Shown one piece after another: positions 1 to 64,000 of a DNA stretch of 64,000 nt. The notes under the pieces were generated by a model. The model saw only the letters and a program-made list of their open reading frames with translations. It was not told the DNA's origin and searched no databases. The stretch is from Heterodontus francisci (Eukaryota). Numbering within the stretch: the first letter of the stretch is position 1; each line of letters starts with the position of its first letter. Position numbers and translations under genes: made by a program. The stretch is from NCBI RefSeq assembly GCF_036365525.1, contig NC_090403.1:51089095-51153094 (forward strand), read 5' to 3'.

Positions 1-464
1 AATTGATCCACGCCCTTCAAACAGCCTTATCTGCAATAAAACACTCAATCTTCCAACGCCTTACTTCTAACCTATATCGATTTTGTTCCTTGAGGTTTAA
101 ATCCAACACAAGCACTAAATGATTTATTTCCAAAACTGACAACCTAGGTTTCGAAACATTTAGAAGCAAAAAAAAGAAAGGGGAAGGACACAACTAAAAT
201 TTAAAATCAGCAATCTAGGCAGCGAGCGTTAAATAAGTTTTGTTTTTAAAAAAAATCTCGAGTACAAACTTATGCTTTAAAAATAAAGTTCAACCCCCAC
301 ATCTGAGTAAGTCGTTTCTCTGAGTCTATTTGGAGAGAAAAAGAGATGTAGGTTCAATGGTTGGGGAGAAGGCGATTTACTTCCGCCTCCTTGGCGCCTT
401 CAACGGTGAATGTTACAAAATGTGGCAAAGGGGAGAAAAAAAGAAGCGGAAATTGAAACAAGGG

Positions 465-560
465 TTCGCAACAGTGTAACTGACCAGTTACAATTCGCAA
501 CAGTGTAACTGACCAGTTACAATTCGCAACAGTGTAACTGACGAGCTACAATGTAACTGA
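465..560. repeat. 29-bp tandem repeat (~3.3 copies) in LASP1 intron 1
   Basis: Unit TTCGCAACAGTGTAACTGACCAGTTACAA at 465, 494 and 523 (third copy diverges). The unit contains the inverted repeat TGTAACTG-AC-CAGTTACA. Confidence 0.9.
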
Positions 561-609
561 TCAAGGAGAAGAGTCTGGAGCGCGCGAGCATCGTGTGGTT
601 TGAGCTCAC

Positions 610-678
610 CTTATCCAGGCAGTTGACTTTTTCGGTTGGGTAGACAATTTTTTTACATCTGGCACAAGATGGATTCAT
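610..678 (-). CDS. LASP1: LIM and SH3 domain protein 1, first coding exon (gene continues off the left edge)
   Basis: Minus strand ATG at 678 encodes [23 protein letters not shown] (69 nt) followed by a GTGAGC donor. It matches the LIM N-terminus of LASP1 (human [23 protein letters not shown]). Adjacency to RPL23 favours LASP1 over NEBL/LASP2. Confidence 0.93.
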
Positions 679-1343
679 TTTGGAAACTGATTTTTTTTTT
701 TCTCTCTGCTGTTGTTGTTGTCTCTCGGTCTCTAACTGCACGCAATTTCGCTCTCTACAATCTTCTTGGAATATGTTCCACCCTTCTTTCTCTTTCTGCT
801 TCTGTGTGCAAGCTCTTCTCTCTGATCTGATCAGGGAATAAACAGGAGGGGCCCCTGAGAGCGCGCTCGGAGGAAATTACACGTCCAACAAGGGGGTTGG
901 GTTGAGTTGAGTTGGGGGTTGTATGTGAGCGCGCACGTTGATGCAGACGTGCACGTTCGGGAAGCCAAAAGGAGTAATTTGAAACTGGGCAGCTATTCAG
1001 TGGGAATGTATGTAATCATTAAGCCAAATGACGGCTTTATTATTCGCCGTAAACAATCGAGAGTGGGCTGTGCCAGCTTTGTGGAGCGCGTCTGTTTGAG
1101 GATCATAGTGAATTGATCCAATTTTTATTTGTTTAACTACATAAAAGAATGTTGTCATGTTTGCAAATACAGGTTGGGCAATGGCATACAGTAGTGAATT
1201 ATTTTAAAGGGAAACTGACCCCTTTTCCTGGTGGGGATGGGGAGAAATGAGTTGGGGTCGGAAACAGGACAAGTGATTTCTTTGGCACAGCAGTCAGGTT
1301 GGACGAAGTTCACTGCTACCAGGAAATTTACAAGCAGCTCTCC

Positions 1344-1565
1344 TCGGGTTGCCAACCCGCCAAGGATTGCCCTGGAGTCTCCAGGAATTATGAATTAAAC
1401 TCCAGGGTACCGGCTGCAAGCAACCCAGGAGAATCATCACAGGGGTATTAAAATACAATTTCTTTGGACACTTTATTAGCTTTAAGAATATTCGAGATGA
1501 AGTCGGGGAAGTTATTTTGACTGGACTAGAGACATGAATATTCCCAAGTAGAGTTGGCAACCCTA
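1344..1565. mobile_element. MITE / non-autonomous DNA transposon (hAT-like TIRs)
   Basis: Terminal inverted repeats GGGTTGCCAAC (1346-1356) and GTTGGCAACCC (1553-1563). Related internal sequence (GTCTCCAGGAATT) recurs near 8340-8415 (-) and 53640-53760. Confidence 0.65.
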
Positions 1566-1747
1566 ACCTTCCGCCAACCCAAATTCAGGAGACCACCGCT
1601 GATAAACCAACACTAACGTTCTATTTAAACTCAAACAAGTTACATCGAATACACAGCACAGAAACAGAGAACATGGCCCAATTGTTTTAAACCAGTATTA
1701 CTACTCCACACAAGCTACCCTCCCCCCACTCGAACTACCTCAAAGGA

Positions 1748-2106
1748 CATGGGTTCAAGTCCCACTCCCACATAATCTGGGTTGACAATCCCATTGCAGT
1801 ATTGAGGTAGTGCTGCAGTGTCAAACGTGCTGCCTTTAGGATGAGACATTAAACCTTGGCTCCATCTGCCCTCATGTGGATGTTAAAGATCAAAGAAGTG
1901 CCGAGGATTTCCCCGCCATTATTTATCCCTCAAACAAGATTATTTAAAATAAAGTTATCTGGTCATTATCTCATTGCTGTTTGTGGGAGCTTGCTGTGCA
2001 CAGATTAGGTACTATGTTCCCTACATAACTACACTTCAAAAGTAATTAATTGGTTGTAAAGCACATTGGGACATCCTGAGGTTGTGAAAGGTGCTATATA
2101 AATGCA
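1748..2106 (+). mobile_element. tRNA-derived DeuSINE (SacSINE1-like)
   Basis: B-box-like GGTTCAAGTCC head, CAGTATTGAGG..GTGCTGC core and GCTATATAAATGC tail. The same family recurs at 2115-2270(-), 9721-10125(-), 30390-30785, 31360-31764, 42285-42480 and 53100-53500. Confidence 0.7.
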
Positions 2107-2604
2107 GACAGGACCTTGATTCAACATCTCATCTGAAAGATGACACCTCCAACAATGCAGCACTGGAATGTCAGCCTAGATTATGTGCTCAAATCTCTGA
2201 AGTGGGACTTGAACCCACATCTTTATAACTCTGAGATGAAAGTGCTACCCATAGAAGCATGATTGACACTGACACTGGAGTTTTAGGCAACTATTAACCC
2301 ATTTAAAATAGGCAGGTTCGATCTTATGTAAAAAAAAAACCGCACGGTACTTCATGGAAAAAGTCCGTGAAGTTATCAGCTGTGAACTTCAATTGATTTG
2401 CTCAATTTAAGATTAATTTTCCTGTTCCCATTAACTTGCGGTATCTCAGGTTGTTGGTATTAACAGATCTTGATGTTCTTATTTAGGATTTATCCGCTGA
2501 TGAGGCCATAGTGCTAAAAACTGCTCCAGGAGACTTGCAGGCCGGTCTTTTTTTTAAAAACCACTAAAAATATTTCATGAAATAAAGTCTAAATATAAGA
2601 AGGA

Positions 2605-2698
2605 ACAGCAAATTCTGGAAATACTCAGCAGGTCAGGCAGCATCTGGAAAGAGAAACAGAGCTAACATCTCAGATTGATGAACCTTCGTCAGAACTGG
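2605..2698 (-). mobile_element. Penelope-derived terminal repeat, degenerate hammerhead copy (left arm of inverted pair)
   Basis: CTGGAAATACTCAGCAGGTCAGGCAGCATC...CTTCGTCAGAACT is homologous to the 3' end of the Penelope at 6450-6555. Confidence 0.75.
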
Positions 2699-2699
2699 G

Positions 2700-3370
2700 A
2701 CCTGAGAGAATGGAGTGCTGCAACTTCAGAGGGAGATAGGTTAGAGTGAGTGAGGGCCGCAGAGTAATTGAGATGGCTGATGTCATGCTGGCAAATATCA
2801 ATGAAAAGATCGAGAGAGAGTAAGAGACCAAAGGGATGGGTCCCGGTGGAAGGAAAATTCTAAAGATGGGAGAAAGGGTCAGCTGTGCAGGAGGAAGGGT
2901 CCTGGCCAAAGAAGTGGGTGCGGAGGTGAAGGTGTTAGTAAAAGAGCTCAGTGTTGTGCTGACCTCAAAATTCATTGAGGTGGGAGCGGAAGGGGATGAA
3001 GCTGAGGCCGTTGCAGAGGACTGATTCTCCAGGGTCAGAGAGAGGTTCGTAAAAACATGGCAAGGGTTGAGATTGGAAGAAGGGATGGAGTCAGAGGAAA
3101 GTAAAGGGGAGAAAGGATCGGGAGGGGCATTGATATCCAAGAGTTGTTGAACCTTGTGATCATTGATACATGAAAGGAGAAGGAAAAGCTTTACTAAGGC
3201 ACTATATGAGACAAAAGGTGAAATGGTATTGTGGACAAGGACAGCTTTGAGATAGAGTGAGATGGTGCTGCTGAAGAGAGAGGGTGAGAGTGTGTATGTG
3301 GCAGTGCAAGGTGTTGAGCATGGATCCCAGGATACGGAGAGAGCAGTAGTTTGGGGAACGCTGTCAAAGT
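2700..3370 (-). mobile_element. Decayed LINE ORF2 fragment (L2/CR1 group)
   Basis: Purine-rich on +. Minus-strand frames give broken Ser/Leu/Pro-rich peptides typical of the L2-type endonuclease-linker region; no intact ORF. Confidence 0.45.
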
Positions 3371-3374
3371 CGCC

Positions 3375-3478
3375 AGTTCTGACGAAAGGTCATCAACCTG
3401 AAACATTAACTCTCTTTCTCACTCCACAGAAGCTACTTTTATTTCAGATTTCCAGGATCTGCAGCATTTTGCTCTTGC
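3375..3478 (+). mobile_element. Penelope-derived terminal repeat with hammerhead motif (right arm of inverted pair)
   Basis: AGTT-CTGACGA-A-AGGT-CATCA-ACCT-GAAAC-ATT-AACT at 3375-3411, followed by TTTCAGATTTCCAGGATCTGCAGCATTTTGC. Confidence 0.75.
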
Positions 3479-3740
3479 AAATATAAATATGACTGAGTTA
3501 TCTGAGCTTCGAGGACAGGGTTTGTTCACCTTGCCCTAATACAATATCAGCCTGTGAAGTTGTGAGGTGGAAATTTTTTTTCATTCTTTCATGGGATGTG
3601 GCCGTCGCTGGCAAGACCGGCATTTGTTGTCCATCTCTAATTGCCCTTAACAACTGAGGAGCTTGCTAGGTCATTTCAGAGGGCAGTTAAGAGTCAGCCA
3701 CATTGTCTGGGTCTGGAGTCACATATAGGCCAGACTGGGG

Positions 3741-4843
3741 AATTTGGCAAATTGGATTCAAAATTGGCTCAGTGGCAGAAGGCAGAGGGTGATGGGAGAG
3801 GGTTGTTTTTGTGAATGGAGGACTGTGACCAGTGGTATACTGCAGGGATCGGTACTGGGACCCTTACTGTTTATAGTGTACATTAATGATTTAGACGTGA
3901 ATATAGAAGGTGTGATCGGTAAGTTCGCAGATGACACAAAAATTGGTGGTGTCGTAAATAGTGAGGAGGAAAGCCTTAGATTACAGGACGATATAGATGG
4001 GCTGGTAAGATGGGCGGAGCAGTGGCAAATGGAGTTTAATCCTGAGAAGTGTGATGTGATGCACTTTGGGAGGTCTAACAAGGCAATGGAATATACAATG
4101 GATGGTAGAACCCAGGGGAGTGCAGAGGGTCAGAGGGACCTTGGGATGCTTGTCCATAGATCACTGAAGGCAGCAGCACGGGTAGATAAGGTGGTTAGGA
4201 AGGCATATGGGATACTTGCCTTTATTAGCTGAGGCATAGAATATAAGAGCAGGGAGGTTATGATGGAGCTGTATAAAATGTTAGTTGGGCCACAGCTGGA
4301 GTACTGTGTACAGTTCTGGTTACCACACAATAGGACGGATGTGATTGCAATGGAGAGGGTGCAGAGGAGATTTACCAGGATGTTGCCTGGGCTGGAGCAT
4401 TTCAGATTATGAAGATAGATGGGGTTGTTTTCCTTGGAGCGGAGAAGGCTGAGGGGAGGGGCCTGATTGAGATATACAAAATTATGAGGGGCATTGATAG
4501 GATAGCTAGGAAGAAACTTTTTCCCTTAGCAGAGAGGTCAATAACTAGGGGGCATAGATTTAAGATAAGGGGCAGGAGGTTTAGAGGGGAGTTGAGAAAG
4601 AATTTTTTCACCCAGAGGGTGGTTGGAATCTGGAACACACTGCCTGAAGGGGTGGTAGAGGCAGGAACACTCATGACATTCAAGAAGTATTTAGATGAGC
4701 ACTTGAAACGCCAGAGCATACAAGGCTAACAGGCCAAGTACGGAGATATGGGATTAGTTAGGACGGGTGCTTGATGGTCGGTGCAGGCGCGTTGGGCCGA
4801 AGGGCCTGTTTCTGTGCTGTAAAACTCTATGACTCTATGACTA
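3741..4843 (+). mobile_element. CR1 LINE, 5'-truncated (RT C-terminal part and 3' UTR), nested in a short repeat (3575-3740 / 4844-5072)
   Basis: ORFs 3744-4232 ([21 protein letters not shown]) and 4409-4729 (NFFTQRVVGIWNTLP); (CTCTATGA)n-like tail. An uninterrupted copy of the host repeat lies at ~36345-36665. Confidence 0.9.
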
Positions 4844-5683
4844 GGTAAGGACAGCAGATTTCCTTTGCTAAAGGAAATTAGTGAACCAGATGGGTTTTTA
4901 CAACGATCAATAATAGTTTAACGGCACCATTACTGAGACGAGCTTTCAATTCCAGATTTTTTATTAATTAATTAAATTTTAATTCCACCAGCATTTGAAA
5001 CCATGTGCCCAGGGCATTAGCCTGGGCCCCTGGATGACCAGTCCAATGACATTACTACTTTGCCACCGTCTTACAATATGACTGACACTTTTACAAAAAA
5101 GTTATGAACTCATCTATTTTAGGCAAATATGTTTAGTAAATCTAATATTGAAACATTGAAAATCACTTTAGTTGTCCTAGGACCAGGAGGGGTAAAGTCA
5201 GAAAGAAAGAGCTTGCATTTCTGAAGCACCTTTCACATTGCCTCATTGGCAGATAAATCCTAAATCAGAACATCGAGATCTGTAAGTACCTGCAACTTGA
5301 GATAACGCAAATTAATGGGCCGAGGGAAATTGAGCTTAAATTGAGAAAAATCAATTGGTGAAATTCACAACTGAAAACTTCACAACCTTTTTCTTCAAAT
5401 TCCTTTGAGCTGTTTTTACATTAGGTTCAACCTGTTTCTTTTAAATGCTTGTTTAAAATTGCACCTAGTGTGAGCAGTGGCTCAACGGTAACACTCTCAG
5501 CTCAGAGTTTAGAAGGATGCCCCAAAGCAAATTATAGCCAATAAAAATGTTTTCACAGATGTAATGCAACCATATTGTTGCACAGCAAGGGTGCCTCAAC
5601 AATAAGGAGATAAATGGGATATTCTATTTTTGGTGTTGTTGGTTGAGGGTTAAGTGTTAGCCAGGACATCAGGAGAATTAATA

Positions 5684-5818
5684 CAAAAGCAAAATACTGC
5701 AGATGCTGGAAATCTGAAAGTAAAACAGAAAATGCTGGAAATACTCAGCAGGTCTGGCAGCATCTGTGGAGAGAGAAGCAGAGTTAACGTTTCAGGTCGA
5801 TGACCTTTCATCAGAACT
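5684..5818 (-). mobile_element. Penelope-derived short element
   Basis: AAAAGCAAAATACTGCAGATGCTGGAAATCTG...TCATCAGAACT, near-identical to the Penelope 3' terminus at 6450-6555. Confidence 0.85.
5782..5818 (-). ncRNA. Minimal type I hammerhead ribozyme (intact core)
   Basis: Minus strand reads AGTT-CTGATGA-A-AGGTC-ATC-GACCT-GAAAC-GTT-AACT. This gives stem I AGTT/AACT, CUGAUGA box, 5-bp stem II, GAAA box, palindromic ACGT stem III and GUU cleavage triplet. Confidence 0.8.
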
Positions 5819-6099
5819 GCAGTTAACTCTATACCTGTCATGGGTGCTAGTGCTGGTACTAAGCCACAGTACTGACACATCATCTGAAGTTGCTGCTCTG
5901 GTAACTTACTGGCTGACCCCTTTCAAAAGGCCATATTTAGACATCTGCTGCAGACAAGATAAACCTCAGTTGCAGAGCCCCCATGTTTGAATAACTTGCT
6001 GAAACTCACAAAAGAAGAAAGGCTGTATGGGCAATGTACTGCAAGCTGCCTGCTTCTGTCACATGTACTTTCCCCTCAGCAGAGGAAAGGAGAATTGTA

Positions 6100-6447
6100 A
6101 AATGATACAGAATAGGAGACCATTCAGTCCATCGCGCTAGTGCCAGCTGATTGAAAGAGCTATCCAATTAGTCCCACTTCCCTTGCTCTTTCCCTGTAGC
6201 CCTGCAATTTTTTACCGTCAAGTTTTTATCCAATTCCCCATTGTAAGTTACTGTTGAATCTGCTTTCACCACACTTTCAGGCAATGCATTCCAGATGATA
6301 ATAACTCACTGCGTTAAAACATTTCTGCTCGTCTCCCCTCTGATTCTTTTGCCAAATATCTTAAATCGGTGTCATCTGGTTACTGACCTGACAGCCAATA
6401 GAAATAAGTCTCTGCTTATGTACGTTATCAAAACCCTTCATAATTTT
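6100..6447 (-). mobile_element. CR1 LINE 3' fragment
   Basis: Reverse complement of the CR1 3' end (CATTCCAGAT..ACTCACTGCGTTAAAAC, CCCTTCATAATTTT). Confidence 0.7.
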
Positions 6448-6449
6448 GA

Positions 6450-7887
6450 GCAAATAAGAACAAGAAATGCTGGAAATACTCAGCAGGTCTGGCAGCATCT
6501 ATGGTGAGAGAAGCAGAGTTAACGTTTCAGGTCAGTGACCCCTTCTTCAGAACTGGCAAATATTAGAAATGTGAAAGGTTATAAGCAAGTAAAGCAGGGG
6601 TGGGGCAAGAGATAACAAAGAAGAAGGTGTTGATAGGACAAGGTCACAGAATAGCTGACCAGAAGATCATGGAGCAAAGGCAAACAATATGTTAATGGTG
6701 TGTTGAAAGACAAAGCATTAGTACAGATAGGGTGTTAATGGACTGAAAACTGAACAGCCACAAGCACAAACATGGAAAAAAAGGTAAGCAAACTGAACAA
6801 ACTAAGATGAAATAAAATAAAACAATCACAAAAAATATATAAAAAAGAAAAAATAACCAAAAATAAAAGTAAAATGGGGGCTCCGTCATGCTCTGAAATT
6901 ATTGAACTCAATGTTCAGTCCGGCAGGCTGTAGTGTGCCTAATCGGTAAATGCTGTTCCTCGAGCTTGCGTTGATGTTCACTGGAACACTGCAGTAATCC
7001 CAGGACAGAGATGTGAGCATGAGAGCAGGGGGGAGTGTTGAAATGGCAAGCAACCTGAAGCTCGGGTCCTGCTTGCGGACTGAGTGGAGGTGTTCCGCAA
7101 AGCGGTCACCCAGTCTGCGTTTGGTCTCCCCAATGTAGAGGAGACCACATTGTGAGCAGTGAATACAGTATACTACATTGAAAGAAGTACAAGTAAATCG
7201 CTGCTTCACCTGAAAGGAGTGTTTGGGGCCTTGGATAGTGAGGAGAGAGGAGGTAAATGGGCAGGTATTACACCTCCTGAGATTGCAGGGGAAGGTGCCT
7301 GGGAAGGGGACTAGTTGGTGGGGGTAATGGAGGAGTGGACCAGGGTGTTGCGGACGGAACGAGCCCTTCGGAATGCTGACAGTGGAAGGGAGGGGAAGAT
7401 GCGTTTGGTAGTGACATCACGCTGGAGGTGGCAGAAATGGCGGAGGATGATCCTTTGGATATGGAGGCTGATGGGATGGAATGTGAGGACAAGGGGAACC
7501 CTCTCACGGTTCTGGGAGGGAGGGGAAGGGGTGAGGGTAGAGGTGCGGGAAATGGGCCGGACACAGTTGAGGACCCTGTCAATCACAGTGGGGGGGGAAT
7601 CCTCGGTTGAGGAAAAAGGAAGACTTATCAGAAGCGCTGTCATGGAAGGTAGCATCATCAGAGCAGATGCGTCGGAGACGGAGAAACTGGGAGAATGGAA
7701 TGGAGTCCCTACAGGAGGTAGGGTGTGAAGAAGTGTAGTCGAGGTAGCTGTGGGAGTCGGTGGGCTTATAATGGATTTTAGTAGACAATCTATCCCCAGA
7801 GATGAAGACACAGAAGTCGAGGAAAGGAAGGGAAGTGTCGGCGATGGGCCATGTAAAGGTGAGAGAAGGGTGGAAATTAGAAGCAAC
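6450..7887 (-). mobile_element. Penelope-like element (probably Neptune group), 5'-truncated: RT C-terminus, GIY-YIG endonuclease, terminal repeat
   Basis: Minus-strand peptides LPFLDFCVFISGDRLSTKIHYKPTDSHSYLDYTSSHP..SQFLRLRRICSDD (PLE RT thumb) and FTCTSFNVVYCIHCSQCGLLYIGETKRRLGDRFAEH (GIY-YIG); frameshifted. Confidence 0.92.
6517..6554 (-). ncRNA. Hammerhead ribozyme motif at Penelope 3' terminus
   Basis: Minus strand AGTT-CTGAAGA-AGG-GGTCA-C-TGACC-T-GAAAC-GTT-AACT; stem II register slightly distorted. Confidence 0.7.
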
Positions 7888-8518
7888 AATTTTAAGCTCC
7901 TCCATTAAATTTCCCCTTAACATTCTCTGCTCTAAGGAGGAAATGGTATTTACACTCAATGTTTACTCATGCACCAGGTTTATATTTTAATAACAACAGC
8001 TTGTATTTACATAGCGCTTTTAACGTGGGTAAAACATCCTAAGTGGAGTAAGGAGAAAATGGAGACTGAGCCAAAGGTGATATTAGGAGTGGTGACTAAA
8101 AGCTTTGTCGAAGAGATGGGTTTTAAAGAGGGCCTTAAAAAGACGACAGGGAGGGAAGAGACTGCCAGTTTACCAATTCTGGTTGGATGTTCTGCTGTAG
8201 ATTTCATCACATGACCTCCCACCTCCAATCTCTCTGCCCAGTTAAACAGATTTTTGTAACTATGTTTATAATTAATAAACTGGTATTTGAAGAAAATAAA
8301 AGAAACATTTTTTAACGCCTCAATGATTTTTCTCACAGGCTTCTCGCAAATGTATCCTGGAGATTAATCTGTAATTCCTGGAGGCTGCAGGACAAACGTG
8401 GAGGGGTTATCAACCCAAAGAGGTAAATGAAATTCCAGAAAGTGAGGGCTGAGCAGTTAAAGCCCCGTCTGCCAATGGTGGGGCAAAAGGAGGGGGAGAG
8501 ATGCTCAAGAGACTGGAT

Positions 8519-8878
8519 TAAAGCATGGCTACCCACCCGAACCCAACGGGACCCGACGACTTTGTCGGGTTCGGGTCGGGTTGGGTCGGATTACTCTTCT
8601 GGGTCCGGCATTCAGGCTCGGGTCGAGTCGGGCTGGGTCGGACACAATGGCAGCCAGGACGTCACAGAGGGAAACACTCCGCACTAGTCTGCAGTGAGCG
8701 ATTCCATCCAAGGTGGAGCACAACCTCTTTAATATAATCAACTTTATTCCGGTGGTCGGGTCGAGTCGGGTCAGGCGCGGGAAAAAAATGAAAGGACTCG
8801 GGCCGGGTCGGGCTCAGGTCGGATGTGGTTCTGTCGGGCTTGGGTCGGGTTTCATTTGCAGACCTGCGCAGGCCTTTA
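8519..8878 (+). mobile_element. hAT-type MITE with subterminal (CCCGA/TCGGG)n repeats
   Basis: Ends TAAAGCATG...CAGGCCTTTA; imperfect 8-bp TSD GACTGGAT (8511-8518) / GGCTGGAC (8879-8886). Confidence 0.8.
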
Positions 8879-9353
8879 GGCTGGACTCCGAGGAATAGTG
8901 AGATTGGCAAACAGTGACCATACTTGGGAAACCTGGCCTTCCCTAGCCCAGGGTTGCATTGGCAATTGTAGCATCTGAATTTCAGCACGAGCTGAGATGA
9001 TCTGGAACCAAACCAGGGGTTTTCCTGCTCTACTTAAGTTGGGTTTGTTCATTACAGGAATTTTGGATGCAATAAATTAGCATACAAATCCAACATCCAT
9101 TTGGATTATTAAACGCAGCGTGAATGTGATGTATGAACCTGTAATTCTGATTTTAATCAACACTTCATTTCTAAACCATACTCAGCAGGAGCAGAACAGA
9201 ACATGCTGAGTTGCAGCTGCCGCGCATGTTTAATTGCTCACTCTCCCACGTTCTGCATGAGTGTGCTCAGAATTGCAATGGTCGATTGCCACAAGGAGCT
9301 CGTGGGTGCCCTCTGCTGGTCGGAACATTATTTTATTTACATGACCTCAGGAC

Positions 9354-9720
9354 GAAAGGCCTGCTTGGGTATAAAATTGAAACCCAAGCCAGGCCCGACC
9401 CGACCACAGCCAACCCGAACCCGACCCGTGCCCGAGTCCTTTAACTTTTTTCGTGCCCGACCAGATCTGACTCGACACAAATATCGCAATAAATTTAATG
9501 ATATCAAACATATTAATGTACTGTACCTTGTCCAAATGTAATACTTGTGATCCTGTCCATTTGTTCTGGCAGCAGACTATTCCTGCAGTTTGAGGTGTGG
9601 GGGATCATGGGTGAGCCTGATCCCCTGAGGTCCAGGAGGAAACACTGTCTAACCCGACCTGACCCGAATCCTGGACTCAGAATATAGAGCCGATCCGACC
9701 CGAACCCGACACAGGCTTTA
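9354..9720 (-). mobile_element. hAT-type MITE, same family, opposite orientation
   Basis: Ends GAAAGGCCTG...CAGGCTTTA; perfect 8-bp TSD CTCAGGAC (9346-9353 and 9721-9728); CCCGA repeats. Confidence 0.88.
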
Positions 9721-10125
9721 CTCAGGACATCCCAAAGCGCTTTACAGCCAATTAAATACCGTTGTAATGTAGGAAACCCAGCAGCCAGTTTAGGCACAGT
9801 AAGCTCCCATAAACAGCAGTGTGATAAATGACCAGATAATTTGCCTTACTGATGTTGGTTGATGGATAAATAATGGCCAGGACACTAGGGAGATCCCCCT
9901 TGCACCTCGTCGAAATAGTTCCATTAGATCATTTACGTCCACTTGGAAGGGCGGACGGAGACTCGGTTTAACATTTCATTTGAAAGACAGCACCTCTGAC
10001 ACTGCAGCACTCCCTCAGCAATACACTGGAGTGCTAACCTAGATTAAGTGCTCAAGTGGCTGGAGTGGGACTTGAACTCACAGCTTTTTGACTCACAGCC
10101 CAACAGTGTTTCCACTGAAGCCTGG
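9721..10125 (-). mobile_element. DeuSINE (SacSINE1-like), interrupted at its tail by the hAT MITE
   Basis: Reverse complement of the SINE at 1748-2106 (CCCAAAGCGCTTTACAGCCAAT...GTGGGACTTGAACTC). Confidence 0.75.
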
Positions 10126-10274
10126 CTAATTTCCTCCAAGGTGACTCCTTAGGAAGTCCATGCAAAGTTTGCATTGGTTAAATCAATTGGTTTTCATTCC
10201 CCAAGGGACAAGTATCGAATCTGACATATTACTGAGCCATCCAGATCCAATTCTCCATCTGTGCTGCAGTGTAT

Positions 10275-10680
10275 GCAACAACAGTTTGCATTTATTTAAC
10301 GCCTTTAACGTCGTAAAGCTTTCCAAGGTGCTTCACAGGAGCGTTATCAAACAAAGTTTAACACTGAGCTACATAAGGAGATATTAGGACAGGTAACCAA
10401 AAGGTTGGCCAAGGAGGTAGGTTTTAAGGAGATTCTTAAAGTAGGAGAGAGAGGTAAAGAGGTGAAGAGGTTTAGGGAGGGAATTCCAGAGCTCAGGACC
10501 TTCGCAATTGAAGGCACGGCCTCCAATGGTGAAGCGATTAAAATAGAGGACATGCAAGAGGCCAGAATTGGAGGAGCACAAAGATCTCAGAGGGTTGTGG
10601 GGATGGAGCAGATTACAGAGATAGGGAGGGTAAGGTCAGGGAAGGATTTGAAAATAAATATGAGTTTTAAAATAGCAATG
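10275..10680 (-). mobile_element. L2-type LINE 3' fragment
   Basis: Minus-strand peptide TIGGRAFNCEGPELWNSLPKPL..FKNLLKTYL is a typical L2 ORF2 C-terminus. Related copies at ~7990-8510 and 59282-59436/61245-61460. Confidence 0.75.
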
Positions 10681-11132
10681 CAAGGATTATACAATGGGTC
10701 ATGCTTTCCCTTGTCCTGTTCATCATTATCCAGTAACCAGACTGCATGGATGACAAGTGAGGGTAGCACTGAACTCCGCTAGTTTTCATGTCCCCCCGCA
10801 CTCCCCCGCCCACCTCACCACCCACATATTCAGATACCTTGGTGTTAATAACTGCACAGGAGTGTTCAATGCTTTGGATTTCGAAGGAACAAAAGATTTG
10901 CCTTTCATGATCTCAGAATGTCCCAAAGTGCTTTTCAGTCACTGAAGTCTTTCTTGAAGTGCACTCACTGTTGTAATGTAAGAAACGTGGTAACCAATTT
11001 GCATGTAGCTCAGCTGGTATAATTCATCATTGAGTCAGATCATTCTGAGTTGAGGCGGCTCTGACACCCATCTGTCCATTCAGGTGCACATTAAACATCC
11101 TATGACGATAATTAAAGAAGTATGATTTTTTT

Positions 11133-11450
11133 TTAATTCATTCATGGGATGTGGGCGTCGCTGGCCAGGCCAGCATTTATTGCCCATCCCTAATTGCCCT
11201 TGAGAAGGTGGTGGTGAGCTGCCTTCTTGAACCACTGCAGTCCATGTGGGGTCGGTACACCCACAGTGCTGTTAGGAAGGGAGTTCCAGGATTTTGACCC
11301 AGTGACAGTGAAGGAACGGCGATATAGTTCCAAGTCAAGGTGGTGTGTGACTTGGAGGGGAACTTGCAGGTGGTGGTGTTCCTATGTATATGCTGCCCTT
11401 GTCCTTCTAGTTGGTAGAGGTCGCGGGTTTGGAAGGTGCTGTCGAAGGAG
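11133..11450 (-). mobile_element. 3' fragment of a CR1/L2-group LINE (same family as 59450-61230)
   Basis: Near-identical to 59455-59730 (GGATGTGGGCGTCGCTGG...CCAGGATTTTGACCCAGTGACAGTGAAGG). Confidence 0.75.
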
Positions 11451-11489
11451 TTACTCCCAGTGTCCTGGCCTAAATTTTTTTTTTGTTCG

Positions 11490-14265
11490 TTGACTTAGAT
11501 GAAGGGACCGAAGGTATGGTTGCTAAATTTGCTGATGACACAAAGATAGGTAGGAAAGTAACTTGTGAAGAGGACATAAGGAGGCTATAAAAGGGATACA
11601 GATAGGTTAAGTAAGTGGTCAAAGACCTGGCAAATGGAGCATAATGTGGGAAAGTGGGAAATTGTCCATTTTGGCAGGAAGAATACTCATATTCATATAT
11701 AAGGAGAAAGAGGGTAACTAGAGAAAGGATTGGCCCACTAAAGGACAAAGGAGGAATGTTATGCTTGGACTCAGAGAAAATGGGTGAGATTCTAAACGAG
11801 TACTTTGCATCGGTATTCACCGAGGAGAGGGACATGACGGATGTTGAGGTTAGGAACAGATGTTTGATTACTCTAGGTCAAGTCGGCATAAGGAGGGAGG
11901 AAGTGTTGGGTATTCTAAAGGGCATTAAGGTGGACAAGTCCCCAGGTCCGGATGGGATCTATCCCAGGTTACTGAGGGAAGCGAGAGAGGAAATAGCTGG
12001 GGCCTTAACAGATATCTTTGCAGCATCCTTAAACACGGGTGAGGTCCCGGAGGACTGGAGAATTGTTAATGTTGTCCCCTTGTTTAAGAAGGGTAGCAGG
12101 GATAATCCAGGTAATTATAGACCGGTGAGCCTGACGTCAGTGGTAGGGAAGCTGCTGGAGAAGATACTGAGGGATAGGATCTATTCCCATTTGGAAGAAA
12201 ATGGGCTCATCAGTGATAGGCAACATGGTTTTGTGCAGGGAAGGTCATGTCTTACCAACTTAATAGAATTCTTTGAGGAAGTGACAAAGTTGATTGATGA
12301 GGGAAGGGCTGTCGATGTCATATACATGGACTTCAGTAAGGCGTTTGATAAGGTTCCCCATGGCAGGCTGATGGAGAAAGTGAAGGCGCTTGGGGTCCAA
12401 GGTGTACTAGCTAGATGGATAAAGAACTGGCTGGGCAACAGGAGACAGAGAGTAGCAGTAGAAGGGAGTTTCTCAAAATGGAGACGTGTGACCAGTAGTG
12501 TTCCACAGGGATCCGTGCTGGGACCACTGTTGTTTGTGATATACATTAATGATTTGGAGGAAAGTATAGGTGGACTGATTAGCAAGTTTGCAGACGACAC
12601 TAAGATTGGTGGAGTAGCAGATAGTGAAGGGGACTGTCAGAGAATACAGCAGAATATAGATAGATTGGAGAGTTGGGCAGAGAAATGGCAGATGGAGTTC
12701 AATCAGGGCAAATGCGAGGTGATGCATTTTGGAAGATCCAATTCAAGAGTGAACTATACAGTAAATGGAAAAGTCCTGGGGAAAATTGATGTCCAGAGAG
12801 ATTTGGGTGTTCAGGTCCACTGTTCCCTGAAGGTGGCAGCGCAGGTAAATAGAGTGGTCAAGAAGGCATACGGCATGCTTTCCTTCATCGGACAGGGCAT
12901 TGAGTACAAGAGTTGGCAGGTCATGTTACAGTTGTATAGGACTTTGGTTCGGCCACATTTGGAATACTGCGTACAGTTCTGGTCGCCACATTATCAAAAG
13001 GATGTGGATGCTTTGGAGAGGGTGCAGAGGAGGTTCACCAGGATGTTGCCTGGTATGGAGGGCGCTAGCTATGAAGAGAGGTTGAGTAGATTAGGATTAT
13101 TTTCATTAGAAAGACGGAGGTTGAGGGGGGACCTGATTGAGGTGTACAAAATCATGAGAGGTATAGACAGGGTGGATAGCAAGAGGCTTTTTCCCAGAGT
13201 GGGGGTTTCAATTACTAGAGGACACGAGTTCAAAGTGAAAGGGGAAAAGTTTAGGGGGGATATGCGTGGAAAGTTCTTTACGCAGAGGGTGGTGGGCACC
13301 TGGAACGCATTGCCAGCGGAGGTGGTAGATGCGGGCACGATGGAGTCTTTTAAGATGTATCTAGACAGATACATGAATGGGCAGGAAGAAAAGAGATACA
13401 GAACCTTAGAAAATAGGCGACATGTTTAGAGAGAGGATCTGGATCGGCGCAGGCTTGGAGGGCCGAAGGGCCTGTTCCTGTGCTGTAATTATCTTTGTTC
13501 TTTGTAAAAGAAGCATATTATGTAAATGGTGAGAGATTGCAGAGCTCTGAGATGCAGAGGGATCTGGGCGTCCTAGTGCAAGAGTCACGAAAGGTTAGTA
13601 TGCAGGTACAGCACGTAATTAGGAAAGCTAATAGAATGTTATCATTTACCGCGAGGAGAATTGAATACAAAAGTAGGGAGGTTATGCTACAGCTGTACAG
13701 GGCATTGGTGAGACCACATCTGGAGTACTGTGTACAGTACTGGTCTCCTTATTTAAGCAAGGATGTAAAGGCGTTGGAGGCAGTACAGAGAAGGTTTACT
13801 AGACTAATACTTGGAATGGGCGGGCTGTCTTACGAGGAAAGATTGGACAGGCTAGGCTTGTATCCACTGGAATTTAGAAGAGTGACTGGTGACTTGATTG
13901 AAACATGTAAGATCCTGAGGGGTCTTGACAGGGTGGATGTGGAAAGGATGTTTCCCCTTGTGGGAGAATCTAGAACTAGGGGTCACTGTTTAAGAATAAG
14001 GGGTCACCCATTTAAGACAGAGATGAGGAGAAATTTTTTCTCTCATAGGGTCATGAGTCTTTGGAATTCTCTTCCTCAAAAGGTGGTGGAAGCAGTCTTT
14101 GAATATTTTTAAGGCAGAGGTAGATAGATTCTTGATAAGCAAGGGGATGGAAGGTTATCGGGTGTAAGTGGAAATGTGGAGTAATAAGTTCAGCCATGAA
14201 CTTATTGAATGGCGGAGCAGGCTCGAAGGGCCGAGTGGCCTACTCCTGCTCCTAATTAGTATGTA
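11490..14265 (+). mobile_element. Older CR1 LINE split into 11490-11685 and 13506-14265 by a younger CR1
   Basis: Left part ([13 protein letters not shown]...TTGGCAGGAAGAATA) joins the right part (AAAAGAAGCATATTA...; ORF 13495-14112 LVRPHLEYCVQYWSP). The uninterrupted junction is seen in the copy at 51103-51750. Confidence 0.88.
11686..13505 (+). mobile_element. Young CR1 LINE, 5'-truncated, with uninterrupted reverse transcriptase ORF (~580 aa)
   Basis: ORF 11654-13429 has [43 protein letters not shown] and KFADDTK with no stops; (TCTTTGT)n tail. Confidence 0.95.
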
Positions 14266-15062
14266 CATATATTTGTATGGGATGCGGCCATCGCTGGCTA
14301 GGGAGCATTTGTTACCCATCCTTAATTGCCCTTGAAATTCCATCCAGACCAAGAAAAAAGTACAACTAACTAACATTTCTATTGCCTCAGGTAAGGAAAT
14401 CAGCCACACCTATCTGGTCTGGCCTACATACACTATGGGATTGAGTCTTAATGACCCACGCAACTAGGGATGGGCAATAAATGCTTATTTTCCAGTGTCA
14501 CCCACATCCCAAAACCAAAACTAATTCTCCCAACGAGAGTCCCAAAGTAGCATGAATACTCTTACAGACCTGACTTCCGTGAAACCCCTGGCTGGCAGAT
14601 AACCAAATGTTTGGATAATGGGGTGGTTTCTCAGTACTTGTATTGCTAACGTGTTTTGAGAAACACTGGTAACATAGTAAAAGAGCTCTGAATGTATTGA
14701 TGCAATTATGTAATTGTACCCTCTATCAAACGTCACACCAATTCTTATTATTCATACTTTATGTTAAAACTTAAGAAAAACATGCAGACTGTCCCTGGAG
14801 TTGAGGAAGCACCAAGTTTCCCAGCAGACTTTTAAAACTCAGAGCTGGAGCAATGCAACTCTAGCCCTTCCTCACTCAACAGCCTCCATGACCCTGTCCC
14901 CTTGCATAAGGACAACAATTCTGATAACTCACAACTGCGTAGTGTCATTGTGTACCTGCAACAGTGTAAACTAATTCAACTAAAAGGAGAAGCATAAAAA
15001 CATTGTGCAAACGGAATTTAACATGACCAAATTAGTTATTTACACCCTGTTTGTTCTACTCT

Positions 15063-15715
15063 GAGTGTCCTCAGTACCTTGCTCTACGGCAGTGAGGCCT
15101 GGACAACGTATGTCAGCCAAGAGCGACGTCTCAATTCATTCCATCCTCGCTGCCTCCGGAGAATACTTGGCATCAGGTGGCAGGACCGTATCTCCAACAC
15201 AGTAGTCTTCGAGGCGGCCAACATCCCCAGCATATACACCTTACTGAGTCAGCGGCGCCTGAGAAGGCTTGGCCATGTGAGCCGCATGGAAGATGGCAGG
15301 ATCCCCAAGGACACATTGTTCAGCGAGCTCGTCACTGGTACCAGACCCACCGGCCGTCCATGTCTCCGCTTTAAAGACGTCTGCAAACGCGACATGAAGT
15401 CCTGTGACATTGATCACAAGTCGTGGGAGTCAGTTGCCAGCGTTCGCCAGAGCTAGCGGGCAGCCATAAAGGCGGGGCTAAAGTGTGGCGATTCGAAGAG
15501 ACTTAGCAGTTGGCAGGAAAAAAGGCAGAAGCGCAAGGAGAGAGCCAACTGTGTAACAGCCCCGACAACCAATTTTATCTGCAGCGCCTGTGGAAGAGTC
15601 TGTCACTCTAGAATTGGCCTTTATAGCCACTCCAGGTGCTGCTTCACAAACCACTGACCACCACCAGGCGCTTACCCATTGTCTCTCGAGACAAGGAGGC
15701 CAAAGGGAAAGAGAG
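15063..15715 (+). mobile_element. RTE-clade (BovB-like) LINE 3' fragment
   Basis: LYGSEAWT..FHPRCLRRILGIRWQDRISN..RRLRRLGHVSRMEDGRIPK..GRPCLRFKDVCKRDMK, then the C-terminal Zn-finger FICSACGRVCHSRIGLYSH. Confidence 0.9.
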
Positions 15716-15724
15716 TTCTACTCT

Positions 15725-16010
15725 GATTAGAGATCCACTTGCTATTGGAAACCCCTCATGATTTTGAACACCCTCAATCAAATCCTTCCTCAACCTTTTC
15801 TGCTCAAGGGACAGCAATCCCAACTTCTCTAGACCCACCACATAACTGAAGTCACTCATCCCTGGTATCATTCTGCTAAATCTCCTTTACACCTTTTCCA
15901 AGCCCTTGATATTCTTCCTAAAGTGTTGTGCCCAGAATTGGACACAATATCCACCTGGGGCCTAGACATTGATATATAATGCTTTAGCATAATGTCCTTG
16001 CTTTCGTACT
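15725..16010 (-). mobile_element. CR1 fragment
   Basis: Minus peptides IPGMSDFSY..LEKLGLLSLEQKRLRKDLIE and EYESKDIMLKHY. Confidence 0.75.
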
Positions 16011-16574
16011 CTATGAGAAGGATTTTTAGCCCCCAAAGGGGCAGGCACAGAGGTGGGCAGGTATGAAAATTTGAGCCACCAGGCGCCATGTTGGTTCCCC
16101 AGCTCCATCCCACCCCAAGCCATTTTCCTGGAGAGGGGCTTTAGGGAGAGAGGGATGTAACTGGGCTACTAGCCCTTAACTAGTTAAGGTCCTATTAAGG
16201 CCTATTGTCAGAGGCCAATTCTGCAATTTTTGCAATCTGCAGGTCCCCAGAATTGTCAGAGAACAGTGTCGCTTCCTGGAGACAGCCTCCAGCACTCCAG
16301 GCAGCAGACAAGGGGGGCCAGCATTCCAGGCAGGCTTAGAGGCCTTCCCCACCTGCCTGGCTTCAGCTATAGCCGCAGGCCGACCTGTAGAGGGATTCTA
16401 CCCCTCCTCACCCCCACATGGTGGCCCAGCTGCTGAGTCCATTTTTTATGTTCAATTTTAAATGTTGGAGAGAGGCTGCCTACATCTTGGGGCGTCCTCT
16501 CTCTCCCTTACCTGTAAAGGCATCCGGCTGTGTCTGTTTCCCAGCTGGAAAGCCCGCCCGCTGTCCTTATTTGA

Positions 16575-18721
16575 ACAACGACCCAATTGGATCAAACTGC
16601 TCTGCACAAACATCAGTAACGCAGTCTCAATCAATGGGTGGGAATCAGAAAGTTTCCCGATCCAATCTGGAGTCAGACAGGGCTGCCCTCTCTCCCCTGT
16701 CTTGTTTGTTTGCTGTATGTAACTTTTTGCTGAGTCTATTAGGAAGGATGCGGCCATAAGAGGGGTGACAATCCCAGGCAGTGGAGGCACTCAGGTAAAA
16801 GCCTCCCTGTACATGGACGATGTCGCCGTCTTCTGTTCAGACCTGCTGTAAGTTTGCAGACTGATGAGCATCTGCGACCAGTTCGAACTGGCCTTGGGAG
16901 CCAAAGTTAACCACGGCAAGAGTGAGGCCATGTTCTTTGGGAACTGGGCTGACCGATCCTTTGTCCCCTTCACTGTCAGGTCAGACTACCTGAAGGTGCT
17001 GGGGATATGGTTTGGAAGGGTGGGGGCATGTACCAAAACCTGGAAGGAGCGAGTAGCCAGGGTACACCATAAACTGAGCATGTGGGAGCAGCGATCTCTC
17101 TCCATTGTGGATAAGAACATGGTCATCAGGTGCGAGGTGCTCACGTTGTTGTTGTATGTGGCGCAGGTCTGGCCCATACCCCACTCCTGCGCCGTGGTGG
17201 TCACCCGAACCATTTTCCGCTATATCTGGGGATCTAAAATGGACCGGGTCCGGAGGGACACGATGTTCAAACCTCTGGATAAGAGCGGGAAAAATGTACC
17301 CAACATCGCCCTCATCTTGATGACCACTTTCGTGTGCAGCTGCATCAAGCTGTGCGTACAGCCCCAGTACACAAACAGCAAGTCTCACTATGTGCTAAGG
17401 TTTTATCTGTCCCCGGTGTTGCGAAGGATGGGCCTGGTCACATTGCCGCGAAACGCTCCATCTAGTTGGACCATGCCGTACCACCTAATCTTCATGGGAA
17501 AGTTCTGCGCAAAAACACCTTTGACCATCAATCCATCAGGCAGTGGTCTGCACAGAATGTCCTCAAGGCCCTACGGGAAAGGAGATGGTGGATCCGGTCT
17601 GACGATTCCCCAAGCACGGTGGCGCAGTGGTTAGCACTGCAGCCTCACAGCTCCAGCGACACGGGTTCAATTCTGGGTACTGCCTGTGTGGAGTTTGCAA
17701 GTTCTCCCTGTGTCTGCGTGGGTTTTCTCCGGGTGCTCCAGTTTCCTCCCACAAGCCAAAAGACTTGCAGGTTGGTAGGTAAATTGGCCATTATAAATTG
17801 CCACTAGTATAGGTAGGTGGTAGGAAAATATAAGGACAGGTGGGGATGTGGTAGGAATATGGGATTAGTGTAGGATTAGTATAAATGGGTGGTTGATAGT
17901 CGGCACAGACTCAGTGGGCCGAAGGGCCTGTTTCAGTGCTGTATCTCTAAACTAAACAGACTGCCAAGGTCATTTGGCAGAATGCCTCATCACCAAAACT
18001 TTCAATCAAGACGTAGCTTGGCTGGTGGTGAGAAAGGCCCTCCCAGTCAGATACTTACTGCACGTCTGGAGTCTCGCCCCCTCCACACAATGTCCTTGAG
18101 GTGGCTGTGATGGGAAAGAGACGGTTGCCCATCTCCTACTGGAATGTGTCTTTGCAAAGCAGGTGTGGAAAGAGATGCAGCGGTTTTTGTTGAGGTACAA
18201 GCAGCTCTGTAACACAGGAGTCTGTGCTCTACGTACTGTTCCCAGGGACGCACACCGAGATAAACATCAACTGCTGCTGGAGGACCATCAATTCAGTGAA
18301 AGACACTCTTTGTTCTGCTCAAAACTTGCTAGTCTTTCAGTGTTGTCCACAACCAAGTGTTGCAGACTGGCACATTCCAAGGTCCAGGACTATGTGCTGA
18401 GGGATGCACTAAAGCTTGGGGAAGCTGCAGCAATGGCTCAATGGGGAAAGACCACAGTGTAAGGTCCTCCCACCAGGGTGAACTGAGGGGTGGATCCATG
18501 GAAAACCCCTCGGGCTGTATCCAGAAAATAAGGGTTTGCTGTAAAATGTACATGGCATGTGAAATGGAATGGAAAGGTTGTGAGGCAACTCACTCCTGTA
18601 TTGAAGAAAACTGATTTCCTTTGCACTTTTTGGAATGTCAACTTGGTGCTGTTTTAAACTGTTTTGTAATGCATTTTTTTACAGAATTTTATGATTAAAG
18701 TATATTTTGGGGAAAAAAAAA
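16575..18721 (+). mobile_element. Tx1/L1-clade LINE, 5'-truncated, with poly(A) tail
   Basis: SGVRQGCPLSPVLF, KASLYMDDVAVF, YLKVLGIWFG and ETVAHLLLECVFAKQVW; ends ATTAAAGTATATTTTGGGG(A)9; several stops and frameshifts. Confidence 0.9.
17613..17957 (+). mobile_element. V-SINE (HE1-like; tRNA head, V-domain, CR1-derived tail) inserted in the Tx1 element
   Basis: A box TGGCGCAGTGG and B box GGTTCAATTC; V-domain TGTGTGGAGTTTGCAAGTTCTCCC..GGTGCTCCAGTTTCCTCCCAC; tail GGGCCGAAGGGCCTGTTTC shared with CR1 3' ends in this window. Confidence 0.88.
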
Positions 18722-20194
18722 GAACAACGACCCAGCCCTCTGGTCACTAATTGGCCAATTTGGGGAAAACTACAGATAAGCGACTGTTCCCCACACAGGG
18801 CTGGTATTTGTTGAGCTCCCAGTGTCGGGCTCTGTTGTGGGGGGGGGGGTTGCGGGGGCTGGTGGGGGGGGGTTGCCAGAAGATTGCAGCGGCAGCAGCC
18901 AGCCATGGAGCCCGACACCGGGAATGCCGGGCCCGATCTTTGATCTTCCCAGTGACGGGGAGGCTCTGTGGCAGGACCCAGATTTCAATATTAAAATCAC
19001 CTAATTAAATACATTTAAATGAAGGCCGGAGCAAGCTTACTGGAAGTTCCAGATCTTCCAAGCCATGTGCAGCACTCCTGCCGCCGAGGTGGGGAAGGGG
19101 GGTGTGGGGGGAGCTCTGCATTTGTCGTTAAGTGGGTTGGGGGGAAGGGCTCAACTCTGCACCTAATGCAGTTGGGATGGAAAGGGGGTAATCAGGGCTT
19201 TTCTGGTGCAGTTGAGGGGGTGGGGTGGGTTAAACTTTATTTTTTGTTGTAGTTGTGTGTGTGGGGGGGGAGTCAACTTTCATCTGTCAACAGGGGCCTG
19301 GCAGCCCTTTAAAAATGGCGCCAGCAACTGCGCAGAAACAGGCGCTGCCCTGGCCACGTGATTGGAGGGGGAGGGGGAGGTCGGCCGCCCTGCATATTAA
19401 AATGAGTTGCCGCACGCTAGATCGCGGTGGCATGGCGGCACGCGGCCTTTCACCTGCTGCAGCTCCCAGCGATAGGAAAATAACATCCAACCCACAAGGT
19501 GGGCTTCTGACCTATTGAGCCTGATGATAGGGTCCGGAAGCCCAAAGCGAAAATCCTGCCCTATGTCTCTGTTCTTCAACCCCCTTTAAAATGATACCAT
19601 TTAGTCCTGTAACGTTTAGTGATTTATGTATGGGAAGTATACTATTGAATTGTATTCACTGTGGTTTTGTAGGCAAATGCAACAGCCAATTTACCCAGAG
19701 CAAGGTCCGACAGATAGCAATAAGATAAATAACCAACTAATTTGTCTTTGACTGGATGAAATTCAGTTAGAATAGGCAAATTCCCCAGCTTTTCTTAGAA
19801 TAGTGTCATGAAATATTTAATCTTAACCTTTCATCTGAGAGACAGCACCACCACAATGGATACCTCGGCACTGGTATCAGCCTAGATAATGTACTTAGAT
19901 TCGCTAGTGGGGATTGAACCCAAACTAACTGACTCAAAGTCAGGAGTGTTGCTACTGAACCATAAGCGATTGGATAAAGGAGCAGAGGGTTGCCAGCACC
20001 TTTGGAACTTCATGTTGAGTTCTGTTACCGACATGACCAAACAGGGGGAAAAAAAGAATAACCTGTCATGATACTGACATGACATGCAAGTGGCATGCTT
20101 AATTTATTTGCATCATTGTGTTTGTTCAGAAAATGGAACAAAGTTTCCCAACTGTCTTAAACTAGCGGCCCTCCAGATCAGATTTCATATTACA

Positions 20195-21150
20195 CAGAAT
20201 TACACAGAGTTTACAGCACAGAAACAAGCCATTCGCCCAACAGGTCTACGCAAGTGTTTTTGCTGCATAGAAGCTTCTTCCTAGTGTACTTCATCTCCTT
20301 TTATATCCTTCTATTCCTTTTTCCCTCGTGTACTTATCTAGATTCTCCATAAAGGCATCTATGCTCATTTCCTCAACCACTCTTCATGTGGTAGCAGGTT
20401 CCACATTCTAACCACTCTTTGGTTAAAGATGTTTCTCCTGAATTCCTCATTGGATTTATTAGCTTTTGACTCACCCACAAATCTTCTCTACATCTACTCT
20501 ATCAAACTCCTTCATAATTTAAGACCTGTATTAGGTTACTCCTCAGCGTTCTCTTTTCTAGAGACAAGAGTCCCAGCTTATTCAGTCTTTCCTGACAGTT
20601 ATAACCTCTCAATCCTGGTATCATACTTGTAAATCTTTTTTGCACCTTCCACAGTGCCTCTGTATTATTTTTATAATAAGAGGATCAGCAGTACTTCAAG
20701 ATTGGTCTAACCAAGATTCTAAACAATTTAACACAACCTTTGCTTTTCAGTTCTCTTCCTCTAGAAATCAACCTCAGTGTGTTGTTTGCAATTTTATGCC
20801 CATGTTAACCTGCATTGCTACTTTTAATGATTTATGAATCTGCATCCCTGGATTCCTTGGCTCCTCTTTACCATTTAGACACTTACTTTACAAGGAGTCA
20901 CCTCCTACCAAAATGCACCATCTCACACTTGTGTATATTTGAAATTCATTTGCCATTTTCACACCCATTTTGCCAGTTGATTGATGGCTTGTATTTTGTT
21001 GCAGTCTACCTCAGTATTGACTATAAAACCTTCCAATATGACATCATCTGCAAATTTTGAAATTGCATTTCTGAATCCCAGGGCCAAGTCCCTTATGTAA
21101 GTGGTGAACTACAGTGATCCCAGCACTGATGGTTGTGAAACATTGTTTCA
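20195..21150 (-). mobile_element. Old decayed CR1 LINE
   Basis: Reverse-complement CR1 motifs (CATCATCTGCAAATTT = KFADD; TTCCACATTCTAACCACTCT). Confidence 0.7.
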
Positions 21151-22349
21151 TATGAAGTGTTATTCTATGTATACATTGGCTTTTGAGGCATTGGATTTTG
21201 AGGTCAGCAGCAGACAAATGGTGCTGGCTGTTCATTACACTTAAACTTGACCATAGCCTTTCTATGGGCTTTTGCACTGGAACTTGTGGTGAATAGAAAT
21301 TGAAAACAGAACCACACTCTCCACAGGGGATCTGGGACCTGTATGAACAATTAACAGATCAGATTGCAGACTCCTTATTGGGACATGTAGAGTTTGTGTC
21401 AGTTAGACTATTTAATTCAATGTCAAATCATGTATAGAAAGCATAATAGAGACAGGGAAATAAAGGTGGGATTAGGCGAGAGATGAAAGACAGAGAAAGA
21501 AAACATTCAAAAAAACAATATTTTTAATGTTTTTAAAATCTCAAACAATAATTAAAATTTTCAGGAATGAGACTCCACACTTGTAAATGTTAAATTTCAG
21601 TGCCAGAGAAGTTGTTTGCCTGTAATTAAGACTTAGCACGCCATTAAAAATTCACTTACACTTGAATGGACAACCCTAACTTTTGTTCTGGCGTGTTTAG
21701 TGGGTACGCACCCCAACTTCACACTGTTGCATGTGTTTCAATGGCATGAGCTACCGGTATAGCCAAGCTTCTGGAAGCCAGACAATGATTTGCTGATTTG
21801 GGTGTGTAACTGAGCATGTGCAGTCACTAGAAATTTCTGTCTGATTTACTTTGTAATAACAGTGAGCGCTGTTAGCTCCTTTTCTCTACAGCAAATTCTG
21901 AGCAAATCTATTCTTCTGCTAAGATGGCCTGTGTCCCTTTTTAAGGCTGCCTTGAGTTGTTGTTTGGTGAGTGAACTTGGCAGATTATTATGTGCTTGTC
22001 TGTTTCAAGGTGTGATTACATAGGTTATAGAGCAGGCCATTTGGTCCAATCAGTCCAGGCCAGCATTTATGGTCTACCCAAGCCTCCTCCTCTCGTTCCT
22101 TATCTAACTCTATCAGCATAACCCTCAATTCCATTCTCCCTCTGATGCTTATCTAGCCACCCCTTAAATGCATCAACACTATTCGCTTTAAACACTGCAT
22201 GTGGTAGCAAGTTCCAAATTCTCATCACTCTCTGGAAAAAGAAGTTTCTTCTGAATTGACTAGGTGAATTCTTGGTGACTGACTATCTGGTCTGATGACT
22301 ACCAGGTCTGGGTAGGCCACCAAAACGAATTAGCTGCTGGCAAAATCTC

Positions 22350-22386
22350 AGTTCTGAGGAAAGGTCACAGACCTGAAACGTTAACT
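22350..22386 (+). ncRNA. Minimal type I hammerhead ribozyme (intact core) in a Penelope-derived element (22350-22470)
   Basis: AGTT-CTGAGGA-A-AGGTC-ACA-GACCT-GAAAC-GTT-AACT; all core nucleotides and stems preserved. Confidence 0.78.
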
Positions 22387-22589
22387 GTTTACCTCTCCAT
22401 AGGTGCTGCCAGACCTGCAGAGTATTTTGTTTTTATTTCAGATTCCCAGCATCCGCAATATTTTGCTTTTAAAATCTCTCCATACTTGTTTTTAATGGCA
22501 ATAACCATCTCTATTGCGTTAAAGGCGCTATATCAATCAAAGTTGTTGTTGTAACCCTGCTTGATAAGATCCTGCAACTTTCTGCCATT

Positions 22590-22761
22590 AATACTTCCGC
22601 ATTCCTCGTGGTTCCTTGTCACGTGACACAGGCGCAGTTGTGCCTCCGGCCTCACGTGGTGTGCTTGACTACGTGGTGTGCTTGACTACGTCATGGCGCA
22701 TTGCGTGCGCTGCCGATATCTCCCATGATTCAATAAGCTCGGTCTCTTTCCCTGAACCACA
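22590..22761 (+). promoter_or_regulatory. RPL23 promoter with 5' TOP/TCT initiator
   Basis: CpG-rich. ETS/GABP-like ACTTCCG (22593-22599), palindromic E-box TGTCACGTGACA (22617-22628), CACGTG (22653-22658), and pyrimidine tract CTCTTTCCCT (22744-22753) just before the ATG. YY1-like CAACATGGCAGC on - strand at ~22954-22965. Confidence 0.8.
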
Positions 22762-22774
22762 ATGTCTAAGAGAG
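22762..22774 (+). CDS. RPL23: 60S ribosomal protein L23 (uL14), exon 1
   Basis: ATG TCT AAG AGA G | GTGAGC = MSKR(G). Confidence 0.95.
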
Positions 22775-23909
22775 GTGAGCGGGCAGAGGGGAACGGAAAG
22801 GGAATCTGCTGTAATCGGTGTTTTATATCATCGATGCTCCTATTCGAGCACCTTGATAATTAATATAACTATCTAAGCTATCATTTAATGCCGATATTAG
22901 TAATAATTAGCGGACTTTATGGTATAATAAATACTGAAGTCATATCTGTGTCGGCTGCCATGTTGAATCTTTCCCGGTTACTCCGGGGAGGGGATCTCAG
23001 TGTTTTCTATCCACCCTGAAACCAGTTTGCCATTCACTCACACCCCTGGCCACGGAGTTAAAGTGAGAGTTTGTTTTGTGTGAAGTTAAGAGCAGGCCCT
23101 GGTTTCCTTCAGGGCCCAGGCTATGCCTGGTGCAACTGGTTCCAGCAACTAGGCCCAGCCAGCAGCCTGCTCTTGAGGGCAGGGGGATACTTCTTGGTTA
23201 TTGGAACCCAGCCTGGTGTGTGGGGAGACCTCAGCCGAGAGGGACCGGATTAATGGTAAACGTGATCAGCTTTTAAGTTATCTGTGCCATCTTTCATTGC
23301 TATAAAGCTCTTTAAATAGCAGTATAAAATATTGTTGAATGAACAGACAAGCTGGAAATACTCCCAAATCAAACAGGATCTGAGTATTTCCTGCACTTTT
23401 CTGTTCAGATTTCCAGCATCTGTTAAAATAGATTAGTTAAACTGCCCATTCTGCATTTTTCTTATTTTTTGGAAGACTTAAAAGTGCTTTACTTATCTTT
23501 TTTAGTGTAATATATGTTTGCTTCTAGTGTATTGACCTGTCTGCAGGTCCTTGAATGGCCTGTGTGAAGTAATTAGCAATTGGGAGTCCCAGCTCACTGT
23601 GCTCCACCTGGCATTTGATCAGTAACGTGCTGCTTAGGACAGAGATGAGAAATTTCTGTACTCGGAGGGTTGTGAATCTTTGGAATTCTCTACCCCAGAG
23701 GGCTGTGGAAGCTCAGTCATTTGAGTATGTTTAAAGCAGAGATTGACAGGTTTCTAAAAGCCAATAACATAAAGGGATATGGGGATAGTGTGAGGAAAAA
23801 GGCATTGAGATGGATGATCAGTCATGATCGTATTGAATGGTGGAACAGGCTTGATGGACTGAATGGCCTGCTCCATGTTCCTAAAACGTGTCATTTCCAT
23901 TTATTGCAG

Positions 23910-23993
23910 GACGTGGTGGTTCGTCTGGAGCGAAATTTCGCATCTCGCTCGGTCTCCCTGTCGGGGCGGTGATCAACTGTGCCGATAACACAG
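23910..23993 (+). CDS. RPL23: RPL23 exon 2
   Basis: ttgcAG | [28 protein letters not shown] | GTAAGA; 84 nt. Confidence 0.97.
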
Positions 23994-24772
23994 GTAAGAA
24001 CTGTTGTGCTGTGTCCCTTTGGACCCTGCAGGATAAGAAATGCAGTGGGAGATGTGTAGTCCTTTTTATATTTGGTCTCCGTACCTAAAGAAGGAGAAGC
24101 TTTGGACGGAGTGCAGCGAAAGTTCACTAGACTGATTTTTGGGATTGTCCTATGAGGAGTGATTGAGTAAACTAGGCTTATATTTGCTAAAGTTTAGAGG
24201 AATAAGCGGTGATCTCATTGAAACATATAAAATGAAGGCCCTTGGCAGGGTAGATGCTGAGACAATGTTTTCCCTGGCTGAGGGAGTCTGGAACTAGGGG
24301 GTCACAGTTTCAGATTAAGGAGTTGGCCATTTAGGACTGAGAGGAGGAGCAATGTCTTCACTCAAAGGATTATGGATCTTTGCTCCGGAGAGCTGTGGAT
24401 GCTCAGTCATGAAATATGTTCAACACCGATTTTCAATAGATTTTAAGATACTAAGGGATATGGGAATAGTGCACGAAGATCAACCATGATATTGAATGGG
24501 AGAGCGGGCTTGAATGGCCTCTTATTTTTCCTTCAAGGTCTGTTCCAGTAAAATTCTGTAAATGTTTATTCCTCTACTTGAATGTGTTACTGTGATGGAC
24601 AGTCACTACTTTGACCTATTAGGGCATTGATTTTTTTTTTTTAGTCCTATTTCCAATAGGAGCTGTTTGCATGAGACTGTTTGACTGCATTGATTGCTGA
24701 GTGTTCTCAAGCCTATGGCCTGCTGTGAATGGTTATGTACCTAAACAGAGAGCACCTGACTCTGTGCGATAA

Positions 24773-24994
<222 letters not shown>

Positions 24995-25244
24995 TGAGCT
25001 CTTGAAATTGGTGAGTCGGAATGGCGAGGATGTTGCAGCATGTAAGTGTGTCTTTAAGTCGGTAAATTGTCCAATTTCACAGCAATATATTCAATCAACA
25101 AAGGGAATTCTAGAGTACAGCATTTGTTGAATGTAACAGTATTCATCAGGTTATATTTTAACTCATCCAGTGAGTAATCCTGAATGTGAATGTTATTGAA
25201 ATGTTCATTCTGGGGGGGGTCTCCTTTTTCCAACTCCTGCATGT

Positions 25245-25750
25245 CTTGGTCTTATTTAAGGAAGGGTGTAAATGCATTGGAAGCAGTTCAAAGAAGGTTT
25301 ACTAGACTAATACCTGGAATGGGCAGGAAAGGTTGGACAGTCTAGGTGTGTACCCACTGGAGTATAGTGTAAGAGGCTACTTGATTGAAACATAAGATTC
25401 TGAGGGGTCTTGACAGGGCGAGTGTGGAAAGGATGTTTCCTCTTGTGGGAGAATCTAGAACTAGGGGTCACTGTTTAAAAATAAGGGGTCACCCATTTAA
25501 GACAGATGAGAAATTTTTATCTGAGGGTTATGTGTCTTTGGAGTTCTCTTCCTCAAAAGGCGGCGGAAGCAGAGTCTTTGAATATTTTTAAGGCAAAGGT
25601 AGATAGATTCTTGAGAAGCAAGTGGGTGAAAGGTTATCGGGGGTAGGCAAAACTGGAGTCAAGGTTACAGTCAGATCAACCATGATCATATTGAATGGCG
25701 GAGCAGGCTCAAGGGGCCAAGTGGCCTACTCCTGCTCCAAATTTGTATGT
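25245..25750 (+). mobile_element. CR1 3' fragment in RPL23 intron 3 (others at 23635-23885 and 24065-24520)
   Basis: KILRGLDR..ERMFPLVGESRTRGHCLKIRGHPFKT, same family as 13506-14265. Confidence 0.85.
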
Positions 25751-27349
25751 TTTCAATCCACTAAACCAAGCTGGATAAAGAGGAACATGGAGGCAAGTTA
25801 TTTCTAGTTGATTTCTGAATGTGGAAAGGCGATGAGGTTGCCACCAAAAAGGCAAAATATAACTGCATTGGATTGGGAGAGAAGCTGGCAATTATAGGCA
25901 ATGTGGGATTGCTCTTAAGTAACCATAGTAGGTTACACAAATGTTCAGTTTTGCAGCTGGATTGTGGGTTATGTTGAGATTCTTGTTCCTTAAATGACCC
26001 AAATGTGAGGCAGATTTCCTATAAATTAAGTTTATAATTTTCACTGATGTCGGCATCACCTGTATTAGGAATGAGAACTGGTATCTGACCAACTTAAATT
26101 GGTAACCTGCCTGTGGTTTGACTTTTGGATTATTTTCTCTAATGGGACTCTACAGTGGAATTGCTTGGGAAATTGGTGCATTTACTTCAGATATTTTTTG
26201 TTTTCAACAGTGTCGTTGGCACTGAAATTAATGTGGCGTGGCCTGTTACATGTTCTGGGCCTGGTTTACTTTGTGTACGGTGTAGAAGCGGCTGCAGGCA
26301 GTAATTTCATGGCTCCTGTTGTATCCCTTTGATCTGTATTTAGATCTAAGCACCATGTTTTTGGCAATTTTCTGTGGAAACCCCTTGCAGCTTATTCGGT
26401 GAGTCCATGTGTTTTATGTTGTGGTATCCTCAGATCTTGGTCCCTCTTTCGCATTGTGGTTTTGATCATTGTGCCTCCTGTCCCTGCTGAGTATAACATT
26501 TTATTGGCATCCACGTTGATAAAACTGCTTTGAGAGCTCATCTTTTCAACTACATGCACATCTTAGAAGATCCTTTGGGAATGTCTAGTCCTGTTTCTAT
26601 TCGCCTGTCTTCTATTTCAAGCGTGCAGGAGCTTCTGCGTGCTTCATTTGTTCTAGGCTTGAGAATTATGACAGTTGAGATGGTAACTGTTGGGTGACTG
26701 TGAAAATTTAGAAGGTGATTTAAGGGGCAGTTCTGTCTCGTCTTGAGCAACTTAGTTTCATAATGTGTGTTAGTGAGTAACTTGGGATTTCTGGTGGGGA
26801 AAATCATGATGGTCTTGAACGGGGTGGGGGGGGCAAATATTGTTGCACAGCAACCTCAGCCCTAACTTCCAAAACTGTTAGTACCCAAAGGGAAATGGTA
26901 GAAACTGCTCTAAGTGCTCAGTAACTGAGGAAATTTAGTAAATCAACAAAAGCGTGTCCTTATGAAGTCTGATACATTGCAGAAAGCCAGTTGAAGAGTG
27001 GTACTGGAGCCAATTTTTACTCAATCATGCAGTTATTACAGAATTAAATTTTGCAAGTGTACACCTAACGCAACCACAACACAATTTCAATGTCTTGTGC
27101 TCGTGCAACCCCAATTAATGCCCACCACCTGCATGCAATTAATATACAGTTAACATCTGAGTTTGTTCTTCTGTATGAAATTTATTGATTGTTCTAGCAT
27201 CTCCAACTTGAAATGGTGCTTGGGGTTAACATATTCTGTTTCAGTTATCACATATACCTCTCATGTCCCCTATAATTTGCTTCCGTTCAAGACTTGAATA
27301 GTCAGTTCCCTGAATTTTCCTAATAGTTCTATTCTACTGAAAGGGATTC

Positions 27350-27484
27350 ACCCTCCTAAAAGCACTTGCTTTGTCTATACTCTGTGGCTTGGTGAGTTGT
27401 CAAGGATGGGGACAGTAATTCATTACTTTTGGTGAGATTGCCGCTGCTTTGTGCTGTAGAATCTCAATCCGTGGTGGAACAAAG
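27350..27484 (+). ncRNA. SNORA21: H/ACA box snoRNA SNORA21-like, copy 1 (RPL23 intron 3)
   Basis: CCCTCCTAAAAGCACT...GTCAAGGATGGG hairpin, H box ACAGTA (27412-27417), second hairpin with GGTGAG..CTCAATCC, ACA box 27479-27481. Resembles human SNORA21, whose host gene is RPL23. Confidence 0.88.
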
Positions 27485-28211
27485 CAACTAGAATATCTGA
27501 TGATTCTTGAAGGGGGGTGGGGGGAGAGCCTGGATTTAACTGGTTTTACAAGACTGTCATTAGTGTTATGTTTTCTGTGTACTTGCTGTTTAACCATGAA
27601 GATCACTATTGTAAAAGTTTCACAGTGCTCCTGTAACGTGTTACAGTAGATAAATTAGCAACAAAAATAAATAACTGCAGCTACCTGACATGGGCTTTGT
27701 GCTGAATCTGGGGTCTTCCAACTTGTGGGCCTTAACATGCTACGAACCTGTTGAAGCAGGAAGGAGAGGAGCTGTATAAGAAATGTAAGCCCATGTGGCC
27801 AAGTGACTTGTACACTGCCGCTGCTGAAAATTGCTTTCTCTAAAAAGTAAAGTTCAGAATAAGAATTTGAAGTTGGTCTACCAGCTTTGTTGAAGTATGC
27901 TGTTAGCTCATTTGACAACAACTGTGATGAGGAAGGAATCTTCCTGCACCCGATGGCTAGCCGGTGGCCCTGATGGAAAAGTCCATATGTAGGCAGTGGC
28001 TTTGACTTGACATCCCTCCCACTCCCTCACCCCAAGTGCCACTTGCCACTTTCCAGGCTGTTGTGAATAGTGGGCACTTTGGGACTAGTTACTGGCCTGG
28101 TGTAAATGATTTGGGAAGGAATAAGATTGGTGGGAAAAGAATGTTGCTTGTGGTATAATGCCGATTTTGAGCTCTATGTTTGTCTTATCTTTTGATAAGA
28201 CAGCATGTTGA

Positions 28212-28373
<162 letters not shown>

Positions 28374-28627
28374 TAGCCTCTGAATTAAAATGTTCATAGT
28401 TAATTACCATAAATATGAAGCTGCTTTTAAAGCTGAATAGCATGGTCCTGCCATCAGTTTTGACCTTACCTGTGGCAGAGAAATGTGGAGGTAGCCCATG
28501 TCTGTCAGACTAGAAAAGTGGAATTTTTTTCCCAATAGACAGCGTCTGCTCATTCTGGATTTTTTTTTTTTTTTAAACTGTTGCCCAGAGCTCCCAACCT
28601 TTGTATTATATGTTGAATGATATAGTT

Positions 28628-28763
28628 CCCTCCCTAAAAGCACTTGCTTTGCCTCTTATCCGTGGCTGAGCAAATTGTCGAGGGAGGGCAGAGGAACACA
28701 TTGCCTTTGGGTGAGGTGGCAGCTGCCTCGTGCTGTCCAATCTCAATCCGCGGTGTGACAAGT
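28628..28763 (+). ncRNA. SNORA21: H/ACA box snoRNA SNORA21-like, copy 2 (RPL23 intron 4)
   Basis: CCCTCCCTAAAAGCACTTGC...GTCGAGGGAGGG hairpin, H box AGAGGA (28690-28695), GGGTGAG..CTCAATCCG hairpin, ACA box 28758-28760; clear paralogue of copy 1. Confidence 0.9.
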
Positions 28764-29346
28764 CACTCTAGCACAAACTCCTGAAGCATGGCCTGGTCAC
28801 CTTTCCCCATCTTTTCTCCAACACCCACCCCCCCCCAACTTCAACAATGAGCTGAAGACTCATTCTGGTTCGGAGGAGCAAAAGCGGCTCATGTTGAGAC
28901 TGGATTTTGGAAAAGTTTACTTGCCAATTATTTTCTGCCCCAGTTGACTGGCAGTAGGGATCAAACTTTGTACTTTCTTGGTTTATTCAGCTGCTGGTTG
29001 GATCAGTTCGCTGGGCCAAGGGTTAGTTTCATTATGAATTTTAAAAGGGCTGACCAAATATAGATCAGAAACTCCCTTACATCATTCATGTTGTCTTGTC
29101 TGTTGATCATTAGATTCCAATTGCAAATGGTTTTGCTCAACGATTGAAATTTTTCAAGTTAAGTACCATCCAGTGCATGGAACATTATGTGCTGTAATTC
29201 TGAAGTGATGGGACTCTGCAGGTGGAGCAGAAATGATTGTGCCCTGTCACTTTACTCAAGACTTGGACTGTGGCATAATCTCTCAATGTATAACTGAAGC
29301 TCAAGTGGGCAGTTGAATGATTGGGATTACCTTGTTCCATTTTTGA

Positions 29347-29463
<117 letters not shown>

Positions 29464-29502
29464 GAGTTGTAAAAGTTTCCTGCCAAGATATCTGAACAAT
29501 TC

Positions 29503-29622
29503 AATAAATATTTTTACCCCGAAACACGAGCAGTCATTGATTTCTTTTGACCATGTCCCTAATTTATTTGTTGCATCTTTTGTAATTAGATACAGTTTGC
29601 CATCTGTGTTTGTGTAAATAAA
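29503..29622 (+). terminator. RPL23 polyadenylation signals (two AATAAA)
   Basis: AATAAA at 29503-29508 and 29617-29622 downstream of the stop codon. Confidence 0.7.
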
Positions 29623-31766
29623 CAATTTTTAACATTCTTCATTCAGTCTTGCATTTCAATATCAGCAGTGTCTTTAAACGAGATGAATGGTAAACCGTGG
29701 TATTGACTAAGTCAAAGCATCATGTTCTGAATGTTTTTGCCTCCAGAAAGAGTGTTAATGCTACATCAGTTTACTACAATTGACTTTTTTACACAGCTGT
29801 CCAATTTCCCCACATTGGCTAAGTTGGTACATCTCTAAAGTCTTGACTATTTTTTGTTTTAAAATTCTCTCCCACTATGGGAATAGAGGGATACGGTCCC
29901 CAGAAGTGCAGAAGGTTTTAGTTTAGACAGGCATCAAGTTCGGCGCAGGCTTGGAGTGCTGAATGGCCTGTTCCTGTGCTGTATTGTTCTTTGTTCTATC
30001 TTATGATTTACTTCCAACTCCTCTCCATTCTGTCGATCTCTACTCTCTAGTGTTCCTCTTTGCAGCACTCTGCCTCCAACCTCCCATTGTATGCTCTATG
30101 CTTCAGGTCACCCATGTGCAATGCAACAGGAGATCTGGTTGTATGAACTAAAGGAGAGTGTGTAGAAAGAAAGATTTGCATTTAATATAGTGTCTTTTAC
30201 TACCTCAGTACCAAAGTGTTTTGGAACCAATTAAGTACTGTTTTGTAGTGTGGTAACTTGGAGGAAACAGCAGTCAATTTGTGCACAGTAAGGACACAAA
30301 ACAGCAATGTAAAGACGGCAGTACCATGCTGGATTATCAGCCTAGATTTTGTACTTGGGTCTCGAGAGCAATTTAACCCTACTGACCGCCTGGCTCAGGT
30401 GTTAGCATTCCCCGAGTCAAAAAATTGTGGGTTCAAGTCCCACGCTAGCGCTTGAGAATTAAAAGCAAGACGACATTCCAGTGCAGTACCAAGGGAGTGC
30501 TGCCTTTTGGCAGAGATATTAAACCAAGGCCCAGTCTGTGCTCAGGTGGATGTGAAATATCCCATGCCACTATTTCAAAGAGTAGGGGAGTTATCATGGT
30601 CGATGCTTATCCCTCAATCACCATCACTATAAAATAGATTAACTAATCATCACATTGCTGTTGGTGGGAGCTTGCTGTGTGCAATTGGCTGTTGAATTTC
30701 TACACTACAACAGTGCTCATTGGTTGTAAAGTGCTTTTAACATCTGGTCATGCAAGCTGCTATATAAATGCAAATTTTTCTTTCTGAATGATGATGAATG
30801 CCAATGGGATCTGGTGATGGGGAGGATTTGAACTGGAATTGCACAGAAGGGCCATTCAAGCTATCATATCTTTGCTGGCTTTTTGAAGAAATGGGACAAT
30901 TAGTCCCAGTTCCATGCACTTTTCCCCATACCTCCAATTAAGAAGGCCTGTCTTATTGCTGATCAATTGCAGTTGAAATTCTGCAATTTATTGGAAATTC
31001 TGCAGCTAGGGTAGCAACTGAGTTAACTGTTCACCTTAATTCCCTTGGGATCAGGATAGGGAAATGATATATCCAAGGTCTCATTCCTGATCACTATCAC
31101 TACTGAAAGTACATGTGCAAAAGTGGAATGAGGGCAGGATCAGGCTTTGATGGTCTTCGCAGTTGAATAAACGTTTAGCCTCAGTGCTGTGTCAAACTTG
31201 AGAAGCAGCCCGTGTATTTTTGGGGGATAATATGTATATTTAAAGATACACAAGATCACATTAATTTTTAATTCATATAGCTAGTAAGATTTTCGCTGCT
31301 AATTATTAAACCTGATGTCGAATATTCAAAATCTTGAATATTTAAATGATGCTCCTTGAGTGTCAGCCATGACGCAGTAGCACTTTCCCCTCTGAGTCAC
31401 AAGGTTCTGGGGTAAGACCCACTCCAGGACTCCAGCACAAAAATGAAAGCTGACACTTCAACGCAGTACTGAGGAAGTGCAGCACTGTTAGAGGTGCTGT
31501 GTTTTGGGTGAGACATTAAACTGATGTCCCACCTGCTCTCTCATGGTACTATTTCGAAGAGGAACGGGAGTTAGCGCTGGTGTCCTTCAACATCTCAAAA
31601 TATATTAGCTGCTCATTGTCAGATTGCTGTTTGGGGGAGCTTGCTATGCACAAATTGGCTGCCACTTTTCCTAAATTACAACGGTGACTACACTTCAAAA
31701 GTACTTCATTGGCTTTGAGATGTCCGGTGGTTGGGAAAAGTGCTATGTAAATGCAAGTCTTTCTTG

Positions 31767-32566
31767 TGTCATGCAGGCCCCCACCTGCCAAGAATGAGGC
31801 ACATTAATTTTGCCACACGGACATTACATTTTAAATTGTTGCTGGGAAGAAGGGAAGGCCTATTATAAGGGGTTGTAGGCCTCTGGCTGGAAGGACATTT
31901 TTGCATATTAACAGACACTGCTTGGTACAAAAGGACCCACCCAATACACAAAGCCAGAGGTGTTTATACCAGTCACGTGACTACCCTGCTGGCCAACTTG
32001 GGGAGTTTTAAATTGTAGAGACAGTGTTTGAACTGGCAGAAAGCTCTGTGCTCCTGGATTGAAAAGACCCCCCACCGCTCCCATCTCTTTCTCGCGGAAC
32101 TGAAACCCACTGAAGACACATGAACCCCAACAGAGAAAAGTCTCCTACAGTGAACAAGGTTTAAGAAGAATACTGCGCCCCAACGAAAAGCAAGATCAAC
32201 CTACAAAAGGACTCTACAGTGAGCTTGAAGAACCATAACAAACTTCAGATATTGCCTCAAATGTTTCCATTTTTTTTTTCTTCTGCTCTTTTCTGTCCCT
32301 ATCTGCATGTATGCATGCTAGCGTGGGCACGTTGTGTATCCGTAGGTGTTGACTGAATTAGAGTTTAAGTTTAATAAATTTCACTTCTTTAAACCTAAGA
32401 ATGCCTGTTTGTGCTCATTTCTTTGCCTTATAATTGTAAAGCGGTGAACAAGGATTCACAAAGGGGGAGCTCAAAACACGGTGTGTTTAAAATTAAACCC
32501 TGTTACAGTAAGACCAAGTGAAGGCTGAGAGGGATCCCTGGATACCTTTCTCACCTGATCGTAAAA
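31767..32566 (+). mobile_element. Solo LTR (~800 bp)
   Basis: Begins TGTCATG and ends CACCTGATCGTAAAA (decayed ..TAACA); near-TSD CTTG/CTAG; internal AATAAA; homologous to 32995-33531. Confidence 0.7.
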
Positions 32567-32832
32567 CTAGGATTTAAGAAAGGCATTTTATTTCTATAAC
32601 TGTATAGATTTTGTGGTTCTCAGCTCTTTATGGTAGTTACATGATTTCATACATGTGGTTGAGACGTATAGTATTATACAATGATAGATGTTACATGTAA
32701 ATCTTAGTAAATACAGTATATTCCCTGAAAGACTCCCTACTGTATATGCAAGTAGAATGGACTGCAGATAATTGCATCTCTCGCATTTTCTCATTACTTC
32801 CAGTTAAGCCAGTCCCTTCATAACCTTAAAAT

Positions 32833-32965
32833 AAAAGCAAAATACTGCGGATGCTGGAAATCTGAAATAAAAACAAGAAATGCTGGAATCACTCAGCAGG
32901 TCTGGCAGCATCTGTGGAAAGAGAAGCAGAGTTAACGTTTCAGGTCTGTGACCTTTCATCAAACC
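32833..32965 (-). mobile_element. Penelope-derived short element, hammerhead core damaged
   Basis: AAAAGCAAAATACTGCGGATGCTGG...GAGTTAACGTTTCAGGTCTGTGACCTTTCATCAAA; core reads TTGATGA and stem I is lost. Confidence 0.8.
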
Positions 32966-32994
32966 CTGATGAACCCTTTCATCACATCTGAGAA

Positions 32995-33531
32995 CATCTC
33001 TCTCCTGTCTGCTCTCATCTCACTCTCACCAGCTTCGGAAACCATTGAAGACATATGAACCCCAAGAGATAGAAAAGTCTCCTACAGTGAACAAGGTTTA
33101 AGAAGAATACTGGGCCCCAACGAAAAGCAAGAGTACCTACAATCAAAGACCCTACAGCGAGCTCGAAGCACAGTAAAAAAAAACTTCAGAAATTACCTCA
33201 AACCTCTCCATTTTATTTTTCTTCTGCTCTTTTCTGTCCCGATTTACATGTGTGTATTGCATGTGCATGCTAGTGTGGGTGTGTTGTATATCTGTAGGCA
33301 TTACCTGCATTACAGTTTAAGTTTAAAGTTTAATAAATTTCACTTTTATTCTTTAACCCTGAGAAAAACCGGGTGTGCTCATTTCTTTGCCTTAAAATTG
33401 CAAAACTGTGAGCAAGGATTCACAAAGGGGGAGCTCAAAACACAGTGTGTTTAAAAATTAAATCCTGTTACGATAAGACCAGGTGAAGACAGTAAAAGAC
33501 CCCTAGACACCTTTCTCACCTGGTCATAACA
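32995..33531 (+). mobile_element. Partial solo LTR (3' half), same family as 31767-32566
   Basis: Shares AGAAAAGTCTCCTACAGTGAACAAGGTTTAAGAAGAATACTG etc.; ends CACCTGGTCATAACA. Confidence 0.75.
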
Positions 33532-33953
33532 AATGCACATTTTAATCTTGCCCCTCCCCCCTCTTCCACCGTATGGACATCAGTCGCTGGTTGCCCGCTT
33601 TGCTTGCGAGCTTCTATCTGCAGTGGCTGATGCCAGTCTTCCTCTGCAGCGTATCTGTGTTGACAGAAAAGTAAGTCACAGCGGAGACCGTGAAACTTAA
33701 AAAAATTGCAACTTAATGCAAGTTACTGTGTTGTGAACAAATGCTTAATACAGAATTGCGGAAATATTAGTATTTTATCTGCACCGAGATTGGCACGATT
33801 GAAAAAAAAAACGTGGGTTACAAGTTAAACTTTAATGTTATGGAAACGTAATAGTGAGCCCTGTGACTGATACTGTGACATTAACAGGGTTGGGGATAGT
33901 TATAGCTAGGTTATAGGTTGGGGGGTGGGCATACATGAACCAGCGCTGGAACC

Positions 33954-34187
33954 ATGAGCAAAGCTTCCTGTCCTCCTGGGCTTTGTTGTCTGGATTATGA
34001 CTACTTCAAAAGAGAAAGAGGTTTCATTTTAGACGGTGTGGCCGTTAGCTCCAGCGCCTACGGATACGGCAAACTCAATCCCAAAATGTGTGATGTTATT
34101 CCGCCTTACAACGCCCAGACTGACCCTTACTCTAAGTTCTATTTCCATAGCAAAGAAATGAAAAGGCTTCTCAAGAAGACTGACCAG
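33954..34187 (+). CDS. SPMAP1: Sperm microtubule-associated protein 1 (C17orf98 orthologue), coding exon 1
   Basis: ACCATG start; ERGFILDGVAVSS..IPPYNAQTDPY..LLKKTDQ | GTATCT matches human C17orf98 EKGFILDGVAVST..IPPYNAQQDYH..LLRKTDQ; syntenic between RPL23 and CWC25. Confidence 0.92.
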
Positions 34188-35179
34188 GTATCTCCGGGCT
34201 TACACTTTACAACAGAAGAGTTGCTGGACATGATGTCTACATTGACCATCCATCTAGCGAATAAAACGGATGTATGGTCCCAGTTGATTAGACAGTGAAA
34301 ATATGGTACAATGGAAGCCATCACACCTCGCACCGGTGATGTGGAAGTATTTGATAAGTATAGGGTCAGAAACCACATTGATTGTGATTTTCTTGACCTA
34401 TTACTGATTGTTTTACTTGGCTTCATTGCTTTTTGTTGAGAAAAGGAAATAATTCTTCACAGAGAGAGACTTTGCTTTAGGAGCATCTACAGAACTGTAA
34501 AGTCTAATAATTTATGCGAGATTAGAATGTAACCTTTATTTTAACCTTATATGATAGAGCTGATAGGAAAGACCTATTTCCCTTACAGAGATCAATAACC
34601 AGGGGGCATAGATTTAAAGTAATTGATAGAAAGATTAGAGGGGAATTGAGTATTCTTTTCACCCTCATCATATTTACAAAAAACACTTGGATACTAACTT
34701 GAAGTGCCACAGCCTACAGGGCTACGGACCAAGAGCTGGAAGGTGGGATTAGACTGGATCGTAGTTTTTTCAGCTGGCACCGACATGATGGGCTGAATGG
34801 CCTCATTCTGTGCCATAAATCTGTCTATGTTTCTATTTGACTCTCTTGCTTCTACCTCCTTGTCTCAGTTGCTCCTCTTGTCTGCCTGCTATTTATTTTT
34901 GCTTTGTGTTTAAGTTCATTTCTATTCTCTTCCTCTCTTTTTTTGATTGCTTCCTTCTGTTTTCTTTCTCTTTGCATTCCTATCTTTTTATTCTTTCTCT
35001 TGGTTAGTCCTGTGCTCAGTTAGAATCCACTGCACCAAGCCTATGTGTCTTTTTTCGCTTTTAAAGGTACGGTTCAACAGCAATGGGCTTGCTCTAGTGA
35101 TTAGCTCAAGTAACCATTATTCATGAGTGAGACATGAGTATCTGTAGTTAATAAACCATTTGGGGAGGATTATCACACA

Positions 35180-36325
35180 CAACATAAAAGGTTATTGTGC
35201 AAAGTAGGAGCTCATGGTTTAGGAGGTAACATATTAGCATGGATAGAAGATTGGCTGGCAGAAAACAGAGTATGAATAAATGGGTCCTTTTCTGATTGGC
35301 AGGATGTGACGAGTGGAGTCCCGCAGGGGTCTGTGCTGGGGCCTCAACTTTTTACAATTTATATCAATGACTTAGATGAGGAGAGCGAAGGCATGGTAGC
35401 TAAATTTGCAGATGACACAAAGATAGGTAGGAAAGTATGTTGTGAAGAGGACATAAGGGGTTACAGACTGCTATAGACAGGTTGAGTGAGTGGGTAAAAA
35501 TCTGGCAGATGGAGTACATGTGGGAAAATATGAAGTTATTTGGCAGGATGGATTAAAAAAGCAGAATATTACTTAAACGGAGAATGACTGCAGAATTCCG
35601 AGTAGCAGAGGGATCTAGGTGTTTTAGTACATGAGTCACAAAAAGTTAGTATGCAGGTACAGCAAGTAATAAAGAAGCCTAATGGAATGCTATCCTTTAT
35701 TATGAGAGGAATTGAAAATAAAAGTAAGGATGTTATGTTTCAGTTATATAGGACATTGGTGATACCACATCTCGAATGCAGTGTGCAGTTTTGGCCTCTT
35801 TATTTAAGGAATAAATTGGAGGTGGTTCAGAGGACGTTTACGAGATTGATACCTGGAATGAGCGGGTTGTCGTATGAGGAAAGGTTGGACAGACTGGGCT
35901 TGTTTTCACTGGAGTTTAGAAGAGTGAGGGGAAACTTGACTGATGTATATAAGATCCTGAACGGTCTTGACAAGGTGGATGTGGAAAGGATGTTTCCTCT
36001 TGTGGGAGAGTCCAGAACTAAGAGGCACTGTTTTAAAATTACGGGTCGCCCTTTTAGGACAGAGATGAGGAGAAATTCTTTCTCTCAGGGGGTTGTACAA
36101 CTTTGGAATTCTTTGCCTCAGAAGGTGGTGAAGGCGGGACAGTGAATATTTTTAAGGTGAAGGTAGATAGATTCTTGTTAGGCAAGGGAATCAAAGCTTA
36201 TTGGGAGTAGATGGGAGTGTGGAATTCGAGACCGAAACAGATCAGCCATGATCTTATTGAGTGGCAGAGCAGGCATGAGGGGCTGATTGGCCTACATCTG
36301 CTCCTAATCCGTATGGTCCTATGGT
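35180..36325 (+). mobile_element. CR1 LINE, 5'-truncated, decayed
   Basis: [22 protein letters not shown] 35651-36145 and CR1 3' UTR. Confidence 0.88.
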
Positions 36326-37254
36326 CATAAGACCAAACTTGTCTTTTTTATCCATTTACGTGATGTTGGAGTCGCTGGCAAGGCCAGCATTGAATGCCCG
36401 ACCCTAAATAACTGAGTGTCTTGCTAGGCCAGTTCAGAGAACAGTTAAGAGTCAGCTACATTGCTGTTGGTCTGGAGTCACATATAGGCCAGACCAGGTA
36501 AGGCCAGCAGATTTCCTTCCCTGAAGGACATTAATAAATCTGATATTTTTTTTGCAATAACCTGGTAATTACATGGTCACCATTACTAATACTAGCTTTT
36601 TATTCCAGAATTATTTAATTAATTGAATTTAAATTCCCAGCTGCCATGTTGGGATTTGATCTCATAGGCCAAAGTTGCAGTTAGGTAATATGAGAAGCTT
36701 TCTCAATGGCTCAGTTGCTCAGTGTGTATTACCTTGTGCAAAACAGAGCTATGCAGACCAAGAAGCTCTGAGATTTGATTCGTGGCCTGTGCTGTATTAG
36801 TTGACCTGGGGCGGGGATGTTTAAGGTTGGACAGGTTAAGAAAAATATCAATATTGTTTTCCATTCCTGATCATTCGCCAGTGACACTTGCTGGAAAACA
36901 TGCATGTGTGGTCTTAGAGTGAAGATTTAATCAGCCTCAGCTTTGATTCAAAGGACGTAGCAAGGTAACACTTATTGTTTGAGCTCTGCATAAAGAATGG
37001 TCACCTGAGCAAGAGACAGAAGGGAAACTAGCATCTCTGGGACCATACCCAGTCTTTGTAGGAGAGAACGGGGAGGTGGAGGTGATGTGGGCTTGAATTT
37101 TGGGGTGTGAGGGTGGTGGTGGGGGAGGGGGGGGTGAAGACAAAGGATGAACAGTGAAAAAGAGTAATGTTAAAGTTAGAAAAGATGCAGCATGATATTT
37201 AGTTTGCGATTTCAATTCATTACAACAATTTGATCAGTAAATAATCTTTGTTAG

Positions 37255-37354
37255 GATCATGGTGGGACATCGAACAATGGCTGGCTCGTGGACTATTTTT
37301 ATAAACATGGACCAGCTCAAAGGTACCTTACCAAGAGAAATGTGTACGGGGCAG
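37255..37354 (+). CDS. SPMAP1: SPMAP1/C17orf98 coding exon 2
   Basis: gttAG | DHGGTSNNGWLVDYFYKHGPAQRYLTKRNVYGA(G) | GTATGT; 100 nt; human DHGGTGRDGWIVDY..QRYLNRRN. Confidence 0.92.
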
Positions 37355-38625
37355 GTATGTAGTTTTAAATCCTTTTGAAGAAAATTAGTTCTGTTGTCTT
37401 ATTTATTGATTTTGTTTTCAGTATAGATCAGATATTTCAAAAAGGGGAGAACTGACTGTGGAAGCAAATGCCCCAAACTTTGAAATTACCCACTGTTTGC
37501 GTCTAGAACAAAATGTTTTACAAATAAATGTTAGATCTAAGGGTTAGATCAAACGGGTGCCTGCCCTTTTAAAAAATTCAAGCAGCAACATCTGACCCCC
37601 ACTTAGTTCCCATCGACTCGGAAAGTGCAGGAATTCCAGGTGCAATCCCACAGTGGTATTATCTGGATTTATCTGATACTATAGGAGGTTTTTATGTTGA
37701 GAAAACTGACTAAAGGACCATGGTCCATACTGTAAGGTAGCATAAAGGATAAAAACGTAGGACAGATAATGAGGTAAATCAGTAAGTAATGTTTATGTGG
37801 TGCCAGGTTTACTATGATTAGTCAACAACTTCATTATTGTTACATCATGTGACTAGCAGATGACAGAAGGCAAACTAGTTGGACCGTGGTCCTTTTTTCC
37901 ATCTAGTGATTCCTATGTAAGTTAATATTTTAACGGTTGCAGATTGTAAGTGGAAGGGAAGATCGAGAAAGTGAGGAGTTGCATTGTTTTGAGGTCCCGG
38001 AATGGAATGAGTTCCATTCACGGACATTGCAGTGAGACTTGATTTTACCATAGCCACAATGTGAATTGTGACAGGCAAGCATAAGAGGGCTTCCTAAGTT
38101 ATCAAGTTATCTAGCTGAGTGATATTTGGAGATACACGTGTCTCATAGATGTGACAAAAAAGACATTTGGCTTAAAAAAAACCTCAAAATAGTAAAACCT
38201 CAGCAAGATTTGTCCACCAACTGAGAGTACTCTTAAATGGCTATGGTGAAAAAGATAATATTTCAGACCATGGAAGCAAGTGAATTACTTTAACATAGTG
38301 ATTTCAGGAAACATCTAACATAGTGTCCCACCAAAATGTAAACCAATTATATCTATTTCTTACAGGTGCTGACTGATCTGCTATGTTTTATTTCTCTTAC
38401 ACAATCCAATAATTAATATCTTGTTAGGTCAAAGGTCCTCCTGGCTGGGGACAAACCTACAGAGGCCACAACAGCATTTAACTAAAAATCAAAAGATGAT
38501 CAGTATCTTAATTCAGAGCATTTGCAATGATCAAGACAGGTTTGCAATTACTTTCACAAGATTACGAATAGGACTGGTGTGTAAAGTTGGGATAGAAAAA
38601 AGAAGGCTTATTAAACAGTAACTGC

Positions 38626-38735
38626 AGTTCTAATGAAAAGTAATTGACCTGAAACATTAACTCTGTTTCTCTCTCCACAGATGCTGCCTGACCTGCTGAG
38701 TATTTCCAGCATTTTCTGTTTTTATTTCAGATTTT
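38626..38735 (+). mobile_element. Penelope-derived short element, degenerate hammerhead
   Basis: AGTTCTAATGAAAAGTAATTGACCTGAAACATTAACTC...GCTGAGTATTTCCAGC. Confidence 0.75.
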
Positions 38736-40906
38736 GCTTATTAAGAAATGTTTTTTGATGAGTTTCAAGGTCTCTCCCATTTGAAAGCTTTTGTCCAATG
38801 AAATCAAATTAAGAACCAGTTAAAAGCATTTTCTGTACTTGAAATTTTCCCAAATTTTTTTGAAGTCCGGGTTGTTGGGATGGTTATAATGACATAACCA
38901 AAAATAAAAGCTGTTGCTTTCCCAAAGAAATGAACTTTCTCTGTACTTCATGACATTGACGAACTTTGACACTTTCTTCACAGACAACATCTATGTAGAA
39001 GAGTTAATAAAGAACCTCCAACATGGCACATATGATGAAACCTTAAACTTGGGTGCTGATATTCACAGCTCTGAAATGAAAAATGTTCAATTTTGCAACA
39101 CTGGTATTCCTCAATTCAGCACAAAATACATAACAAAAAACCTCATTAAGTATTATGGATACCAAGTGACATTTTTTATGTCTTTGTGATTTTCTGTGGT
39201 GAGATGAGCACAGCATGAGAGAATCTAATTACTGCAACATTGCAGAAAAACAACCTGTACTTGCTTACAGAAGAATTGCATTCTCAGATTAAGCATACAA
39301 GTGGGAAAGGCAAAATGCCTTTGCTTTCTGCAGACTGATTCCAAATGTACACATTAATGCCATGTTGGTAGTTCCCAGTGAGCTGATGGATAATGGCCAT
39401 TGAATCCAATGACACATGGGGTTATTTGGTGCCTAGCAACATGGCATAGCAACAGCATGTGTCTGATTATCATTGTCTCATGATATGTCTCCTTTTCTGC
39501 TTCTGTCAGGTGCTGCATCACTGCTTTGGAAACAATTTGACATGCAAAGGCATTGAATGGACTTTTATTTTTGTAAATGAGGTGAAATTGAGCATCTGGA
39601 GATAACACATTTCATGGTTTTTGACCCTGATGGTTGGAGCATAGAACAACTTGGGGAAAAATTGCACTGGAAAATAATGAACAATTGACATAGCCCAGTG
39701 CTTACTGCATTGGCAACACTGTCATTAATTGCTCAAGTCTTGTCAAGATTTTCTTGCTTTGAAGTTTCAATGGATAACACTGACCAGTATAAAACTGAGT
39801 CAACTACGGAAGATCCCGAATTCAACCCCTGGAGTACGTTGAGTTTGCTAACCTCAGTGGGAGTGACAGTGGGAACATTACAATGCTCCAGAATGTCCTT
39901 GCTCTCAAAGTTACAATTTGAGCAAAGCCAATGATAGGTGATTTCAGGAAAACTCTCTTCACACAAAGGGTTGTGAGAATTTGGAACACTCTGCCCCAGG
40001 CCGCCATAAATATAAAGTCACTGGAGGTGTTTAAATAGAGATTTTTTTTAAAATTGTGCAGTGAGGACATTAAGGGATTCTTTAAAAATAAACTGCAAAT
40101 GCTGGAAATCTGAAACAAGCAGAAAATTATGGAAATAACTGAATGGTACACCTCTGAATCACCACCCTCTCTCTTTAGGATTCGAACTGTCTTGTGTATT
40201 TCCAATATTACCTGTGTTTATTAAGGGATATGGAGGAGAGGCAGGAAATTGAGCTTAAAAGGCAGAACTTCCACGGCTAACAAAAAAAATGATGGGAGCA
40301 GACTCGTTGGGTTGAATGACCTACTTGTGTTTCTATTGATGAATTAAAGCAATCTTTGGTTGTACTTGGAGTACTGCGAACAGTTCTGGTTCCCACACTA
40401 CGAAAGGGATATTAAAGCACTGGAGAAAATGCCGTAAAGATTTACAAGGATGTTCCCAGAATTGAGAGGATGTACTTAGCAGGATAGATTGAAAAGACTG
40501 GGGTTCTTTTCTCTGGAAAAGAGAAGACTAAGGAGATCTGATAAAGGTCTTTATAATTATGGCAGCTTCGGTAGAGAAGATGTGGAGGAATTGTTTTCAT
40601 GTGTGGCTGAGTCCAGAATAAATGGGTATAAATATAAGAGCCACTAACAGATCAAACAAAGAATTTAGGAGGAATTTCTTTACCTGGAGGGTGGTGAATG
40701 CGGAACTTGCTGCCAGTAGGATTGGTTGAAGTAAATAGCATCGACACAGTTAAGGGGAGGCTTAATGCGAGAGAAATGAATAGAGGGTTATGGGAAGAGG
40801 GTGGGAATTGGTAATTGGAATGGGAGGAAGCTTTAGTGAAGAATAAACACTGGCATGGGTTAAATGGCCTGTTTCTGTGTTGTAGATTCCATATAAAACT
40901 CAATAA

Positions 40907-41101
<195 letters not shown>

Positions 41102-43614
41102 CACAGACGCAAAATCCAACAGTGAAAAGACTTAGGACTGCAAACTTTTATATCATTCTTTTCAACATCGACAGGAATGCATATTTTTTACAAGGACCAT
41201 TGTTGATATCAGAGATCTTGGAGAGTTGAAAAATCAATCATCAATTGCTACATTTTTAAATAATTAGCATTATAAGGAAGTCACCTCTTCTAGAGAAACA
41301 AATTGAATGTGGTAATTCTGTGATTATCAAGAATGTCTGTGTAAACAATATATTGTATGTGATTGACTATGCAGGACTCCTTAGATCCTAAAATAAAGCA
41401 TGTTTGTAGGGGCAGAATTTTGCAACTGTATATTGTAAGTTAGCTATTTATCCTGTATTTGATATTATAGATTTCTGCATGGAGGAATTCTTGCTTTGAA
41501 CAGTTCTATTCAAATTCAGGTTGCCTTACCTACACTGACAGAGAAGAATGGCTCATTTGAAGCATAAACACCAGCACAGACCAGCTGGACTGAATGACCC
41601 TTTCTGTGTGTAAGACAGCATCAATCTTGGTTTTGACAGGCTTAACTGCTGCCACTTGCACTGATTTGCCTTCCATACTATTGGCCACTTGGCTGAGCTA
41701 CCTGGGAGTAGGTGGCACTTGTGAAACTGTGCCCAGGCAAGACTAATTTGTACCTTCAGATGTGGCGAGAAAAGGGGAGAAATTGGAAAAGTAAAAACCT
41801 TTACACCACAACATTTTCTGCCATATTTTGTTCCAATTTGGAAATATAGATTGCCACATGTGAGAAGAGCTCTGCCACAAGAGTTTCCACATTTGGTTTA
41901 AGCACCATTTACATTTGAACCACACGTTGATTTCCCTGCTTCACTGTATGCCATTGTTACTAGACAATTTTTGCTACACAGGGGTATAAAGTTTTCAGAG
42001 TCAAGGCAGGTGCTTGGAATTAATATACAGATCAGCCATGATATCATTGAATGGTACGTGCTACTAGGTTAGAAAGTCATGGATTGGAAAGTCATGGGTT
42101 CAAGGTCCACACTAGTTCTTGGGCTTAGAATTCAGACCAACAAAATTTAGATGTTAAACGAGTCTTTGTCTGTCTCTTCAGGTGGATTTGGTGCCATTCC
42201 CCTGGTATCCTGGCCAACATTCCTCCCACAACCTGTACCACCAAAAAAAAGCAACTGATTGGCTACCATAATTGTGTATATGTCAGTTGTGGCTCTGTGA
42301 GTAGCACTGATATCTCTGACTCAGAAGGTTGTGGGTTCAAATCCTACCTCAGAGGCTAGAAAATAAAATCAAGGGTGATATTCCAGTGTAGTTCTGAGGG
42401 AGTGCTATACTGTCAGAAGTGCCATCTTTTGCAAAATGCTTTGGGATGCTGTGAAAAGTGCTATATAAATGCAAGTCTTCATTTTACATAACTATTACTC
42501 AACTCCAAAAAGGCATTCATTGTGTGAACTGCTTAGATTTTAGAGATGTTTTTGACAATGTGATAAAGCACTGCATAAAATGTAAGTATTTCTTTCTTTT
42601 GTTACAATCAGGTGAGGAGGGGTCAAAGGGCTCCCCTCTTTTCCTTCTCCTTGTTTGACCACAACAGGTTTATTTCTTTTTGAAGTGGATATACTTACCA
42701 AGTCAATGAATATTTAACTGTTTACATGCTGTGATCATAAAAATATTCCAATCGGACAGGTTTTCTTGAGTTTAACAAAGAAAAAGGTTAGCTTTATTGT
42801 ACTTAAACCTATCTAAGTAAAAATTTAAAAAAATGCTCCACTTTCAAGCACACACACACGAAGTTCACACACACACACACACACAAATAGATTACAGAGT
42901 GGTGAAGGATAGATTGGTTTAATTTGAATTAGAGTCCAGAGAAATAAAAGGGGTATACAATCTGTGGAGGTTGTTGACTCGGCTGGGTTCAGGTTGAATT
43001 CAGTGGTCGTGCGACTTTAGTGGTACTGAGGCTTCTGATTTGAAGATGTGGATGGTTGATTCAGTGGTTCTCCTGGAGACAGCAATGTGACTGATTTCCT
43101 TCAAAGAGTCTTGGTCTGCAGCAGGGGTATGCCTGGGTGGTCATGGTCAGCAGGCAGGGTTCAAAGCTTGCAAGGTGGATTGGAGAGAGAGAAAAGGAGG
43201 GACCCCACTTGGGTCTTCGCTCTTCAGCTTCTAGCTGCTTGTCTCTCTACTGCAGAGAAAACACCAGCTTAAGCACACAAGGGTGGGCCTGTCACATGAC
43301 CATCACCCAGTGATTCAAACATGGTGGTTACTAGTGTGCATTCCCACTTGCAACTTAATCAATCCATGTCTAGGAATTCCCTTCTTACAGCTATGGTCCC
43401 ATCGTTCAAGTGATTAGGTTTGAATGGTTCATCTCTACCAGTTGAATATTCAGGTATTGGCCTTGATCCCTTGCTGATTGGAATAGATAGGTTGTTCATT
43501 CAGATTCCCCAGGTCCTTGTTCTTGATGGGTCTGTGCAGACAGGCTGTCTCCATCTCAATGCACTGGAATGTGGAAAGATGTAAAATGGAGTGGCCATCT
43601 TGAGCTGCCAGCAT

Positions 43615-44090
43615 TGTGGAAGAAACTAGAGCAAAATAAATCAAACTTCCTCGGATGAGTACTCGCAAACTACTTTATTAACTTGTGCACAAGGAGAACA
43701 AACACAGTAGAGCTCACATTGAGACTCAGTGCGATGTTCTAAAGAATTACAGTCAAACAGTGGCAATTATACTATTCTGCAACCAATAATCTTACAACAA
43801 TATTTCAATCCTTAATTTGCATTCTAAAGCACCAATAATATTACAATTTAATTCTTGCTCTAAACGAATAAGATACAGTAATTTTCAATCCTTCGTTTAC
43901 ATATCTATCTCACCATTGGCCTTGCAGCTGGTACAGCGCAACAACAGAAAGAGACATCAGGCTTCAACAACACTCTTCTTATCTCATCAGCCAGACATGG
44001 CACATTCCTAAGGAACAGTTTTCGTGAGAAACATATTGACCAAGCAAACTCACACCCCTAGTCCAGGGATGGCTCACCTCAGGTTCCACA
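43615..44090 (-). repeat. 3' LTR of ERV
   Basis: 476 bp; AATAAA on - strand at 43674-43679; preceded on - strand by PPT AAAAGGGGGGAAG (44091-44103). Confidence 0.96.
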
Positions 44091-44339
44091 CTTCCCCCCT
44101 TTTGGCCTGGAAGGACAACTGCCAGGTCTCACTCAAGTTCTATATTTGCTAGCCGTTGGGCTTCATCCTTAGTGGGGTCATGATTCAGAAGGAGGGAGGA
44201 GATGGGTTGTTGGATTGCCACCAGGACCCTGGAGATTCTGTGACCGGCAAACGGAGCAGATGCAACAAAGGAAGAGTTGGATGACAACGTACAGGATGAG
44301 CTGCACAGACCCCCCCCCCCCCCCCCCCTTTGTGCCGCC

Positions 44340-44432
44340 AGCAAGAAGTGAAGGGCCATTGTCGCTAGATATGATTTCAGGGATTCCAAACCTAGGCCCA
44401 TATTCACGTAACAGTAACTTGGCTACAGTAAT
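44340..44432 (-). pseudogene. Retroviral integrase core fragment
   Basis: TVAKLLLREYGPRFGIPEIISSDNGP; removing one base restores SDNGPHF (second catalytic Asp of DDE). Confidence 0.85.
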
Positions 44433-44611
44433 AGCAGCACATAGTTGTATCCCATACATTTAGGCATTTGTATCATCACCATTACATAATCAATTGTGCG
44501 AACATAATACAGCCGCAATTTCATTCTTAGAGCAAATTGACCATTCATTAATTCATTTTAAGTATTTACAAATAGGTTACACAATCACCCTTGTGTGGCA
44601 TAACTAATTGT

Positions 44612-46040
44612 CTATCTTTTATAGAGCAAGTTTGAAAACTGATTGTCTTTAAGGTAGCTGTCCATCCTGTATTCATACATCCTCTCACATCGCCTAATTA
44701 ATTTCTTAAGTTTCCAAATTAAGTATGTCACATCTAACACCATGATACCCAAAACCACTATCAGGACATGGGAGATAATTCTAAACCAGGGGTGCATCTG
44801 CACGTTTGACTCCCAGTTCCATAAGTCCTCCCACCAGGTTGAATCGTTTATCTCGTCAATCTCATCTTGTAGCTTCTTCAACTGTTGTTCCAGATTGTAG
44901 TACACTACAGCAGCGGCCTCTAGCTGCTGTCTCTCTTTACCCAAGCGTGTGGACAATTGCGCAATAGTATATTTATTTTTCTGTCAAACCCTCCTTAATA
45001 TTTTCTGTCTTTCGTTTTTGTATGTCTACCAACTCCATCTTCCCCAAACTGGTTGGTATTTGTGGGTTGAAACAAAACATACTGTTGTTCACCGGACAAG
45101 TCCGGTTATGTCCATACTGGTACTCCTTTGTTGTGGTGGTTAAGCAATATCTCCCCTTTCCCATATAGGCCGCATGGGTTAGCCCTGACAATGCTTTCCT
45201 AGTCTGCATGGTGTAACTTACAGTGGCATTAAACCCACATTTTAATTCTGCCATTTTATATAATTTATCCAAACTGGTACCTGTCCTGCATCAATTTACC
45301 TCCAATTTTCCTTCGTTTGTTCTAACATCCACGGACCATATGTACTACAAACACTTTCATTATTTGAAATGTCGTGGACCTCCTTTACCTTTTCTATGAT
45401 ATCATTAATAGTATGAGCATGACCTTCCCGTACTCTCACCAGTCCTGTCACTGTTTTTGACAGATCCTGTCCTACTTTAGCTACACCACTTCTGTGCCTT
45501 TTGTTCCTTTTTTTAAAAACATCCTTTACTAGCTGACTGAAAGTTCTAACCTTCTGGTCCACATTTTCCAAATCTATAGTATTGACAATTGAAGTTCCTG
45601 TATTAAGGACTGTGGCTGCGTTATTCACTAAACTATGTTTATGGCTCTTTCCCTTTATTATTTTCTCATTACCAAATTCCTGTCTCAACAATTGTTGCAG
45701 TAATACTCTTGGATCGTCTCAGGGCACCAGTCAGGTAGCTGGATATCTGAGATATTCAATATTACCGGTACCAACTCAAGCTTTATATTATCATATACAA
45801 TTTTATTACTTTTTATTATTGCAAGTCCATTTTCTGGTCCTGCAGTCAAGGCCGGGCAAGGGAGATCAGTCACTTGTGGCTGTTGGGTCGTAACCTTACT
45901 CGTTAGTAATTCGGATGTGGGGTTAACCGTGGTGATTGGAGCTTGTTGTCCGTTTAATAAATTTTGAGTGCTGGTTTGATTTCTGGCTCCTTCTCTTGTA
46001 CACCCCCCAATGATTTTGACACAAAAGGTCCCTGGAGGGC
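44612..46040 (-). pseudogene. Frameshifted envelope / class I fusion glycoprotein gene
   Basis: Four consecutive minus ORFs give: Thr-rich N-terminus, decayed basic cleavage site KSHKH|S, fusion-peptide-like SLVNNAATVLNTGTSIVN plus heptad, Cys-containing mid region with N-glycosylation sequons, second heptad, Trp-rich TWWEDLWNWE, TM IISHVLIVVLGIMVL and basic tail. Confidence 0.8.
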
Positions 46041-46083
46041 CTTTGCTGTCAAAATGTGACACACCTGGTAGATTAAATTGTCC

Positions 46084-46156
46084 ACTAAAGTAAAAGCAAA
46101 ATACTGCAGATGCTGAAAATCCGAAACAAAAACAAGAAATGCTGGAAATACTCAGC
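46084..46156 (-). mobile_element. Penelope terminal fragment inserted within the ERV
   Basis: AAAAGCAAAATACTGCAGATGCTG..GAAATACTCAGC flanked by the 14-bp direct repeat AGATTAAATTGTCC (46070-46083, 46157-46170). Confidence 0.85.
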
Positions 46157-46179
46157 AGATTAAATTGTCCGCCAGGCAT

Positions 46180-46470
46180 ATAGTAGTTCTTTGCAGGATA
46201 TTACATAAAGGGGCTGGCTTTAGGTCAAATCCATCAGTAAGGTTCCTGCGATACCCAACAAGGCCCAAAAATGATCTCAGAGCCTTAGTATCTTGTGGTA
46301 GGGGGAGTTGGAAGTTTGAGGATTGTCTGTACTCGCATCTGCTCTGTCTCACGCTTTCCCTGTGTTATCACTATTCTCAAATAATAAACCTTTTCTTTCA
46401 ATATCTGTGCCTTTTCCGGGTTAACTTTCACTCCAACCTTCCAAAGGAGTTGAAGGAGCTCCTCCAGTAG
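46180..46470 (-). pseudogene. Retroviral reverse transcriptase fragment (post-YxDD palm and thumb)
   Basis: LLEELLQLLWKVGVKVNPEKAQILKEKVYYL..., then after a frameshift LPQDTKALRSFLGLVGYRRNLTDGF..APL. Confidence 0.85.
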
Positions 46471-48854
46471 GTCAATTGTCTCATTGATAAAGATGCTGTG
46501 ATATTTGATGTCTGCAATTAAGTTTTTAAATTCTTAAAGCTGCTGGATCTCTTGTTGGGCATCAGTTCTCATGTGGCCTTGGAACCTGCCGTCACCTGCT
46601 TAAAAAACACAAAGAATCCATTGTGGCTCTGCCCCTGAGCCCAATGGGCTAATTTGTCCAATTCTATCTGTCAATTTAGAAATTTAAGGTTTAATAATGT
46701 CCATTATATATAAATTTTACTCTCAGCAATGCAAAATTGTGCGGTGGGTTAAATGGAAAAACAGCAGCTGCAGCGGGGGTTTTTTTTTCAAGGGGCGGAG
46801 CAAAATTGTCTCAGCTGCGTCACTTTACAAAACCTTTTTCTTCTCTCATCGAAAAAAAACCACACTCCATTTTAATCTATTTTTTAAAATCCTTTTGGTA
46901 TTCTTAGGGTTGCTCTCCTTTGAAGTTGAAAATGCCACAAATGCTTCCGTTGCTTTCCAAATAACAAATCACATCTGCACACTTACACTGGTATTCCACT
47001 GTCATGCCACATATTCTGAACTCTCAGGTGATCTTATCAAAAGATCAAATATCATCGGTGAGGAAAAGTGGGGGGGGGGGCACTAGTGGTGTCTATCTGA
47101 GATCTTTGCTTAACTCCCCCTGCAGGGTCCTGATGTCTCAGGTTATGGCCAGACTTTCAAATGTAGCTCTCTTAAAAACTCATATCTCCAAGAGAAAACT
47201 ATCAATTGCTAGTCTTATCTACACTTTCCTGACTTTCACTGGAAAATTCGAGGCTTCTTGGAAATTAGCTGTTTATTTCACTATTTGTTTATCCCCAGAA
47301 TTCCTTTATTAGCGCTTGCATCAGCCAGATCTGATTGCCAATTCCTATTAATTATAATTCTATTTCATTTTGAGCCCTGGAGAACCTTTACAATTTATAT
47401 TCATAATTCCTTAAAACAAAAATCAAACATTTCCATTTGATTCCAGACATTAGTGTATATTGTTTGTGTTTTTTTTACCTTAGATGACATTTTAACTCCT
47501 TAAATAACTTGCCAAATTAAACTGGATTTTCGACATCTCACATTATTCCAAATTCAAATAACAGTAAATTTCCCTTTGAGTGCTTTACATAACCACTCAT
47601 ATCAATTAAATTTTGTTTATTGATTCCAATTTCTTATGCCCAGACTTGGTTGTACTTTTTGTACGTTAAAGACAGAAGTGCTTGCAACTATCTCTCCTTC
47701 TCAAGCACTTTGTCTCATTGATAAAGATAGTTGCAGCAGGGTTAATTTCTTGCTGGTCTCCAAGGGGGCGGAGCAAAGCATTCTTCGCTGCGTCGCTTTA
47801 CGTAACCCTTTTGTTTTAATGGAAAAGAACTAAACTCCTTTTTAAATGTTTTTTTTTATCCTTAAATAAGAGGTTTCTAATCCAAGGATTATTATTTTTT
47901 TTAAAACAAAGATGATTCCAAATTCCAATTCACTGCAATAATATTTAAAAATCAAAACTGCCAATGTTATATGAGTGAGCCCTCTGTCCGGAACTGAAGA
48001 CTCCTCCAAAACATGACATAATAAACTTGAAAGTTCATTGTGGCAACAAATGAAATTTCCAGTTCTTCAACTTAAACAGGTCAATTAACCTTAACAGTAT
48101 TAATTCAATTCAGACTTATTAACTTATACTACTTATTAACTACACACAGAACAGAATAGCACGTGCTTATTTTAAAAGATAGGTAAATTACGTCATTTTT
48201 CTTGTTCTTCAGGCGCCTTTCAAATGACTGTAATAAAACCAAAAACTAAAGAAAAAGTTATTTAACATTCTTACAACAAAAGATTTAACACTAGGTCCTT
48301 ACACAAACTTTAATCTTTCCTATATCTCCTTTGTTTATCCTTCTCTCCCTTAAACCAATATCCAATTCCTGACATTTGCTACTTAAAACAGTCAGTAAAA
48401 CATGTCTTTAATTTAAACTCCAAAAAAAAACTAGAACAGATTTTAAACTGGAACTCCAATTAAAGCAGTGTTTTAAACTTCAAATTGGATTTCTGCCAAA
48501 CCTCTTCAGATCTTCAAGGCTGAAGCTTATCTCTTAGAAAATTGTTCATTGCCTTTTCACAGTTGCAAAACCAACTTTTAAAATCAAAATAAAATTTTAA
48601 CTTAAAATATAATTCAATTTTATATCCCATTCCTGGGTGCACAACACTAAATAGAAATGAACACACTCAACAATCACTTTTCACACTCTTTCAATTCCAA
48701 ACAACTTAATAGACTCATGCTTTCAACATTAAAGCCAGACAACAAAGAGTTAACGACAGTCTACAGAACACAAGCTGTACATCCCAGACATTCAATTCAT
48801 GGAAGCTTCCAACATTCACACACTTGAATCAAAAGACACAGTAACTTGTTTTTA

Positions 48855-49165
48855 CTCACTTGAAATTTCCTCCTCCTGATCAACAGGAGGTTCAGACTCC
48901 TTAGGAGCCGGCCCCTTTTGTGTTTGCATGACCAGGATCCTGGCTTTGGGTGCCTGTCTCACTTCCTCAGTCCTTCGTACACTTTCCTGACTCTTCCGCG
49001 ACTCATCTAAGCACTTCAGCATTCGGTCCTTATTAAAGGTACCGTTGGGCGGGAACATCTTTCCCCTACCCTGCGTCCATTTCACCAATCTTGGGACATA
49101 TAGAATGCTTTCAGGCCCATAATGTATCTACATATATGCATTAGGTGTTCCCTTAATTACAACAA
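48855..49165 (-). pseudogene. gag matrix-like N-terminal fragment
   Basis: GTPNAYM*IHYGP..LVKWTQGRGKMFPPNGTFNKDRM; the W..(W/F)PPNG(T/S)F motif and position after the leader fit retroviral MA. Confidence 0.6.
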
Positions 49166-49581
49166 AAGCTAATTAGACTTTACCTTACCGGCCGACTTCC
49201 GAATTACCTACCAATCTCGTCGACCTGGCTCTAACGGGGCCTCTAACCCCAAGAGGGACTCGAACCACCCTCCGAGGGGGCCTCTAACCACCCTCAAACT
49301 CCTCCGGATCCGGACGGAGACTCTAACCCCGAGGGGGACTCTAACCACCCTCTGAGGGGAACTCTAACCTCCCTCAACCTTTGACGTCAAACCGGGGACT
49401 CTAACCCCGAGGGGGACTCGAACCTCCCTCAAACTCTTCTGACTTACCCCGGTAGTGCTACACAGGTGAGCGTGTGCGTTTCCTCGGTCAAAACCTCGTA
49501 ATGCCGAAATCAGGCAGCCGCGGTCATCGAGCTGTTGACCCGCGAGGCACCACGCTATTCTCCCGTGCTAGGGGGTTCGTC

Positions 49582-49599
49582 ATCTCGGTGGAACCTCCA
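49582..49599 (-). other. Primer-binding site complementary to tRNA-Gln
   Basis: Minus strand TGGAGGTTCCACCGAGAT is an 18-nt complement of the vertebrate tRNA-Gln 3' end (ATCTCGGTGGAACCTCCA). Confidence 0.92.
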
Positions 49600-49605
49600 A
49601 GAAAC

Positions 49606-50078
49606 TGTGGAAGAAACTAGAGCAAAATAAATCAAACTTCCTCGGATGAGTACTCGCAAACTACTTTATTAACTTGTGCACAAGGAGAACAAACACAGTA
49701 GAGCTCACATTGAGACTCAGTGCGATGTTCTAAAGAATTACAGTCAAACAGTGGCAATTATACTATTCTGCAACCAATAATCTTACAACAATATTTCAAT
49801 CCTTAATTTGCATTCTAAAGCACCAATAATATTACAATTTAATTCTTGCTCTAAACGAAGATACAGTAATTTTCAATCCTTCGTTTACATATCTATCTCA
49901 CCATTGGCCTTGCAGCTGGTACAGCGCAACAACAGAAAGAGGCATCAGGCTTCAACAACACCCTTCTTATCTCATCAGCCAGACATGGCACATTCCTAAG
50001 GAACAGTTTTCGTGAGAAACATATTGACCAAGCAAACTCACACCCCTAGTCCAGGGATGGCTCACCTTAGGTTCCACA
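49606..50078 (-). repeat. 5' LTR of ERV
   Basis: 473 bp; differs from the 3' LTR by 3 transitions and one 3-nt indel by manual comparison. Confidence 0.96.
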
Positions 50079-50635
50079 GCATCAAGTCACCTTTTATCTG
50101 TTTTTAAAAAAAATTCAATTCAGGCTTCCAGCCGGTGGATTAAAATTCATCATTCGATGTAGCACATTTTCGACACACTTTTATGACATGGGAAGGTGAT
50201 ATCATCAGGAAATGGGCAAAGGATCCTAATCTTTGATTGCAATCAGTTTTGTCCCTTTCTAATAACCAGTTTCTGTAAGGTTGAGGGTTCAGTGCATGAG
50301 TCAGTTGCATTTATGCATTCAGGGCCACAATAGAGAGCTTTATAAATAAGGGACCCACATGCTGGACATATCACAATACTCCACCATCATTTCATGGAAT
50401 CATTTGCTTGAAATATGATCATCAGAAATTTATGACCTCCAACAGTACATTTTGTTCCAATAAAAACTACAGGATTGAGAACTGTACAAAGCATATTTTT
50501 AATCAGAAATCTTGCAACTTAAAAGGTTCTACCTTTCTCTGTGGGAGATACCAAAACTAAGGGCTATAAATATAGGATAGTCACCAATAAATGAAAGAGG
50601 AAATTCTTGAGAAACCTCCTTACCCACCGTCCAAC

Positions 50636-52556
50636 CTGAGAGTGTTAAGAAGCATTTGCAACCATCTTCAGCCAGAGTTGCTGAGTGGATAATCCATCTT
50701 GATCTTCTCCTGAGTTCCCCACCATCATAGATGCCAGTCTTCAGACAACTCGTTTCACTCTACATGATATCAAGAAACGGCTGAAGGCACTGGACACTGC
50801 AAAGACTATGGGCCCAGATGACATCCCAGCTGCAGTACTGAAGACTTGAGCTCCAAAGTTAGCTGTGCCCCCAGCCAAGCTGTTCAAGTACAGCTACAAC
50901 ACAGGCATCTACCTACCAACATGAGAAACCGTCCAGGTATGAGGTATGTCCTGTACACAAAAAGCAGGACAAACCTAATCCAGCCAGTTACCATCCCATC
51001 AATCTACTCTCAATCATTATCAAAGTGATGGAAGGGGTTGTCAACAAAGCCAGCAAAGTGCATTTGTTCAGCAACAACCTGCTCACTGATGCTCCAACAG
51101 TCAATTTATATAAATGACTTAGATGAAGGGACTGAAGGTATGGTTGCTAAATTTGCTGATGACACAAAGATAGGTAGGAAAGTAAGTTGCGATGAGAAGA
51201 TAAGGAGGCTACAAAGGGACATAGACAGGTTAAGTGAATGGGAAAAGATCTGGCAAATGGTGTATAATGTGAAAAATGTGAAATTGTCCATTTTGGCAGG
51301 AAGAATGAAAAAGAAGCATATTATCTAAATGATGAGATATTGCAGAGCTCTGAGATGCAGAGGGATCTGGGTGTCCTAGTGTATGAATCGCAAAAGGTTA
51401 GTATGCAGGTACAACACGTAATTAGGAAAGCTAATAGAATGTTATCATTTATCGCGAGGGGAATTGAATACAAAAGTAGGGAGGTTATGCTTCAGTTATA
51501 CAGGGCATTGATGAGACCACATCTGGAGTACTGTGTACAGTATTGGTCTCCTTATTTAAAGGAAAGATATAAATGCGTTGGAAGCAGTTGAGAGAAGGTT
51601 TACTAGACAAATACCTGGAATGGGCGGGCTATCTTATGAGGAAAGATTGGACAGGCTAGGCTTGTATCTGCTGGAATTTAGAAGAGTAAGAGGCAACCTG
51701 ATTGAAACATATAAGATCCTGAGGGGTCTTGACAGGGTTGATGTGAAAAGGACCTCATTACAGCCTTGGTCCAAACATAGACAGAAGAGGTGAGGTGAGA
51801 GTGAATGTCCTTGACATCAAGGCAGCATTTGACCAAGTGTGGCATCAAGGAGCCCTAGCAAAATTGAAGTCAATGGGAATCGGGGAAAACTCTCCATTGT
51901 CATACTGTCACACTTAACACAAAGGAAGAGGGTTGTGGTCGTTGATGAGGAAACATCTCAGCCCCAGGATATCACCGCAGGAGTTCCTCAGGGTAGTGTC
52001 CTAGGCCCAACCATCTTCAGCTACTTTATCAATGACCTTCCTTTCAACAAAAGGTCAGAGGTGGGGATGGTCGTTGATGATTGCAGAGAGTTTAGAACCA
52101 TTCACAGCTCCTCAGATACTGAAGCAGTCCTTGTCCGCGTGCAGCAAGACCTGGACAATTCAGGCTTGGGCTGAGAAGTGGCAAGTGAAATTCGCATCAC
52201 ACAAGTGCCAGGCAATGATCATCTCCAACAAAAGAGAATCTGACCATATCCCATTAACTCGCTAAGTCTCCTTCAACAGCACCTTCCAAACCCACAACCT
52301 CTACCACCTAGAAGGACAAGGGCAGCAGATGCATGGGAACACCACCAACTGCAAGTTCCCCTCCAAGTCACTCACCATCCTGACTTGGAACTATGTCGCC
52401 ATTCCTTCACTGTCGCTGGGTCAAAATCCTGGAACCCCCTTCCTTACAGCACTGTGGGTGTACCTACATCAGATGGACTGCAGCAGTTCAAGAAGATGGC
52501 TCACCATCACCTTCTCAAGGACAAATGTGTATGGGCAATAAATACTGGCCTTGCCA
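50636..52556 (+). mobile_element. Decayed CR1/L2-group LINE interrupted by a CR1 fragment (51103-51750)
   Basis: Flanks match the family at 59450-61230 ([14 protein letters not shown]; ATAAATACTGGCCTTGCC tail). The insert has [10 protein letters not shown] and RPHLEYCVQYWSP. Confidence 0.8.
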
Positions 52557-53882
52557 AAGAGAATCAATAATTAAAAAGAATATGGAGCTCACTACCACAA
52601 GGAGCAGTTGAGGCAAATAGCATAGATGCAGTTAAGGGGAAGCTAGATAAGCACATGAGGGAGAAATGAATAGAAGGGTTATGCTGATAGGGTGAGATGA
52701 AGAGAGGTGGGAGGAGGCTCATGTGCAGCATAAATGACCAATTCTGCCGAATGGCTTGTTTCTGTGCTGTGAATTCTATGTAATTGATTAAAACAAATTA
52801 GAGCAGTTGCAGTATCTACTAGGGCAGCCATAAATGTCATTGTATTTTATGTTGGATGACATACTTAAATACAGAATCATGTCCAATCATGCCCTTAGCT
52901 GAAGTCTACGCACAACTCCGGTACACCTGAGGACACTACTTGGCATTGTTATTGGACAATTTTTGCTAGATAAGGGTATAAAAGGATACAGAGCTAAGGC
53001 AGGTGGATCATGGCTTTGTGCAACACTCTTTACCCCAATGGTGCAGGGGAAGAGTCTGCATATGGACCCTTCCACTGGGGACTCCTGCCTTCACTGCAGT
53101 GTCAATTGTGGCTCAGCTGGTAGCATTCTTGCCTCTGTGTCAGAAGGTTGTAGGTTCCAGAACTTGTGTACAAAAATCAAGGCTGACACTCCACTGCAGT
53201 ACTGAGTGAGTGCTGCACTCAGTGGTGTCATCTCTTGGATAAGATGTTAAATCAAGCCCCTGTCTTCCCTCTCAAGTGGATTAAAAAAATCCCATGGCAC
53301 TATTCTGAAGAAGAGCAGAGGACTTTATCCCTGGTGCCCTCGCCTATCAACATCACAAAAACAGATTATCTGGCCATTATCACATTGATGTCCGTGGGAG
53401 CTTGTTGTGTGCAAATGTACTGCCATATTTCCGACATTACAACACTTCTTTGGCTGTAAAGTGCTTTGAGATGTTGGCGCTGTAGAAATGAAAGTTTTTT
53501 TCCACTGGATAGCAAGATGGTAAAGCAGGGGGTGTCCAGGCAGCAAATGAGGGCGAGTACAGGAAATTACTCTGTGCAGAATGATATAGAGGGAATTTCC
53601 AAGAGTTGGTTCAAGGAGGAGTTTTCTGAGCGTTGTGAGGACGGCCAACCCTCCAGGCCTGTTCTGAAGTCTCCAGGAATTGAAGATTAATTTCATGAAA
53701 ACTGCTGGGGAAAAGTTACTGGAACAATAAAACTTTTGTCCTTTTATCTTTGAAGAGCAGTTGCACGCATTTGCTGCCCTCCAGCCCAGGGGGCAGCAGA
53801 GGCAGCGGCCGCTCCGAGTTCCAGTATCCGGAGCTGCGTCGCCTGGAACCGGGGGAGAGGTTGAGAGAACTGCGAGGCTGTG

Positions 53883-53900
53883 ATGGGTGGCGGTGACCTA
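53883..53900 (+). CDS. CWC25: Pre-mRNA splicing factor CWC25, exon 1
   Basis: ATG GGT GGC GGT GAC CTA | GTGAGT = MGGGDL in a CpG-rich context. Confidence 0.93.
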
Positions 53901-54005
53901 GTGAGTATTTTTGGCGAGCGAGAGGACAGGGACAGGTAATAAATTTAGTTGGGAGTCTGAGGCCCACAGCAGCATCTCGGCCGTTTAAAAATTGGGAAGG
54001 GACAA

Positions 54006-55240
54006 GGGAGGAGGGAGGAGGGTGAAGGGGGGGGGGTAGTGGGAGGGAGGAGGGTGAAGGGGGGGGGTAGTGGGAGGGAGGAGGGTGAAGGGGGGGGTAG
54101 TGGGAGGGAGGAGGGTGAAGGGGGGGGTAGTGGGAGGGAGGAGGGAGAAGGGGGGGTCGTGGGAGGGAGGAGGGTGAAGGGGGGGGTCGTGGGAGGGAGG
54201 AGGGTGAAGGGGGGGGTAGTGGGAGGGAGGAGGGTGAAGGGGGGGGTAGTGGGAGGGAGGAGGGTGAAGGGGGGGTAGTGGGAGGGGGGAGGGAGAAGGG
54301 GGGGTCGTGGGAGGGAGGAGGGTGAAGGGGGGGGTAGTGGGAGGGAGGAGGGTGGGTAGTGGGAGGGAGAAGGGGGGGTAGTGGGAGGGAGAAGGGGGGG
54401 TAGTGGGAGGGAGGAGGGGGGGTAGTGGGAGGGAGGAGGGTGAAGGGGGGGTAGTGGGAGGGAGGAGGGTGAAGGGGGGGGTAGTGGGAGGGAGAAGGGG
54501 GGGTAGTGGGAGGGGGGAGGGAGAAGGGGGGGTAGTGGGAGGGTGAAGGGGGGGTAGTGGGAGGGAGGAGGGTGAAGGGGGGGTAGTGGGAGGGAGGAGG
54601 GAGAAGGGGGGGTAGTGGGAGGGAGGAGGGTGAAGGGGGGGGGTAGTGGGAGGGAGGAGGGTGAAGGGGGGGTAGTGGGAGGGAGAAGTGGGGGTAGTGG
54701 GAGGGAGGAGGGGGGGTAGTGGGAGGGAGGGAGGAGGGTGAAGGGGGGGGTAGTGGGAGGGAGGGAGGAGGGTGAAGGGGGGGTAGTGGGAGGGAGGAGG
54801 GTGAAGGGGGGGTAGTGGGAGGGAGGAGGGTGAAGGGGGGGTAGTGGGAGGGAGGAGGGTGAAGGGGGGGTAGTGGGAGGGAGGAGGGTGAAGGGGGGGG
54901 TTAGTGGGAGGGAGGAGGGTGAAGGGGGGGGTTAGTGGGAGGGAGGAGGGTGAAGGGGGGGTTAGTGGGAGGGTGAAGGGGGGGGTTAGTGGGAGGGAGG
55001 AGGGTGAAGGGGCGGTAGTGGGAGGGAGGAGGGTGAAGGGGGGGTAGTGGGAGGGAGGAGGATCAAGGGGGGATAGTGGGAGGGAGGAGGATCAAGGGGG
55101 GATAGTGGGAGGGAGGAGGATCAAGGGGGGATAGTGGGAGGGAGGAGGATCAAGGGGGGGTAGTGGGAGGGAGGAGGATCAAGGGGGGGTAGTGGGAGGG
55201 AGGAGAATGAAGGGGGTAGTGGGAGGGAGGAGGATAAAGG
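54006..55240 (+). repeat. G-rich minisatellite (~29-30 bp unit) in CWC25 intron 1
   Basis: Unit GTAGTGGGAGGGAGGAGGGTGAAGGGGGG(G), with internally deleted variants and a GGATCAAGGGGGGATAGT variant at the 3' end; purine-rich tail continues to ~55457. Confidence 0.95.
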
Positions 55241-56805
55241 GGGTGTGCAAGGTGGGAAGAGGGAGTGAGGGATGGTGTGAGGAGGGAGTGGGGGGGGTTG
55301 GAGGGAGGGGGTGAGGGATGGTGTGAGGAGGGAGTGGGGGAGGGGGCAAGGGATGGTGTGAGGAGGGGGAGAGGTGTAGGGGGAGGGGAAGGGAGGGAGA
55401 TAGAGGGAGAGAGAGGTAGAGCGGGAAGGGGAGACAGAGCAGGGAAGGGAGAGGGAGCTGATCAATAAGATTGTGACAAAGAGCAGTGATGGTCAGAATT
55501 AGCTGTGATTATTTTGGATTTTCTTTTCTTTTTCAGTCATATTCTCAGGGATAACAGACAGGACTGGGAGCTAGAGCTGATTTTACACTTGTAATTCTGG
55601 GCCACTGAGGCTGTTGTTGCCCATCAACTACCTTGTACACCTGCGAATGAGCCCAAGACCCTCCTGGTCTATTGTCTGATCCACTCGCTATGTCACCGAG
55701 CTGACTAATCAAAAGATTATCAGTGATGTTTAATATTCCTGGATGAGTAGTGCTGAGTCCAGTTTTATCTTCAGAGCTGGTGTGTGATTCAGTCACTGTC
55801 CAGCCTGTTGGATAACTCCCATGTTTTGTGGATACACAAAGTGTGTATTCTCTGCATTGTTCAAGTGAAGATTACATAGTGAAAGTAAAGATCATGCTTA
55901 CACTCATGATATCAGTGACTGTGTGATTTCACAAGGTGATTTCCACTGGGCTTTATTTTGGGATGTCGCTGTTTAAATTAATTTTAATTGATAGCCTTTT
56001 AATTGCTTTAGAGAATGTTATGATTAGATTCAATCTATCATTAGGAATTCATTAAATTGTAATGGTGACCATATAAAATTGTCACGTTCTCGGCTAATTT
56101 CAAGCATTAGGTTTAATTGAGTGCTAGCGCTGTCGTCCTTGAGTCAGAATGTGATGGGTTATTATCTAAGCACATTATCTAGATTACCATTTCATTGCTA
56201 TACTGAGGGACTCTTCCATTGTCAGCGGTGCTGACTTTCAATTTGAGGTCCCATACACCTATTTAGGTGGACAACATAAAGGATCCCACAGAATCTAGCA
56301 ACTGGAGTTGGCCATTCAGCCCCTCGAGCCTGTTCCATTGGATTAGATCCTGGATGATCTGTATCTTAACCCCATTTACCAGCCTTTGTTCTGTATCCTT
56401 CATAGGCTTGTGTCCTAGCCAATAATGCTCCTTCAATCAATACTGCCAAAACAGAACCCAGAATCAGTGATCATTGATGTTGTTTGCTTTGTGTTACTTT
56501 GTGTACTTTGACTGTTGCCAGTTTCTGAGCACATCAGAACAATAGTAAATGACCTGTGTTGGACCTTGATGCTTTCCTGGGGCAATATCATACAATGTGA
56601 ATGAACGAAGTGATGATATTACGGCAAAACTATGGGAAATATTTACTCTTAAATCCAAATTCTTTTGAAAAGAAAGACAAAATTCTTGTAAGCAAAATGA
56701 GTTCCTGTCCCAGTTAAGCATTGGTCGCTTGCTTTTTATTTGTGGGAAATTTTTTTGATGCGTAAAAGGAAATCAAGTGAAATTTTTTTCGCCTGCCGCT
56801 TTCAG

Positions 56806-56978
56806 AATCTAAAGAAAAGCTGGCACCCACAGACTTTGAAAAATGTTGAACGGGTGTGGAAAGCAGAACAGAAGCATGAAGCGGAAAAGAAAAAGATTGA
56901 GGAGCTTCAGCGGGAGCTCCGCGAGGAGCGAGCTCGTGAGGAGATGCAGCGCTATGCGGAGGATAGTGGTGCTCTGAA
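56806..56978 (+). CDS. CWC25: CWC25 exon 2
   Basis: ttcAG | NLKKSWHPQTLKNVERVWKAEQKHEAEKKKIEELQRELREERAREEMQRYAEDSGAL | GTAAGT; 173 nt. Confidence 0.97.
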
Positions 56979-57149
56979 GTAAGTTGGTAAAGTTCAGGTT
57001 GTGATGTTTGGGTCCTGACTGCAAAATACAGAACAGAAGGAGTTCAAGAAGGGAGCACAATATTAACTTTGTGTGGATTTTACAGTGGCTTAAAATAATT
57101 AGTCGTTGTGCACAATTTGCAACTGTAATGTGTTGAATCATAAAAGCTT

Positions 57150-57905
57150 TCAGCACAGGAGGTCATTTAGCCCATCATGCCTGTGCTGGCTCTTTGATAG
57201 GGCAGCTAGGCTTAGTCTCACACCCCTGCTTTTTGTCTGCTACTCTGTAAGTTTCTCATCCTCAAGTACCTCTCCAAATCCCTTTTAAAATTATTTATGG
57301 AATCAGCTTCCACAACTTTTTCAGGAAGAGCGTTCCAGACCTTTTCATCTCCCCTGTAGATCTTTTTGCCAATGATTTTATGTCTGGCCTCTGGTTGTTG
57401 ACCCACTTGCCAGAGGAAATACTGTTTCCCTATCTATTCAACACCTCTCGTCTTGGAAAAAAAAAACTATTAGGTTTCCCCCTTAACCTTCTCTGCTCTA
57501 AGAAAAACAATCCCAGCTTCTTCAATCTCTCCACTTAACTGAAGTCACTCATCACTGGTATTGTCTTGGTAAACCTCATCTGTACCCTTTCCAAGGTCTT
57601 TACATCTTTCCTGAAGAATGGTGCTTCGAATTGTCCAGAATGTTCCAGCTGCGGCCTAACCAGTGATTTATAAAAGTTCTACCATGATCTCTTTGCTTTT
57701 GCATTTGATTCCTCTATATCTAAACCCAAGTAACCCATATGCTTTTTAAGCACTGTATCATCTTTCTCTGCTGCCTTTTAGGATTTGTGCATTTGGAGAC
57801 CAAGATCTCTGTGCTCATCTACACCTTTCAAAATTGTGCCATTTATAGAATATCTCCTAAAGTGCATTACTTTACACTTCTCTGCAGTGAACTCCATCTG
57901 CCAGG
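57150..57905 (-). mobile_element. Decayed CR1 in CWC25 intron 2 (another on + at 58060-58545)
   Basis: VWNALPEKVVEADSINNFKRDLERYL on -; ERLEKLGLFFLEQRRLRGDLI on +. Confidence 0.8.
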
Positions 57906-58728
57906 CTACAGATGTAAAAATATTTAACTTTTCGTCACATTCTTTGCCCTGGTTTATCTATGGTTTCTGACGCAATATCTAAAAATAAAATTAATTCTCA
58001 TTGTGGGGAATAAGTTGCAGATGCTGGAAACCTGAAGTAAGTACTGGAAATCATCCGCAGGTGAGTCGAGGGAAGTTAAGCCAAAACTTTATAAATCACT
58101 GGTTAGGCATCCAAGAGTCATTATGGCATTTAAGGAGGCCATTCATCTGGAGTATTGTTTCCAATTCCAGGTACCGCACTTTTGGAAGGATGTTGGGGCC
58201 TTGGTGAAGTGCAGAGTAGATTTACTAGAATGTTACCTGGGTTGAGGAGCTTCAGTTAAGTGGAGAGACTAGAGAAGTTGGGTTTGTTTTTCTTAGAGCA
58301 GCGAAGGTTAAGAGGAGATCTGATACAGGTGTTCAATATCATAGAGGGTTTTGACAGAAGAAATAAGGATAAACTATTTCCACTGGCAGAAGGGTCAGTA
58401 ATCAGAGGACATAAAATTAAGGTAATTGGAATGCACTATTTGAAAGAGGAAAGAGCAGAAGAGTGGGACTAATTGGATAGCTCGTTCAAAGAGCTGGCAC
58501 AGGTGGGATGGGCCAAATGGCCTCCTTCTGTGCAGTAAGATTCTGTGATTTCATATTCTTACGTGACATATACTGGAGTCTGGAGTGAATTTATGTTGAC
58601 TGCATGATACAGTGGAACAGTCTCCTCACCTACAGAAAGAGCTTTGAGAGTCCCTAGGAGTAGCATGGTTGCCGTCTAAATGTTTTTTGTGTTGGTAAAC
58701 TAATGCAAGGTTGACTTTTTGCCTGCAG

Positions 58729-58965
58729 GAAGAAGTCTGATCGACTTGATTGGATGTATCAAGGGCCCAGCAGTATGGTGAACAAAGAAGAATACTTGCT
58801 GGGTAGACCTATTGACAAGTATGCTACAGATAAGATGGTGGATGAGGAGTCTGGGCCCCTTTCTGATACTGGGTTGCTCCCTGGCTCCATATTTTCAGCA
58901 ACGGGGGCTAACTCTACATTGGATATGGCTTCTAAAATACGTGAAGACCCACTTTTTATGATCAG
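58729..58965 (+). CDS. CWC25: CWC25 exon 3
   Basis: tgcAG | KKSDRLDWMYQGPSSMVNKEEYLLGRPIDK..GLLPGSIF..DMASKIREDPLFMI | GTAGGA; 237 nt. Confidence 0.96.
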
Positions 58966-59449
58966 GTAGGAGAAATTGTTCACTACTCAATTTATGTCCG
59001 CTCAAACTTGGGGATAAAAGCTAAAGTGCCCAGTATTGAAACTGAGACATACAGACTAGGAAGGTCTCGGTTCAGACCTTGGATTGTGTTAAGTCTGTGC
59101 TGAGTAAGCTGATCTCGGCTAACTGCTCTAGCAATGTGAGCATTACAGATTCCTACTTCAGGTAAACAGGGATTAAAAAGAAACATCCAGGGCTTCCTTT
59201 TCTGATTGCAGTTCAGTTAGCTCTCAAAGAAAATGTGCAAATGTGAATATCAGGATTGGCGAATCAGCTGAAATGCTGTCTACAACAACAACAACTTGTA
59301 TTTATAAGGCCCCTTTAACATAGTACATGTCCCAGGGTGCTTTACTGGAGTATTGTATCCAAACTTTGACACCAAGCCGCATAATGAAATATTAGGATAG
59401 GTGGCCAAAAGCTTGGTCAAAGAGGTAGGTTTTAAGCTTTTTTTATTTG

Positions 59450-61232
59450 TTCGGTGGATGTGGGCGTCGCTGGCTAAGCCAGCATTTATTGTCCATCCCT
59501 TATTGCCCTTGAGAAGGTGGTGGTGAGCTGGGGTCTAGGTACACCAATAATACTGTTAGGAAGCAAGTTCCAGGATTTTGACCCAGTGACAGTGAAGGAA
59601 CAGCGATATAGTTCCAAGTCTGGATGGTGTGTGGCTTGGAGGGGAACTTGCAGGTGGTGGTGTTCCCATGCATTTGCTGTCCTTGTCCTTCTAGGTGATG
59701 GAGGTCGCGGGTTTGGAAGGTGCTGTCGAAGGAGCCTTGGTGCGTTACTGCAGTGCATCTTGTAGATGGTACACACAGCTGCCACTGTGCATTGGTGGTA
59801 GAGGGAATAAATGTTGAAGATGGTGGATGGGGTGCCAGTCAAGCGAGCTGCTTTGGCCTGGATGGTGTCAGCCTTCTTGAGTGTTGTTGGAGCTGCACCC
59901 ATCATGGCAAGTGGAGAGTATTCCATCACACTCCTGACTTGTGCCTTGTAGATGGTGGACAGGCTTTGGGGAGACAGGAGGTGAGTTACTCGCTGAAGAA
60001 TTCCCAGCCTCTGACCTCTTGTAGCCACGGTATTTATATGGCTACTCCAGTTCAGTTTCTGGTCAATGGTGACCCCCAGGATGTTGATAGTGGGGGATTC
60101 AGCGATGGTGATGACATTTAACATCAAGGGGACATGATTAGATTCTCTCTTGTTTGAGATGGTCATTGCCTGCCACTTGTGAGGCACGAATGGTACTTGC
60201 CACTTATCAGCCCAAGCCTGCATGTTGTCTAGGTCTTACTGCAGATGGCCATGGGCTGCTTCAGTAACTGAGGAGTCGTGAATGGTGCTGTATATTGTGC
60301 AATCATCGGCGAACATCCCCACTTCTGACCTTATGATGGAGGGAATGTCATTGATGAAGCAGCTGAAGATGGTTGGGCCTAGAACACTACCCTGAGGAAC
60401 TCCTGCTGTGATGTCCTGGGACTGAGATGATTGACCTCCAACAACCACAACCATCTTCCTTTGCACTAGGTTTGACTCCAACCAGTGGAGAGTTTTCCCC
60501 CTGATTCCCATTGACTCCAGTTTGCTGGGGCTCCTTGATGCCATATGGGTCAAATGCTGCCTTGATGTCAAGGACAATCACTTTCACCTCACCTCTGGAG
60601 TTCAGCTCTTTTGTCCATGTTTGGACCAAGGCTGTAATGAGGTCAGGAGCTGAGTGGCCAAACCAAGCATCAGTGAGCAGGTTATTGCTGAGCAAGTGCT
60701 GCTTGATATCACTGTCGACAACCCCTTCCTTCACTTTGCTGATGATCGAGAGTAGACTCTTGGGGCGGTAATTGGCCGGGTTGAATTTCTCCTGGTTTTT
60801 GTGCACAGGAAACAACTGGGCAAATTTCCACATTGACGGATAGATGCCAGTACTGGAACAGCTTGGCTAGGGCGCAGCTAGTTCTGGAGCACAAGTCTTC
60901 AGTACTATTGCCACAATGTTGTCAGGGCTCATATCCTTTGCAGTAAGCAGTGCCTTCAGCCATTTCTTGATATCACGCGGAGTGAATTGAATTGGCTGAA
61001 GACTGGCATCTGTGATGCTGGGGACCTCAGAAAGAGGCCGAGATGGATCATCCACTCAGCACTTCAGGCTGAAGATTGTTGCAAATGCTTCAGCCTTGTC
61101 TTTTGCACTGATGTGCTGGGCTCCCCCCATTGTTGAGGATGGGAATGTTTGTGGAGCCTCCTCCTGTCAGTTGTTTAATTGTCCACCACCATTCACGACT
61201 GGATGTGGCAGGACTGCAAAGCTTAGATCTGA
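59450..61232 (-). mobile_element. CR1/L2-group LINE (RT region), nested in an L2 3' fragment
   Basis: [52 protein letters not shown] and YKAQVRSVMEYS; frameshifted. Confidence 0.9.
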
Positions 61233-61922
61233 TCTTTTCTCCTTCTCCTTGAAGAGAGAGAGATGGAGAGATTTAGGGAGGGATTTCCAGATCTTGGGGC
61301 CAAGACAGCTGAAAGCATGGTTGCCAATGGTGGAGCAATGAAAATCGGCAATGCACAAAATTGGAGGAGCGCAGAGATTTTGGAGGGTTGTAGGGCTGCA
61401 GAAGATTACAGATATAGGGAGGGGCGAGCCCATGAAAGCGGGGATGAAATTTTTACAATTGACAATCAAATAGCCTGCCTACAGCCACTGTCTGGGCTGT
61501 CACATGAAACAAATCACTTGAGCTGGTGGCTGTGTGACTGCATGCCAGCAGGAGTTGCCTTTTGGAGAGTTTTGAAAGACACGGTAGAAAAAAAAACATT
61601 AGTTTGCAGTATACTGCAGTGTATGAGCGTGATGCACGATCATGCCTTTTTTGGGTTCTTGGTCTCATTTAGCAGGGGCTTGGCACTTCCTTATAGAAGG
61701 GGAAGGAAGACTGGAAGGCATGTCATCCATAGCAACTAGTTGCAGAATCTCATGGGCAGAGGAAAAGGAGGAGGCCTCAGAGAATGATGCATGGAATGTA
61801 AGAGGGACAGGGGATCCCTATTTCTTCAGTTTGATCACTGCCATATCTAATCCTCGCACATTTTGACTTCATTAACAGAAACTACTTGATGTATTGATTT
61901 CTTTCTAAACCGTTTTTTTTAG

Positions 61923-61992
61923 GAAGCGTGAGGAAGAGAAAAAGAGGGAGGTTTTAACTAATCCCATGAAAATGAAGATGATCAGACAAATA
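61923..61992 (+). CDS. CWC25: CWC25 exon 4
   Basis: tttAG | (R)KREEEKKREVLTNPMKMKMIRQI | GTAAGT; 70 nt; phases match exons 3 and 5. Confidence 0.94.
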
Positions 61993-63933
61993 GTAAGTGG
62001 GTCTTCCTATTGTATTCATCTCAGTTAGTCCTTTTATCCCTTGCCTCTTCAAATTTACAGCTGGCCGTTCAATGTCTTTGCTTCAGGCACTTGGGTCAGA
62101 GAGATGATTTTTTAGGTAATTCTCTCCACAGGTAAATAATGAGAAGCACCTGAGAAATGAGAAGCACTAATGTAGGAGCTGTTCCCTTTTACTCAAGCTG
62201 ATTATAACCCGTATAAAATACATCCAACCTTTTAATTGACGAATGTGACTGAACCATGATAATGATTCATCCTTGTAGTGGAAGGAGGAACTTTCTTCAT
62301 TGTTCCCTGCCGTCTCTTCAGGATCTCAGATCCTGGGTTGTGCATCTTCTCCACTCTACTCTTGCACCCCTGCTCTTCTTATCACAATATCTTTAGCTTT
62401 AGACTGGTCAAATCCCTTTCACCACTTCCAAGGCAATTGTCATTTCCAACCTGCTCACATGGAGCTGACTGCAGACCATTGTCTCATTACAGCTTTGAAG
62501 CTGTTTGACTAATGTGCAGCATCTGCAGCTGTATCCCGATGAGGACCCTTTTAGACAATGCCTTGGGTTTACGATTATCGTGGTTCATTCTGTTTTCTGC
62601 ATTCTCAGTGAGGACTTTTATGATCACCCGAGGAGAGGCCAGCAGAATCTGTTGGCCTTTCCACTGAACAAATCTGTATTCATTTCTCTGCTGATCTAGA
62701 TTTTATTTCCTGATTCCTTTATCTGTTAATTCAAAACAGTGATTGTACATGAGCACTTTGCGTATCCACAATTAAATTGAGCCATTCCATTTCTCAATTT
62801 GCAAGAGGTAAGAGACAAAAGGAATAGCAGAGAATGCTGTAAGTCAGAATTGCTGGAAATACGTGCTTCCCTGAGCATCTGCAAGAAAAAGACTGCTCAA
62901 AATTTGAGGGAGGACCTCTTTGTCAGATCTCAGTTCTGACCCCTTTGAAACACCAAATTATCTTTCTCTTTCAGATGCCAATGGATCTGCTGTGCATTTT
63001 CTGATTTTTAATTTTAAAATTGCAACTGAGTGTTTTGAATGAACGTGAGCATGCCAGAAATTGGGAAAAATCACGAGTGGTTATTCTCACTAAATTTCCA
63101 AAACCCTCAACATATTTGCATTCACATTTTGTGTTGTAAGGAGTGAAAAATGAGCTCTTGCTTTGTATTGAGAACAGTTCTCTGAAGCGCTGCAAGATAT
63201 GACACTTTCCTGTGTTTTATTTTTATTTTTACTTCTTCCTGCTTTTATTTTCTCACCGCTCCCCTCCAGAAAGCACTGAACTGTACTATGATGTGTTTCC
63301 ACTGCCTCCAGCTGCCTTCCTGCATCTTCCACAAGTGCCATTCTTTGGATGTGGATGGAGATGGGGAAAGTAGGCAGGCTGCTGTGTCAGAGCTGAACTT
63401 AATCCTCTCCTCACCTGACGCTCACTTATCCTCACAGCCTAACTGGATGGCAATCAGGAGGGGGAAATCACAGCACACGGCAGCAGTTGAATCTGAGACA
63501 TTTCTGGCCTTTATGGCTGAGTTCCGTATGAGGTTGTGTATTTAGTGGCTGAGCAATCGGGGGTTTGTTCTGTTAAATAAAATATAATTTTTTTCTCATT
63601 TTATTTAGTAAATCTACTGCATAGGGGATCTTTTACAGTACGTATTTAGAATAGGATAAAGGATTGTTTTCACACAAACCCTAAACAAGAAGTGTTATAA
63701 CTACCTCAAACCTACAAGCTTGAATTTGAACTGTTGAGATCATAGAGGACAGAAGGAGGCCCAAAATGCCTGTGGCTTTGAATGAGCTCTCCCAATTAAT
63801 CTCACTCCCCTAACTCTTTTGCAATAGCCCTGCGAATGCTCCCTTGCCTAATTTATTGAACACCTTAAACTTACTGAAGAAATTTGTTGTACTGAAACAG
63901 AAATAAGTTTACGACTGGTCTTTTTTTTTAAAG

Positions 63934-64000
63934 CTGCAAAAGAATCTAGATAAAACAGAAAAAAAGAAAAAGGACAAGAAGAAGAAGCACAAGAAACATC
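63934..64000 (+). CDS. CWC25: CWC25 exon 5 (partial, runs off window)
   Basis: tttttttttaaAG | LQKNLDKTEKKKKDKKKKHKKH; human LQMSLEKKEKKKKKEKKKKHKKH. Confidence 0.88.
   Translation, partial: MQKNLDKTEKKKKDKKKKHKKH

Follow-up and report, generated by a model that had tools for sequence, protein, structure and literature searches.

Hammerhead motifs in the window

The window, that is the whole stretch of 64,000 nucleotides of the Heterodontus francisci genome that was analysed, contains a series of pieces derived from the terminus of a Penelope-like element (PLE), and every hammerhead motif within it heads one common module of about 100-135 nt. A sequence-only reading of the same DNA had placed the motif at seven sites, and its presence at all seven was confirmed. 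The pieces are listed below, with subfamilies named after the base pair at positions 10.1-11.1 of stem II.

2604..2698 (-): decayed terminal copy, motif 2660-2696
2699..3364 (-): fragment of the 5' part of the open reading frame (ORF; unit positions 310-987, 72% identity), which abuts the hammerhead start directly
3374..3477 (+): inverted terminal copy, motif 3375-3411; one insertion with 2699..3364 and 2604..2698
5688..5819 (-): short solo terminal copy made up of the hammerhead and about 95 nt that take in the tail; its 5' junction carries a small inverted piece
5782..5818 (-): minimal hammerhead motif of the old A-U subfamily, intact, with a cut predicted to follow GUU, between 5786 and 5785
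6456..7886 (-): Penelope-like copy, truncated at its 5' end and frameshifted, that shares 88% identity with the young full unit
6517..6554 (-): hammerhead motif of the 6456..7886 copy, G·U subfamily, with one additional G ahead of stem II
22349..22470 (+): short solo terminal copy; intact motif 22350-22386
32833..32966 (-): short terminal copy, motif 32930-32966 without its 5' end
38625..38739 (+): short terminal copy whose motif, 38626-38662, is decayed
46092..46158 (-): piece of the tail of this terminus that lacks the motif

The motifs at 5782-5818 and 22350-22386 are intact, as had been stated, and the copy at 6517-6554, described as near-intact and attached to a Penelope ORF, departs from the motif by a single extra G and indeed terminates a 1.5-kb piece with a weak GIY-YIG match, which retains the end of the reverse transcriptase (RT), a CX4CxxC linker, the GIY-YIG domain, the 3' untranslated region and the terminus. 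The copy at 3375-3411 is less intact than had been claimed, as it contains a mismatch in stem II and a G16.2>A substitution that breaks the palindrome. The remaining three motifs (2660-2696, 32930-32966 and 38626-38662) are decayed, as reported; the copies at 2660 and 3375, however, belong to a single insertion, and thus the seven motifs represent at most six insertions rather than seven separate ones.

A degenerate 37-nt pattern matched the window four times at up to three mismatches, compared with no matches in 100 shuffled sequences. An Rfam scan returned no hammerhead family match in the window at E values up to 5. As the folding energy of the 37-mers was no better than that of shuffled sequences (z -1.08 to +0.61), the case for a hammerhead rests on the core sequence, the stems and the context in which they occur.

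Core sequence and subfamilies

The motif displays the core of a minimal hammerhead (C(U)GANGA ... GAAA), a NUH triplet and helices I and II, and its earlier description as a minimal type I hammerhead at Penelope termini, palindromic at 15.2-16.2, holds. All subfamilies carry an extra A between positions 9 and 10.1, together with the ACGU palindrome. The extra base had been likened to that of a viroid hammerhead, a precedent that is not needed because the feature is conserved in the minimal hammerheads of PLEs, which, according to Cervera & de la Peña (2014, PMC4209133), are marked by an additional base after position 9 and before 10.1, a G10.1-C11.1 pair and a palindromic 15.2-16.2, and occur mostly as solo copies derived from truncated elements. 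The shark motif, with G10.1-C11.1 in its young form, shares all of these, as well as the type I topology, the 4-bp helix I and the lack of a helix III loop, with the hammerheads described in that paper, which are reported in fish Neptune elements; it differs from them in its 5-bp helix II, its GUU triplet and its dominant U4C core. Judged by these published features the hammerhead is of a kind already known, and sharks are unnamed in the main text of that report.

When exact 32-nt cores were counted genome-wide by the pair at 10.1-11.1, there were 41,809 with G-C, 14,255 with G·U, 6,943 with A-U (a count that covers U4 cores only) and 348 with the mismatched A·C. Mean divergence of the tail declines from 0.077 in the A-U subfamily (n=9) through 0.043 in G·U (n=3) to 0.002 in G-C (n=12), ordering these from old to young. 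The consensus proposed in the sequence-only reading is that of the oldest subfamily, which is the form that the window mostly shows, whereas the dominant young form is CCGAAGA with a G-C closing pair. The U4C substitution was present in 49 of 52 aligned young copies and in 93 of the first 100 G-C matches listed. The subfamilies differ at U4, N7, the loop, the 10.1-11.1 pair and H17, and the invariant core positions are unchanged. In four public runs from other organisms, represented by assembled contigs that are mostly presumed RNA, differences of at least 8% within the motif were located at U4, N7, 11.1 and H17, and one of the runs also differed at the first base. In run X10, compared with L103:2359, about a quarter of the depth has C at position 17, which creates a canonical GUC triplet in a related family.

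One stem II pair is compensated across subfamilies, but a hand-picked alignment of 12 sequences gave no signal above shuffles. A metagenome scan for relatives yielded one locus, with no motif in the sequence displayed, and hence no covariation among distant relatives. It had been predicted that the core would be better preserved than its flanks. Among the copies that aligned through -6..+49 (52 of 100 young and 14 of 30 older), this was not clearly the case: core and flanks contained 5/416 and 60/2124 differences, respectively, in young copies (p 0.06, where junction bases inflate the count for the flanks), and 5/140 and 12/293 in older ones (p 1.0). Such an absence of core conservation is to be expected if the inserts are dead. 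Inserted copies thus appear to decay neutrally, and constraint, visible between subfamilies only, would act on the source elements, a proposal that rests on the one covarying pair.

The autonomous element

The unit from which these pieces derive is 3.3 kb in length and contains an ORF of ~906 aa, encoding an RT and GIY-YIG, with a hammerhead at both ends. A protein search of the genome gave 132,832 first-look candidates, of which 150 were scored, and 20 long-frame loci were examined. At the two near-complete loci, L101 and L103, the motif flanks a 906-914-aa ORF on each side, at a spacing of 3.30 kb. The protein carries DKG, YIDD, a CX4CxxC linker and GIY-YIG, the linker preceding GIY-YIG in both proteins, P0001 and P0002. 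Domain matches within the single ORF (RVT_1, E 3e-5; GIY-YIG, E 7e-4) both fall below Pfam's cut-off, and the Atlas protein neighbours of the ORF contain RT and GIY-YIG families.

The element also displays pseudo-LTRs (pLTRs), partial tandems, inverted 5'-truncated copies and a 30-40-bp tail, all of which Craig et al. 2021 (PMC8557442) describe in EN+ PLEs; they also tie a CX2-5CxxC linker to the Neptune and Nematis clades, in which, as here, GIY-YIG is C-terminal. By its linker and architecture, the element is provisionally assigned to the Neptune/Nematis-type Penelope-like retrotransposons. In contrast to the elements of that study, strong microsatellite targeting is not evident among the element junctions displayed.

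About 150 nt separate the first base of the motif from the opening of the long frame. At L103:2382-2474 the hammerhead is followed by a 30-codon upstream frame, in which a TAA stop lies just ahead of, and in frame with, the long ORF; several polypyrimidine-AG sites occur within the same 100 nt, and in the old subfamily a U at position 7 additionally creates an ATG in this frame. At G000:C1:104038117-104044740 three tail-to-ORF junctions are exactly 3,296 bp apart, forming a head-to-tail array of full units. Many of the long ORFs share an out-of-frame C-terminus, which probably reflects their selection by a frameshifted query.

Abundance and the ends of copies

The very high copy number that had been anticipated from the window was supported by random sampling. 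In 80 arbitrarily placed 10-kb stretches of the 6.0-Gb genome (2,306 contigs), which together amount to 789,012 non-N bases, there were 62 terminal pieces, equivalent to ~470,000 genome-wide (Poisson range 360,000-610,000), with inverted partners tallied as separate pieces, and the element occupies 2.2% of the sampled sequence. By comparison, about 4,000-9,000 motifs were reported, through another search method, in coelacanth and Xenopus (PMC4209133). A pattern for the old-type flank gave 38,657 exact matches, more than the A-U core count, an excess that reflects the spread of the flank among subfamilies together with truncation.

A flank pattern lying outside the motif was used to pick 96 young copies, and their ends are strongly clustered. 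Nearly all 3' ends are at +96..+111 or +131..+147, with peaks at ~+97-102 and ~+134-140. At the 5' side, 34 copies end within -3..+6, on either side of the base that opens stem I, and another six at +12, the fold-back point of stem II. There was no excess of 5' ends at the predicted cut (+33), which accounted for one of the 96 copies, itself a 3-nt deletion. As the 5' ends cluster at stem I and not at the cut site, the integrated copies probably derive from uncut RNA. The old subfamily clusters similarly, 19 of 30 copies having 5' ends at -4..+4, in a set whose pattern excludes later starts and in which three of the 19 resemble longer copies with indels. A splice acceptor was considered as the cause of the 5' pile-up and rejected, since no exon lies between the target duplication and the motif.

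The base that precedes AGTTCC is biased. Where it is other than the C of the element it is G in 3,052 cases genome-wide and A or T in 3,130, and A makes up 49 of the first 100 A/T matches listed, giving a G/A ratio of about 2.0. One base further upstream the G:A ratio is 44:56 (first 100 of 1,337), as base composition predicts (GC 0.436). Inspection of 30 G-preceded copies identified 29 true junctions and 10 inverted copies; seven have a target duplication, four of these with a single extra G.

Longer copies behave differently. Only three of 30 copies spanning the tail-to-ORF junction begin in the 5' cluster, all with short ORF parts, and of the 17 copies with 1.5 kb or more of ORF sequence, not one ends at the proposed start, 12 reaching upstream and five stopping downstream of it. 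Long copies thus need read-through, a circular template or a template jump.

Origin of the short copies

With the unit structure, the two sharp 3' ends, the 5' pile-up, the extra G and the compensated stem II pair directly established, we consider it likely (probability about 0.75) that the motif is a minimal hammerhead in the terminal repeat of a Penelope element, and that the short copies arose by reverse transcription of the initial 100-135 nt of its uncut RNA. RNA polymerase II, for which an initiator consensus is established, would start at the A of stem I, inside the initiator-like TCAGTT; the RT of the element would then prime at one of two internal tail sites and run off the capped 5' end, copying the cap as G. 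RTs can copy cap structures, and run-off at a capped 5' end would be the simplest reading of the extra G, although a G-biased untemplated addition without a cap may be an alternative source. Initiator-like sites have been noted in pLTRs in the literature.

The Poseidon element PAc of Anolis carolinensis offers a parallel in that two internal RT starts define the tail, the hammerhead is near the ORF start and uncleaved RNA is the template (Frangieh et al. 2024, PMC11167929). It differs in belonging to a clade without the zinc-finger-like linker and in having an ORF that begins in stem II, and the cited sections of that work contain no report of 5' ends at stem I or of an extra G.

With respect to the ribozyme itself, the two terminal motifs of a unit-length RNA could, by analogy with published relatives, share a 4-bp ACGU helix and act as a dimer. 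The predicted cut after GUU would be slow and probably assisted by protein, as suggested by PMC4209133, PMC11167929 and PMC6765202. Inserted solo copies would be inert without a partner and decay neutrally, selection being confined to source elements. When 60 nt of upstream sequence is included, folding of the young form predicts a rival hairpin that masks stem II (P 0.02), and such masking would favour the 5' copy of the motif. In the window there is one case, at 2699/2698, of an ORF fragment that runs directly into the start of a hammerhead, as a template jump would produce.

A bolder extension, which we offer as possible if doubtful, is that the hammerhead constitutes the first 37 nt of a capped RNA, such that its predicted cleavage would remove the cap and serve as a translation switch rather than a source of circles. 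The short copies would then be strong-stop-like cDNAs, longer-than-unit copies would arise through a retrovirus-like jump of the RT between the 5' and 3' terminal repeats, and the young CCGA core would be a weakened one.

It could be argued instead that multimers are cut to units and circularized, with circles as the templates, and that the 5' pile-up reflects stalling of the RT or a splice site (AG/TT) and not a capped end. A circle model has been proposed for PLEs, and in D. virilis an intron terminates at helix I (PMC4209133); copies of more than unit length are also common in the shark, making up 12 of the 17 long ones, and immediately upstream of the motif there is a branch-point-like CTAAT together with an AG. 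Target duplications, however, are separated from the motif by a single extra base, so that an upstream exon could not fit between them, and the G excess at -1 does not match the exon-end consensus. In addition, an RT blocked by the fold would halt on its 3' side, and the cut site shows no excess of 5' ends. We regard this reading as a whole as unlikely.

Decidedly improbable, in our view, is the proposal that the motif of the young subfamily no longer cleaves and has been retained as a promoter or protein-binding sequence. U at the cut position 17 is sub-optimal for hammerhead cleavage, and the young form unites this base with U4C, which is likewise sub-optimal and nearly universal in the aligned young copies. 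A U4C hammerhead is found in the viroid PLMVd. The masking hairpin predicted for young stem II is consistent with a loss of cleavage, as is the retained ability of PAc ribozyme mutants to insert in vitro (PMC11167929). Against this, the viroid U4C hammerhead, in which CCGA also replaces CUGA, is a natural variant reported to be active in vivo (cited in Perreault et al. 2011, PMC3088659), although there it is a rare variant of the full hammerhead and here the majority form of the minimal motif in a retroelement that expanded recently. Furthermore, the lineage that acquired U4C also gained the canonical G10.1-C11.1 pair while the invariant core positions stayed fixed.

The least probable reading is that the short copies are a non-autonomous family in their own right, a SINE or retrozyme that springs from separate source genes and is mobilized by the Penelope enzyme, as the separate SINE-like family of the sequence-only reading had implied: although short copies far exceed those with ORF sequence (54,905 young flank matches against 1,668 tail-to-ORF junctions genome-wide) and show sharp ends and target duplications, all three stem types and the same two 3' ends occur in short and long copies alike (in a small sample), indicating no source lineage of their own, and the short copies correspond to the last 100-135 nt at the terminus of the autonomous unit; arrays of at least three short units were absent among the 62 pieces in the 80 random stretches, where two decayed direct pairs were the sole tandem-like cases, and the Rfam scan of the window detected no tRNA-like head at the short terminal copies. 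Animal non-LTR retrozymes, proposed as PLE derivatives and found in one chondrichthyan (bioRxiv 10.64898/2026.07.22.740005), likewise have a type I hammerhead and are related to pLTRs, but are built of tandem units each with a hammerhead, whereas the sampled copies here are solo, in inverted pairs or at the ends of ORF-bearing copies.

This study adds to the known PLE hammerheads an excess of G at the 5' junction, a counted series of stem variants and a dominant U4C core. No paper on Penelope hammerheads of this shark family was found in the literature searched, and none among the matches listed deals with a cap-derived G in PLEs; subscription papers, supplements and Repbase/Dfam may cover these subjects. 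Tens of thousands of near-identical young insertions record the sites at which the RT starts and stops, and point to an uncut, probably capped RNA that would begin exactly at stem I. Such start-site evidence bears on the purpose of PLE hammerheads, be it circle formation, decapping or nothing, and the natural series of A-U, G·U, G-C and U4C variants is directly assayable.

Other features of the window

Several features unrelated to the hammerhead were also identified. SNORA21 H/ACA snoRNA matches occur on the forward strand at 27350-27484 and 28628-28763 (59 and 83 bits, respectively), and between them lies an exon (~28240-28355) that we take to be part of the gene for ribosomal protein L23 (RPL23). 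A 594-aa open frame at 11645-13429 (+) matches RVT_1 (E 2e-36) and represents a piece of a CR1-like LINE, further LINE fragments being located at 3729-4729, 13489-14112, 15022-15456, 35606-36145 and 59486-60866. Three broken frames at 44612-46200 (-) resemble a retroviral envelope-like protein with coiled-coil and transmembrane-like stretches. Weak tRNA-like matches below the gathering score, at 19900-19969 (-) and 42295-42355 (+), are probably the heads of tRNA-derived SINEs. Runs of CCCGA-type pentamers at about 8530-8780 and 9400-9500 are possibly the termini of a DNA transposon or MITE, and G-rich tandem repeats with a strong GC skew extend from about 53700 to 55500.
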